From an uncultured Gammaproteobacteria bacterium (lineage in GTDB: Bacteria; Patescibacteriota; Microgenomatia; Daviesbacterales; UBA10151), in assembly GCA_964360965.1 (NCBI GenBank), contig CAYHYM010000009.1, forward strand, positions 1-30,400: a stretch of DNA of 30,400 bases, in the 5' to 3' direction. Below are positions 1 through 30,400 of this stretch, one piece after another. The notes beneath the pieces are model-generated. The model was not told where the DNA came from, did not search any database, and saw nothing but the letters and a program-made list of their open reading frames with translations. How positions within the stretch are numbered: position 1 is the first letter of the stretch; the number at the start of each line of letters is the position of its first letter. A program made the translations under genes and the position numbers.

Positions 1-54
1 AACCTCCTGCTTTCCGGTCCCAAACCGGACGTTCTACCGATGAACTACACCCCG
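1..54 (-). tRNA. tRNA-Pro(UGG), 3' part cut off by window edge
   Basis: Reverse complement starts CGGGGTG-TA-GTTC..GAAC. Anticodon stem TCCGG/CCGGA with loop TT-TGG-GA. The T arm runs out of the window. Confidence 0.7.
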
Positions 55-88
55 TGTGCTTGCGCTGAGCAAGCGAAGCTCGCCAAAG

Positions 89-170
89 TGCTGGTGGTGG
101 GACTCGAACCCACACGGGTTTTGCCCACTCGCTCTTAAGGCGAGCGCGTATACCATTCCGCCACACCAGC
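89..170 (-). tRNA. tRNA-Leu(UAA) with long variable arm
   Basis: Reverse complement folds with acceptor GCTGGTG/CACCAGC, anticodon stem CTCGC/GCGAG, loop CT-TAA-GA, variable arm TGGGCAAAACCCGT and T arm GTGGG-TTCGAGT-CCCAC. No encoded CCA. Confidence 0.85.
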
Positions 171-233
171 CCATTTTATATATTTTAGCAAATTTCAGCT
201 ATAATTGGAATTACTGATGAAACATAACCTTAT

Positions 234-242
234 TGATATAAT
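234..242 (+). promoter_or_regulatory. candidate extended -10 promoter (TGaTATAAT) for tRNA-Gly
   Basis: TGATATAAT at 234-242, about 20 nt upstream of the tRNA start at 264. No good -35. Confidence 0.35.
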
Positions 243-263
243 TAGGTCTGGTGTTTATATTAC

Positions 264-334
264 GCGGGATTAGTTAAACGGCTTAACATCTGCTTTCCAA
301 GCAGAGAAAAGGGGTTCGACTCCCCTATCCCGCT
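264..334 (+). tRNA. tRNA-Gly(UCC)
   Basis: Acceptor GCGGGAT/ATCCCGC, anticodon stem TCTGC/GCAGA with loop TT-TCC-AA, T arm AGGGG-TTCGACT-CCCCT. Confidence 0.85.
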
Positions 335-352
335 CTTTTGACTTTGTCAAAA

Positions 353-384
353 GAGCGAGGTTCGCCCAAAGGGCGACCCGCTCA
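353..384. repeat. GC-rich compound hairpin (CGCC-AAAGG-CG family)
   Basis: GAGCG-AGGT-TCGCCC-AAA-GGGCGA-CC-CGCTC. Related cores CTCGCCAAAG at 79-88 and CTCGCCAAAGGCGGAC (reverse strand) within 10499-10563. Confidence 0.5.
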
Positions 385-422
385 TCGCCGCCAAGAAAAA
401 TTCCACTTCGGATGTGGATTAA

Positions 423-737
423 TTATAGGATTTGAAGGTCTTTATCAACTTCTGAAAATTCTTTTTCCAAATCACCCAGATCCATGGCTTCAACCTCACT
501 GCTCAAAGAATCCAAATCAGTTTTAGTTTGAGTAACTTTTGCTGAATCCTGGGCAGTATCTGGAGTTAATTGTTCTCTTAAATACCAGGCTCCGGTTAAA
601 ATAAAAATTAGCAAAAGAGCAAGTCCCACAATCCACATCCATTTATTAGCGCCTTGCCGGGCCGTATTATTTTCATTCTCCGTATTGGGAGTTTCCTGAT
701 TTTCTACCGGTTGATTTACTACTTCTTTATTTTCCAT
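423..737 (-). CDS. hypothetical small membrane-anchored protein
   Basis: 104-aa ORF with a polar N-terminus, one hydrophobic span (WMWIVGLALLLIFILTGAWY) and an acidic C-terminal tail. No family recognised. Confidence 0.5.
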   Translation of the reverse strand: MENKEVVNQPVENQETPNTENENNTARQGANKWMWIVGLALLLIFILTGAWYLREQLTPDTAQDSAKVTQTKTDLDSLSSEVEAMDLGDLEKEFSEVDKDLQIL

Positions 738-1356
738 TTTTTACTCCTTGCAGGGTGGAGGCAGTTGTCCTTATGGCTCCAGAAACTGCTTTTCTTGCCT
801 CCGTTACCTGATCATGAACTGCTTTTAAATCAGTATGAAGAGCATCCCTTGAGGTTTTGGCATCATCTTTGATTTTGCTTTCCGTTGTAACTGTAATAGT
901 GTAATCCTTTTGAGCCTGGGTTGACACTGCTGCTTTGGCAGATTCAACTTTTCCTTTGGCCTCTCTTAGTGCGGCAGTTGCGGAAGAGGTATCATGACCT
1001 AATTTTGCTGCCTCAGTGATCCTGGTTTCCAGCCTTTTGAGCATTTGGCTCATCTGATCCAGGTGATGAGACATGTTTTGGGTTTTCCTGTCATTGATTT
1101 TGTTTAAATTTTGATTTATTCTCTCTGCGGTTTGAGCTTTTTTCTGATCTTTAAACTTGGCAAGTTTTTCTTTTAAGGCAGCCTCACGGGTGGCCACCTG
1201 ATCTTTCCGCGCCTCTTTCCTTTGCTCCACCCTCTCTTTTTTGGTAGTGGCAGGGGTGGTAGCATCCTGGGCAATTATTGGATAAGCTGCAAAAAGAAGC
1301 AGACATAAAAGAATTAAGATAGCTGACAACTGAGAAAGAGCAATGGTGGTAATCAT
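727..1356 (-). CDS. hypothetical secreted/anchored coiled-coil protein
   Basis: Start moved to ATG at 1356 (MITTIALSQLSAILILL...), which gives a signal/anchor peptide. The longer ORF-track start at 1434 would overlap the tRNA at 1427-1499. The rest is Lys/Glu/Ala-rich coiled coil. Confidence 0.55.
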   Translation of the reverse strand: MITTIALSQLSAILILLCLLLFAAYPIIAQDATTPATTKKERVEQRKEARKDQVATREAALKEKLAKFKDQKKAQTAERINQNLNKINDRKTQNMSHHLDQMSQMLKRLETRITEAAKLGHDTSSATAALREAKGKVESAKAAVSTQAQKDYTITVTTESKIKDDAKTSRDALHTDLKAVHDQVTEARKAVSGAIRTTASTLQGVKNGK

Positions 1357-1426
1357 CGGGTTAAACCATACTATAATATGTGATTGTTTGTCAACTGACC
1401 TGCCAACTGGTAAAATTGGATCAGTT

Positions 1427-1499
1427 GCCCCCATAGCTCAGTAGATAGAGCAGGGCGGTTCTAACGCCAAGGTCGAGGGTGCGAATCCTTCTGGGGGCG
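1427..1499 (+). tRNA. tRNA-Arg(UCU)
   Basis: Acceptor GCCCCCA/TGGGGGC, D arm GCTC-AGTAGATA-GAGC, anticodon loop GT-TCT-AA, T arm GAGGG-TGCGAAT-CCTTC. One A/G mismatch closes the anticodon stem. Confidence 0.75.
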
Positions 1500-1500
1500 C

Positions 1501-2304
1501 ATGGAATATAAAGAAATTAAGGGTGTAAAAATTCCTTTGATAGGGCTGGGAACTTCCGGATTTGGAGGAGGATGGATGTTTAAAGACAGTTCTCATGATA
1601 GTCAGGCCACAGAGGCCATCCAGTATGCCATTGAGCTGGGGATGACCCATATTGACACTGCTGAGGCTTATGCCAATGGTCATGCGGAAGAACTGGTAGG
1701 TTTGGCCATCAAAGACTTTCCCAGAAAAAATCTTTTTATCACCACCAAAGTTTATCCGGGACATCTTAGCAGGGACAAGACGCTAAAGGCCTGCCAAGCT
1801 TCTTTAAAAAGACTGGCTACAGATTATATAGATTTGTATCTGATCCACTGGCCAGACCCCCATGTTCCCCTATCTGAAACCATGCCTGCCATGGATCAGC
1901 TGGTAAAACAAGGTTTAACCCGCTTTATTGGGGTATCTAATTTTGATGTTGGGTTACTGAGGGAGGCTCAGAGTTTATCAGAAAATGGAATTTTTACCAA
2001 TCAAGTGGAATACTCTCTGGTTGAGAGAGGGCCTGAGAAGGGACTGTTGCCTTACTGTCAAAAACAAAATATCTTACTCACTGCATATAGTCCCTTAAAA
2101 AAAGTTCCACTGGATCATCTTGAACAGATGGCCCAAAAATATGGTAAAACTCCGGCCCAAATTGCCCTGAATTATTTAATTTCTCAAGATAATGTGATAG
2201 CTATTCCTAAAGCTTCTAGTAAGGAACATATTAAGGAAAACGCAGAAGCTGCTGATTTTAAGTTAGATCCGGAAGATTTGGAACTTTTAAAGCAGAAATC
2301 TTAA
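1501..2304 (+). CDS. aldo/keto reductase family oxidoreductase
   Basis: AKR hallmarks: GLGTSGFGGG, HIDTAEAYANGHAEELVG, DLYLIHWPD, IGVSNF, IPKASSKEHIKEN. Confidence 0.85.
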   Translation: MEYKEIKGVKIPLIGLGTSGFGGGWMFKDSSHDSQATEAIQYAIELGMTHIDTAEAYANGHAEELVGLAIKDFPRKNLFITTKVYPGHLSRDKTLKACQASLKRLATDYIDLYLIHWPDPHVPLSETMPAMDQLVKQGLTRFIGVSNFDVGLLREAQSLSENGIFTNQVEYSLVERGPEKGLLPYCQKQNILLTAYSPLKKVPLDHLEQMAQKYGKTPAQIALNYLISQDNVIAIPKASSKEHIKENAEAADFKLDPEDLELLKQKS

Positions 2305-2347
2305 TCCTATAGTTGTAATTTATCCAATTTAAATGTATAATTAGTAT

Positions 2348-3055
2348 ATGGCTTTGGAAGTAGAAACAGCAGTTTCATTAGAGGACTTAAAAACTCGGGT
2401 GCACCTAGACTCTCAGCTTGTTTGTGCAATTTTAGCGGGTCAAGAGTCTAGTTATGGGTTACCATATGAATTTGTTTTTAGTAAATTTCCTACTGGCTTC
2501 TTTTTAAGAATAGACTCACTCACCAAAGAAGAGTTTCAAAAAATGGTTACGGAAGAACAAGCAGAAGAAAATATTAAGTCTTTAGCCAACAGAATCAGGG
2601 AAATCACTGGGGGTTATTATGATATTCACCCTTTTATGGGAGCATTATGGAATTCCGACAATAATCCTATTATTCCTGGTTTTGGAGAAGGGTCTCACAT
2701 TGATAGACTTTGTATGATAATTCATCTAAGAGATGATGGGGATGACTTTGATATGCAAGAAATGTTTACACAAGTTGCTTTAAATGCTGATACCTGGATT
2801 AAAGGTGATGATGTAATGACCTTTTTCCAGAGTATAGAGAGATCAGATAAAGTAAATCCAAATGGCTCTAATAGAGATCAAGCTATAGCTAATGATTTAG
2901 GGATGTTATGGGACCAGGAGTTTCATAGGTATAATGATGGGCCTAAACCAACTGCTATGCAAATCACCCACAGTAGCTTATACACTTTTGCAGATAAACT
3001 TACTGAACTTAGTATCAGAAATTTAACACTTAAGGGACTAACTTACGAAAAATAA
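2348..3055 (+). CDS. hypothetical protein
   Basis: 235-aa ORF with normal AT-rich codon texture. No motif recognised. Convergent with dinB with a 2-nt gap. Confidence 0.5.
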   Translation: MALEVETAVSLEDLKTRVHLDSQLVCAILAGQESSYGLPYEFVFSKFPTGFFLRIDSLTKEEFQKMVTEEQAEENIKSLANRIREITGGYYDIHPFMGALWNSDNNPIIPGFGEGSHIDRLCMIIHLRDDGDDFDMQEMFTQVALNADTWIKGDDVMTFFQSIERSDKVNPNGSNRDQAIANDLGMLWDQEFHRYNDGPKPTAMQITHSSLYTFADKLTELSIRNLTLKGLTYEK

Positions 3056-3057
3056 TC

Positions 3058-4446
3058 TTAAAGTTTGAATCTTCTATCCGCTAAAAAAGGGTTGGGTTTT
3101 CTTTTCATCTCTCCTGTACCCAAAAGTATACCTCTTTGCAAAGTAAATTCACCATATTTGTTGTTAATTTGATCTATAGCTTGAATAATTTTTTCTTGAA
3201 CAGCTGATTCTGGTAATAAAGACAGATTTTGGGGAGTTTCACTCTTTAAATTAGAGATAGAAACTCCCACCGTTCTAATTTTATCTCCATTCCAGATAGT
3301 ATGAAATATCTTCCAGGTAGCTTTAAAAATTTCTAGACCATCACAAGTATATGGGATAGTTACTTGCATCCCATCACCATGGAACACACCTCCGAGGTGT
3401 AACTGCATTTCTTCACCTCGGAGGTGGAAGCTATATCTAAACCAGCAGTGGACAGTTCTACCAACTAATTTTTTAGCTCTCAACCTTCTAGCTACTAACT
3501 CTGTCAGTTTTAATAAAAGCTGTTTGATCTCCTCTAGGTTATTAGTATCATGAGAAGTAGTGTGCCTATGCCCAATACTCTTAACCTCTTCTTTCTCATA
3601 AAAAGGGATAATAGGAGCATGATTTATTCCACGACTGCAATCATATAAAAATTGCCCATAGCTTTTAAAATAAAAAATTAAAATATCAAGAGTTGCCTCT
3701 CTTAGCTGTTTAAAATTAAAAATTCCCAGTTTATTCAGCCTATTTTTAATCCCTGGACCTATTCCACAAACAGCATCAAGTTCCAGTTTATCCAAAACCT
3801 TAATTGCCTCTTTCTGATTGGCAATAATCACCAACCCATCTGGCTTTTGTAAAGATCCAGCAAGCTTTGCCAAAAGCTTGTTATATGAAATGCCTATGGA
3901 ACAAGTTATCCACTCACCAATTTCAGTTTTGATTCTTTTTTTAATGCTTTTAGCAATTTCTAATATGTCATCCCCGCGTAGGCGGGGATCCAATAAACTG
4001 TTAGCGCTATTATTTAATTGGATTCCTGCATTCGCAGGAATGACAGAAGTAGGTATCTCTAAAAACACTTCATCTATTGAAAACACCTCCAGATAGGGAG
4101 AATAATCTTTTAGAATATTTAAAAACTTTTTTGTTGTCTCCAAATATTTATCAGAATCCCCTGGGACAATTGTAATTTGCGGACAAAGCTTTTTGGCTTC
4201 CCAAATTTGCATGCCGGTTTTAACTCCGAACTTTTTAGCCTCTACAGAGGCTGCCCCAATCACTGTCCGTTCCCCGCCTCGACTCGCTCGCTCGTCGGGC
4301 GAGGCGGGCATCCTATCTCCACCAGTAACCCCAATTGGTTTTCCTCTCAGCCTGGGATTAGCCTGCTGCTCCACAGTAGCAAAGTAGCTATTAAAATCAA
4401 CATGTAAAATAGTTCTTATTCTTCTTCTACCATCTCCAGAAACCAT
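3058..4446 (-). CDS. dinB: Y-family DNA polymerase IV
   Basis: ILHVDFNSYFATVEQ, KPIGVTGG, SIDEVFLE, SIGISYNKLLAKLAGSLQKPDG, GIGPGIKNRLNKLGI. The ORF is interrupted in frame by three GC-rich elements. Confidence 0.9.
   Translation of the reverse strand: MVSGDGRRRIRTILHVDFNSYFATVEQQANPRLRGKPIGVTGGDRMPASPDERASRGGERTVIGAASVEAKKFGVKTGMQIWEAKKLCPQITIVPGDSDKYLETTKKFLNILKDYSPYLEVFSIDEVFLEIPTSVIPANAGIQLNNSANSLLDPRLRGDDILEIAKSIKKRIKTEIGEWITCSIGISYNKLLAKLAGSLQKPDGLVIIANQKEAIKVLDKLELDAVCGIGPGIKNRLNKLGIFNFKQLREATLDILIFYFKSYGQFLYDCSRGINHAPIIPFYEKEEVKSIGHRHTTSHDTNNLEEIKQLLLKLTELVARRLRAKKLVGRTVHCWFRYSFHLRGEEMQLHLGGVFHGDGMQVTIPYTCDGLEIFKATWKIFHTIWNGDKIRTVGVSISNLKSETPQNLSLLPESAVQEKIIQAIDQINNKYGEFTLQRGILLGTGEMKRKPNPFLADRRFKL
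3386..3426. repeat. pair of inverted REP-like hairpins inside dinB
   Basis: ACACCTCCGAGGTGT (3386-3400) and CACCTCGGAGGTG (3414-3426) are mutual reverse complements. Translated in frame as HLRGEEMQLHLGGV. Confidence 0.7.
3967..4044. mobile_element. 78-nt MITE-like element with terminal inverted repeats, in frame in dinB
   Basis: Left end GTCATCCCCGCGTAGGCGGGGATCCAAT. Right end ATTGGATTCCTGCATTCGCAGGAATGAC, the reverse complement of GTCATTCCTGCGAATGCAGGAATCCAAT. Encodes VIPANAGIQLNNSANSLLDPRLRGDD (26 codons). Confidence 0.75.
4266..4310. repeat. GC-rich hairpin insertion inside dinB
   Basis: CCCGCCTCG (4273-4281) pairs with CGAGGCGGG (4300-4308). Encodes PASPDERASRGGE between the conserved blocks KPIGVTGG and VIGAASVEAKKFGV. 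Confidence 0.65.
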
Positions 4447-4688
4447 TTCATTCTGCCTACATCAAATTTAAGTCTGTAAAAATTACCTCCGGAAGAGCAG
4501 GAAAAATGATAAAAAATATGGCTGCCATCTTTACTGGTATGGACCAGATTTATTTTTTCTATTTTAATTTTTCTGCCATGCCAGAAAAAAATATGAGGTT
4601 TAATAGAGGCTTTTTCAAAAAATACCCAAACACTCACGGGTTCTTGGATTTCTAGCATATCTACTAATATAACCCTAAGGAAACCCAA
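4416..4688 (-). CDS. hypothetical small protein overlapping the dinB start
   Basis: 90-aa ORF from TTG at 4688, preceded by GAAGGG 7 nt upstream. An alternative ATG lies at 4658. Its 3' end overlaps the dinB start by 31 nt. No family recognised. Confidence 0.45.
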   Translation of the reverse strand: MGFLRVILVDMLEIQEPVSVWVFFEKASIKPHIFFWHGRKIKIEKINLVHTSKDGSHIFYHFSCSSGGNFYRLKFDVGRMKWFLEMVEEE

Positions 4689-4690
4689 AT

Positions 4691-4720
4691 ATCAACCCTT
4701 CAATTTCATTCAGGGTTGAT
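4691..4720. promoter_or_regulatory. 9-bp-arm palindrome covering the putative SD of the dinB-operon first ORF
   Basis: ATCAACCCT-N12-AGGGTTGAT. On the minus strand the GAAGGG SD-like motif lies in the 3' arm. Confidence 0.35.
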
Positions 4721-4820
4721 ACTGAGCGTAGCCGAATGTATCAATGGGGAAATTTATGTAGAGGATCTTCATTACCAAGAAATTCTGTATTTCTTTCAGC
4801 CGACATATTGACGTGTATTA

Positions 4821-4850
4821 TACAATAGCTGAAACAGTATGGCTATTGTA
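4821..4850. promoter_or_regulatory. 9-bp-arm palindrome overlapping a minus-strand TATAAT (candidate operator of the dinB operon)
   Basis: TACAATAGC-N12-GCTATTGTA. The minus-strand TATAAT occupies 4817-4822. Confidence 0.35.
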
Positions 4851-4903
4851 GCAAGTTTTGGTGCAGGCTTATTTGCTTCCGTATCTGTTGTCCAACTCAA
4901 TTC

Positions 4904-6397
4904 ATGAAGATATTTGTTATAACGCTATTTCTCCTCTCATTTTTTTTAGTATTCAACTCCCCAGTCAAAGCCATAGTTGATCCCCTCTCTGTTCCTAACA
5001 ATAAATTTGGCATTCATATTATTCAAGCTACTCCTGATGAATCATCTCCGGCGGCCCAACTAGTCAACACCAACGGTGACTGGGGCTATATTACTTTTTT
5101 AATAGAATCCAAGGATAGAAATGAAAGTAAATGGCAGGAGTTTTTTAATGATCTAAGAAGAAAACATCTAATTCCGATTGTTAGGTTAGCCACCAAACCA
5201 GTTAATACTCACTGGGAAAGACCTTATGAAAAAGAGGGTGAAGCTTGGGCCCACTTTTTAGACAAATTAGTCTGGCCTACCAAAAACAGGTATATCATTA
5301 TCTATAATGAGCCAAATCATGCTCAAGAATGGGGAAATTTTACAGATCCTATTTCTTATGCCCATATTTTAAATGACACCATAGATACTCTAAAGAAAAA
5401 GTCTCCGGATTTTTATGTCTTAAATGCCGGTTTTGATGCTTCAGCCCCTCATCAACCACCTAGATTTTTTGATGAAGTAGTTTTTTTACAGGAAATGGAA
5501 AAGGCAGTACCGGGAATTTTTGAAAAATTAGATGGGTGGGTGTCACATTCCTATCCAAATCCGGAATTTTCCGGTTCTCCGGATGCTTTGGGGCGAGGCA
5601 CTGTTCGAACCTACGTTTGGGAACTACAGCAACTGCGTAATTTGGGTGTTTCGAAAAATTTGCCTGTTTTTATCACAGAAACCGGCTGGAAACATGCTGA
5701 AGGATTAACTTTTGAGCCTAGATTCCCTGCAGCAGATACTGTGGCCAGATATTACCAACAGGCTTTTGAAAATGCCTGGAACAGTTCCAGGATCATCGCC
5801 GTGACTCCATTTTTATTAAGCTATCAAGAGCCTTTATTTGCCCATTTTTCCTTTAAAGGACCCACCAATTCCGGACTATATTATCCTCAATATGACACCA
5901 TCAAAAACATGCCTAAAATTTCCGGCCAACCCATCCAGGAAAACAAGGCTACTTTAATCAAAGGTGAGGTCTTTTCATCCATTGTTTCAGGAGAAACTTA
6001 TACCATTTTTCTAACTTTCAAAAATAGCGGCCAATCAATCTGGAATGATGGCTCGCCTCGCTCCTCGCCTCGCGGCGAAGCGGGCGCGGGCGGAGCGGGG
6101 AAAAGGGTGGCTTTGGTGCCAATTGAAAGTGGCAGAGAATTGGGCATAGAACAGATATCCATTCCAGATGGGGTGCAAATTGAACCGGGCAAAGAATATA
6201 CCTTCCAAATTCAACTGAAAGCTCCGCTGAAGGGTATTTTTAAGGTTAGTTTGAATCTGTTTACCGGCAGCCACCCGTTTGATTCAAAACCACCGGTTAT
6301 TTTGCGCCTTTTAACTAAATTAAAATGGAGAAATTCTCCGGCCGGAGAATATATTTTAAGAACTATCGGCACCATAGGTGAATCTACTCAATTATAA
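4904..6397 (+). CDS. secreted clan GH-A-like glycoside hydrolase with C-terminal Ig-like domain
   Basis: Signal peptide MKIFVITLFLLSFFLVFNSPVKA. IIIYNEPNH (acid/base-type NEP motif) and VFITETGW (nucleophile-type TE motif). C-terminal beta-rich region carries a GC-rich insert. Confidence 0.5.
   Translation: MKIFVITLFLLSFFLVFNSPVKAIVDPLSVPNNKFGIHIIQATPDESSPAAQLVNTNGDWGYITFLIESKDRNESKWQEFFNDLRRKHLIPIVRLATKPVNTHWERPYEKEGEAWAHFLDKLVWPTKNRYIIIYNEPNHAQEWGNFTDPISYAHILNDTIDTLKKKSPDFYVLNAGFDASAPHQPPRFFDEVVFLQEMEKAVPGIFEKLDGWVSHSYPNPEFSGSPDALGRGTVRTYVWELQQLRNLGVSKNLPVFITETGWKHAEGLTFEPRFPAADTVARYYQQAFENAWNSSRIIAVTPFLLSYQEPLFAHFSFKGPTNSGLYYPQYDTIKNMPKISGQPIQENKATLIKGEVFSSIVSGETYTIFLTFKNSGQSIWNDGSPRSSPRGEAGAGGAGKRVALVPIESGRELGIEQISIPDGVQIEPGKEYTFQIQLKAPLKGIFKVSLNLFTGSHPFDSKPPVILRLLTKLKWRNSPAGEYILRTIGTIGESTQL
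6051..6100. repeat. GC-rich element (SPRSSPR..GEAGAGGAG family) in frame in the hydrolase gene
   Basis: GCTCGCCTCGCTCCTCGCCTCGCG+GCGAAGCGGGCGCGGGCGGAGCGGGG. Both blocks recur exactly in uvrA at 20723-20793 on the other strand. Confidence 0.8.
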
Positions 6398-6470
6398 AGT
6401 AAAAACTATTACTAAAAAGCTAAACATTGGATATTGAAAATATCTGACTAATCAGTATATACTTTAATCC

Positions 6471-6758
6471 ATGAATGATACCCAAAAAATGCTTCAGGCT
6501 ATTATTAATGGGCAAAGTTCCATTAAACAAGAGTTGTCAGGTAAAATTGATAAAGTTGATCAAAAAGTAGAGAAATTAGCTGGAACAGTAGCAGGACTGG
6601 ATGGGAAAATTGATAAAGTGGAAAAAAGATTGACAGAAAGACTAGATAAAATTGGCAAACAACTCGCATATCTTGAGGATGACACTCCAACTAGAGAAGA
6701 GTATGACGAACTAGAAGAGAGGGTAGATAAAATGAGCGAAGCTCCTGCTTCGCAGTAG
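6471..6758 (+). CDS. hypothetical small coiled-coil protein
   Basis: 95-aa ORF with heptad-like KIDKV repeats and an acidic tail. Confidence 0.5.
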   Translation: MNDTQKMLQAIINGQSSIKQELSGKIDKVDQKVEKLAGTVAGLDGKIDKVEKRLTERLDKIGKQLAYLEDDTPTREEYDELEERVDKMSEAPASQ

Positions 6759-6816
6759 AACAAAAAGTTGCTTCAGTATAAATTGTTGTCAAGGGATAAT
6801 TGCCAAAATTGGGGTA

Positions 6817-6919
6817 TTGACAAGTAATAAATAGTATGGTTAAATATACTTACTTGTTAACCGAAAGGTTTACAAGTTCTCGAAGAAAGCCCCGCAAGGG
6901 GTTTTTTTCGTGGTAAAAT
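6817..6919 (+). repeat. 103-nt promoter-hairpin-terminator module, copy 1
   Basis: 102/103 identical to 8352-8454. Contains TTGACA-N17-TTAAAT, a 10-bp hairpin with GAAA loop, an intrinsic terminator, then TGgTAAAAT. Confidence 0.85.
6852..6908 (+). ncRNA. candidate ~55-nt small RNA (copy 1)
   Basis: Predicted start about 7 nt after TTAAAT (6840-6845). Hairpin CTTGTTAACC-GAAA-GGTTTACAAG (6853-6876). Terminator GCCCC-GCAA-GGGGT plus T-run (6886-6908). Confidence 0.35.
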
Positions 6920-7002
6920 ATATGAGTTGAGAATCTTATCTGGCTCTGTCATAATTGTTATTACCTGATTCATCACGACAGAGCAGAGGACAAAGTACTT
7001 AT

Positions 7003-7074
7003 GGAGACGTTGGTGTAACGGTAGCACAACAGATTGTGGATCTGTTAGCGGGGGTTCAACTCCCCTACGCCTCC
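7003..7074 (+). tRNA. tRNA-His(GUG) with encoded G-1
   Basis: G-1 at 7003 pairs with C73. Acceptor GAGACGT/ACGCCTC (one A/C mismatch), D arm GTGT-AACGGTA-GCAC, anticodon loop TT-GTG-GA, T arm GGGGG-TTCAACT-CCCCT. Confidence 0.8.
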
Positions 7075-7086
7075 CACGTATGTTTT

Positions 7087-7116
7087 TCGCGGGTTCAAAT
7101 CCCGTCGACCACCCCA
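7087..7116 (+). pseudogene. orphan tRNA 3' fragment (T arm + acceptor 3' strand + CCA)
   Basis: TCGCGGGTTCAAATCCCGTCGACCACCCCA. No matching 5' acceptor strand (GTGGTCG) anywhere nearby. Confidence 0.55.
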
Positions 7117-7177
7117 AGGATTTTAGCTTCATTTTTTACTACCACTGATGGGATTATTGAACCCATAAGCTGGGGAC

Positions 7178-7681
7178 TTATTTCAATAGGTTTTCAATCT
7201 GATTTACTGTCTCCTCAGGAGTTTGGTTAGTATTGTCAATTTTGTGTTCATTAAGAAAACTTAACTCATCCCTTAATCTATGATTAAAACGAATAGACTC
7301 TTCGTAATCTCGGAAACCACTATCCCTAGATTCAGTTAAAATTCTTTGCTTCAGCACCTCATCATCGCTAAGAATTAACGTGATGACTATGTATTTGAAA
7401 TCTTTTAATTCTGTTAAGATTGCACCAATTTTTTCTTCTGTAAAACCACCGACAATTACATTTTTATAATCATGTTTTGTATAATTTTTTAAAAGAAACA
7501 ATAAGTTCTCAAAAGACATCTTTTCTTCTGAGTCACTAGTATTACTCCAACCTTTATTAAGATGGAAATCTCTAATCCAATCATAATCTAAATGCACAGA
7601 GTTTAGTTTCTTTTTAAGAAGTCTTGCTAGTGTCGTTTTACCAGATCCCTGTGCACCTAGAATAAATATAAAGTCGTACAT
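7178..7681 (-). CDS. P-loop NTPase / small-molecule-kinase-like protein
   Basis: Walker A GAQGSGKTT at the N-terminus. Size (167 aa) and layout resemble AAA_33/shikimate-kinase-like kinases. Confidence 0.6.
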   Translation of the reverse strand: MYDFIFILGAQGSGKTTLARLLKKKLNSVHLDYDWIRDFHLNKGWSNTSDSEEKMSFENLLFLLKNYTKHDYKNVIVGGFTEEKIGAILTELKDFKYIVITLILSDDEVLKQRILTESRDSGFRDYEESIRFNHRLRDELSFLNEHKIDNTNQTPEETVNQIENLLK

Positions 7682-7787
7682 ACCTGAAGTATATCAGGAG
7701 AAGTTAGGAATTGTAAGGATAGGCTTAAATGAGGTTATTTGGGTACAAACTGCATCCAGCCACCCACCCCTAATGTAAAATTAAAAT

Positions 7788-8033
7788 TTACTGAGGAATA
7801 TCTGGTATTATTGGCAAATCCAAGTGCTTTTTAATTTGATCAATCTCTCTTTTATCTCTTTGATGCCAAAGACCAATTTCATCATGCGTAGCTTTTACCT
7901 CTGATAGAACTTGCTCCATATCCCCTGATAAAGCTTCTAATCTTCTGGTATGATCTTCAAGGGTTTCTTTAATTGGGTCTACAGCTTTATTTACAACTTC
8001 TTCAACTATCGCCTTTAGCTTATTCTCATCCAT
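7788..8033 (-). CDS. hypothetical small coiled-coil protein
   Basis: 81-aa ORF, charged and helical, with no recognised motif. Confidence 0.45.
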   Translation of the reverse strand: MDENKLKAIVEEVVNKAVDPIKETLEDHTRRLEALSGDMEQVLSEVKATHDEIGLWHQRDKREIDQIKKHLDLPIIPDIPQ

Positions 8034-8152
8034 AAATTTATGTTAACTCCAAAAGCTGGAAAAAACAAGAGAGATTATCTAGATCATGTAATGAGTCACA
8101 AATTCCTTTTTGGTATGATAGAATTGTCTAAGAAAAAAGGAGGTGAAAAAGT

Positions 8153-8314
8153 ATGTGTTATAACTGTGGATGTGATATGCCGGATGATGACATGGGCAAT
8201 GCCAAAAATATTACCAATAAAACTATCGAGGAAGCTGCAGCTGCCTCAGGAGTGTCTGTAAAGCAGGCCAAGAAAAACATCTTAAAGCTGCTACAAAAAG
8301 CGCAGGAACAATAA
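8153..8314 (+). CDS. small Cys-rich protein (MCYNCGCDMPDDDMG...)
   Basis: 53-codon ORF below the ORF-track cutoff. Strong SD AAGGAGGTG 7 nt upstream of the ATG. N-terminal CxxCxC motif. Preferred over the overlapping 8040-8261 ORF, which has no SD. Confidence 0.6.
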   Translation: MCYNCGCDMPDDDMGNAKNITNKTIEEAAAASGVSVKQAKKNILKLLQKAQEQ

Positions 8315-8351
8315 GAATAAACTTGAGATATTCTGATCCTCTTTTACCCAC

Positions 8352-8454
8352 TTGACAAGTAATAAATAGTATGGTTAAATATACTTACTTGTTAACCGAA
8401 AGGTTTACAAGTTCTCGAAGAAAGCCCCGCAAGGGGCTTTTTTCGTGGTAAAAT
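8352..8454 (+). repeat. 103-nt promoter-hairpin-terminator module, copy 2
   Basis: 102/103 identical to 6817-6919. The only difference is C versus T in the terminator stem. Ends 9 nt before tRNA-Arg. Confidence 0.85.
8387..8443 (+). ncRNA. candidate ~55-nt small RNA (copy 2)
   Basis: Same architecture as 6852-6908. Terminator GCCCC-GCAA-GGGGC followed by TTTTTT. Confidence 0.35.
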
Positions 8455-8463
8455 TAAACATAT

Positions 8464-8536
8464 GCGCCCGTAGTTTAATGGATAGAACGTGTGGCTTCGG
8501 ACCATAAGGTTGGGGGTTCGACTCCCTCCGGGCGCG
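8464..8536 (+). tRNA. tRNA-Arg(UCG)
   Basis: Acceptor GCGCCCG/CGGGCGC, anticodon stem TGTGG/CCATA, loop CT-TCG-GA, T arm GGGGG-TTCGACT-CCCTC. Confidence 0.8.
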
Positions 8537-8546
8537 CACCCAAAAT

Positions 8547-8619
8547 GGGCCGGTAGCTCAACTGGTAGAGCAACTCCCTCTTAAGGAGTAGGTTCAGGGT
8601 TCAAATCCCTGCCGGCTCA
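8547..8619 (+). tRNA. tRNA-Lys(CUU)
   Basis: Acceptor GGGCCGG/CCGGCTC, D arm GCTC-AACTGGT-AGAGC, anticodon stem ACTCC/GGAGT, loop CT-CTT-AA, T arm CAGGG-TTCAAAT-CCCTG. Confidence 0.85.
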
Positions 8620-8621
8620 CT

Positions 8622-8673
8622 CTTCGACTCGCACAATATAATTGTGCTCGCTCAGAGTAAACTCGAGTCGAAG
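8622..8673. repeat. palindromic GC-rich mini-element (GAGTCGAAGG family)
   Basis: Arms CTTCGACTCG (8622-8631) and CGAGTCGAAG (8664-8673). Inner palindrome CACAAT-ATA-ATTGTG (8632-8646). The right end supplies GAAGGG 6 nt before the GIY-YIG ATG. Confidence 0.65.
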
Positions 8674-8681
8674 GGCATTTT

Positions 8682-8936
8682 ATGTCTTGGTATGTCTACA
8701 TTGCAAAAGCAAAAACAGGTAGATACTACACCGGTATCACCACAAATCCAAATAAAAGAATTATTAAACATAACTCAGGTAAAGGTTCAAGGTTTGCCAT
8801 AGAACAAGGTCCACTTGAACTGGTCTATATCTCCAAAGCATTTCCAGACAAATCAAAAGCAAGAAAACGGGAAATTCAAATCAAAGGTTGGTCAAGAGAA
8901 AAGAAATTAAAACTAATAAGCGGAGTGTGGAAGTAA
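8682..8936 (+). CDS. GIY-YIG nuclease superfamily protein (YhbQ/UPF0213-like)
   Basis: WYVYIAK..GRYYTGITTNPNKRIIKHN...KREIQIKGWSREKK, the typical stand-alone GIY-YIG layout (84 aa). Confidence 0.75.
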   Translation: MSWYVYIAKAKTGRYYTGITTNPNKRIIKHNSGKGSRFAIEQGPLELVYISKAFPDKSKARKREIQIKGWSREKKLKLISGVWK

Positions 8937-8943
8937 AGTTGAA

Positions 8944-8965
8944 GAGCCGAGCAGGATTCGAACTC
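8944..8965 (-). pseudogene. degenerate tRNA 3' fragment
   Basis: Reverse complement GAGTTCGAATCCTGCTCGGCTC resembles a T loop plus acceptor 3' strand and is close to the 3' end of tRNA-Lys(CUU). No 5' half is present. Confidence 0.4.
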
Positions 8966-9005
8966 ATGATTAGATTGTTATATCAACCTTCTTCATTTTT
9001 TAAAT

Positions 9006-9161
9006 CTATGTCTCTATGTCAATAATATCCTTTTCCCAGCCATTTCCATAAAAGTATTGCATTATTTCACAACACAAAAGATAAACCGACTCCTGTATTT
9101 GTTTTAGTTCCTCTTCCGATGCATTGGGAAAATACTCTTTAATAATATCCAATGGCAACAT
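9006..9161 (-). CDS. hypothetical 51-aa protein
   Basis: ORF below the track cutoff (MLPLDIIKEYFPNASEEELKQIQESV...). Strong SD GGAAGGTGGTGG upstream of the ATG at 9161. Confidence 0.4.
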   Translation of the reverse strand: MLPLDIIKEYFPNASEEELKQIQESVYLLCCEIMQYFYGNGWEKDIIDIET

Positions 9162-9287
9162 TTTTCACCACCACCTTCCTAACTTAAAAATTAGAACATT
9201 TTAGGTAAGAGATAAATTAATAGAGACCAGGGTAGACTAAATCCTGTAAATTTCGAAATTAAAACAACTCCATTACGGAAGTAGTAA

Positions 9288-10415
9288 TTAGGACCTTTTA
9301 GCGAGGGTTTTATTAAGATATTCTTCAAATTTATTTAGCGCTTCAGGCATATTTTCTCTACCAAATCCAATACGGAAATGCTTATTATCGTAATCATAAG
9401 CTGTAGAAGGTAGTAACATTATTCCAGCTTCTTGTACCACTCTTTGACAAAAATCAAAAGAATCTAAATCTCCTTCTATTTTTGGAAAAGCAATCGCTCC
9501 GGTCTTGGGCTTGACCCATGAAAATAAATTTTTGTATTTTTCAAAAAAGGTATCTAAAAGAGCAAGGTTTCTTTCTATCCTTTTAAGATGTTTTTCAATA
9601 ATCTTATCCTTTGCCCTTAGAGCTATTAAAGATAGAATTTCACTTGGAGCACTACTACAAATTGTGGTGTAATCTTTGAAAGTAGCCATTTTATTGTATA
9701 GCTCATTATCTTTAGTTACTAACCAACCTATACGAACACCAGCCATTCCAAAAGTTTTAGACATTCCAAATAAAACAACAGCTTTATCATAAATTTCGCA
9801 AGCAGAAGGTAATCTCTCTTCTGGGTTATATTCTAAAAAGCGATACATTTCATCTGAAAACACATAAAGGTTGTGTTGTTTTGCGAGATCAATAATCGCT
9901 TTAAAATCTTCTTTAGAAGGTAGATAACCAGTAGGGTTATGTGGAAAGTTTATGACTAATAATTTTGTATTGGGCTTAATGTTGTTTCGCAGAAAATCTA
10001 AATTGAATTGCCAACCTTTTGTTTCGTCGGGCTGCCATCTTGTAACTTCACAACCTATACCTTCTGCAATTTCATATAAAGATTGATAACCAGGAAATGT
10101 ACAGATAACATGATCTCCTTTTTCTAAAATGGAATTCAAACCAATAAATATTCCTTCTTCCGGTGCAGCTATAAGAACCTGATCTTGATTTATTCCCCGA
10201 TAAAGTTTTGCAACTTCAGCCCGCAGTAGCGGGTGGCCAAGTGATTCAGTATATCCTAAAGCTAAATCTTCCCATATTCTTTTTGTTTCATCGTCAGCAA
10301 GCTCTAAAACTTCTTTTTGTGAAAGCCCATCACAATCCGAACTTGAAAGCAGGTATTTAACAGAAAATTCATATTTTGCAAAATACCTCTCTAATTTAAA
10401 AGGTTGTAATTTCAT
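9288..10415 (-). CDS. class I/II PLP-dependent aminotransferase
   Basis: INFPHNPTG, FSDEMY, and SKTFGMAGVRIGW with the PLP lysine. Confidence 0.85.
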   Translation of the reverse strand: MKLQPFKLERYFAKYEFSVKYLLSSSDCDGLSQKEVLELADDETKRIWEDLALGYTESLGHPLLRAEVAKLYRGINQDQVLIAAPEEGIFIGLNSILEKGDHVICTFPGYQSLYEIAEGIGCEVTRWQPDETKGWQFNLDFLRNNIKPNTKLLVINFPHNPTGYLPSKEDFKAIIDLAKQHNLYVFSDEMYRFLEYNPEERLPSACEIYDKAVVLFGMSKTFGMAGVRIGWLVTKDNELYNKMATFKDYTTICSSAPSEILSLIALRAKDKIIEKHLKRIERNLALLDTFFEKYKNLFSWVKPKTGAIAFPKIEGDLDSFDFCQRVVQEAGIMLLPSTAYDYDNKHFRIGFGRENMPEALNKFEEYLNKTLAKRS

Positions 10416-10498
10416 ATCTAAAAAGCTTGATACTTATATTGTACAGCAAAAATTAACAGAGAGTTTGTGCTATACTTGATTTTACCGCATGGTCATTG

Positions 10499-10563
10499 TG
10501 CCGTCTAAAGACGAGCCTCGTCCGCCTTTGGCGAGACGGGTCGAGGCTGGCCACAAGGATCGA
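10499..10563. repeat. intergenic GC-rich compound hairpin (CGCC-AAAGG-CG family)
   Basis: GCCTCG...CGAGGC outer arms with CCGCCTTTGGCGAG core. The reverse complement resembles 353-384. Confidence 0.55.
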
Positions 10564-10585
10564 AAGTATATTCTCTCCTGATAAG

Positions 10586-10594
10586 TGCTAGAAT
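10586..10594 (+). promoter_or_regulatory. candidate extended -10 promoter (TGcTAGAAT) giving a leaderless NYN mRNA
   Basis: The hexamer ends at 10594 and the A of the ATG at 10601 is the 7th nt downstream. No SD is present. Confidence 0.35.
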
Positions 10595-10600
10595 AAATTC

Positions 10601-11209
10601 ATGTCTTTCAAAAAGAAAAGCCATCTTTATATTGACGGAACCAATTTATTTGCCGGACAGCATGAAATATTTGGCCCAAATAAACATTTATCTTTTAGCT
10701 TTCTTATCCAAGAAATTAAGAAATTAGTTCCAGTAGACGGAATCTTCTTTTACGCATCTTACATGAATCAGAAAAATAGAACAAAATTAACTGAGGACAG
10801 AAAAAAGCTAATTGCTGCCGAAGCACTGTTTTATCGAGAAGTAAGGAATACTAAAGGAGTTGAGTTTTACAGAGGACACCGCTCGCCTACTTCTGGAAAA
10901 GAAAAAGGAGTAGATGTGCATCTGTCAGTTGATATTGTTAAAGATATATTCTTAAGCAATTGCAGTCAAATCGTCATAATGACTGGCGATGCCGATCTTA
11001 TTTATCCTTTAGAAATAGTTAAAACTCTTAATATTCCCACGTTTGCTATTTTCTTGCCCAACAGATTTTCCCTGGAGATGGCATATAAAGTTGATAGGGC
11101 ATTTGTACTTAATTTCTCTAATAAATTTGATGTGGATAGAAAATTACCTAGACAGCTAAAGATTTTAAGCATAAAAAAGCCCCGTATGGTAAACATACGG
11201 GGTAGGTAA
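10601..11209 (+). CDS. NYN domain (LabA-like) protein
   Basis: LYIDGTNLF, KGVDVHLSVDIV and VIMTGDADLIYPLE match the NYN/PIN-like acidic-residue pattern. Confidence 0.7.
   Translation: MSFKKKSHLYIDGTNLFAGQHEIFGPNKHLSFSFLIQEIKKLVPVDGIFFYASYMNQKNRTKLTEDRKKLIAAEALFYREVRNTKGVEFYRGHRSPTSGKEKGVDVHLSVDIVKDIFLSNCSQIVIMTGDADLIYPLEIVKTLNIPTFAIFLPNRFSLEMAYKVDRAFVLNFSNKFDVDRKLPRQLKILSIKKPRMVNIRGR
11173..11202 (-). terminator. intrinsic terminator of the 16665->11295 minus-strand gene string
   Basis: On the minus strand, CCCCGTATG-TTTAC-CATACGGGG is followed by CTTTTTT. It overlaps the last codons of the plus-strand NYN ORF. Confidence 0.65.
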
Positions 11210-11294
11210 ATGTATTAAACCAAAAATGAGACCATTTGTCAATGACTCATAGTTAAAATTTGTTAGAAATTGCTTGTGTAAGATATCATCGGGG

Positions 11295-12707
11295 TTACTG
11301 ATACACAGGGCCAGGAAGCTGGAGGGGTAAAATTTTATTTAACATATCTTCTGCCTTTTTAAGATATAAAACATTATATTTGGGAAAGTATAAAAAGGTG
11401 GCAGGCGCATCCTCCAACAGTTCCTTTTGAAAATCCAGATATTTCTCTTTACGCTCAGCCTCATTTATAATCTTTCTGCCATCCTCCAAATCCTTATCCA
11501 CCCTGGCAAAAGAATAGCCTGTTAGGTTTGTTCTAGTCTGGGTAGAATGCCATAAAAAATACTGATCAGGATCAATGGGGATACTTTGGGTAATAAGTAA
11601 TACCTGGAAATTTTGGGGGATGCCGGATTCTATTCTGGTCAGCACATTTAGTCCTAAATTTTTCCAGGAAGAGACAATATTTTGGGCAACATTCTCCAGC
11701 TGTGGAGTAGATGTTAAGGTAATTGGTAAGGAAAGATCAGGAGAACCATTTTGGTTTTTTAACCTTTCCAGAGCAGTTTTGGCCTGATCAGGATTAGATA
11801 AATAGTTTTTTACAGGTTCACTGCTGGCCCATGACCAGGGCTGGATGGAATTTTTCGCCTCTTTCTCCCCTGCTGCCTTGGGAGCTGCGAAAGACAATGC
11901 CTGTCGTAAATATTTATGTGACAGCATTTTGTCTTTGGTTGAAAAAAGAATGGTGACAATTTTGCCATAATCGGTTTTTTGTAAAAATTTAACCGGGCTG
12001 GTCGATGTTTGGGTTAAGCGCTGATTTACTCCCAAAAGTACCTGTACCTCCCCCAGTTCAAATCCGCTCATGGCAGTTTTTTCATTGGGATAAAATCTGA
12101 TGATTACCTCAGGCAGATCCTGTTTTGGGGTAGTAAGGATCATTTTGGTGATAAAAATCCTGCTCTTTTCAACGCTTTTTATTGAGTAGGGACCGAGGCC
12201 TGTTAAGGTACCTTTTTTAAAAATTGGTTTTATCAAAAGCGAGGAAAAAGGAGAATAAGGTTCTTTTAGTTTAAAATTAATGGTTGATTGATCCGGGTAT
12301 GTTATTTCCGTATTGGGGATATTAAATTCCAGATCTTCTGATGAGAGATTTGTTCCGTCAGACCAGACAAGATCTTTTTTAAGTTTAAATTTAAAAGAGG
12401 TGGCATCATTATTTGTTTCCCAGCCAAGGGCGATATTTGGTTTGGCCCTGCCGGAGGAATCCCAGCTGATCAGTCCATGGGACATGAGGTTACTGACTTC
12501 CGAAGGCAGATCATGCTCCTGGTAAGTGCCGACCAGACCTAAGGATATGGAATTTGCATAAAGGTTAATAAGACTCAATTTAAAAAGTAAAAACAATAAA
12601 GCGCACCCTAAGAGAAAAATTCCCAAAAGCATTCTCCATTTTCTTTTTAAATACTGGACAGTTAAAAGATAGGCAAATCTTAAAATTTCTAAAAATTTTG
12701 GGTTCAT
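11295..12707 (-). CDS. membrane-anchored family-5 (peptide/nickel type) solute-binding-protein-like
   Basis: N-terminal TM span. WDSSGRAKPNIALGWETNNDATSFKFKLKKDLVWSDG resembles the SBP_bac_5 N-lobe. The start shares one base with the secG stop (TAATG). Confidence 0.5.
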   Translation of the reverse strand: MNPKFLEILRFAYLLTVQYLKRKWRMLLGIFLLGCALLFLLFKLSLINLYANSISLGLVGTYQEHDLPSEVSNLMSHGLISWDSSGRAKPNIALGWETNNDATSFKFKLKKDLVWSDGTNLSSEDLEFNIPNTEITYPDQSTINFKLKEPYSPFSSLLIKPIFKKGTLTGLGPYSIKSVEKSRIFITKMILTTPKQDLPEVIIRFYPNEKTAMSGFELGEVQVLLGVNQRLTQTSTSPVKFLQKTDYGKIVTILFSTKDKMLSHKYLRQALSFAAPKAAGEKEAKNSIQPWSWASSEPVKNYLSNPDQAKTALERLKNQNGSPDLSLPITLTSTPQLENVAQNIVSSWKNLGLNVLTRIESGIPQNFQVLLITQSIPIDPDQYFLWHSTQTRTNLTGYSFARVDKDLEDGRKIINEAERKEKYLDFQKELLEDAPATFLYFPKYNVLYLKKAEDMLNKILPLQLPGPVYQ

Positions 12708-12922
12708 TAAGCAATAAGACCAATAATTGAAGATAGAATGAAAAGCAAAGATAAAGCAATGGTTATGTAAAAGAGCATTTTTTCAGCTCCTCTTTTGGTG
12801 CGATAAAAAGATAAATCTCCCCCAAATGCAGTTCCCAACCCGGATCCTTTTTGTTGGATGATGATTACCAGAATAAGTAAAACAGCCAAAATTATTTGAA
12901 TAAGGTAAATTGAAGCTTTCAT
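12707..12922 (-). CDS. secG: preprotein translocase subunit SecG
   Basis: 71 aa with two TM spans flanking IIQQKGSGLGTAFGG. Confidence 0.8.
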   Translation of the reverse strand: MKASIYLIQIILAVLLILVIIIQQKGSGLGTAFGGDLSFYRTKRGAEKMLFYITIALSLLFILSSIIGLIA

Positions 12923-12939
12923 ATCTGCCTATTATATCA

Positions 12940-13341
12940 TTAGTTAATCAGCCAGTGGAGAAAATGAGTGACTGCCCCTATTAAAAATGATGCTACCACA
13001 GCCACCCAAAAAGCTGATAATAGATGAGGGGGGATGGTAAACCCTTCATACTTAAAGCCCGGGAAATAATATGGGACCAGAGTAAATTTAGGTAAGATGG
13101 TGGTTAAGGCGTAAAGGGCCAGCACATTGGTCAGCCAGGAAAAAAGCCCCAAAGTTATAAGATTTAAGGGTAAAAGTAGAATCTTAAGTAGAGGAACCAG
13201 CATAAAGTTTATTAAAGCAAAAACCAAGGCCCCCAAAGCCAAAGTTTCCCATCCCCCGCTATACCTTACGCCTTTGACCAGCTCAATTGTAGTCCACAAA
13301 GAAACAAAATTTATTAAGAAATATCGCAAGATGGTCTTCAT
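12940..13341 (-). CDS. DUF360 / phage-holin-4-like membrane protein (YvlD-like)
   Basis: 133 aa with four hydrophobic spans. NFMLVPLLKILLLPLNLITLGLFSWLTNVLALYA matches the DUF360 core pattern. Confidence 0.6.
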   Translation of the reverse strand: MKTILRYFLINFVSLWTTIELVKGVRYSGGWETLALGALVFALINFMLVPLLKILLLPLNLITLGLFSWLTNVLALYALTTILPKFTLVPYYFPGFKYEGFTIPPHLLSAFWVAVVASFLIGAVTHFLHWLIN

Positions 13342-13354
13342 AGATATAATGATA

Positions 13355-14671
13355 TCATAGTAGCGCTTCCTTATTCCTTAGTTTTCTATGGAAAGTTAAG
13401 GCAAACCTGTGAGCTTCATCACGCAATTTTTGCAAAAGCTGCAAACTTAAGGATTTTTTGGAAAGTTTTATAATTCGAGCCTTGCGAGAATTACTCAGCG
13501 AAATTCGAGCCTTGCGAGAATTACTCAGTGAAGCGCTAATTTCTCCCTCCGGGGGATAGAGCCATTCCCTTCTTTTGGCCAGACCGAAGATGGGTAGATT
13601 GTGATTAGTAGTTTGTAGTTCGTAGTTTACCGCATTAACTTGTCCCTTGCCACCATCTACTATTATCAGATTAGGGATAGGCCAATCTTTGTGTTTTAAC
13701 CTTCTTCTGATCACTTCTCTCATCATTGCTACATCATTAGGTTTGCCGCTGAGGCGAATCTTAAATTTTCTATACTGTGATTTATCAATATCTCCCTCAT
13801 TTAAAACCACCATTGAACCTGTGGCATTTTTCCCTCCAATATTGGAGATATCATATCCTTCTATTCTTAAAGGTAAAGTTTTTAGATTTAAAACTTTTTT
13901 CAGCTCCTGCAGGGCCAAATTTTTTTGATCTTCGAAAAAATTAGAATTCTCCAAATAAGCCTGGACATTGTTTGGTTGAGTGAGATAATTTATTCCGTCT
14001 ATGATTTTTTTAAGTTTACTTGCTTCTTCAAACTTCTCTCTCTCTGATAGCTTTAACATATCCATTGTCAGTTCCTCAATTAATTTATCCTTTTTCCCGT
14101 CCATAAATTTTGAGAATCGGTTGATTATTTTGTTATAGTCTTCCTTGGAAATTAGCCCAACACAAACTCCTGGACATAATCCCAGATGATGATAAAAACA
14201 TGCTCGACGGGTTCGCAAGGCCAGGCCTTGCGAGGCTGAACACCAAGGGAAGACTTTCCTGAGTAGTTTGAGGGTGTTCCTAACAGTTCTAGCTGAAGGA
14301 AAAGGGCCAAAGAATTTTTTTACCCTTCTCAAATCTTGTTTTCTAAGAGTAATAACTTTGGGAAATTCTTCTTTGGTGATACCAATATATAAATAATCCT
14401 TATCATCTGTTAGTCTGACATTATATTTTGGCAAGTATTTTTTAATAAGACTCGCCTCTAAGATAAGCGCTTCCAACTCTGATGCAACAACAATAGTTTC
14501 AACTGAAGATATTGCAGAAGATAACATGGCTGTCTTTGCGCTCAGACCGAATCGGTTGCTGCGTGAAAAATATGAAGATATCCGATGGTATAAATTTATG
14601 GCTTTACCCACATAAATTACCTGACCATCTTTATTTTTAAAAATATATACCCCGGGTTTTTTGGGAAACAT
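13355..14671 (-). CDS. uvrC: excinuclease ABC subunit C, short form without (HhH)2 domain
   Basis: N-terminal GIY-YIG (PGVYIFKNKDGQVIYVGKA..LYHRISSYF), a UVR-like helix pair (EREKFEEASKLKKIIDGI), IEGYDISNIGG and RDEAHRFAL. The ORF stops about 20 aa after the last motif. Confidence 0.85.
   Translation of the reverse strand: MFPKKPGVYIFKNKDGQVIYVGKAINLYHRISSYFSRSNRFGLSAKTAMLSSAISSVETIVVASELEALILEASLIKKYLPKYNVRLTDDKDYLYIGITKEEFPKVITLRKQDLRRVKKFFGPFPSARTVRNTLKLLRKVFPWCSASQGLALRTRRACFYHHLGLCPGVCVGLISKEDYNKIINRFSKFMDGKKDKLIEELTMDMLKLSEREKFEEASKLKKIIDGINYLTQPNNVQAYLENSNFFEDQKNLALQELKKVLNLKTLPLRIEGYDISNIGGKNATGSMVVLNEGDIDKSQYRKFKIRLSGKPNDVAMMREVIRRRLKHKDWPIPNLIIVDGGKGQVNAVNYELQTTNHNLPIFGLAKRREWLYPPEGEISASLSNSRKARISLSNSRKARIIKLSKKSLSLQLLQKLRDEAHRFALTFHRKLRNKEALL
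13472..13531. repeat. 2 x 30-nt tandem duplication inside uvrC
   Basis: AATTCGAGCCTTGCGAGAATTACTCAG(C/T)GA twice, 29/30 identical. Encodes SLSNSRKARI twice. Confidence 0.85.
14203..14238. repeat. GC-rich palindrome inside uvrC
   Basis: CGCAAGGCC-A-GGCCTTGCG (14214-14232). Shares the GCCTTGCGAG core with the tandem unit at 13472-13531. Encodes ASQGLALRTR. Confidence 0.6.
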
Positions 14672-14673
14672 AA

Positions 14674-16665
14674 TTATTTATTCGAAGCAGGTTTTGCAAA
14701 ACGCCTTCTGTAGATAAGTGTTCCTAAAATGGCAAAGTATAAAACTGCCACCACTGCCACGAGTCCCAATGCAATCCAGGGAAAATTCTGTAGGATGAAA
14801 AATGGCCTGACCTTTATCTCATGTCGTTCCTTTATTCCTGCCACCTGAATCTCAATAACATCATCAAAGCTATCCAAAAGAGATTTAGTTCTGAGTTCAA
14901 ATTCAAACTGGGCAAATCCAAAGGAAGGTATTGGACCAGATTGGACAGCAGCCCCATTTAAAATGTTGACCTGTCCGGCATTGACAGATAAGTTTGATGA
15001 CGGAAGAGCGGCATTTCCCAAATTTTCTATTTTTATATTAATTTTATGGGGAAATCCTGCCAAAATTTGCTTTTTTACATCAATGATTAAATTGGGCTGC
15101 GGCTTTCCCAAAAAATCACTTTGTGATAGCTCCACTTTGACATCATGGCTGTCCATCCCGCTCAATTTATATGAGCCGGCAGGAACAGGCTGCTCTGATG
15201 ATGAACCTTTGATAACAAATACAAAATGATTTAAATCCAGCTTATTAAAATAATCAACTCCACCAGTGGTGTTTTGCCAGGTTGGATCAACCATTACCCA
15301 ACCTCGATTATCATCCCAATACTCAGGCCAGGCATGTAAAATGTCGCGAGACAAAGACAGCGGCCGCAACGCAAGATTGGTGGTATAGGCAAATCCGTCC
15401 AGCTCCCTGGCAGGGATCCCGGCAGCCCGGGTTAAGCTGATAAAAAGATCGGTAAATTCCATACAAACAGCAGAGGTTGGGTTATTTAAGGCTGTAACAG
15501 CGCCCAACCTTTCAATATTTTCATTGGAGAGCCTGGAAGTATCATATTGTAAAGTAGATATCACACTCTGATAAATTAGTTTTACCTTTTGCTCTGTTGA
15601 AGAGGGCTGATTAGTACTTAAGATTTCACTTAGTTTACTTTTAACTGTCGGGTGATCTTTTTCCCAATATTTTTGAGTGGTAGTATATTTTTGATAAAGA
15701 CCGGTCGGTAAGACTGGGTTTTTCACTTTTGTTAAGATATAAAGCTTGGCTGATCCGGTGGCCTTAACAGATAACTTTTGGGCTCTTTTCAGTTTATACC
15801 AGGCAAGATAATTACCATCCTCATCTAAAGTCACATTAATCGGCTTTGGCTCAATTCGCTGATAAATCACCTCCTGATAGGCTGTATCCGGAGGCAGGGC
15901 AATATTGGTGAGAACCGGTACCAGATTGGGATTTTCCAAATTATATGTCAAATTAAAATCATAAACTTGAAAACTGCCAAAAGTGGCGGAAACACCTGAT
16001 AATATCAACTGGTCTTTGTCAAATATTAAAAAGGTCCTGCCGGATGAGGTACTCTGTCGTTTTGGGGTGGGACTGATAATGGAAGGCGGACCAAAGCTTT
16101 GAGGAGTGGAAATTGTCAAATTATAACTTTGAAGACCGGGCGCTGATTGAATTTTGGGAGCGGATATTTCCCAGATTTTACCTAAATGCTGGGCAAAATC
16201 AGATGATTTAAAACTAAGGGTAAAAGGCTGCTCTTTTCCTACTCCCGCTATCTGCTGGTTAAACTTAACTGTGATAGAAGTTGAGGTATCTTTTTGCTCT
16301 GATGTCACCTCCATTAAGCCTCCTTGGTCTGAGGCTTTGATATCGGTAATTTGGGTGGCTCCAATAATAAGTTTAAACTGGCTGGCAAAATATTGACTGG
16401 TTAGATTCCTGAGGGTAATTTTTTCAGTAACTGAAGTTATTCCACTTAAGTCTATATCATAAGTTACATCATATGAGGTGGCAAAATCTTGTCCTGAGCT
16501 AGCTTGCCCTGAGCCTGTCGTACTTCGATTCCACTCAGTACGACCCTGAGTGTTAATCGAATGGGTCGAAGGGGTCGAAGGATCTTCGGCAGCAAAGACA
16601 GCAGTCAGTGAAAAGTAAAAAGTAAAAATTGAAAATATAACAGCCAGGAAAATTTTCTTGATCAT
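14674..16665 (-). CDS. transglutaminase-like cysteine-protease-fold surface protein
   Basis: Cys-His-Asp pattern: AVCMEFTDLF, ILHAWPEYW, WVMVDPTW. N-terminal signal peptide MIKKIFLAVIFSIFTFYFSLTAVFA and a C-terminal TM span. The ORF-track start at 16695 is possible but adds 10 non-signal residues. Confidence 0.75.
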   Translation of the reverse strand: MIKKIFLAVIFSIFTFYFSLTAVFAAEDPSTPSTHSINTQGRTEWNRSTTGSGQASSGQDFATSYDVTYDIDLSGITSVTEKITLRNLTSQYFASQFKLIIGATQITDIKASDQGGLMEVTSEQKDTSTSITVKFNQQIAGVGKEQPFTLSFKSSDFAQHLGKIWEISAPKIQSAPGLQSYNLTISTPQSFGPPSIISPTPKRQSTSSGRTFLIFDKDQLILSGVSATFGSFQVYDFNLTYNLENPNLVPVLTNIALPPDTAYQEVIYQRIEPKPINVTLDEDGNYLAWYKLKRAQKLSVKATGSAKLYILTKVKNPVLPTGLYQKYTTTQKYWEKDHPTVKSKLSEILSTNQPSSTEQKVKLIYQSVISTLQYDTSRLSNENIERLGAVTALNNPTSAVCMEFTDLFISLTRAAGIPARELDGFAYTTNLALRPLSLSRDILHAWPEYWDDNRGWVMVDPTWQNTTGGVDYFNKLDLNHFVFVIKGSSSEQPVPAGSYKLSGMDSHDVKVELSQSDFLGKPQPNLIIDVKKQILAGFPHKINIKIENLGNAALPSSNLSVNAGQVNILNGAAVQSGPIPSFGFAQFEFELRTKSLLDSFDDVIEIQVAGIKERHEIKVRPFFILQNFPWIALGLVAVVAVLYFAILGTLIYRRRFAKPASNK
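16491..16590. repeat. GC-rich composite element (CCTGAGC / GGTCGAAGG family) in frame near the N-terminus of the transglutaminase-like gene
   Basis: Contains CCTGAGC x3, GGGTCGAAGGGGTCGAAGG and the hairpin GTCGTAC-N14-GTACGAC. Encodes PSTPSTHSINTQGRTEWNRSTTGSGQASSGQD. Confidence 0.6.
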
Positions 16666-16749
16666 AATGTCATCCCAGAGAATACCGGGATCCATAAATA
16701 TTGTAGCAATTTTATTATGTCATTGCTAGCGAATGATGGAAAGCTAAAA

Positions 16750-16782
16750 TTTAGCTTGACACCTGAGAGGTGTAAACGTAAA
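16750..16782 (+). repeat. REP-like element upstream of the RAYT ORF
   Basis: TTTAGCTTGACACCTGAGAGGTGTAAACGTAAA with hairpin ACACCT-GAG-AGGTGT at 16759-16773. Exact inverted copy at 26126-26158. Confidence 0.85.
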
Positions 16783-16791
16783 ATAAATTTA

Positions 16792-17448
16792 ATGCCTGGA
16801 AGAAAAACTGTTTTTGAGAATGGATATTTTTATCATGTCTATAACCGGGGCTCTGAAAAAAGGGATATTTTTATAAAACCGCAAAATTATCAAAGATTCA
16901 TAAAAACTATGTACTATTATCAGTACGAGGGACCAAAACTAAGGCTTTCCCTACTAAATCAGGACGGATTCCAAAATTTTAAACCGGATCCCAGTAAGAA
17001 ATTAGTTGAAATTATCTGTTATTGCTTAATGCCTAACCACTTTCACATTCTAATAAAACAACTCAAAGAAAATGGAATTTCTAAATTTATTAGTCAATTA
17101 AGTAATAGCTACACCAAATATTTTAATACCAAATATAAACGTGTAGGAGCTTTATTCCAGGGTGTATTTCAGGCAGTTATTATTGAATCCGATGAACAGT
17201 TCATTCATACCTCCAGATATATTCATTTAAACCCGTCAGTATCAACCTTGGTAGAGAACCCTGCCAATTGGCCTTGGTCCTCTTATACCGAGTATGTTGA
17301 TAAGAAAAAGGGTATTTGTGTTAAAGAACCAATAATGAGTCATTTTCCTTCTGTGGAAGCTTACAAAAAATTTGTCTTGGATCAGCTTGATTACGGGAGG
17401 ATTCTCGAAATCTTAAAACACGGAGCCATTGATTATGATTACACCTGA
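16792..17448 (+). CDS. IS200/IS605-type Y1 (HUH) transposase, REP-associated tyrosine transposase (RAYT)-like
   Basis: YHVYNRG, the HUH motif MPNHFHILIK, and the catalytic-Tyr motif SRYIHLNP. Start set to ATG 16792, because the upstream TTG extension is made of REP sequence. The TGA stop lies inside a REP hairpin. Confidence 0.8.
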   Translation: MPGRKTVFENGYFYHVYNRGSEKRDIFIKPQNYQRFIKTMYYYQYEGPKLRLSLLNQDGFQNFKPDPSKKLVEIICYCLMPNHFHILIKQLKENGISKFISQLSNSYTKYFNTKYKRVGALFQGVFQAVIIESDEQFIHTSRYIHLNPSVSTLVENPANWPWSSYTEYVDKKKGICVKEPIMSHFPSVEAYKKFVLDQLDYGRILEILKHGAIDYDYT

Positions 17449-17457
17449 GAGGTGTAA
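17441..17457 (+). repeat. REP-like hairpin overlapping the RAYT stop codon
   Basis: ACACCTGAGAGGTGTAA is identical over 17 nt to 16759-16775 and in the same orientation. Confidence 0.8.
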
Positions 17458-17560
17458 GCCTCACACAAACTACTTCCGATCGAAAACAACTTGTCATGCG
17501 TACAGGCACATAAGGTCTCACCTTAGTTCAACGGTCGTGTTAACAATGTGATAAGTCCGT

Positions 17561-17579
17561 GCTGACACCTGAAAGATGG
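17561..17579 (+). repeat. degenerate REP-like copy
   Basis: GCTGACACCTGAAAGATGG compared with GCTTGACACCTGAGAGGTG. The second arm is decayed. Confidence 0.4.
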
Positions 17580-17589
17580 AAAGGTAAAT

Positions 17590-18177
17590 TTACCTTCTGA
17601 TTTTTTTTAGAATATGTGAAGCTAATCGAGTTAAGTCTCCAGCCAATAAGAATGCATGAATTCTAAGAACTTCTGCTAAGGTAGGTGTGAGTTCCTTTCT
17701 ATTCTCTCCCAACATTTCACCTAGTAGTTCGCTATCATAATAATACTGCTCACTGCGTACTCTTTCATAATCCACTCCATAGCCCGCTGCCTCCATTAAA
17801 TCAATAATCAGCAGACCTGGTAAGGGTAAACTTTCTGCCCAAGTATTAATAACCTCTTTGGGTGGAATAGTTTCAGTTTCACCATTTGCTCCCATTAAAT
17901 TCCATAACAACTCCAACTTTCCCTCTCCAATTCTTCTATCATGTTCTGCCAGAAATTCTTGATGTAATCCCCATATGGTAAGAACCGCCTCTTTAAAAAA
18001 GTCGGGAGTACCTATACTTGCCGCCAAAGAAGGATCACTCACTCTTCCTATTAAATAACGTTCCTTTACTTCTTCTGGAAATATTGAATGTTCAATTGAA
18101 TAAATAAATATTCGGTTGTGAAGTTCTATATATTTATCCCTAGCCAGCTGAAGCTGTTTAGAAATTTGTTCTTTCAT
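17590..18177 (-). CDS. hypothetical protein, apparently co-transcribed with uvrA
   Basis: 195-aa ORF whose ATG (18177) lies 2 nt after the uvrA stop (18180-18182). Helical and acidic, with no motif recognised. Confidence 0.5.
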   Translation of the reverse strand: MKEQISKQLQLARDKYIELHNRIFIYSIEHSIFPEEVKERYLIGRVSDPSLAASIGTPDFFKEAVLTIWGLHQEFLAEHDRRIGEGKLELLWNLMGANGETETIPPKEVINTWAESLPLPGLLIIDLMEAAGYGVDYERVRSEQYYYDSELLGEMLGENRKELTPTLAEVLRIHAFLLAGDLTRLASHILKKIRR

Positions 18178-18179
18178 AT

Positions 18180-21100
18180 TTATAGTATCTTTGCCAAATA
18201 TTGCCCTGTATAGGAGGATTTGATTTTGGATATATCTTTGGGGGTGCCTTCTGCAATAACTTGTCCGCCTTTATCCCCACCTTCCGGGCCTAAATCTATT
18301 ACCCAATCGGTATTTTTAATCACATCAAGATTGTGCTCTATAATCACCACAGTATTTCCATAGTTTACCAGCTTCCTTAAGATGGTTAATAACCTTTCTA
18401 TATCAGCAAAATGTAAACCGGTGGTGGGTTCGTCCAAAATATAAAGAGTGTGACCAGTTGGACGCTTAGATAATTCAGCAGAAAGTTTAATCCTTTGTGC
18501 CTCTCCACCAGACAGCGTGGGAGCTGGTTGGCCCAATTTTATATATCCCAATCCCACATCATTTAGTACTTGCAGTTTATTTTTGATATTGGGAATATTT
18601 TCAAAAAACTTTAAAGCTTCCTCAACAGTCATGTCCAAAACTTCAGAAATATTTTTATCCTTAAAGTGAATTTCCAAAGCCTCCCTGTTGTAGCGGGCAC
18701 CGTTGCAAGCCTCACAAGTCACATAAACATCCGGCAAAAACTGCATTTCAATTTTGAGCTGCCCTTCCCCTTCACAAACCTCACACCTTCCACCTTTGAC
18801 ATTAAAGGAAAACCTGCCTGGTCCATAACCCCTAATTTTAGCTTCAGTACTTTGGGCAAATAGGTCTCTGACAAAGGTAAAGGCTTCTGTATAGGTGGCC
18901 GGATTTGAGCGGGGAGTCCGGCCTATTGGTGATTGGTCTACCAAAACCACTTTATCCACATACTCTACCCCCTCCAGTTCTTTAAAAGCCCCTGGTCTTT
19001 CCTTGGATCTATAAATTTTTTGAGCTAACGCCTTATATAAGATGTCGTGAATTAAAGTAGATTTTCCGGATCCTGAAACCCCTGATATGGCTATAAACTG
19101 CCCTAAAGGAAAATCCACATTGATATTTTTTAAATTGTGTTGAGAAGCACCAAGAACCTTCAAAACATGATTGTCATTCCCGCGCAGGTCATCGACTCCG
19201 AGGTCGCTCAGACTCGAGGAGCGGGAATCTATTTTAATATTATTTATGGATCCCGTATCCCTTCGGCCTCGCTCAGGGCGGGCAAGTTCAGGATGACCGT
19301 GAACAGTCACTTTTTTCTTACCTGATAAATACTGTCCAGTTAAAGATGTAGTACTTTTTTTAATCTGATCCGGAGTGCCTGTGGTTACTATCTCCCCACC
19401 ATGTTCACCAGCTCCTGGCCCAATTTCAATTAATAGATCTGCATTCTCCATCATCTCTGCATCATGCTCATTAACTATCACTGTATTTCCCAAATCTCTT
19501 AATTTTTTTAAAGTTTCAATTAATCTTGAGTTATCTCTTTGGTGTAAACCAATAGAAGGCTCATCTAAAACATACAAAACTCCGGATAAACCCGAACCAA
19601 TTTGGGAGGCCAGCCTGATTCTTTGTGATTCTCCCCCGGCTAAGGTCATAGCAGCGCGATCCAGCGTTAAATAATCCAAACCAACATCAATTAAGAACTT
19701 AACTCTGGCTTGGATTTCTTTTAAAATAGGTTTGGCAATTTGAGTTTCACGATCATTTAAAATAGATTCTATCACTTCACTACGTTTCGCTCCAGAATGA
19801 CTATTCCCCAATCTTTTAATCCATTCCAAAGCCTCTTTAATAGATTGTGTCACCACTTCTGCAATATTTAATCCATCAATGGTTATTGACAAGGCTTCAT
19901 CTTTAAGTCTTGCTCCATGACACTTAGGACAAATCTCTTTAACCATATATTTTTCTATTTCCCTTTTCACATAATCAGATTCGGATTCTTGATATCTTTG
20001 TTTTAGGTATGAAACCAAACCTTGAAAGCTAGATTTAAAATGAGTCCATCTTCCCTCTCTGTTTCTTCCTTCCACTCTAAATTCTTCGTCCCCAGCACCA
20101 TTAAGTAGCACATTTCTGGCTTTCTCAGATAATTCACCCAGTCTGGTATTTAAATCAAAACCGTAAACTTTGCCTACTGACTGAATAAGTCTTGAGAACC
20201 AGGTTTCATGAGTGGCTAACTTTTGCCATGGTAAAATTCCACCTTCTGCAATAGATAAAATGGGGTTTAAAACCATTTCCGGATCAATTTCCAAAAGTGA
20301 TCCTAAACCATGGCAGGTAGGACAAGCTCCATGAGGAGAATTAAAAGAAAATAGTCTTGGTTCCACCTCGGATAAGGCAATATTGTCAACCGGACAGGCA
20401 AATCTTTCAGAATAAAGATGATCGTCCATTTTCTTGGGATTTTGGGGAAATTCTAAAGAAGCGTCCAGGACTTCAGAAACAATCACGGATCCTTCACCTA
20501 ATTTGAGCGCTGTCTCGATGGATTGGGAGAGCCTGTTTATAATGTCATTCCCGCGCATGCGGGAATCCAATTCCGAACGTGACTTTGTTAATTGGATCCT
20601 CCTCGAGTCTGAGCGACCTCGGAGTCGAAGACCTGCCTTCGCAGGGATAACAGACTTATCCAATATGAGTCTGTCCACTACTGCATCGATAGTATGCTTA
20701 TTAGTTTTAATCAACACTAAATCCCCCGCTCCGCCCGCGCCCGCTTCGCCGCGCCCTGCGTCGCCGGAGGCGCGAGGCGAGGAGCGAGGCGAGTCTGTTA
20801 AGTCTCTAATTTGTCCATCAACCCTAACCTTTGAAAAACCTTTTTTCCTCAAATCTTCAAAAAGTTGGAAATATTCTCCTTTTCTGTCTTTAACCACAGG
20901 AGCCAAAATCATTATTCTTCTCGAAGACCCTGAGCGAGACTTCGACGGTGAGTCTTTCGACCCTGAGCTCAAGACCGAAGGGCTCAGTCGAACCGCGTAG
21001 CGAGTCGAAGGGTTCCCTACCACTTGTTCCACAATTTGTTCTACTGACATTCTACTAATCTCCCTTCCACAAATTGGACAATGGGGATGGCCAACCCTGG

Positions 21101-21443
21101 CAAATAAAAGCCTTAAATAATCATAGACCTCAGTAGTTGTTCCCACAGTAGAACGTGGATTATGTGAAACACCTTTTTGGTCAATAGAGATGGCCGGGGA
21201 TAAACCCTCAATATAATCAACATCAGGCTTGTCCATTACCCCTAAAAACTGCCTGGCATAAGCAGATAAAGATTCCACATATCTTCTTTGACCTTCTGCA
21301 TAAAGGGTATCAAAAGATAAAGAAGACTTGCCGGAACCGGAAATCCCCGTTAAAACCACCAACTTGTTCTTGGGAATTTCCAGATCAATATTCTTGAGGT
21401 TATGCTCTCTCGCCCCTTTTATAATAATCTTATCTATAGCCAT
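18180..21443 (-). CDS. uvrA: excinuclease ABC subunit A, expanded by in-frame insertions
   Basis: GISGSGKSSL and GVSGSGKSTL Walker A motifs. Two LSGGE signatures (LAGGESQRIRLA, LSGGEAQRIKLS). Zinc modules CPxC...CxxCxG. 1087 aa. Confidence 0.95.
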   Translation of the reverse strand: MAIDKIIIKGAREHNLKNIDLEIPKNKLVVLTGISGSGKSSLSFDTLYAEGQRRYVESLSAYARQFLGVMDKPDVDYIEGLSPAISIDQKGVSHNPRSTVGTTTEVYDYLRLLFARVGHPHCPICGREISRMSVEQIVEQVVGNPSTRYAVRLSPSVLSSGSKDSPSKSRSGSSRRIMILAPVVKDRKGEYFQLFEDLRKKGFSKVRVDGQIRDLTDSPRSSPRASGDAGRGEAGAGGAGDLVLIKTNKHTIDAVVDRLILDKSVIPAKAGLRLRGRSDSRRIQLTKSRSELDSRMRGNDIINRLSQSIETALKLGEGSVIVSEVLDASLEFPQNPKKMDDHLYSERFACPVDNIALSEVEPRLFSFNSPHGACPTCHGLGSLLEIDPEMVLNPILSIAEGGILPWQKLATHETWFSRLIQSVGKVYGFDLNTRLGELSEKARNVLLNGAGDEEFRVEGRNREGRWTHFKSSFQGLVSYLKQRYQESESDYVKREIEKYMVKEICPKCHGARLKDEALSITIDGLNIAEVVTQSIKEALEWIKRLGNSHSGAKRSEVIESILNDRETQIAKPILKEIQARVKFLIDVGLDYLTLDRAAMTLAGGESQRIRLASQIGSGLSGVLYVLDEPSIGLHQRDNSRLIETLKKLRDLGNTVIVNEHDAEMMENADLLIEIGPGAGEHGGEIVTTGTPDQIKKSTTSLTGQYLSGKKKVTVHGHPELARPERGRRDTGSINNIKIDSRSSSLSDLGVDDLRGNDNHVLKVLGASQHNLKNINVDFPLGQFIAISGVSGSGKSTLIHDILYKALAQKIYRSKERPGAFKELEGVEYVDKVVLVDQSPIGRTPRSNPATYTEAFTFVRDLFAQSTEAKIRGYGPGRFSFNVKGGRCEVCEGEGQLKIEMQFLPDVYVTCEACNGARYNREALEIHFKDKNISEVLDMTVEEALKFFENIPNIKNKLQVLNDVGLGYIKLGQPAPTLSGGEAQRIKLSAELSKRPTGHTLYILDEPTTGLHFADIERLLTILRKLVNYGNTVVIIEHNLDVIKNTDWVIDLGPEGGDKGGQVIAEGTPKDISKIKSSYTGQYLAKIL
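19173..19297. mobile_element. TIR MITE-like element in uvrA with nested insertions
   Basis: The GTCATTCCCGCGCAG..GCGGGAATC end is split by a 33-nt element at 19188-19220. The GGATCC..TCAGGATGAC end contains a CTGAGCG/CCGAAGG-type segment at about 19254-19287. Confidence 0.65.
20544..20651. mobile_element. TIR MITE-like element in uvrA with one nested 33-nt insertion
   Basis: Intact end GTCATTCCCGCGCATGCGGGAATCCAATT. The other end, ATTGGATCC|CTGCCTTCGCAGGGATAAC, is split by TCCTCGAGTCTGAGCGACCTCGGAGTCGAAGAC (20600-20632). 108 nt, 36 codons. Confidence 0.75.
20723..20793. repeat. GC-rich element (SPRSSPR..GEAGAGGAG family) in frame in uvrA
   Basis: Reverse complement is CTCGCCTCGCTCCTCGCCTCGCG + 21 extra nt + GCGAAGCGGGCGCGGGCGGAGCGGGGG. 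The 23-nt and 26-nt blocks are identical to 6052-6100. Confidence 0.8.
20920..21013. repeat. GC-rich composite element (CCTGAGC / GTCGAAGG family) in frame in uvrA
   Basis: Contains CCCTGAGCGAGAC, CCCTGAGCTCAAGACCGAAGGGCTCAG and GCGAGTCGAAGGG. Encodes about 30 residues (STRYAVRLSPSVLSSGSKDSPSKSRSGSS) where canonical UvrA has a short linker. Confidence 0.65.
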
Positions 21444-21461
21444 AGTTTATAATCCCTTCGG

Positions 21462-21571
21462 GTCCGAGCTCTTCGAGTCCGAGCTCTTCGAGTCCGAGCC
21501 TCAGAGTCGAGGACCTCAGAGTCGAGGACCTCAGGGTCGAAGACCTGAGCGACCGAAGGGAGTCGAAGGAC
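21462..21571. repeat. GC-rich ~15-nt-period tandem array in the uvrA 5' region
   Basis: Units all start GTC(C)GA: GTCCGAGCTCTTCGA x2, GTCCGAGCCTCAGA, GTCGAGGACCTCAGA, GTCGAGGACCTCAGG, GTCGAAGACCTGAGCGACCGAAGGGA, GTCGAAGGAC. Confidence 0.8.
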
Positions 21572-21682
21572 ACTAAAATTACCGCACTATTGTAAACCAT
21601 TTTGCAAGATTTTTAAAGGATTAATATGTTAAAATCTGTTCAAAATGAAGATAGAACAATATTTACTACAGAATCCAATACT

Positions 21683-21724
21683 TTAAATACTTAATTCCTT
21701 AATCTGATCTCTTAATCTGGCCGC
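21683..21724 (-). pseudogene. recoded duplicate of the uvrB 3' end (13 codons + stop)
   Basis: Encodes AARLRDQIKELSI*, identical to the uvrB C-terminus at 21759-21800. It has 9 nucleotide differences, all synonymous. It is out of frame with uvrB and lies behind stop codons. Confidence 0.7.
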
Positions 21725-21758
21725 CCAACGGGCGAGCCTCGCCTTAGATTAGCTACTT

Positions 21759-23771
21759 TTAAATACTTAACTCTTTTATTTGATCTCTAAGGCGGGCTGC
21801 TTCTTCAAAATCTAATATTTCTGCTGCTTGGTGCATTTGTTCCTCTAAATTTCCGATCATTTTCTGCCTCTCATTAACTGGTATATCTTCTATAGTTAAT
21901 TCTTTTTTACCCAATTTTTCCTCTATTTCTTCAACTTTCTCAATAAGTCTTTCCCTCAAAGCTTTTTCAATGCTTCTGGGTTTTATGTTATGCTTTTTAT
22001 TATATTCCATCTGGTACTTTCTTCTTCTGTCTACCTCCTCAATTGCTGACTTCATAGATTTGGTCATATTATCTGCATACATAATTACTTGCCCCTTAAC
22101 ATGTCTGGCAGCCCTGCCCATGGTTTGGATCAAAGAAGTTTTGCTTCTTAAAAAACCCTCTTTATCCGCATCCAAAATAATTACCAAAGTTACTTCAGGC
22201 AAATCCAATCCTTCCCTTAAAAGATTAATTCCCACAATCACATCATATTCACCTAATCTTAAAGACTGGAGAATATCAGATCTTTTTAAAGTTTCTATAT
22301 CAGAATGTAAGTAATTTACTTTAATGCCTCTCTCTTTTAGATAATCAGTCAAATCTTCTGCCATTCTTTTGGTAAGTGTAATAATTAGCACCCGTTCTCT
22401 ACGTTCCACCCTTTTTTCCACCTCAGAAATGATATCCTGAATCTGTCCTTGTGTAGGTCTGACAGAAACTTGAGGATCAAAAATGCCTGTAGGTCTGATA
22501 AGCTGCTCTGCTATCCCACACCCGGTGTGGGTTTGAGTTGACACACCGGGTGTGTGTCCTGAACAGGCCAAACTTATCTCATACTCATCCGGAGTTGCTG
22601 AAGCATAAATTACCTGATTAATTTTTCTCTGAAACTCATCAAATCTTAAGGGTCTATTATCCAAAGCAGAAGGAAGCCTGAAACCAAACTCAATCAAAGT
22701 TTCTTTTCTGGAACGGTCTCCGTTGTACATCCCACGCAGTTGGGGCAAAGTGATGTGGGACTCATCAATAATCAATAAAAAATCTTCAGGAAAATATTCC
22801 ATTAAAGTATACGGAGGGTCACCTTCTTTTCTGCCTTCAAAATATCTGGAATAATTTTCTATCCCATTACAATAACCGAATTCCTTAATCATCTCCAGAT
22901 CATAATAAGTTCTTTGTTCCAGTCTCTGAGCTTCTACTAATTTGCCTTGTTTTCTTAAATCTTTAATCCTAAATCTTAAATCTTCTTCTATTTGTTTTAT
23001 AGCAGGCAACATTCTGGACTCCGGAGTAATATAGTGTTTGGCAGGATAGATGGTTAAGGTTTGAGGGGTTGGGGTAGCAACACCAGTCAAAGGATCCAAG
23101 TGCGAAATTCTCTCTATCTTATCTCCTAAAAATTCTACTCTGACAGCTTGTTCCAAATAAGCAGGGAAAATATCTATAGTGTCTCCCTTAACTCTGTAGG
23201 TAGATCTTTTAAAATCCAAGTCATTTCTTGAATAAAACATCTTTTGAAGCATTTTAAGAATCGTCTGGAAACCTGTTCTTACCCCCATCTTTAGCTCTAA
23301 AATTGCCCCGCCATATTCAGCGGGAGATCCCAAATTGTAGATACAAGAAACTGAGGCGACCACTATCACATCTTTTCTGGTCATTAAAGAAGTCGTTGCA
23401 GAAAGGCGCAATTTTTCTATCTCTTCATTAATATTGGTCTCTTTTTCAATATATGTATCTGATTGGGGTACATAAGCCTCAGGCTGATAATAATCATAAT
23501 AAGATACAAAATACTCGCAAGCATTTTTGGGAAATAAAGACCTAAATTCTTGAGCTAGCTGTCCTGCTAAAGTTTTATTGTGGGAAATAACCAAAGTGGG
23601 TCTTTGCACTTTCTGGATCACATTGGCCATGGTAAAGGTTTTACCGGATCCAGTCACACCCAGTAGTACCTGATGTTCTTGTCCAGAATTAAGCCCGGAA
23701 ACAAGCTTCTCAATAGCTTGAGGTTGGTCACCTGTAGGTTTGAATTCAGAAATAATCTTAAATTTTGCCAT
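21759..23771 (-). CDS. uvrB: excinuclease ABC subunit B
   Basis: FKPTGDQPQAI, Walker A GVTGSGKTFT, DESH box (IIDESHITLPQ), helicase motifs, and a C-terminal UVR domain (LDFEEAARLRDQIKEL). Start set to ATG 23771 (MAKFKIISEFKP). The track start at 23780 is a TTG. Confidence 0.95.
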   Translation of the reverse strand: MAKFKIISEFKPTGDQPQAIEKLVSGLNSGQEHQVLLGVTGSGKTFTMANVIQKVQRPTLVISHNKTLAGQLAQEFRSLFPKNACEYFVSYYDYYQPEAYVPQSDTYIEKETNINEEIEKLRLSATTSLMTRKDVIVVASVSCIYNLGSPAEYGGAILELKMGVRTGFQTILKMLQKMFYSRNDLDFKRSTYRVKGDTIDIFPAYLEQAVRVEFLGDKIERISHLDPLTGVATPTPQTLTIYPAKHYITPESRMLPAIKQIEEDLRFRIKDLRKQGKLVEAQRLEQRTYYDLEMIKEFGYCNGIENYSRYFEGRKEGDPPYTLMEYFPEDFLLIIDESHITLPQLRGMYNGDRSRKETLIEFGFRLPSALDNRPLRFDEFQRKINQVIYASATPDEYEISLACSGHTPGVSTQTHTGCGIAEQLIRPTGIFDPQVSVRPTQGQIQDIISEVEKRVERRERVLIITLTKRMAEDLTDYLKERGIKVNYLHSDIETLKRSDILQSLRLGEYDVIVGINLLREGLDLPEVTLVIILDADKEGFLRSKTSLIQTMGRAARHVKGQVIMYADNMTKSMKSAIEEVDRRRKYQMEYNKKHNIKPRSIEKALRERLIEKVEEIEEKLGKKELTIEDIPVNERQKMIGNLEEQMHQAAEILDFEEAARLRDQIKELSI
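22515..22558. repeat. pair of REP-like hairpins inside uvrB
   Basis: CCCACAC-CCG-GTGTGGG (22515-22531) and TTGACACAC-CGG-GTGTGTGTC (22538-22558). Encodes SGHTPGVSTQTHTGCG in frame. Confidence 0.7.
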
Positions 23772-23779
23772 GACAGCCA

Positions 23780-23788
23780 ATTATATCA
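23780..23788 (-). promoter_or_regulatory. candidate extended -10 promoter of uvrB (TGaTATAAT), near-leaderless
   Basis: On the minus strand TGATATAAT ends at 23780 and the ATG at 23771 starts 9 nt after the hexamer. No SD is present. Confidence 0.4.
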
Positions 23789-23809
23789 CCATGATCTAGT
23801 TTGTCCTAC

Positions 23810-23839
23810 TTGACATCTTCGGGTTGTGTTTGGTAATGT
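23810..23839 (+). promoter_or_regulatory. candidate lexA promoter
   Basis: TTGACA (23810-23815), an 18-nt spacer ending in TGg, then TAATGT (23834-23839). Confidence 0.4.
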
Positions 23840-23874
23840 TTAAGGTATGGTTCGACTTCGCTCACCATTATAAT

Positions 23875-24492
23875 ATGCCAGTTACCCTTTACAGAAGACA
23901 AAAACAGATTTTAGATTTTATCAAACAATATGTTGATAAATATGGTTATTCCCCTACTTTAAGCGAGATTGCGAAATCAATCGGAGTTTCTTCTTTGGCC
24001 ACAGTTCACGAACATTTAGGAGCTTTATCTAAAAAAGGAGTCATTAAGAGATTCGAAGGGGCTGTTAGGGGAATTGAGGTTTTAGATCAACAGATATCGC
24101 AGGCTTTAAGAGGGGTAGAACTGCCCATTTTGGGCTTTATTGCAGCAGGCGCTCCCATCATGCCCTATACAGACCCTGATGCATTATTAAATATCCCACC
24201 GTCTATGATAACAGGCAAGAGAAGGTCATATGTACTGCAAGTTAAGGGTGATTCTATGATTGAGGATGGAATTTTGGATGGGGATTTCGTCATTATTGAG
24301 GAACAGACAGAGGCCCGTGACGGTGATATCGTGGTGGCGCTTTTGGAAAATGGCCTGGCCACTTTAAAAAGATTCTTCCGTGAAGCAGGCAGGATCAGGC
24401 TGGAACCTGCCAATGCCGCCATGAATCCAATTTATACAGTAGATGTAAAAATCCAGGGCAAATGTGTAGGGGTAATTAGAAGGTTCAATTAA
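23875..24492 (+). CDS. lexA: LexA repressor (S24 peptidase)
   Basis: N-terminal wHTH (LYRRQKQILDFIKQYVDKYGYSPTLSEIAKSIGV), Ala-Gly cleavage site (FIAAGAP), catalytic Ser (VKGDSM) and Lys (ATLKRF). Start at ATG 23875 gives a canonical N-terminus. Confidence 0.9.
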   Translation: MPVTLYRRQKQILDFIKQYVDKYGYSPTLSEIAKSIGVSSLATVHEHLGALSKKGVIKRFEGAVRGIEVLDQQISQALRGVELPILGFIAAGAPIMPYTDPDALLNIPPSMITGKRRSYVLQVKGDSMIEDGILDGDFVIIEEQTEARDGDIVVALLENGLATLKRFFREAGRIRLEPANAAMNPIYTVDVKIQGKCVGVIRRFN

Positions 24493-24710
24493 TCTTGATA
24501 TAAGACTTTGAAGCGTTCGATATATTCAGGAGTTAGGTCTTGCCAGAGGGCATTTTGGCCAGAAGTGGCCTGATGTAGCTCATCATTTGGATTCCTGGGT
24601 TTTAGATGCCAGTGAACATGGTCTACCTTGACCCTACTTTCTGGAATAAAAGGTCTGTATCTTGACAGAGATTCTACTAAGAGAGCTAAAATTAAATATG
24701 GTAGAACCAA
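24489..24710 (-). pseudogene. HIT-family C-terminal fragment
   Basis: Histidine-triad motif HVHWHLKPR. Only about 70 codons from a TTG, and the N-terminal half of a normal HIT protein is absent. Confidence 0.4.
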
Positions 24711-25024
24711 TAGCAGAAGCTGAAACAGCTACTGAAGCTCTGAAAGAATCCAAAGCCATTTCTGTAAAATTAGCCCCAGATGAGGAAGAGAGAATGATTG
24801 CAGCAGTTAATGAGCTTGTTTCACCTTATGGATTAGGTGCAGAATTCTTAGGTCAAGTTATGACTGTTGGTGTAGTAGGAGACTTCAGAGCTTATACCAG
24901 GGTAATTAATTTAACTGGTTTACCTATTCATCATAAAGTACTCGCATGTTTGGCTAATGATATTTGTAACACATTCCCTATTACAAGAATAACTTTTGAA
25001 CCTCTATTTGAACTATCACAATAG
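24698..25024 (+). pseudogene. stand-alone GMP synthase C-terminal (dimerisation) domain-like remnant
   Basis: QVMTVGVVGDFRAYTRVINLTG and ANDICNTFPITRITFEP resemble the GuaA C-terminal VGVMGDxRTY...NRVVYDI blocks. No GATase or ATP-PPase domain is present. Confidence 0.4.
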
Positions 25025-25060
25025 CTTTCTAAAAAACATATCTGCTATACTACTTTAGAT

Positions 25061-25687
25061 ATGCCACACTTTGATATAGCTGAACTGATTAGAGCTGTTG
25101 GATATTTAGGGGTTTTTGGAATTGTTTTTTTAGAATCAGGGCTTTTGATTGGGTTCTTCTTTCCAGGAGACAGCCTTCTGTTCACTGCAGGTTTTTTGGC
25201 TTCCCAAGGTTTTTTGGATATTAAAATTTTAATTGCGGGATGTTTTATTTTTGCTGTTCTAGGGGACAGTATAGGTTATTATATTGGTCACAAACTTGGT
25301 CCTAAAATCTTCAAAAAGGAAGATTCAATTATTTTTCACAAAAAACATTTAGATCGGGCTCAAAGATTCTATGACAAACACGGTGGCAAAACCATAATTT
25401 TGGCAAGATTTATCCCGGTAATTAGGGCTTTTGCACCGGTTGTGGCAGGAGCAGGCAAGATGGATTATAAAAGATTTGTTTTTTTTAATTTTTTCGGAGG
25501 GGTGCTTTGGGCAATAGGTGTAACCTTAGCAGGATATTATTTGGGTAGTTTGATCCCGGATGTAGATAAATATTTACTGCCAATAGTAGGACTTATTATC
25601 GTAGCTTCCATCTTACCTTTTCTCCATCATGTTTTAACTGACGCAGAAATAAGGACTAGTATAATAAAGAGATTCAAGAGAAAATGA
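25061..25687 (+). CDS. DedA family membrane protein
   Basis: FLESGLLIGFFFPGDSLLFTAG, ILARFIPVIRAFAPVVAGAGKM. Confidence 0.85.
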   Translation: MPHFDIAELIRAVGYLGVFGIVFLESGLLIGFFFPGDSLLFTAGFLASQGFLDIKILIAGCFIFAVLGDSIGYYIGHKLGPKIFKKEDSIIFHKKHLDRAQRFYDKHGGKTIILARFIPVIRAFAPVVAGAGKMDYKRFVFFNFFGGVLWAIGVTLAGYYLGSLIPDVDKYLLPIVGLIIVASILPFLHHVLTDAEIRTSIIKRFKRK

Positions 25688-25688
25688 A

Positions 25689-26366
25689 ATGCTATACATT
25701 ATTCCCACTCCCATAGGTAATTTAAAAGATATCACTTTAAGAGCACTTGAAGTTTTAAAAGAGGTGGATTCTATAATTTGTGAAGACACCAGAAGAACTG
25801 GATTACTTCTTAATCATTACCAGATTAAAAAGCCTCTTTTGGTATTGAACGATTACAACGAAGCAAAAATCCTGGATTCCACTATAGAGCGGCTCAGAGC
25901 TGGAGAGAATCTTGCTTTAGTGTCTGATGCAGGTACCCCACTTATTTCTGATCCAGGATATAAACTGGTCAGAGAGTGTTTCCACCAGGGGATTCCGGTT
26001 GATTCCCTCCCGGGTCCTTCTTCTGTTATCACAGCTTTAACACTTTCCGGTCTTCCTCCTGATAAATTTTTATTTCTAGGATATTTACCGGAAAAGCTTG
26101 GTCACAGAAAAACTTTACTAGAAACTTTACGTTTACACCTCTCAGGTGTCAAGCTAAACCCAACTTATATTTTATATATAGCTCCCCATAAACTGATCAA
26201 AACTCTCGCTGAGATGAAAGAAGTTTTTGGGGATATTGAAGTAGTTTTAGCCCATGAATTAACTAAAATCCATCAAAGTGTGGAAAAGAAAAAAATAAGT
26301 GAATGGCTGGAAACATTAAAAAATCCAAAGGGAGAGTATATATTACTATTCAACAAGGGGTGGTAA
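25689..26366 (+). CDS. rsmI: 16S rRNA (cytidine1402-2'-O)-methyltransferase
   Basis: LYIIPTPIGNLKDITLRALEVL, IICEDTRRTG, VSDAGTPLISDPG. Carries a 33-nt REP insertion in frame. Confidence 0.85.
   Translation: MLYIIPTPIGNLKDITLRALEVLKEVDSIICEDTRRTGLLLNHYQIKKPLLVLNDYNEAKILDSTIERLRAGENLALVSDAGTPLISDPGYKLVRECFHQGIPVDSLPGPSSVITALTLSGLPPDKFLFLGYLPEKLGHRKTLLETLRLHLSGVKLNPTYILYIAPHKLIKTLAEMKEVFGDIEVVLAHELTKIHQSVEKKKISEWLETLKNPKGEYILLFNKGW
26126..26158 (-). repeat. REP-like element, 11 in-frame codons inside rsmI
   Basis: TTTACGTTTACACCTCTCAGGTGTCAAGCTAAA is the exact reverse complement of 16750-16782 (33/33). Confidence 0.9.
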
Positions 26367-26666
26367 AACCTTTCCCCAGTAAATTCCCTCCCATTCTTCC
26401 TCACTTAATTCTCTGCGTGCTTTTTCGAAATCTTCAGAGAACTTACGTTTTTCCTCAGAATCTGGAGAAGATATCCCACTATCTAGAGGACCTACAGCTA
26501 AAACGCGCTCATCTCCTATAACAACAGTTCTGCCAGTGTACCTGGGGTCACCTAAAATCTGCTCTTGAAAAAAACCTTCGTTTTTACTGTAAGCTGCAAT
26601 GGCAGCTCTACTCCTAGCAGCACTGGGATTTTCTGGGGACAATCTTTTTATTTCTACTTTACTCAT
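26346..26666 (-). CDS. hypothetical protein
   Basis: 106-aa ORF that overlaps the upstream PEP-enzyme-like gene stop by 4 nt. Its 3' end overlaps the rsmI 3' end by 21 nt, convergently. Confidence 0.45.
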   Translation of the reverse strand: MSKVEIKRLSPENPSAARSRAAIAAYSKNEGFFQEQILGDPRYTGRTVVIGDERVLAVGPLDSGISSPDSEEKRKFSEDFEKARRELSEEEWEGIYWGKVLPPLVE

Positions 26667-28195
26667 ATACTTTTCCTTAGTATAACTCTATTTTCTGCAT
26701 TATACAACAAATCTTTTGCACTATTTGCCTCATATCTTTCCACCACCACCCCATAAACTCCCCTCTCCACCAAAAATTCCAACACTTCAGGATATAAAGC
26801 CAAACTTCCATAAGTTATAAACGGTATCTTAGATTTATGTAATAGTTTTAACCCATCCTCCATAAATTTTAATAAACCACTCACTTCGTTTTTGTAAAAC
26901 ATCAAATCCTCCTGTGTGGTGTCGAATCCATTTAAATGAGCTATCAGTTCATCCAGGTTTAACACCACTCCATCCAAACCAGCTACCAGATAATCCTCCA
27001 AATTAACAATATTTTCCGGTACAGCTACTTCCAGCCAAAGCTGTAAGGAGTTTTTTCTGGACAACTTTTTAACAGCCAGTTCTCTTTTAATTTGTAAAAA
27101 CTCCCCAACTCCTCTAACAAACGGAATAACTATGTGAATATTATTTATGCCTTTTTTAAGACTGCCATCTGGCAGTCGCAATTTATGCTTATGCCTTATA
27201 AAATCAGCTGCATCCACCATGGGCTGGAAAAGACTCTGTTGATGCAAAAGCCTTAATGTCCCCCTGACTTTACCCATCCCCTCTGATTTATCAGCCAGTT
27301 TAAATAAAATGGGAGAACTTGGAAAAGTTGCGGCAGATTCCACCAATCTAAAAACCAAATCCTCAAAAGAATCTCTTACGTTATTTAGATCAAATATTTT
27401 CTCAGAAGCAATATAGATTCCATCAACTGCCCTTTCCACTACCAATCCCGTAGATAAATCCAAAAAGACTTTCACGGCACTTAATACCTTAGGTGTCCTA
27501 TCTGGACCACCTCCCAGGTGTATGTCCACACCGGGTGTGTGGTAGCTTGACACCCCGGGGTGGGTATAGGGCTTAATTCCAACAATTTTAACTCCCCTAT
27601 CAACAATCCATTCATACTGATGAGGTATAAACAACTTTTTATTAGCTTCTCTGACTATCTCATCCAATTTTTTCAAATCATTAGGAGCAAGTTTCCCCCA
27701 TTTGACATTAATCACAGTATCATCCAGTATGGGATCAAAATAAGCTAACCCTAAGCTCCCTACCTTTTTTACAAAAGTTACCACCTGAGGCTCCAAATTC
27801 TCTGTAATGCCCTGATAAAAACCCTCTTTCCAAAGTCTAGCTTTAGTCTGTTCCAGCCATAACTCAAGAAGCGTAAGCCAAAGATTTTTGATGGATTTAA
27901 TCTGTACTCCATTTAATAAGAAATGGTTGTGGTTGCCAACCTCTTTTTTCAAAATTACAGGGATAGGTGTGGAATTTATTTCTTTTTTTACCAGGGTTAA
28001 GCTTTGCTCAAAAATTTCCTTTGATCCAAAATCGTAATGCTCAAGGATTGTTTTAAGATGTAAATCAGGCGGGGTAACCACTATTCCTGCTCCCACCGGC
28101 AAGATTGTCCGTGCCAGTTTCCCCAAAGCCACATTTAACTGGCCAAAAATTGGGAAATCTTCATCCAGTAAAACTTTTATGGGCAGAATCTCCAT
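26663..28195 (-). CDS. PEP-utilising-enzyme (PpsA/PPDK TIM-barrel)-like protein
   Basis: HIVIPFVRGVGEFLQIKREL and LWLEVAVPENI...AGLDGVVLNLDELIAHLNGFD resemble the PEP-utilising TIM-barrel blocks. Carries a cluster of three REP-like hairpins in frame. Confidence 0.45.
   Translation of the reverse strand: MEILPIKVLLDEDFPIFGQLNVALGKLARTILPVGAGIVVTPPDLHLKTILEHYDFGSKEIFEQSLTLVKKEINSTPIPVILKKEVGNHNHFLLNGVQIKSIKNLWLTLLELWLEQTKARLWKEGFYQGITENLEPQVVTFVKKVGSLGLAYFDPILDDTVINVKWGKLAPNDLKKLDEIVREANKKLFIPHQYEWIVDRGVKIVGIKPYTHPGVSSYHTPGVDIHLGGGPDRTPKVLSAVKVFLDLSTGLVVERAVDGIYIASEKIFDLNNVRDSFEDLVFRLVESAATFPSSPILFKLADKSEGMGKVRGTLRLLHQQSLFQPMVDAADFIRHKHKLRLPDGSLKKGINNIHIVIPFVRGVGEFLQIKRELAVKKLSRKNSLQLWLEVAVPENIVNLEDYLVAGLDGVVLNLDELIAHLNGFDTTQEDLMFYKNEVSGLLKFMEDGLKLLHKSKIPFITYGSLALYPEVLEFLVERGVYGVVVERYEANSAKDLLYNAENRVILRKSI
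27508..27562. repeat. cluster of three REP-like hairpins inside the PEP-enzyme-like gene
   Basis: CACCT-CCC-AGGTG (27508-27520), CACAC-CGG-GTGTG (27527-27539), and GCTTGA-CACCCCGGGGTG (27545-27562). Encodes HPGVSSYHTPGVDIHLGGG. Confidence 0.7.
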
Positions 28196-28674
28196 TATTC
28201 TATCTTAATTTTATCACCAACTTTGATCTCATATGTATCAGCAAAACCGGCATTTAATTCCAATACTGAATCTATTGGTTCTTTGGGTCGATAAATTGGC
28301 AAATTTTGATCTTCCTGTCCTATATTTGGAATTGGCACATTTTTTGTAATATCAATTACCAGCTTATCTTTTATCCAGATAAAATCAAGCGGGAACTTTA
28401 CTCCTTTCATCCAAAAAGTGTATTTTTTAGCTTCAGGAAAAATAAAAAGCATGCCCGAGTCTGAAGCTAAAAATTCTCTGTCACCCAAACCAAGTTTTCT
28501 TTTTTCAGCAGTGTCTGCTACCTCAGCTTTAAGCTTGACGCTTCCAATACTGATTTCTTTTATTGGCTGATTTTGAGATGTGGAAATAGGAAGATGTATC
28601 CTGGAGGTATAAAGAGCCAGCGCAGTTATTATGATAGTCACTAAAACAGTTGCCTGGATAACAAACTTTTTCAT
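28195..28674 (-). CDS. DUF192 domain protein
   Basis: GLGDREFLASDSGMLFIF...FWMKGVKFPLDFIWI...VLELNAG. Start set to ATG 28674 (MKKFVIQATVLV, signal anchor), which removes the overlap with the SNase gene. Confidence 0.7.
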   Translation of the reverse strand: MKKFVIQATVLVTIIITALALYTSRIHLPISTSQNQPIKEISIGSVKLKAEVADTAEKRKLGLGDREFLASDSGMLFIFPEAKKYTFWMKGVKFPLDFIWIKDKLVIDITKNVPIPNIGQEDQNLPIYRPKEPIDSVLELNAGFADTYEIKVGDKIKIE

Positions 28675-28687
28675 TATTACAACTATA

Positions 28688-29251
28688 TTAACATGTTTTC
28701 CAAAGTCCTCGTTTTTCCAACCTGGCTTGTTTTTGAGCCTCCAAAAGCTGATTGGCATACTTTACATCAGGAGGAATGGTTAATAGTTTGGCAAAACCGG
28801 ACCTGATCAGATAATCATTGACAAATAATAATTCTCCATCCGCAGTATCAATGAAAACATAACGTAAAAGTCTCCTATATTTATCTTTATCAGTGATATC
28901 TTTTTCCAAAACAATAAATTTTCCCTCCACCAGTTTTTTATTTTCTGCTTTTGCCTGCTTGCCAAAACATTCAACACTCTTTCTGGGATCAACTGTTTCC
29001 GGTGTATCAACGCCCAGATATCTTACTCTTATCTTCCCTTCAATTTCTATGGTATCCCCATCAATCACCCTGGTAACCAAAACTTTCTCCCCTTCTACTC
29101 CAACGACCTCAGGTTGAGCGGATGCTGTGGCTATTGGTTGAGGAGCTGATGATGGCTCACTGGTAATTTGTAACCCAAACCAAAGAAAGCCAACACCTAA
29201 AAATATTACCAAAATGCAAAGAGGGACTAAAAATTTTGCATATCTATCCAT
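28688..29251 (-). CDS. secreted thermonuclease (SNase-like)
   Basis: VIDGDTIEI...VRYLGVDTPE...RLLRYVF...LIRSGFA...EAQKQARLEKRGLW, after an N-terminal TM anchor. Confidence 0.8.
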   Translation of the reverse strand: MDRYAKFLVPLCILVIFLGVGFLWFGLQITSEPSSAPQPIATASAQPEVVGVEGEKVLVTRVIDGDTIEIEGKIRVRYLGVDTPETVDPRKSVECFGKQAKAENKKLVEGKFIVLEKDITDKDKYRRLLRYVFIDTADGELLFVNDYLIRSGFAKLLTIPPDVKYANQLLEAQKQARLEKRGLWKTC

Positions 29252-29266
29252 AATAGAGATCCTTTG

Positions 29267-30238
29267 TCAGTTGCTAAAAACCTGGGTAAACATTTTGCCA
29301 TAGGTTCCCCCATCAATTACCCCAATTCCCACTTTTCCAAAATCTTCCGATAAAATATTGGCCCTGTGTCCCTCTGAATTCATCAAACCCTGGTGGGCCA
29401 GTTCCAAACCGGGAGCATAGGCCAAATTCTCACCAATTACCAAAAAATCTACTCCTGATTTTATTGACCTATCTGCCACATTTTCACCCTCTGGTGAATA
29501 GTGAGAAAAATAACCTCTTTTTAACATATCTTGACTGTGCAGCCTGGCCACTCCCTGCAAATTTGGGTCAAAAATTAAATCTTTCAGTCCTGCAGTGATC
29601 CTTTCGTTATTAATAAGGTCAAACATCTCCTTTTCACTTGTCTCATCCGCTGTTAACTCAAGAGAATGGAAACCAAGATTAACTCTTTCAGAAGTTTGCG
29701 GCTTGATGGTTAAAAATGTCAACGAATCCTCAGATACACCACCAAACACATTTTTGACTGGTTGCTCCAGTCCATAAGTCCTCTTTAGTAAAAATGAGCC
29801 AATTTTTGAATCCTGTACTGACTTTTTGATTTGGGGTTGGATGGGAAAAGTGGCCGCTAAGACCAAAAATAAAGATATAAAAATCACACCTTTAAGAAGA
29901 GATGGAATGATAGCCAAAAAATTTTGCCCCCAAATTTTAATAATGGGTATTTTGGCCCAAAAAATGCGCACCACAGCAAAAAAGGTAGCCTCTACTAAAA
30001 ACCAAACGGACATAAATCCCAACACCAAAGATAACCCATGAGGAATGTCAAATTGGGTTTGATAAAAATTTGCCGGAAAATTATAATAGTTAAAAGATAC
30101 AAAAAAGGCTATTAAAAATGAGAAAAAATCCAAAATTTCAGAAGTTAAGGTCCTGCTATAACCTTCAAAGGCAAAGAATAGTAAGACAGCAAGAATAACT
30201 AAATCTACCCAGTTTAAACCTAAATCCATACCCTGCAT
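29267..30238 (-). CDS. CvpA-family membrane domain fused to CAP/SCP (YkwD-like) domain
   Basis: N-terminus NWVDLVILAVLLFFAFEGY plus about 4 TM spans. C-terminus NNERITAGL...HSQDMLKRGYFSH...GENLAY...MNSEGHRANIL. Confidence 0.7.
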   Translation of the reverse strand: MQGMDLGLNWVDLVILAVLLFFAFEGYSRTLTSEILDFFSFLIAFFVSFNYYNFPANFYQTQFDIPHGLSLVLGFMSVWFLVEATFFAVVRIFWAKIPIIKIWGQNFLAIIPSLLKGVIFISLFLVLAATFPIQPQIKKSVQDSKIGSFLLKRTYGLEQPVKNVFGGVSEDSLTFLTIKPQTSERVNLGFHSLELTADETSEKEMFDLINNERITAGLKDLIFDPNLQGVARLHSQDMLKRGYFSHYSPEGENVADRSIKSGVDFLVIGENLAYAPGLELAHQGLMNSEGHRANILSEDFGKVGIGVIDGGTYGKMFTQVFSN

Positions 30239-30275
30239 GACAATATCATATCAAATTTCGTATAATATTAAAGCT

Positions 30276-30348
30276 GGCCCGCTAGCTCAATGGTTAGAGC
30301 ACCTGCCTTTTAAGCAGGGTGTTCTGGGTTCGAGTCCCAGGCGGGTCA
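30276..30348 (+). tRNA. tRNA-Lys(UUU)
   Basis: Acceptor GGCCCGC/GCGGGTC, D arm GCTC-AATGGTT-AGAGC, anticodon stem CCTGC/GCAGG, loop CT-TTT-AA, T arm CTGGG-TTCGAGT-CCCAG. Confidence 0.85.
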
Positions 30349-30400
30349 CAAGTTAACAATAGTTAACAATAAGTGAAAGAAGTTAATAGAAACTTAATAC

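Follow-up and report, generated by a model that had tools for sequence, protein, structure and literature searches.

The uvrB gene of a Candidatus Daviesbacteria genome is followed by a second version of its own 3' end, and in all probability the version in use is an imported surrogate that pushed the resident one aside in an insertion of a recurrent class. The gene lies in a window of 30,400 nt, by which we mean the whole stretch of DNA that was analysed; the host, a groundwater bacterium, belongs to the CPR bacteria, and the closest UvrB homologues are those of Candidatus Daviesbacteria (81-85% identity). Pfam identified uvrB (UvrB_inter, Helicase_C, UvrB and UVR domains) and uvrA, in agreement with an earlier note on this DNA that had named them as the flanking genes. 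In our reading, a 76-nt unit would have landed precisely, directly 3' of the two resident Ala codons in the UVR motif. Its contents would be the last 11 codons and the stop now used by uvrB, then a GC-rich hairpin that is conserved, and GCGGCC at the end. The UvrB protein would remain full length with an unchanged sequence, and the host's own last 11 codons and stop would have moved 76 nt downstream to become an untranslated orphan. The parts of the locus are compiled in Table 1.

Table 1. Features of the uvrB-uvrA region and the Y1 transposase gene of the window (positions in the window; uvrB reads on the minus strand).
Feature	Position	Strand	Remarks
uvrB CDS	21759..23771	-	670 aa from ATG 23771; ORF opens at TTG 23780
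Resident Ala-Ala codons GCAGCC	21795..21800	-	insertion point directly 3'
Live uvrB end, last 13 codons and stop	21759..21800	-	GCAGCCCGCCTTAGAGATCAAATAAAAGAGTTAAGTATTTAA, encoding AARLRDQIKELSI and stop
Mini-cassette, 76 nt	21719..21794	-	surrogate uvrB end, spacer and hairpin, own GCGGCC
Live uvrB end, putatively imported part	21759..21794	-	CGC CTT AGA GAT CAA ATA AAA GAG TTA AGT ATT TAA, encoding RLRDQIKELSI and stop (11 codons and stop)
GC-rich hairpin region	21719..21744	-	AGGCGAGGCTCGCCC-gtt-GGGCGGCC
Palindrome GGCGAG-G-CTCGCC	21731..21743		within the hairpin region
Bulged stem, 8 bp, GGC(T)CGCCC / GGGCGGCC	21730..21738 / 21719..21726		overlaps the palindrome
Distal copy of the 13 codons and stop	21683..21724	-	GCGGCCAGATTAAGAGATCAGATTAAGGAATTAAGTATTTAA, also encoding AARLRDQIKELSI and stop
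Orphan uvrB end, putatively resident, untranslated	21683..21718	-	AGA TTA AGA GAT CAG ATT AAG GAA TTA AGT ATT TAA
Unmatched DNA, 63 nt	21620..21682	-	between orphan stop and conserved pre-uvrA block
Conserved pre-uvrA block	21575..21619	-	promoter-like hexamers; palindrome TTGCAAA-N4-TTTACAA
uvrA	18180..21443	-	Pfam UvrA_DNA-bind, UvrA_inter, ABC_tran
Y1 (IS200/RAYT-like) transposase gene	16717..17448	+	Pfam Y1_Tnp; protein at about 16794-17448

The earlier note had claimed that the last 13 codons and the stop of uvrB are repeated with 9 of 42 nucleotides changed, all synonymously. Re-reading of the minus strand agreed: the differences fall into 7 codons, and 9/9 are silent. A repeat search returned the pair as a 43-nt direct repeat with 79% identity and a spacing of 76. 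As the note had also stated, the distal copy is out of frame and behind stop codons; the 34-nt spacer places it in frame +1, and its own frame contains no ATG, GTG or TTG start. It lies outside other ORFs and is not part of a low-complexity repeat. Two details had to be amended. The palindrome between the copies is present, but it had been quoted in its plus-strand version, and the uvrB strand reads GGCGAGGCTCGCC. Moreover, just the last 11 codons and the stop of the distal copy represent a displaced gene end, as GCGGCC, its first two codons, belongs to the inserted hairpin. Among the window ORFs of at least 80 aa, uvrB is the sole one with a C-terminus that is re-encoded downstream.

Silent-only divergence is hardly a chance outcome. 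When 9 random substitutions were simulated, the peptide and its stop were kept in 0 to 2 of 200,000 trials, that is, a chance of about 1e-5 or less. The pattern can be understood if the two copies have a past as functional uvrB ends in separate Daviesbacteria lineages. The two ends would then have been brought together after separate evolution, instead of having diverged from a local duplication. The pair is conspicuous because a protein-coding target lets the copies differ at silent sites, unlike a tRNA or tmRNA gene. Protein look-ups cannot tell the alleles apart, since both ends encode the same peptide. The codon-usage likelihoods of the two copies against the window genes (-14.6 versus -13.3) were too weak to indicate polarity.

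The same mini-cassette occurs at the same position in three distant lineages: in the window (76 nt), in locus L115 (64 nt) and in L166/L167 (65 nt). Its boundaries follow from the alignment of these three carriers against cassette-free relatives. In 3/3 mini-cassettes the insertion lies immediately after GCNGCY, a clade-specific motif that the alignment with relatives shows to be kept by the carriers; the Ala-Ala codons read GCAGCC in the window and L083 and GCTGCC in L115, L129 and L103. The right-hand GCGGCC is invariant and is not a copy of the target. The UvrB reading frame is intact with the putatively imported end in all three carriers, and the displaced end follows downstream. On the UvrB tree the carriers are scattered and adjoin empty-site loci or loci with other cargo. 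We infer that the mini-cassette has moved horizontally.

Comparison of the ends with those of relatives shows, at the level of sequence, that the live end should be the imported one and the orphan the resident one, with an ambiguous polarity in one locus, L086. In the window itself this signal is modest. The distal copy has the codon choices of the nearest relative L083 (AGA TTA ... ATT ... GAA) and is identical to it at 31/39 positions, versus 28/39 (72%) for the live copy. The latter is of the CGY-CTT ... ATA type, as are those of L115 and L166 (31-33/39). For the other two carriers the signal is much clearer and comes from mosaic uvrB genes, whose identity to the nearest relative is 95-97% in the body as far as the Ala-Ala codons and drops to 46-69% in the live end. 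Successive segments of L115 are 82, 85, 97 and 95% identical to L112, followed by 69% in the last 39 nt; for L166 against L082 the values are 69, 74, 90 and 79%, followed by 46% in the last segment. The orphans of L115 and L166 match the relatives at 17/17 diagnostic codons. When compared with the live ends of relatives, the orphan scored 28-31/39 and the carrier's own live end 18-24/39 in L166, 27-31/39 versus 23-27/39 in L115, and 28-31/39 versus 25-30/39 in the window.

The downstream context points in the same direction. The pre-uvrA block is conserved in more than 20 loci and marks the native surroundings of the uvrB end. At the empty sites L083, L103, L108 and L111 the live stop is followed by 13-16 nt and then this block, and in L092 and L097 it is the orphan that is followed by 13 nt and the block. 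In the window, the 63 nt between the orphan and the block gave no blastn match in any related locus and are possibly remains of older cargo. Judged from these comparisons, uvrB is most plausibly a chimera with a resident body through the Ala-Ala codons and an imported end thereafter. The proposal in the earlier note that the two ends derive from different uvrB alleles, with a replacement end displacing the ancestral one, is thus supported by codon choices, mosaic structure, native context and the recurrence in about 20 loci described below. The corresponding empty site would join GAAGAAGCAGCC to AGATTAAGAGATCAG, and a circle or excision product would join GGGCGGCC to CGCCTTAGAGAT. No empty-site or excised allele of the window lineage was recovered, its nearest relative being 87% identical in UvrB, and none of the loci compared qualified as a donor with a native CGY-CTT end and hairpin but without an orphan. 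The live ends of the carriers are 79-85% identical to each other in the last 39 nt; since they differ by 15-21%, the transfers would not be very recent, and yet the orphan of the window shows no decay at all.

Inspection of the uvrB-uvrA region in related genomes, which the earlier note had suggested as a check, revealed about 20 loci in which the live uvrB end is followed by one or two orphan ends. Six-frame and blastn scans detected the doubling in L082, L086, L088, L091/L092, L093, L094, L097, L099, L114, L115, L118, L119, L125, L128, L137, L148 and L166/L167; about a quarter of the sampled Daviesbacteria loci have an insertion at the uvrB end. The DNA between live and orphan ends spans 22-1420 nt and contains the hairpin alone, toxin-antitoxin-like genes or a Y1 transposase element. 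The encoded cargo comprises HicA with a partner, DUF4258, DUF2283, a RelE-like nuclease, DUF5678, a CopG antitoxin, an MqsA-like protein and Y1_Tnp. Insertions accrete in tandem: L166 shows the order live end, hairpin, orphan 1, gene, Y1 element and orphan 2, and L099/L148 have two orphans in series. The doubling was found in 0/80 uvrB loci from other phyla, a control set that came from a whole-UvrB contig scan saturated by the YYDYYQPE motif and that contains relatives of at most 59% identity. Other genes gave no case of end doubling among 301 ORFs.

The window unit would be the smallest, cargo-free member of this class, which lands at the 3' end of Daviesbacteria uvrB. Every member would bring a surrogate end; the larger ones would do so with toxin-antitoxin-like genes or a Y1 element and could stack. 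As every insertion supplies a gene end of its own, an important repair gene escapes inactivation. The final ~25 codons of uvrB appear to be a specific recurrent landing site for small selfish modules. CPR bacteria have tiny genomes, and gene gain and loss in these organisms is little understood. Here, a cargo-free form seems to move, or to have moved, between lineages with UvrB less than 77-81% identical and with no visible recombinase. A search for orphan gene ends is simple, and such ends provide a dated, ordered insertion record; they can also mislead gene callers and strain-level analyses.

In the larger insertions of L086, L099, L114, L118, L125 and L137 the repeat is identical over 23-62 nt at its 5' edge and then continues as a diverged end, and in L118 and L137 diverged homology lies on both sides of the identical block. 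Since the window pair has no such block, cargo classes and mini-cassette may not share one mechanism. Pfam detected no tyrosine or serine recombinase domain in any ORF between or beside the uvrB ends of the 30-kb window and the related loci, and neither the window mini-cassette nor the DNA beside it encodes a recombinase. Three routes of insertion, each compatible with an imported surrogate end, were weighed. We rank site-specific action in trans, by a Y1/HUH transposase or another recombinase, above homologous or illegitimate recombination after DNA uptake. The identity of the mover (Y1 transposase, integrase, or uptake with recombination) would extend the catalogue of mobile DNA.

The first route regards the hairpin as a REP/PATE-like substrate of a RAYT/IS200-like enzyme that acts in trans. 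Such an enzyme would cut single-stranded DNA 3' of GCNGCY, and the donor uvrB end, through the hairpin to its final GCGGCC, would be pasted after the same motif. IS200/IS605 elements are known to insert at the 3' side of a short, fixed motif, and they do so without duplicating the target. In line with this, the unit always follows GCNGCY, ends in GCGGCC and causes no target duplication. In addition, the two stems of the hairpin show no change over 23 nt among the window, L115 and L166/L167, and their loops vary. Y1_Tnp genes are a recurrent part of the hotspot: in L082, L093, L094 and L166 one is located precisely between the live and the orphan end, and others occur in L110 and L143/L147. The Y1 gene of the window, outside the uvrB-uvrA interval, encodes a homologue of the enzyme located between the uvrB ends of L082, L093, L094 and L166 (tblastn E = 4.5e-38 and 38% identity to that of L082) and is a candidate trans-acting factor. 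As in REP/RAYT systems, GC-rich hairpin relatives are found at several intergenic sites, with 12 matches elsewhere in the window versus 1.7 expected.

However, the hairpins beside the Y1 genes, ACACCTGAGAGGTGT in the window and AGGTGCG...CGCACCT in L082, are unrelated to GGCGAGGCTCGCC. A search of the window for ends of the L082-type element gave short matches at chance level only. Y1 elements have cognate hairpins at both ends, whereas the unit has a single hairpin at its 3' end, and it carries 36 nt of coding sequence. The Y1 family also occurs at unrelated loci in Curtissbacteria and Gottesmanbacteria, and the toxin-antitoxin cargo classes show no obvious terminal hairpins. We know of no surrogate gene end carried by a member of the IS200/IS605-PATE-REP/RAYT family. 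Taken together, a Y1/HUH route is possible, yet we hold it to be doubtful. We are equally tentative about a bolder version, in which the 64-76-nt unit would be an autonomous gene-end cassette and a new kind of mobile DNA. Its only parts would be 11 surrogate codons with their stop and a single hairpin that a protein recognises, and a trans-acting Y1/HUH enzyme would insert it at a single UVR-coding position. It would also serve as entry module for toxin-antitoxin and transposase cargo behind uvrB, with the orphans as an ordered record of invasion. A miniature transposon (MITE) is not indicated, as CGCCTTAG... at one end and ...GGGCGGCC at the other do not form inverted repeats and the clade-specific target is not duplicated.

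A second route leads through the decay of an integrative element. An integrase-bearing element or phage would have used an attB site in the uvrB 3' end, and its loss would have left attL and attR remnants, with tandem accretion as in CIMEs (cis-mobilizable elements); the window form would be such an element of which the att-proximal ends alone are left. Genomic islands and prophages at tRNA and tmRNA genes, the analogy drawn in the earlier note, carry the 3' part of the gene, and the displaced fragment marks their far end. The uvrB unit likewise carries in a copy of the 3' end and leaves the displaced 3' fragment at its far end, but it lacks an integrase, and the island in the window is non-coding and 34 nt long. 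Integrative and mobilizable elements and CIMEs integrate also in the 3' ends of rpsI, rplL, rpmG, guaA and trmE, where direct repeats of 8-60 bp with the gene end flank them and CIMEs and accretion occur (PMC5704250). The geometry of the uvrB insertions fits that of elements in housekeeping-gene 3' ends (PMC5704250). Their point of entry is within the 3' end of a conserved gene, which stays intact thanks to the replacement end that they supply, the displaced end forms a direct repeat, tandem arrays exist (L166 and L099/L148) and toxin-antitoxin cargo is common.

The identical blocks of 23-62 nt in the cargo-bearing relatives may represent att cores. In contrast, the window junctions share no identical core and read GCAGCC versus GCGGCC. 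The inserts are also much shorter than IMEs and CIMEs, which span several kb or more, the window form is free of cargo, the host is a CPR bacterium and no insert or flank tested encodes an integrase. A viral collection contained neither a match to the hairpin nor a Daviesbacteria-type uvrB end, with just weak generic UVR-domain matches. Moreover, the element would have had to shrink to the same 64-76-nt remnant in three lineages. We therefore regard a decayed element as rather unlikely. uvrB is absent from the list of IME target genes in PMC5704250, and literature searches on uvrB as an attachment site and on toxin-antitoxin hotspots in CPR yielded neither uvrB as a target nor anything on gene-end doubling.

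No less improbable, in our view, is a route without any dedicated enzyme. Here, a donor fragment taken up by the cell would recombine homologously within uvrB and illegitimately at GCNGCC microhomology. Alternatively, a looped-out circle with one repeat would reintegrate by a single crossover, and the orphans would serve as homology arms for further spread. The lack of a detectable recombinase agrees with such a process, as does the GCNGCC/GCGGCC microhomology at the right junction. Several pairs share identical stretches of 23 nt or more, in line with the shortest homology on which RecA-type exchange can act, and in L118 and L137 such a stretch is embedded in diverged homology. On the other hand, the left junction falls on the same codon boundary in 3/3 carriers, where homologous exchange should vary, and flanks that are just 75-85% identical between lineages are poor substrates for it. 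The minimal mobile elements of Neisseria are variable cassettes between conserved genes that are exchanged by transformation and homologous recombination. The insertions studied here are similar in being small, recombinase-free cassettes at one site, between uvrB and uvrA, with cargo that varies by strain. In Neisseria, however, the end of the flanking gene is not known to be duplicated or replaced.

A precedent for the gene-end exchange itself exists in fungal mitochondria. In atp6 of Allomyces, a mobile endonuclease ORF inserts near the 3' end and brings a foreign C-terminal coding region. As in uvrB, a hybrid gene arises whose C-terminal segment is imported, and the native end is left downstream. 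Unlike atp6, the uvrB locus contains no endonuclease gene and is located on a bacterial chromosome instead of an organelle genome.

Very unlikely, by comparison, is a local duplication in tandem, with selection maintaining the distal copy, be it for frameshifting, read-through, reversible excision or as an RNA element of the 3' UTR. The window orphan is indeed perfectly intact, what distinguishes the orphans of the three carriers from each other is mainly a set of silent codon exchanges at more than one base (Leu TTA/CTC, Arg AGA/CGT/AGG, Ser AGT/TCT), and GCGGCC pairs into the hairpin in the predicted fold. However, an independent small ORF was rejected for want of a start codon and of a conserved frame across the hairpin. 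The same holds for programmed frameshifting or read-through, because spacers of 34, 22 and 23 nt in the window and the other two carriers keep neither the frame relative to uvrB and the hairpin nor any recoding geometry. Orphans elsewhere are truncated or contain stops (L088, L093 and L137), and fold z-scores of -1.2 to -2.0 are unremarkable. Uniform neutral decay of a local duplication conflicts with the silent-only differences, and the mosaic pattern indicates a foreign live end. Silent-only divergence should be a useful general signature that separates imported replacement ends from local duplications.

That two strain variants of the uvrB end were joined in tandem during assembly can practically be dismissed: the source is a metagenome and the copies share an identical run of 13 nt, but this run is shorter than usual assembly k-mers, the one contig matched by an exact look-up of the window UvrB (L001, 6.9 kb, independently assembled from Hainich groundwater) is identical to the window form, the same architecture recurs in the 1.02-Mb contig L115 and in two assemblies of a third genome, L166 and L167, and the doubling is seen in about 20 loci that stem from different studies.

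RNA folding predicted the bulged stem of the hairpin in the window and in L115. A terminator scan of the window called none, and no U-tract follows the window hairpin despite its GC-rich stem; in L115, CTTTTA follows the first stem. Rfam gave no relevant match to the window, its sole hit being a sub-threshold chance match to a microRNA in the uvrA leader. Related hairpins are located directly after tRNA-Leu and tRNA-Gly.

The uvrB gene of the window is followed, after a spacer of 34 nt (aagtagctaatctaaGGCGAGGCTCGCCcgttgg), by a second copy of its own 3' coding end, and both copies translate to AARLRDQIKELSI*. The copies differ at 9 of 42 nt, affecting seven codons, and all nine differences are silent; a repeat search of the window listed the two copies as a direct repeat of 43 nt with 79% identity at a spacing of 76. 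In simulations, the peptide and its stop survived nine random substitutions in at most ~1e-5 of cases. The same region is identical on a separately assembled 6.9-kb Hainich groundwater contig (L001), which argues against an assembly artefact. The silent-only doubling described in the earlier note is confirmed. The distal copy lies in frame +1 behind stops and has no in-frame ATG, GTG or TTG, and among the ORFs of at least 80 aa in the window none other than uvrB showed a downstream re-encoded C-terminus. The doubling is neither an artefact, nor a functional small ORF, nor a decaying local duplication.

Coordinates and sequences of the features discussed (window positions unless another locus is named)
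Feature	Locus	Position	Strand	Sequence
uvrA	window	18180-21443	minus	
uvrB	window	21759-23771	minus	
uvrB 3' end	window	stop 21759-21761	minus	...GAA GAA GCA GCC CGC CTT AGA GAT CAA ATA AAA GAG TTA AGT ATT TAA
Distal copy	window	21724-21683	minus	GCG GCC AGA TTA AGA GAT CAG ATT AAG GAA TTA AGT ATT TAA
lexA	window	23824-24492	divergent from uvrB	
Insert	window	21794-21719		
Insert region	L115			...GCTGCC CGT CTT AGA GAC CAA ATA AAG GAA CTG AGT AAT TGA aGGCGAGGCTCGCCCttttaGGGCGGCC AAA CTC CGT GAT CAG ...
Insert region	L166/L167			...GCGGCT CGC CTT AGA GAC CAA ATA AAA GAA CTA AGT GAT TAA aGGCGAGGCTCGCCCcctttgGGGCGGCC AGA ATC AGG GAT CAG ...
Unmatched segment	window	21620-21682		
Pre-uvrA block	window	21575-21619		
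Palindrome in block	window	21590-21607		TTGCAAA-N4-TTTACAA
Tandem repeats	window	21456-21546		CTTCGGGTCCGAGCT x3, CCTCAGAGTCGAGGA x3
Y1 transposase gene	window	16717-17448	plus	
Hairpin copies at Y1 gene	window	16759-16773, 17441-17455, 17565-17579		ACACCTGAGAGGTGT
tRNA-Gly hairpin	window	352-376		AGCGAGGTTCGCCCaaaGGGCGACC
7-mer closing tRNA-Gly, and recurrence	window	329-335, 377-383		CCCGCTC
Intergenic GC-rich structure	window	10503-10552		
Doubled block start	L092	4627 and 5200		CCTTTAAAAATCTT
Doubled block start	L082	6067 and 6649		CCTTTAAAAATCTT
Doubled block start	L156	529 and 936		CCTTTAAAAATCTT
Truncated orphan (last sequence before truncation given) with hairpins after it	L088	4874-4990		...MKQAAELLDFEEA

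Two further related loci, L115 (on a 1.02-Mb contig) and L166 (its form also assembled as L167), carry the same arrangement. Alignment of the three carriers revealed an insert that starts with CGY CTT, ends with an invariant GCGGCC and always sits directly 3' of GCNGCY; its length is 76 nt (window), 64 nt (L115) or 65 nt (L166). Across the three genomes the stems AGGCGAGGCTCGCCC and GGGCGGCC do not change and the loops vary; RNA folding gave, for the window as for L115, an 8-bp bulged stem, GGC(U)CGCCC/GGGCGGCC. GCGGCC, which the earlier note took as the opening two codons of the distal copy, is accordingly part of the hairpin. In a UvrB tree the carriers were scattered: the window grouped with L083, which has an empty site (uvrB without insert), L166 with loci bearing other cargo, and L115 fell in a distant clade by the empty-site L103.

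Other parts of the window contain related GC-rich hairpins (12 matches with up to 3 mismatches versus 1.7 expected), including sites 4 nt past tRNA-Leu and 19 nt past tRNA-Gly. The latter copy is built in the same two parts, with GGC..GCC changed to GGT..ACC in a compensatory way. A role of the hairpin at transcript 3' ends is plausible, although the copy at uvrB has no U-tract and a terminator scan made no call on it; Rfam gave no match. The 7-mer closing tRNA-Gly recurs directly after the tRNA-Gly hairpin, which could be a miniature tRNA-end doubling or chance. A further intergenic structure, with an outer stem CCGTCT/AGACGG around the palindrome GACGAG-C-CTCGTC and CGCC-TTT-GGCG, is similar in architecture to the hairpin of the uvrB spacer.

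The nearest UvrB proteins (81-85% identity) belong to Candidatus Daviesbacteria of the CPR/Patescibacteria lineage. We compared the surroundings of close homologues and one metagenome scan with alignment of C-terminal segments, detecting displaced, untranslated (orphan) ends by a six-frame scan for UVR-end peptides and a nucleotide-level search. A live end followed by one or two same-strand orphans was found in L082, L086, L088, L091/L092, L093, L094, L097, L099, L114, L115, L118, L119, L125, L128, L137, L148 and L166/L167, with start-to-start spacings of 64 to ~1460 nt; in L166 and in L099/L148 two orphans form an array. Some orphans are damaged (truncated in L088, with stops in L093, run-on in L137). 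Doubling was seen in 0 of 80 uvrB loci of other phyla, and a check of 301 ORFs (at least 150 aa) from the Daviesbacteria-type loci found doubled ends in no genes but uvrB. In L088, from a Daviesbacteria genome of the same groundwater sample, several hairpins lie past the truncated orphan, among them the exact 13-mer GGCGAGGCTCGCC.

In the window and in L115, the 34 and 22 nt that respectively separate the copies hold the hairpin alone. Other loci have small selfish modules between the copies: HicA with a partner (L114), DUF2283 (L125, L118, L099), DUF4258 (L137, L097, L088), a RelE-like nuclease (L099), DUF5678 (L128), a CopG antitoxin (L086), and an MqsA/YokU-like protein (L097, L088). In L082, L093, L094 and L166 the content is a Y1 (IS200/RAYT-like) transposase gene with its own bounding hairpins.

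The earlier note had proposed that a replacement 3' end displaced the ancestral one, and this is supported by the comparisons between loci. More than 20 loci share a conserved block upstream of uvrA. In the empty sites L083, L103, L108 and L111 the live stop lies within 13-16 nt of it; in L092 and L097 it is the orphan stop that precedes it by exactly 13 nt, so the orphan there is the former resident end in its native context, and the new end with its cargo came in upstream. We then scored nucleotide identity per 39-nt window over the last ~200 nt of uvrB, the final window being the duplicated segment. Identities were 82, 85, 97, 95 and 69% for L115 versus its nearest relative L112; 87, 72, 87, 79 and 59% for L166 versus L113; 69, 74, 90, 79 and 46% for L166 versus L082; and 77, 72, 82, 87 and 72% for the window versus L083. 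Between carriers, the last window reached 79-85%, equal to or above the upstream windows. Relatives' live ends matched the orphan at 28-31 of 39 positions versus 18-24 for the own live end in L166, 27-31 versus 23-27 in L115, and 28-31 versus 25-30 in the window. Clade-specific Ala-Ala codons are kept in the carriers' live genes (GCAGCC, GCTGCC, GCGGCT), and orphan codons are those of the clade: 17/17 for L115 versus L129 (AAACTCCGTGATCAGAT), 17/17 for L166 versus L086 and L092 (AGAATCAGGGATCAGAT) and 15/17 for the window versus L083. By these comparisons the live end is imported and the orphan resident; the signal is strong for the class and, judged from the window alone, modest.

Such a replacement explains why the differences are silent. 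The usual UvrB C-terminus in Daviesbacteria is AARLRDQIKELSI or a near variant (R/K, L/I, last two residues), so two lineages can encode it with different codons. Each copy was the working end of uvrB in its own lineage up to the event and, being under selection on UvrB until then, carries only tolerated changes. Between the three carriers, the differences among orphans are mainly silent swaps of several bases (Leu TTA/CTC, Arg AGA/CGT/AGG, Ser AGT/TCT), as expected of independently displaced resident ends. Continued translation of the orphans is unlikely, given the missing start codon, spacers of 34, 22 and 23 nt that impose different frames, and the broken orphans elsewhere.

In the window, the orphan stop and the pre-uvrA block are separated by 63 nt that have no match in related loci. 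The plus strand of this segment holds an ORF of 21 codons preceded by a Shine-Dalgarno-like AGGA, and older cargo may have left the segment behind. Several loci contain the start of the block twice, one copy within the cargo region, which suggests older, more decayed insertion layers.

Islands at tRNA genes are well known to replace the 3' end of the gene on integration. The same holds for elements at ribosomal-protein, guaA and trmE genes, and elements targeting housekeeping-gene 3' ends accrete in tandem (PMC5704250). In contrast to these, the target here is uvrB, the host is a CPR bacterium, the inserts are very small and no recombinase was found in the inserts or flanks. Most unusual is the cargo-free unit of 64-76 nt, a surrogate coding end plus hairpin, which three distant lineages carry at an identical nucleotide position; we found no description of such a uvrB-end unit in the literature searched.

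The data show that insertion is precise and recurs at one site, that a surrogate end comes with it, that the hairpin stems do not vary and that arrays occur. One candidate mover is a Y1/HUH transposase that would work in trans on a hairpin of single-stranded DNA: insertion occurs on the 3' side of a fixed motif without target duplication, and Y1 genes recur in the hotspot, in four loci exactly between live and orphan ends, with one 4.3 kb away in the window. However, the hairpins around Y1 genes are unrelated to that of the unit, the unit has a single hairpin, and the enzyme family is also present at unrelated loci in other candidate phyla. A second candidate is an unseen site-specific recombinase, the inserts being decayed att-flanked elements. 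This would fit the known elements at housekeeping-gene 3' ends with tandem accretion (PMC5704250) and the identical blocks of 23-62 nt with which the repeat opens on its 5' side in L086, L099, L114, L118, L125 and L137, but the window pair lacks an identical core like that of the larger classes, the inserts and flanks of the sampled loci yielded no integrase, whether tyrosine or serine recombinase, and a viral collection contained neither the hairpin nor a Daviesbacteria-type uvrB end. Either site-specific process ranks above the third candidate, DNA uptake followed by homologous and illegitimate recombination at GC-rich microhomology, which would suit blocks of identity 23 nt or longer and the lack of a detected recombinase but not a left junction identical across three divergent lineages.

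The Y1 gene of the window is RAYT/IS200-like and flanked by hairpin copies. Its family is very abundant across Microgenomates (7627 matches, E <= 1e-20), and its usual place in Daviesbacteria is the uvrB-uvrA gap or directly beyond uvrA. UvrB length in Daviesbacteria varies from 654 to 703 aa through an internal insertion and not through the C-terminus; this was observed in the window uvrB at about residues 405-430 (e.g. LACSGHTPGVSTQTHTGCGIAEQ) and in the uvrB of L088. The pre-uvrA block contains a palindrome and promoter-like hexamers and may act as an operator; the gene for LexA lies divergent to uvrB, yet the window has one copy only. Just upstream of the uvrA start, two mutually inverted blocks of 15-nt tandem repeats, also present in L001, give the uvrA leader a long, imperfect hairpin.

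Follow-up and report, generated by a model that had tools for sequence, protein, structure and literature searches.

A REPIN-like palindrome pair read in frame within the inter-domain linker of UvrB in a Daviesbacteria lineage

Introduction

Classical REPINs are extragenic and are present in hundreds of copies per genome in Pseudomonas and Enterobacteria. The Y1 enzymes of the IS200/IS605 family (IS608, ISDra2) are HUH/Tyr enzymes that recognise subterminal hairpins on single-stranded DNA (ssDNA); insertion takes place next to a short target sequence and generates no target duplication. Palindromes of the REP type have also been found inside genes: intragenic REPs, mostly dimers, are inserted in frame and encode 20-30 residues (Di Nocera et al. 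2013, BMC Genomics 14:522; PMC3733652). Their hosts include uvrB in R. conorii, uvrA in Thioalkalivibrio and O. terrae, dnaE/dnaE2, polA, recBCD and recB, and two Xanthomonas species carry different REPs at about the same recB site (PMC3733652). The REP families with intragenic copies are associated with RAYT genes, and an enrichment of REPs in repair genes was noted by the same authors and left unexplained (PMC3733652). Rickettsia palindromic elements (RPEs; Ogata et al. 2000, reviewed in PMC10969869) are palindromic mobile repeats that are inserted in frame in housekeeping genes and translated; they are thought to occupy surface regions compatible with fold and function (PMC10969869).

Here we describe a palindrome pair within the uvrB gene of a Daviesbacteria lineage, a member of the CPR, in a 30.4-kb stretch of DNA analysed at its full length (the window). 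The novelty implied by the initial annotation of this locus was too high, since in-frame REPs in uvrB and uvrA are already published (PMC3733652). A search of the literature for CPR/Patescibacteria together with REP, REPIN or RAYT returned no earlier description, an absence that is no proof.

Results

The uvrB gene occupies positions 21759..23780 on the minus strand of the window, with a probable ATG start at 23771 and 670 aa. Within it, two hairpins at 22515-22558 have perfect stems, with 13-nt cores CACACCCGGTGTG and CACACCGGGTGTG. In plus-strand sequence, unit 1 (22515..22531) reads CCCACACC-C-GGTGTGGG and forms a perfect 8-bp stem with a 1-nt loop, its core CACACCCGGTGTG lying at 22517-22529. 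Unit 2 (22540..22558) reads GACACAC-CGGGT-GTGTGTC and forms a 7-bp stem with its core CACACCGGGTGTG at 22542-22554; it can also pair as ACACACC-G-GGTGTGT. The gap between the hairpins is 8 nt, or 6 nt when the unpaired TT of the TTGAC prefix of unit 2, a prefix common to the RAYT-flanking REP (see below), is counted. Because the 13-nt cores are exact reverse complements, the pair is an inverted dimer (22517..22554) with two 100% complementary 13-nt arms and a 12-nt spacer, which folds into a single long hairpin: its minimum free energy fold is one 13-bp hairpin (RNA -30.3 kcal/mol, z -3.0; DNA z -3.2). The GC content of the insert is 0.58 versus 0.37 for the whole gene. Both units are short GC-rich stem-loop palindromes with perfect stems of 7-8 bp, as expected of REPs, and the element as a whole, two inverted REPs and a short spacer forming one long hairpin, is built like a REPIN. 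The extragenic location of REPs is not found here, the copies in uvrB, dinB, a TP_methylase ORF and a 510-aa ORF all being within reading frames. None of the aligned units carries, directly at the stem, the GTAG/CGTC terminal tag of the two large REP super-families; 5' of the stem, the units of the family have TAGCTTGAC or GAGTTGAC. Comparison of filled and empty sites revealed at the junctions neither the target-site duplication nor the IS-like terminal repeats of MITEs, and no conserved outer flank was seen around the uvrB-type dimers of public genomes.

The inserted coding segment (22515..22565, minus strand) is read in frame as CSGHTPGVSTQTHTGCG, replacing the four residues G-x-x-N of relatives with an empty site for a net gain of 13 aa. 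The translation around the element runs ...ATPDEYEISLA-CSGHTPGVSTQTHTGCG-IAEQLIRPTG... with no stop codon. We reproduced the coordinates, frame and translation of the initial annotation, which had placed two in-frame hairpins between ATPDEYEISLA and AEQLIRPTG. Outside this segment the protein is intact, with a match to solved UvrB structures at E = 1e-258. An AlphaFold2 model of the protein, built from 40 close relatives, is mediocre (mean pLDDT 65.5) and was used only to identify the insert as a low-confidence coil; in it, the insert is a predicted coil with pLDDT <50 that follows the final helix of the N-terminal helicase domain and precedes the strand leading to RPTG, in agreement with the suggested position between the helicase domains. 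Theis and colleagues are said to have placed, in 1999, the beginning of domain 3 of B. caldotenax UvrB near residue 415. As in RPEs, the insertion is in frame in a functional gene at a position compatible with the fold, here an inter-domain linker. An independent 6.9-kb ENA contig codes for an identical UvrB protein and the 43-nt element recurs in two more assemblies of one related genome, so the element is not an assembly artefact.

The linker was then compared among UvrB proteins. A short linker with the pattern SLA-G-x-x-N-[VI]AEQ is present in 72 of the 121 Daviesbacteria UvrBs, including the nearest relative, whose empty site reads GCT GGT TCG GGA AAT ATT GCT GAA at the DNA level. Distant UvrBs (53-63% identity) were collected as an outgroup from a metagenome scan with a generic motif; among the matches listed, the SATP...RPTG linker is 14-15 residues long in 74/79. 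As had been proposed, the element is an insertion in a normally short linker. Extra residues at this one site of four codons are found in 49 of the 121 Daviesbacteria proteins (~40%) and come from at least five palindrome families, the inserts of five families falling within the same ~12-nt interval; the only other UvrB indel sites involve 6 and 1 sequences. This concentration of inserts may exceed what permissiveness alone explains. The folds of 8/10 filled sites, drawn from five sequence families, have z <= -3.3, the L182 site gives z -1.9, and the folding energy of empty sites is 0 kcal/mol. The two uvrB hairpins of L183 show an identical compensatory change in the stem, from C-G to A-T. 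Several linker inserts are bracketed by cysteines (CPGHTPGV...HTGC, CPNHPRG...GGEC, CHDTPGVC).

In a neighbour-joining tree, insert-bearing and empty UvrBs are interspersed: the query pairs with P0002, which is empty, and P0004 and P0007 carry the query's element yet branch elsewhere. The window and L001 share the 43-nt core at 100% identity, whereas their uvrB genes are 74.9% identical overall and 51% identical at third codon positions; the core of the window is unchanged in L001/L002, at a uvrB nucleotide identity of only 75%. A recombination tract as the source of the 43 identical nucleotides was ruled out, since the adjoining 30-codon bins are only 77% and 72% identical between the window and L001. 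Conservation of 43 nt in spite of 25% nucleotide divergence makes purely neutral vertical inheritance hard to reconcile with the data; explaining it takes either independent recent insertions at the same site, or conversion by copies elsewhere, or a hairpin under selection. Neither an exact junction nor a target duplication could be defined by comparing filled and empty sites, because the sequences differ by ~23% and the native G-x-x-N codons are replaced. The pentanucleotide TTGGC lies just upstream of the insert and is only a lead as a target. The string HSPGV is native at this linker position in Bacillus caldotenax UvrB, and HMMER aligns it to the HTPGV of the insert. We considered HTPGV as an ancestral linker string and rejected it, as 72/121 close relatives do not have it and its DNA is a repeated palindrome; because close relatives of the query lack HTPGV, the Bacillus match is coincidental.

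The hairpin family is found elsewhere in the window. The 13-nt core has three exact matches versus 0.01 expected, hairpins of the form CACC-N1-7-GGTG number 14 versus 1.0 expected (maximum of 4 in 200 shuffles), and GC-rich hairpins 21 versus 2.2 expected; ~10 units can be assigned to the family. The third exact core (27527-27539) belongs to a triple hairpin unit at 27506..27565 on the minus strand, translated in frame as THPGVSSYHTPGVDIHLGGG within a 510-aa ORF (26663..28195) weakly similar to the C-terminus of PEP synthase. The HTPGV signature thus recurs in an unrelated gene, as initially reported; this triple unit has diverged between the window and L001. At 26124..26159 (plus strand), an exact 33-nt copy, in reverse orientation, of the REP flanking the RAYT-like gene on its 5' side is in frame as TLRLHLSGVKLN in an ORF of the Pfam TP_methylase family, which we take to be rsmI-like, and adds only 2 residues net. 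A sister variant of the family, the inverted dimer CACCTCCGAGGTG...CACCTCGGAGGTG (3385..3426, minus strand), is in frame in dinB as HLRGEEMQLHLGGV; at the orthologous dinB site, the hairpins of the window and of L075 differ by two compensatory pair swaps per arm. The repair genes of the window affected by palindromes are uvrA, uvrB, uvrC and dinB.

A RAYT-like Y1 (HUH) transposase gene is present at 16717..17448 on the plus strand, with the HUH motif HFH and the tyrosine in RYIHLNP. The ORF scores 38.1 bits with Pfam Y1_Tnp (cut-off 23) and 59.1 bits with the NCBIfam model of the REP-associated tyrosine transposase, under its curated cut-off of 80. REPs are present on the plus strand at its 5' end (TAGCTTGACACCTGAGAGGTGTAA, 16752..16775) and at its 3' end (TTACACCTGAGAGGTGTAA, 17439..17457). 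A degenerate third copy is seen at ~17563-17580, near the 3' end. The gene is flanked by TTGACACCTGAGAGGTGTAA, which the uvrB units match in prefix and stem design, not in the loop. In an alignment of 11 units, uvrB unit 2 has the 5' flank GGGTTTGAGTTGACAC versus GGGTTTAGCTTGACAC in the exact copy of the RAYT-flanking REP, and the CACC/GGTG stem is common to unit 2 and the RAYT-flanking REP; the loop is C/G in the uvrB hairpins versus TGAGA in the RAYT-flanking hairpin, and the uvrB stems have an extra AC/GT. The design said to be shared by the uvrB and RAYT-flanking hairpins therefore holds for the TTGAC-type 5' flank and the stem, but not for the loop. The RAYT-like gene of the window sits in a lexA-uvrB-uvrA-uvrC cluster; its orthologue in L183 has the same REP at its flank and occupies the same position, between uvrA and a transglutaminase gene, and four genomes have RAYT-like genes within the uvr cluster. 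A search for a shared SOS-box-like motif upstream of lexA/uvrB, uvrA, dinB and the RAYT-like gene gave nothing convincing.

Dimers of the same core were found at 96 places in ~35 genomes (CPR, Omnitrophota and others), mostly within long ORFs, and the orientation is inverted for 91 of the 102 dimers in public genomes. Among the matches listed, a genome carries 1-3 copies in CPR and at least 10 in Omnitrophota; among GTDB representative genomes, the identical dimer is present only in the related genome MFCX01. In long ORFs, the dimers are read in the frames TPGV (28), HT[RG]C (10) and H[PR]V (3) (p = 5e-6), whereas non-coding copies are distributed 8/12/9 over the same three frames. The restriction of this bias to long ORFs argues for translation of the element followed by selection on the peptide. 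Judging from the translated ORFs, the CPR hosts of the dimer presumably include MiaA, PheS, LeuRS, DnaE, DinB, TsaD and IscS.

Discussion

The reading that we consider quite probable is that the uvrB segment is a selfish REPIN-like element that a RAYT probably mobilised and that is tolerated in a disordered inter-domain linker. It builds on the structure of the element, its insertion status, its family resemblance, a frame bias compatible with translation and the recurrent occupation of the site. A REPIN-like element, with two inverted 13-nt palindromes and a 12-nt spacer, would have entered uvrB of a Daviesbacteria lineage and would have been retained, in frame and with no stop codon, in the flexible linker between the two RecA-like helicase domains of UvrB. 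Its translation would lengthen a disordered surface loop by 13 residues net, probably with little or no effect on repair. The element would belong to the CACC...GGTG hairpins preceded by a 5' flank of the TTGAC type, a family also found around the one RAYT-like Y1 gene of the cluster, and the likeliest mode of movement would be RAYT-catalysed cleavage and joining of hairpins on ssDNA, as proposed for REP/REPIN-RAYT systems. As these genomes are gene-dense with little intergenic space, surviving copies would mostly be in frame in permissive protein loops. The hairpin loops differ, so that the RAYT of the window is only the putative mobilising enzyme; neutrality of the insert for UvrB function and, at the uvrB site, independent insertion rather than conversion are likewise presumed. 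Several observations speak against the RAYT-REPIN reading: the uvrB and RAYT-flanking hairpins are not identical, the RAYT-like ORF scores under the curated NCBIfam cut-off, neither a target duplication nor an exact junction was definable, the element replaces ~4 native codons instead of being a pure addition, 43 nt are invariant in spite of 25% divergence, and the inserts are concentrated at one site.

Selection might instead act on the hairpin itself, as an RNA or DNA structure at the uvrB domain boundary and at the equivalent dinB site, the peptide being a by-product; such a hairpin could provide a translational pause for co-translational folding, a signal for mRNA stability or processing, or a place for docking of the RAYT-like protein that the same lexA-uvrB-uvrA-uvrC cluster encodes. 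The invariant core in a host gene diverged by 25%, the compensatory change common to both L183 hairpins, the paired swaps between the dinB hairpins of the window and L075, the strong folds of 8/10 filled sites despite five sequence families and the location of RAYT-like genes inside the uvr cluster in four genomes are all in its favour. We nevertheless hold it to be unlikely, given that 60% of the relatives and nearly all other bacteria have no structure at the site, that parallel changes in both arms are more simply explained by insertion or conversion by the genome's own REP variant, that the frame bias indicates selection on the peptide and not on the hairpin alone, and that some copies are decaying (the L182 site and the triple unit of the 510-aa ORF).

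Spread of the hairpins could also be transposase-free: while DNA is replicated or repaired, copies could undergo template switching or gene conversion with one another, and the hotspot would then be fragile or recombination-prone DNA. The replacement of native codons (G-x-x-N in uvrB) with neither target duplication nor clean junction, the mere 2 residues gained by the TP_methylase ORF from a 33-nt copy and the presence of five families in one ~12-nt interval would fit such a process, as would same-site occupancy in dinB, in what we take, by reading the translations, to be glycosyltransferase-like paralogues and in a presumed membrane protein. However, no palindrome or repeat that might seed template switching is obvious at the empty site, which folds at 0 kcal/mol, the family units have a common conserved 5' flank, as do REPs recognised by transposases, and RAYT-like genes flanked by the same units exist, which makes this process improbable. 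A lineage-specific loop extension selected for protein function, for instance a Cys-flanked loop, with an incidental palindrome, could be evoked by the cysteine-bracketed inserts and by the native HSPGV of Bacillus; the occurrence of the same DNA core in unrelated genes and in non-coding DNA of many genomes, together with the five unrelated insert families that occupy the site, already largely refutes it, the GC content of the insert (0.58 versus 0.37) also differs from that of the gene, and an assembly artefact is contradicted by the presence of the element in at least three independent assemblies. Both are very improbable.

A further claim goes beyond a tolerated REPIN-like element. The UvrB linker and the equivalent DinB site might form a docking site actively reused by REPIN-like palindromes in CPR, with a succession of hairpin families at the same four codons. 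Compensatory change or conversion would keep the stems paired, and the Y1 genes responsible would be those within the lexA-uvrB-uvrA-uvrC cluster. We regard this as rather unlikely. If true, it would imply either that ssDNA of repair genes is targeted site-specifically or that the hairpin has a nucleic-acid role under selection; the hairpin would be a candidate pause or processing signal, or a site of RAYT docking tied to the SOS/NER regulon, and not tolerated junk, and the 13-nt palindrome dimer in ORFs of several phyla would represent a widespread, undescribed, coding-compatible mobile family.

With the element as a tolerated REPIN-like insertion, the 'decoration' of proteins by palindromic mobile DNA would also operate in the candidate phyla radiation, in core repair and translation genes, with dnaE, leuS, pheS and tsaD as apparent further CPR targets in other genomes. 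Palindromes would account for a large part of the length variation in CPR proteins and for many of their odd low-complexity peptides (HTPGV, HLRGV, VIPANAGIQ...RGND), and such segments should be masked in alignments, phylogenies and structure predictions. The UvrB hotspot offers a natural experiment on target choice versus selective tolerance for elements of the Y1/RAYT type, and also allows selection on the maintenance of REP hairpins to be tested. As the RAYT-like gene lies in the same cluster as the uvr genes, the link between REPs and repair genes becomes testable.

The element can be compared with the described systems. The absence of a duplication at uvrB is consistent with insertion of the IS608/ISDra2 type, but a full IS, with its left and right ends, is absent here, and a tetra- or pentanucleotide target is not definable. 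RPEs measure ~100-150 bp, encode a conserved peptide of 30-50 residues and are restricted to Rickettsia; the Daviesbacteria element differs from them in size, peptide and host, with a core of ~40-50 nt made from two 13-nt palindromes, a peptide that is a mere translation of this core, and free-living or episymbiotic CPR genomes as hosts. No transposase is known to be linked to RPEs, whereas here a RAYT-like gene carries related hairpins. With the REPIN-RAYT systems of Bertels and Rainey the locus shares two inverted REPs with a short spacer that form a long hairpin. The single-copy, vertically inherited Y1 gene of those systems, with its REP flanks, has a putative counterpart in the RAYT-like gene, whose flanking REPs resemble the uvrB units in prefix and stem and whose position is kept between the window and L183. 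The copies are, however, mostly intragenic and their number apparently low, unlike those of classical REPINs, and the RAYT-like protein is below the NCBIfam cut-off. The element also resembles the intragenic REPs of Di Nocera et al., which are short GC-rich palindromes, mostly dimers, in frame, with uvrB among their hosts. Their hosts are Proteobacteria and Verrucomicrobia whereas the host here is a member of the CPR (Daviesbacteria), the present units are devoid of the GTAG/CGTC super-family tag and have the 5' flank TAGCTTGAC, and the insert is shorter, with 13 residues net. Reuse of the same site, here in 49/121 proteins and by at least five families, was not reported at such a frequency in that study (PMC3733652). 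An in-frame REP in uvrB is an event already known in Rickettsia and other bacteria; what this locus adds is a recurrently hit hotspot in the CPR.

An inverted palindromic dimer is inserted in the UvrB linker

The uvrB gene (21759..23780, minus strand) encodes a product carrying the Pfam UvrB_inter, Helicase_C, UvrB and UVR domains and matching solved UvrB structures with E = 1e-258. On the plus strand (...ctatCCCACACCCGGTGTGGGtttgagttGACACACCGGGTGTGTGTCctgaa...), a repeat finder and a hairpin scan located two hairpins: one at 22515-22531, whose perfect stem of 8 bp closes on a loop of 1 nt, and one at 22540-22558 with a stem of 7 bp. The initial annotation had described two in-frame REP-like hairpins here, and their coordinates, sequences and translation were all confirmed by renewed reading of the sequence, hairpin scan and frame. 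The 13-nt cores, CACACCCGGTGTG at 22517-22529 and CACACCGGGTGTG at 22542-22554, differ solely in the central base. As each core is the exact reverse complement of the other, at a spacing of 12 nt, the pair is an inverted dimer. Two folds are possible: a small hairpin from each unit, or a single joint hairpin of 13 bp, which is the minimum-free-energy structure (66 nt; -30.3 kcal/mol and z = -3.0 as RNA, z = -3.2 as DNA). Chance does not explain the core: the window contains 3 matches against 0.01 expected. The third match lies in an unrelated gene, the 510-aa ORF 26663..28195, where three consecutive hairpins translate to THPGVSSYHTPGVDIHLGGG, so that the HTPGV signature recurs there as had been claimed.

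In the uvrB frame the element is stop-free and reads SLA-CSGHTPGVSTQTHTGCG-IAEQLIRPTG. It was compared with the 120 best database matches of UvrB (74-85% identity, modal length 657 aa), nearly all annotated as Candidatus Daviesbacteria; judging from sequence, the source organism is itself taken to be one of the Daviesbacteria (CPR). At the insert position, the MAFFT alignment shows SLA-G-x-x-N-[VI]AEQ for 72 of 121 sequences. The nearest relative (77% nucleotide identity) reads GCT GGT TCG GGA AAT ATT GCT GAA where the window reads GCC TGT TCA GGA CAC ACA CCC GGT GTG TCA ACT CAA ACC CAC ACC GGG TGT GGG ATA GCA GAG, a net gain of 13 residues. Among the matches listed, the distance from SATP to [IVL][IVL]RPTG is 14-15 residues in 74 of 79 distant metagenome UvrBs. 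The proposal of an insert in a normally short linker therefore holds. An assembly artefact is excluded because an independent groundwater contig encodes an identical UvrB and the element recurs in a syntenic relative (GCA_001777055.1 and an ENA assembly).

The insert follows DEYEISL, the final helix of the N-terminal RecA-like domain, and precedes AEQLIRPTG, the strand leading into the Helicase_C domain. It aligns with residues 402-408 of Bacillus caldotenax UvrB, which agrees with the suggested position between the helicase domains. Theis et al. are said to have placed the start of UvrB domain 3 near residue 415 in 1999. B. caldotenax UvrB (PDB 2fdc_A / 3uwx_B) natively has HSPGV in its linker (...YELEHSPGVVEQIIRPTG), which HMMER pairs with the inserted HTPGV. 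Homology of the two segments was considered, and the match was treated as a coincidence because close UvrB relatives lack the segment; it could mislead alignment-based checks. In an AlphaFold2 model of only moderate overall confidence (mean pLDDT 65.5), residues 405-416 are predicted as coil with pLDDT <50, as would be expected for a tolerated surface loop.

Related hairpins flank a RAYT-like gene

ORF 16717..17448 encodes a Y1 HUH transposase (Pfam Y1_Tnp, 38.1 bits) with an HFH motif and the Tyr in RYIHLNP; its best NCBIfam match is 'REP-associated tyrosine transposase' (RAYT), at 59.1 bits under a cut-off of 80. The gene is flanked by TAGCTTGACACCTGAGAGGTGTAA (5') and TTACACCTGAGAGGTGTAA (3'). 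The window has 14 hairpins of the form CACC-N(1-7)-GGTG, where 1.0 would be expected and none of 200 shuffles gave more than 4. They include both flanks of the RAYT-like gene, the uvrB dimer, the triple unit of the 510-aa ORF, an inverted dimer in dinB and a hairpin at 26124-26159 in ORF 25689..26366, a TP_methylase family (Pfam) member that we take to be rsmI-like. The latter hairpin is an exact 33-nt copy of the RAYT 5' REP, in frame as TLRLHLSGVKLN. Compared with the relatives the net gain is just 2 residues, so the copy seems to have replaced native sequence instead of being simply inserted. In the alignment of 5' flanks, uvrB unit 2 reads GGGTTTGAGTTGACAC and the TP_methylase copy GGGTTTAGCTTGACAC, while unit 3 of the 510-aa ORF reads GGTAGCTTGACACC followed by a different loop. 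Because the aligned units share the design of flank and stem and differ in the loop, the variants form a graded series, which supports the proposed kinship with the RAYT-flanking hairpin; family resemblance does not prove that this RAYT-like gene mobilised the uvrB variant. The 510-aa ORF also contains an insert, KHKLRLPDGSL (27158-27190), that is window-specific relative to syntenic relatives and holds the hairpin GACTGCCATCTGGCAGTC.

The conserved Daviesbacteria cluster lexA-uvrB-uvrA-transglutaminase-uvrC (13355-24492 in the window) hosts embedded RAYT-like Y1 genes. The related locus L183 has an orthologous gene with the same flanking REP at the same place as in the window, between uvrA and the transglutaminase gene; L003 and L180 have a second Y1 gene type, with a different REP (CAAGGTCGGACCTTG), adjoining uvrB, a place taken in L001 by a toxin-antitoxin pair.

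The UvrB linker is recurrently occupied

Extra residues (1-46) are present within the same four codons in 49 of 121 Daviesbacteria UvrBs; elsewhere in the protein, indels occur only at residue 330, in 6 sequences, and at residue 483, in 1. Ten filled sites were examined as DNA: z was <= -3.3 in 8 of the 10, and the GC content of the inserts was 0.49-0.63 vs 0.34-0.43 for their genes. They hold at least five palindrome families: CACACCSGGTGTG in the window, L001 and L182, with the variant CAAWCCSGGWTTG in L183; CACCTCSGAGGTG in L180 and L188; CACCCCSGGGGTG in L181; ATCCCTGC...GCAGGGAT / TTCCCGC...GCGGGAA, read VIPANAGIQ...RLRGND, in L185; and GTCATTGCGAG...CTCGCAATGAC in L189. Filled and empty sites are interspersed in a neighbour-joining tree built without the linker (no support values). 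Window and L001 share 43 identical nucleotides in the element, their genes being 74.9% identical (51% at third positions), and the bins flanking it show no raised identity. Different families at one site cannot derive from one insertion and require recurrent hits or palindrome-by-palindrome replacement. The hotspot may be due to an extreme tolerance at this spot, to a DNA target, or to hairpins converting one another; that reuse of the site is targeted or selected, with the RAYT-like gene linked to the repair cluster, we regard as improbable.

Cysteines bracket many linker inserts (C..HTPGV..HTGC, CPNHPRG..GGEC, CHDTPGVC), namely those of the query and of the related UvrBs P0004, P0006, P0009, P0011, P0033 and P0082. 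Palindromic DNA alone does not produce this bracketing, because TGT pairs with ACA (Thr).

The dinB dimer (3385-3426, minus strand) consists of CACCTCCGAGGTG...CACCTCGGAGGTG, in frame as HLRGEEMQLHLGGV. At the same site the window has HLRGEEMQLHLGG and L075, another Daviesbacteria locus, has a uvrB-type dimer, HTPGVELNLHTGC (5873-5910), the stems differing by two compensatory pair swaps. As at the uvrB linker, recurrent hits or palindrome replacement are needed. The P0011 linker holds a peptide near-identical to the dinB insert (HPRGEEMQLHPGG).

Other in-frame repeats in the window

A second palindrome family, ATTCCYGC...GCRGGAAT, occurs in dinB (3967-4047) and uvrA (20541-20645), in frame as SVIPA[NK]AG...R[LM]RG[ND]D, and fills the UvrB linker of P0046 (L185). 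UvrA (18180-21443) has 1087 aa vs 982 and 1000 aa in syntenic relatives, and its Pfam UvrA_inter match is interrupted; five window-specific in-frame inserts, mostly GC-rich, lie at 20922-21014, 20724-20792, 20541-20645, 19761-19805 and 19167-19295, and short tandem repeats of 12-14 nt at 20725-20793. Also absent from syntenic relatives are the in-frame inserts TPSTHSINTQGRTEWNRSTTGSGQASSGQ (16489-16575, N-terminal region of the transglutaminase-like gene) and PASPDERASRGGE in dinB (4270-4308). An in-frame 30-nt tandem duplication in uvrC (13472-13540; 2 copies, 96% match) encodes ISASLSNSRKARISLSNSRKARI and is absent from two relatives. Between the uvrB stop and the uvrA start (21456-21546) lie adjacent 15-nt GC-rich tandem arrays, CTTCGAGTCCGAGCT x2.9 and CCTCAGAGTCGAGGA x3.2; ORF 21328..21576 overlapping them is probably spurious. 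A perfect 12-bp hairpin, CGCTCTTTTGAC-TTT-GTCAAAAGAGCG (331-357), near the window start and downstream of ORF 423..737, is possibly a terminator.

The dimer is dispersed in other genomes with a reading-frame bias

With each GTDB species represented by one genome, a scan for pairs of cores spaced 4-24 nt yielded 96 stretches in about 35 genomes. The hosts are Daviesbacteria, Curtissbacteria, Woesebacteria, Shapirobacteria, Beckwithbacteria, Gottesmanbacteria, Paceibacteria and other Patescibacteria, several Omnitrophota (at least 10 dimers each), Planctomycetia, some gammaproteobacterial MAGs and three actinomycetes. The orientation is inverted in 91 of 102 core dimers, and among the dimers compared no conserved outer flank was found for the uvrB-type arrangement, which fits insertion at a wide variety of sites.

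In CPR genomes the majority of dimers lie inside open frames of 240-2400 residues, which by eye we take to include MiaA, PrmC, a ribonucleotide reductase, DnaE, PheS, the CCA-adding enzyme, DinB, LeuRS (twice), TsaD, IscS and glycosyltransferases. Units in long ORFs of genomes below 46% GC are read as TPGV (28), HT[RG]C (10) or H[PR]V (3) (chi-square p = 5e-6; copies not fully independent). The bias is confined to long ORFs, units in open stretches below 100 codons giving 8/12/9 (p = 0.64). Such a pattern would be expected if copies inside genes were translated and then filtered by the effect of the peptide on the host protein. In L070 (Daviesbacteria JAUYKM01), an ORF above 2400 aa for a giant surface-type protein contains many TPGVG.DSPGV-type repeats and an exact dimer; the peptide that the palindrome encodes may have become a protein repeat there by amplification.

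Proposed mechanism and relation to known systems

The uvrB element is palindromic and, as an inverted dimer, has the form of a REPIN; it lies inside a reading frame, unlike REPs, which are extragenic by definition, and lacks the GTAG/CGTC tag. Assignment to the MITEs was rejected, and to the RPEs likewise, on size and host. By analogy, a RAYT-type Y1 transposase would mobilise the element in trans, acting on the hairpin in single-stranded DNA, a step deduced from what is established for IS200/IS605 and REP-RAYT systems. The element shows no target duplication, which fits such mobilisation and is weak evidence alone. It would be translated into a disordered loop and be near-neutral for nucleotide excision repair, and copies would be enriched inside genes because gene-dense CPR genomes presumably have little intergenic space.

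Combined, these results indicate that the uvrB insertion is real and support its initial interpretation. No paper linking CPR/Patescibacteria with REP, REPIN or RAYT was found in the searchable literature; what goes beyond the literature within reach is the CPR host, how often and by how many families one four-codon site is hit, and the presence in ORFs of several phyla of a single 13-nt palindrome dimer. The kind of event is already known, uvrB itself included. REPs or REP dimers interrupt uvrB of R. conorii and uvrA of Thioalkalivibrio and O. terrae (Di Nocera et al. 2013, PMC3733652); over half of such intragenic inserts are dimers encoding 20-30 residues, and two Xanthomonas species carry different REPs at about the same recB site (PMC3733652). 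Rickettsia RPEs are the classic in-frame palindromic insertions (PMC10969869). The uvrB element works like these RPEs and like the intragenic REPs of Di Nocera et al. 2013.

Follow-up and report, generated by a model that had tools for sequence, protein, structure and literature searches.

The window analysed here is a 30.4-kb stretch of a contig from Hainich groundwater (well H51), and the nearest named relatives of its source organism are Candidatus Daviesbacteria, a CPR group. The window carries an rsmI gene and a gene for a Y1/HUH transposase that is flanked by short hairpins, one of which recurs exactly within rsmI (Table 1).

Table 1. Features of the window (R1, covariance model of the hairpin family)
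Feature	Position	Strand	Basis
5′ hairpin of the transposase gene, stopping 9 nt short of the ATG	16750..16782	-	R1 50.6 bits, E 1.9e-11
Y1/HUH transposase, RAYT-like, 218 aa	16792..17448	+	PF01797; NF047646 below cutoff; 4ER8 motifs
Hairpin at the transposase 3′ end	17429..17467	-	R1 35.3 bits, E 1.3e-6
Third, degenerate hairpin-like copy, 3′ of the transposase (weak assignment)	17553..17591	+	R1 19.1 bits, E 0.16
rsmI, 16S rRNA C1402 2′-O-methyltransferase, 225 aa, intact	25689..26366	+	TIGR00096, PF00590, 5HW4
REP-type hairpin in frame inside rsmI, coding (T)LRLHLSGVKL(N)	26126..26158	+	33/33 match, R1

The rsmI element, TTTACGTTTACACCTCTCAGGTGTCAAGCTAAA, is the exact reverse complement of the hairpin lying 5′ of the transposase gene (33/33), and the identity stops at both edges: TTTAG is preceded by aaaa in one copy and by tggg in the other, and GTAAA is followed by ataa and gttt, respectively. 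Both observations confirm the first-pass annotation of this DNA. The shared block is symmetric around the hairpin loop (15 + 3 + 15 nt). Compared in direct orientation, the two copies agree at only 25 of 33 positions, so their inverted orientation is real; that they agree even to this extent is because the sequence is itself a palindrome. The palindrome is imperfect, with a 6-bp core stem (ACACCT/AGGTGT), a 3-nt loop (CTC), and partly paired arms, 12 of 15 positions being paired overall. As single-stranded DNA, the rsmI 33-mer folds into a hairpin of −4.5 kcal/mol (z −2.9), and it scores 46.4 bits (E 4e-10) against R1. It is thus an imperfect palindrome of 20–40 nt that forms a stem-loop, as expected of a REP, with covariation backing the stem. 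Chance or low complexity as the source of the match is ruled out by dinucleotide-preserving shuffles, none of which (0 of 100) produced such a match even with up to three mismatches permitted.

The transposase ORF carries an HUH motif (NHFHIL), a catalytic tyrosine (SRYIHLNP), and a WPWSS motif; all three marks by which RAYTs are recognised (HUH, a tyrosine in YIxxNP, and a C-terminal WPxS) are therefore present. It matches Pfam PF01797 (Y1_Tnp) with an E value of 1.6e-9, and its score against the NCBIfam model NF047646, ‘REP-associated tyrosine transposase’, is 59.5 bits (E 3.2e-16). As this lies under the 80-bit cutoff, the protein is RAYT-like and not a certified equivalog. Among PDB entries, it is most similar to E. 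coli TnpA-REP (4ER8; E 0.083), with which it shares three motif pairs: lmpnHfHil/vlpeHmHci, srYihlNP/vdYiyiNP, and nWPwSs/dWPfSt. In the window and in the related loci L023, L025, and L026-28, the gene keeps the same place, with a transglutaminase-like gene on one side and uvrA on the other; from this syntenic position it is missing in L006, and L024, L031, and L097 have it at other places. One copy is present per locus examined, with the position kept in four genomes. The neighbouring uvrA of the window itself contains several window-specific in-frame repeat inserts.

Two hairpins bracket the transposase gene in every genome examined (the window, L023, L024, L025, and L026-28), and the proposal that the rsmI segment is a copy of a RAYT-flanking repeat is supported. 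Judged by the best R1 strand, the 5′ and 3′ hairpins share one polarity in the window, L023, L025, L026, and L028, and the minus strand of the window's 5′ hairpin runs in the same sense as the rsmI copy. The core of the 3′ hairpin (17441-17455, ACACCTGAGAGGTGT) overlaps the TGA stop codon of the transposase, and the whole hairpin has a folding energy of −6.2 kcal/mol (z −6.7). The degenerate copy further downstream reads ACACCTGAAAGATGG and has three mismatches, its core lying at 17565-17579. Similarity between the window and L028 begins at the 5′ hairpin and fades just past the 3′ hairpin. Over this stretch, the 5′ hairpin, with the bases next to it, is identical at 35 of 35 positions, against 87% nucleotide identity for the transposase genes; the transposase-proximal hairpin thus evolves much more slowly than coding DNA. 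Relative to the L026 lineage, 31 of 33 positions of the 5′ hairpin agree in the family alignment.

That alignment (A4) is ungapped, spans 39 nt, and comprises nine rsmI elements and 12 hairpins from outside rsmI, both RAYT-flanking and solo; R1 was built from it. Within A4, 81% of cells are paired compared with 71% after shuffling, a value reached by none of 500 shuffles. Double-sided changes occur in three of the six core pairs (AU11/CG7, CG15/AU6, and UA14/CG6), and the covarying stems fall into the types ACACCT/AGGTGT, CAACCT/AGGTTG, ACACCC/GGGTGT, and CCACCC/GGGTGG between conserved arms (TTTACG... and ...AAGCTAAA). Neither A4 nor either strand of the 33-mer has a conserved GTAG/CGTC at the foot of the stem. 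Inverted flanking of the RAYT gene and inverted doublets (REPIN) were likewise not found, the window's rsmI copy being a singlet; doublet-like arrays occur only in some other rsmI alleles, such as that of L030.

The family appears to be sparse. The window holds three to four copies, and a search of 825 kb of related loci with R1 returned almost only RAYT flanks, rsmI, and a few solo sites (L016, L025:14967, L069, L073, and L040), of which the two checked, L016 and L025:14967, are intergenic. A scan for ACACCTGAGAGGTGTAA in 185,579 species genomes, among which the window's own was absent, gave 14 matches, mostly at chance level and in unrelated taxa; the relevant ones were L009 (on the same contig as L027) and L016. 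Viral contigs scanned for the repeat yielded a single chance match, and Rfam assigned no family to either hairpin site, its only matches being tRNAs.

The host gene is a bona fide rsmI: the ORF scores 225.4 bits against TIGR00096 (cutoff 167.9), also matches Pfam PF00590, and aligns with E. coli RsmI (PDB 5HW4) at an E value of 1.3e-54 (HMMER), with every family-invariant residue present. The 33-mer lies wholly within this intact ORF, keeps the frame, and introduces no stop, and so the in-frame read-through noted in the first-pass annotation stands; the genes of L025, P0120, and E. coli are without the element. The description of the segment as 11 codons is not exact, since the 33 nt start on the last base of Thr146, run through ten whole codons (LRLHLSGVKL), and take in two bases of Asn157. 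E. coli RsmI had also been said to lack equivalent residues. The segment is indeed missing there, but the HMMER alignment with 5HW4 shows a gap of seven residues at the repeat-coded stretch, not 11. The region concerned, between the anchors GYxPxK and PHK, is hypervariable among RsmI orthologues (31 to 50 aa) and measures 38 aa in the window, 31–36 aa in most orthologues, and 32 aa in E. coli. The net gain in length is therefore two to seven residues and not 11; because a 33-nt insertion into the 31–36 aa forms would have given 42–47 aa and not 38, native rsmI codons have been replaced.

An AlphaFold2 model of the window's RsmI (65 sequences in the input, mean pLDDT 80.9) has a helix at residues 139–151, a loop at 152–158, and a strand at 159–164, with a local dip in confidence to pLDDT 68 at residues 151–160. 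In this model, the repeat-coded residues 147–157 are predicted to lengthen the helix and form the loop that follows it, a placement that bears on the question of a surface loop raised in the first-pass annotation. The extra residues are probably tolerated and neutral for RsmI function.

Misassembly at a short repeat, whether by collapse or as a chimera, was also considered, as the contig is metagenome-assembled and of low coverage (approximately 3–5x). However, three replicate assemblies from well H51 (L001-L003) and the deposited contig all have the identical 33-mer inside an identical rsmI, where the coding sequence to its left and right is unique and conserved; sequencing reads are longer than the 33-nt element, and homologous rsmI elements occur in unrelated samples processed with other assemblers. 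The assembly collapse that would have undone the earlier account is thus not seen, and an artefact has a negligible probability.

The segment is not confined to the window. Hairpin-coding segments of the form H-L/P-x-G are present in approximately 42 of 158 non-redundant Daviesbacteria-like RsmI sequences, examples being LKLHLEGAKLN, LRSHLKGVKLN, and LRLHPWGVN. Orthologues that are 75%–82% identical to the window's protein are about the same length; many carry a homologous segment, and others are shorter at this point. At the DNA level, the element occupies the same codons, strand, and frame in L006, L007, L004, L023, L109, L111, L112, L031, and L051, whereas the site is empty in L025 and the element is also missing from P0120 and from the types with 31–33 aa between the anchors. 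In rsmI genes whose products are 53%–57% identical, the DNA shows no such hairpin. Conservation in distant orthologues had been named beforehand as an observation that would count against a recent event, and it is found in part: the segment is present in many RsmI at 75%–82% identity but absent from those at 53%–57%. With the patch masked, the 158 RsmI sequences give a star-like neighbour-joining tree over which element-bearing alleles are scattered; its resolution is too low for gains and losses to be counted. Between species that carry the element, third codon positions of rsmI are approximately 50% identical, and synonymous sites are thus saturated.

Among these genomes, the subtypes of the rsmI element echo those of the transposase-flanking hairpins. 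The L112 rsmI element is of the CAACCT type and matches the RAYT hairpins of L025 and L023 at 26 of 33 positions, compared with 23 of 33 for the best rsmI element; those of L004, L023, and L109 have a perfect stem of 10–11 bp of the ACACCC/GGGTGT type. Comparison of the rsmI element with the RAYT hairpin of the same genome covered three genomes (the window, L023, and L031). In the window, the match is 33/33, against 28/33 to the best foreign rsmI element. In L023, an ACACCC element is paired with a CAACCT hairpin (15/33), and in L031, the match is only partial; hence, any renewal of the rsmI hairpin is neither continuous nor universal. A RAYT gene lies within 10 kb of rsmI only in L031 and L097 among 80 metagenome loci. 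P0012 and P0120 are 94% identical outside the patch, and differ within it by a replaced patch of 48 nt versus 33 nt, with no clean indel. Such a replacement indicates that exchange of allele patches between species contributes to the patchy distribution of the element.

Taken together, the rsmI segment is very probably an in-frame element of REP origin, lying at a site that is occupied recurrently. The explanation favoured as a whole, and considered somewhat probable, joins a recurrent home for the repeat in RsmI with recent copying or overwriting in the window. The 33-mer would belong to a resident, vertically inherited Y1/HUH RAYT-like unit (hairpin, gene, and hairpin), of which one hairpin copy lies in frame in the hypervariable RsmI stretch, in the model at the end of a helix and in the loop before the next strand. 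This loop is very probably a long-standing or recurrent home of the repeat family across Candidatus Daviesbacteria, the rsmI elements being of the same subtypes as the covarying transposase-flanking hairpins. The window's rsmI copy would have been overwritten or copied as a whole 33-nt unit, most likely recently, because a neutral copy that had not been refreshed is not expected to remain identical where third positions have diverged to approximately 50%. Since the RAYT hairpin already existed when the L026 lineage split off, it is the likely type of donor. The route may have been single-strand cleavage and rejoining by the Y1 transposase acting on hairpin DNA or, alternatively, short-patch conversion onto an older resident rsmI copy; we infer the donor, the direction of copying, the part played by the transposase, and the timing. 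Recent copying or overwriting at an already occupied site, taken by itself, is placed at even or slightly better.

The first-pass annotation had gone further, proposing a recent, transposition-like event. The perfect match to the genome's own RAYT hairpin accords with this, but a homologous segment at the same site in approximately 42 of 158 sequences and the slow evolution of the hairpin tell against it. That a housekeeping gene free of the repeat was hit just once, and recently, is contradicted by the occupation of the same codons, strand, and frame in many diverged species. An insertion into an rsmI that had been unoccupied until then, with the frame kept by luck and the other species representing independent hits at a preferred target, might still account for the 33/33 identity. 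IS200/IS605-group Y1 transposases integrate beside short specific target sequences, and such target specificity would suit this account; furthermore, with the patch masked, the nearest RsmI sequences include the element-free, 33-aa P0013 (86.1%) along with the element-bearing P0002 (84.8%). However, identical nucleotide boundaries, strand, and frame in at least nine lineages and with three stem subtypes, the replacement of native codons implied by a stretch of 38 aa and not 42–47 aa, and the presence of such a segment in all the most similar full-length RsmI sequences (P0002-P0009) make a first-time insertion unlikely.

The opposite extreme is a single ancient insertion followed by vertical descent, the rsmI and RAYT copies being held identical by purifying selection on recognition sites or hairpins, with no recent copying. 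The 35/35 conservation of the 5′ RAYT hairpin between the window and L028, set against a gene that is 87% identical, gives this some weight and weakens the word ‘recent’, since the identity of the window's two copies may reflect slow evolution. Compensatory changes also keep the rsmI elements paired, and the identity of elements between species (58%–82%) is close to the gene average (71%–75%), as vertical descent predicts. Against it, switches between ACACCT, CAACCT, and ACACCC and changes in the arms run parallel to the RAYT subtypes, and drift would need at least four coordinated substitutions per switch; the rsmI elements of L023 and L031 have not been kept identical to their own RAYT hairpins, and element-bearing and element-free alleles are interleaved, as in P0012 and P0120 at 94% identity. 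Descent from one ancient insertion is given about one chance in five and is a minority reading. The reverse direction, in which a segment native to RsmI was captured by the transposase unit as its flanking hairpin, could draw on the loosely similar residues of some distant RsmI proteins (LHSVKV and LHEVKA) and is very improbable: hairpins stand at both ends of the transposase in every genome examined, including L025, whose rsmI lacks the element; solo copies lie elsewhere, two of them (L016 and L025:14967) in intergenic DNA; distant RsmI genes have no hairpin at the DNA level; and the RAYT hairpin sequence is older than the split between the window and L026. Capture of a native RsmI motif was rejected on the evidence of L025, the distant RsmI genes, and the solo sites.

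A further reading is more speculative and rather improbable. The RsmI loop might be a maintained docking site at which the Y1 transposase repeatedly rewrites the rsmI hairpin with a master sequence; alternatively, selection might act on the rsmI hairpin itself, whether, for instance, as a protected reservoir where the genome offers hardly any intergenic DNA, or as a control point on rsmI at the level of the transposase or of RNA.

REPs lying wholly inside ORFs have been documented before: they are inserts coding for 20–30 residues, more than half being dimers or grouped repeats (Di Nocera et al. 2013, PMC3733652). DNA repair genes, among them uvrA and uvrB, have an excess of such REPs, and in two Xanthomonas species, different REPs lie at about the same recB site (PMC3733652). 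The rsmI element resembles these GTAG/CGTC-tagged intragenic REPs (PMC3733652) in being a short RAYT-linked hairpin within the ORF of a conserved protein, to which approximately 10–30 residues are added. It differs in that its family lacks the GTAG/CGTC tag, is apparently low-copy, and resides in a tiny-genome CPR host, and in that the same rsmI site is occupied across many deeply diverged species by subtypes mirroring the transposase hairpins. Intragenic REPs have in turn been likened to the in-frame palindromic elements of Rickettsia (PMC3733652). These elements (Ogata et al. 2000/2002, cited in PMC3733652) are likewise in-frame palindromes of housekeeping genes, in bacteria whose genomes are reduced; surface regions of the proteins tolerate them, and related species inherit them. 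They are longer (approximately 100–150 bp for RPE-1), far more numerous, and have no known cognate transposase, whereas the element here is 33 nt and accompanied by an adjacent Y1 transposase.

With the REPIN-RAYT systems of Escherichia and Pseudomonas, the unit shares a Y1/HUH gene at a syntenic position, flanked by a hairpin that it presumably recognises, and the co-divergence of hairpin and transposase lineages. Classical REPs are, in contrast, extragenic, present in hundreds of copies, and arranged as inverted doublets with a 5′ GTAG and inverted RAYT flanks; the window's hairpins have one polarity, only a handful of copies were seen, and the transposase falls below the NCBIfam RAYT cutoff. 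A Y1 gene between subterminal hairpins of the same polarity, with homology between genomes ending at the hairpins, is also seen in IS200/IS605 elements such as IS608, and this arrangement is present here. The window's unit nevertheless keeps the same position in several diverged genomes, which is the behaviour of a resident gene and not of an active IS with many copies, and the solo rsmI hairpin has no counterpart in the biology of IS608.

In-frame intragenic palindromes are thus already known from REPs and from the Rickettsia elements, and the rsmI case is the same sort of event. The unusual feature is the persistent or repeated occupation of a single RsmI loop in many deeply diverged CPR species, by subtypes that mirror the transposase hairpins. 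A lesson for annotation is that an exact short repeat within a CPR gene may be a genuine, inherited feature and not an assembly error. To our knowledge, the copying of REP-type hairpins by cognate tyrosine transposases has never been directly observed, and in classical REP systems the copies number in the hundreds and lack a defined target. The present system offers a concrete donor and target pair for biochemistry, namely, the transposase-proximal copy and a precisely bounded rsmI site, together with natural variants of that site across species (empty, old, and fresh-looking). Were the docking-site or selected-hairpin reading true, it would be a tractable low-copy system for REP copying with a defined donor and target. 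The in-frame palindromic ‘decoration’ of housekeeping proteins is now extended to CPR bacteria.

Comparison of the window (16700-17600) with the related locus L028 (2264-3160) places the start of similarity exactly at the 5′ hairpin of the RAYT-like transposase gene, with similarity fading shortly past the 3′ hairpin. In L028, part of the left arm is also duplicated (ctagcttgacac tagcttgacacc). A transposase unit of the Daviesbacteria type, together with synteny, is found on CAYIDT010000015.1 (loci L009 and L027), which carries the public title 'uncultured Gammaproteobacteria bacterium'; the bin of this contig is probably mislabelled.

The UvrA protein of the window (gene 18180-21443, minus strand) comprises 1087 aa, compared with 965-993 aa in four relatives, and contains seven in-frame inserts that are specific to the window (see table). 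Dispersed repeats overlap most of the seven; those at the inserts include a 38-nt inverted pair (19184-19221 / 20599-20636), GC-rich 23-30-mers, and a GGGAAT-type palindrome. These inserts recall the published finding that uvrA is enriched in intragenic REPs (PMC3733652).

Two GC-rich blocks (CGCGGCGAAGCGGGCGCGGGCGGAGCGGGG and CTCGCCTCGCTCCTCGCCTCGCG; 30/30 and 23/23 nt) occur as exact reverse complements in two unrelated ORFs, at 6052-6100 within ORF 4904-6397 (plus strand) and at 20724-20793 within uvrA (minus strand); this genome thereby has in-frame repeats of a second kind. A third palindromic family follows the pattern TGTCATTCCCGCG-N-CGCGGGAATCCA. Within ORF 13355-14671 (minus strand), a perfect-length 30-nt tandem duplication of 97% identity (13472-13531) results in an extra in-frame 10-residue repeat. 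A direct repeat of 103 nt and 99% identity (6817-6919 and 8352-8454) adjoins tRNA genes.

Coordinates of uvrA inserts, third-family palindromes and tRNA genes in the window
Feature	Position	Location	Remark
uvrA in-frame insert 1	20958-21005	uvrA (-)	window-specific
uvrA in-frame insert 2	20928-20939	uvrA (-)	window-specific
uvrA in-frame insert 3	20739-20780	uvrA (-)	window-specific
uvrA in-frame insert 4	20589-20603	uvrA (-)	window-specific
uvrA in-frame insert 5	20550-20570	uvrA (-)	window-specific
uvrA in-frame insert 6	19773-19790	uvrA (-)	window-specific
uvrA in-frame insert 7	19164-19262	uvrA (-)	window-specific
Third-family palindromes	3957-3992, 4016-4045	inside Y-family polymerase gene	dinB-like ORF 3058-4446
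Third-family palindrome	16659-16694	5′ end of transglutaminase-like ORF	
Third-family palindrome	20534-20572	inside uvrA	
tRNA genes	7004-7074; 8464-8536; 8547-8619	near 103-nt direct repeat	

The neighbour of rsmI, ORF 26663-28195 (minus strand), contains a REP-like double hairpin at ~27495-27535 (CACACCCGGTGTG ... ACACCTGGGAGGTGG), which codes for HTPGVDIHLGGGPDRTPK within a linker that is hypervariable. The rsmI loop of another Hainich contig, L039, is occupied by nearly the same peptide and DNA (HLGGGPDTPPRK, CCACCTGGGAGGTGGACCAGATA).

Long variants of the rsmI loop, 42-49 aa in length (e.g., EGVKLFHLEGGIRSHLSF), are present in L030 (the 42-aa variant) and in the RsmI orthologues P0007, P0038, P0040, P0044, and P0103. 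In these variants the transposase-flanking repeat appears to form doublet- or cluster-like arrays within rsmI, with two or three overlapping CACCT/AGGTG arms. A second class of palindrome, with a CG-rich centre and covarying arms (TTCTCGACCGAGAA, CTTTTCGATCGAAAAG, TACACGGCCGTGTA, TTCGCGGGCGCGAA), encodes the peptide ..(G/D)R..N.. at the same loop in other Daviesbacteria (L032, L034, L048, L050, L053, L058, and L079). The presence of this second class suggests that the RsmI loop is host to more than one palindromic family.
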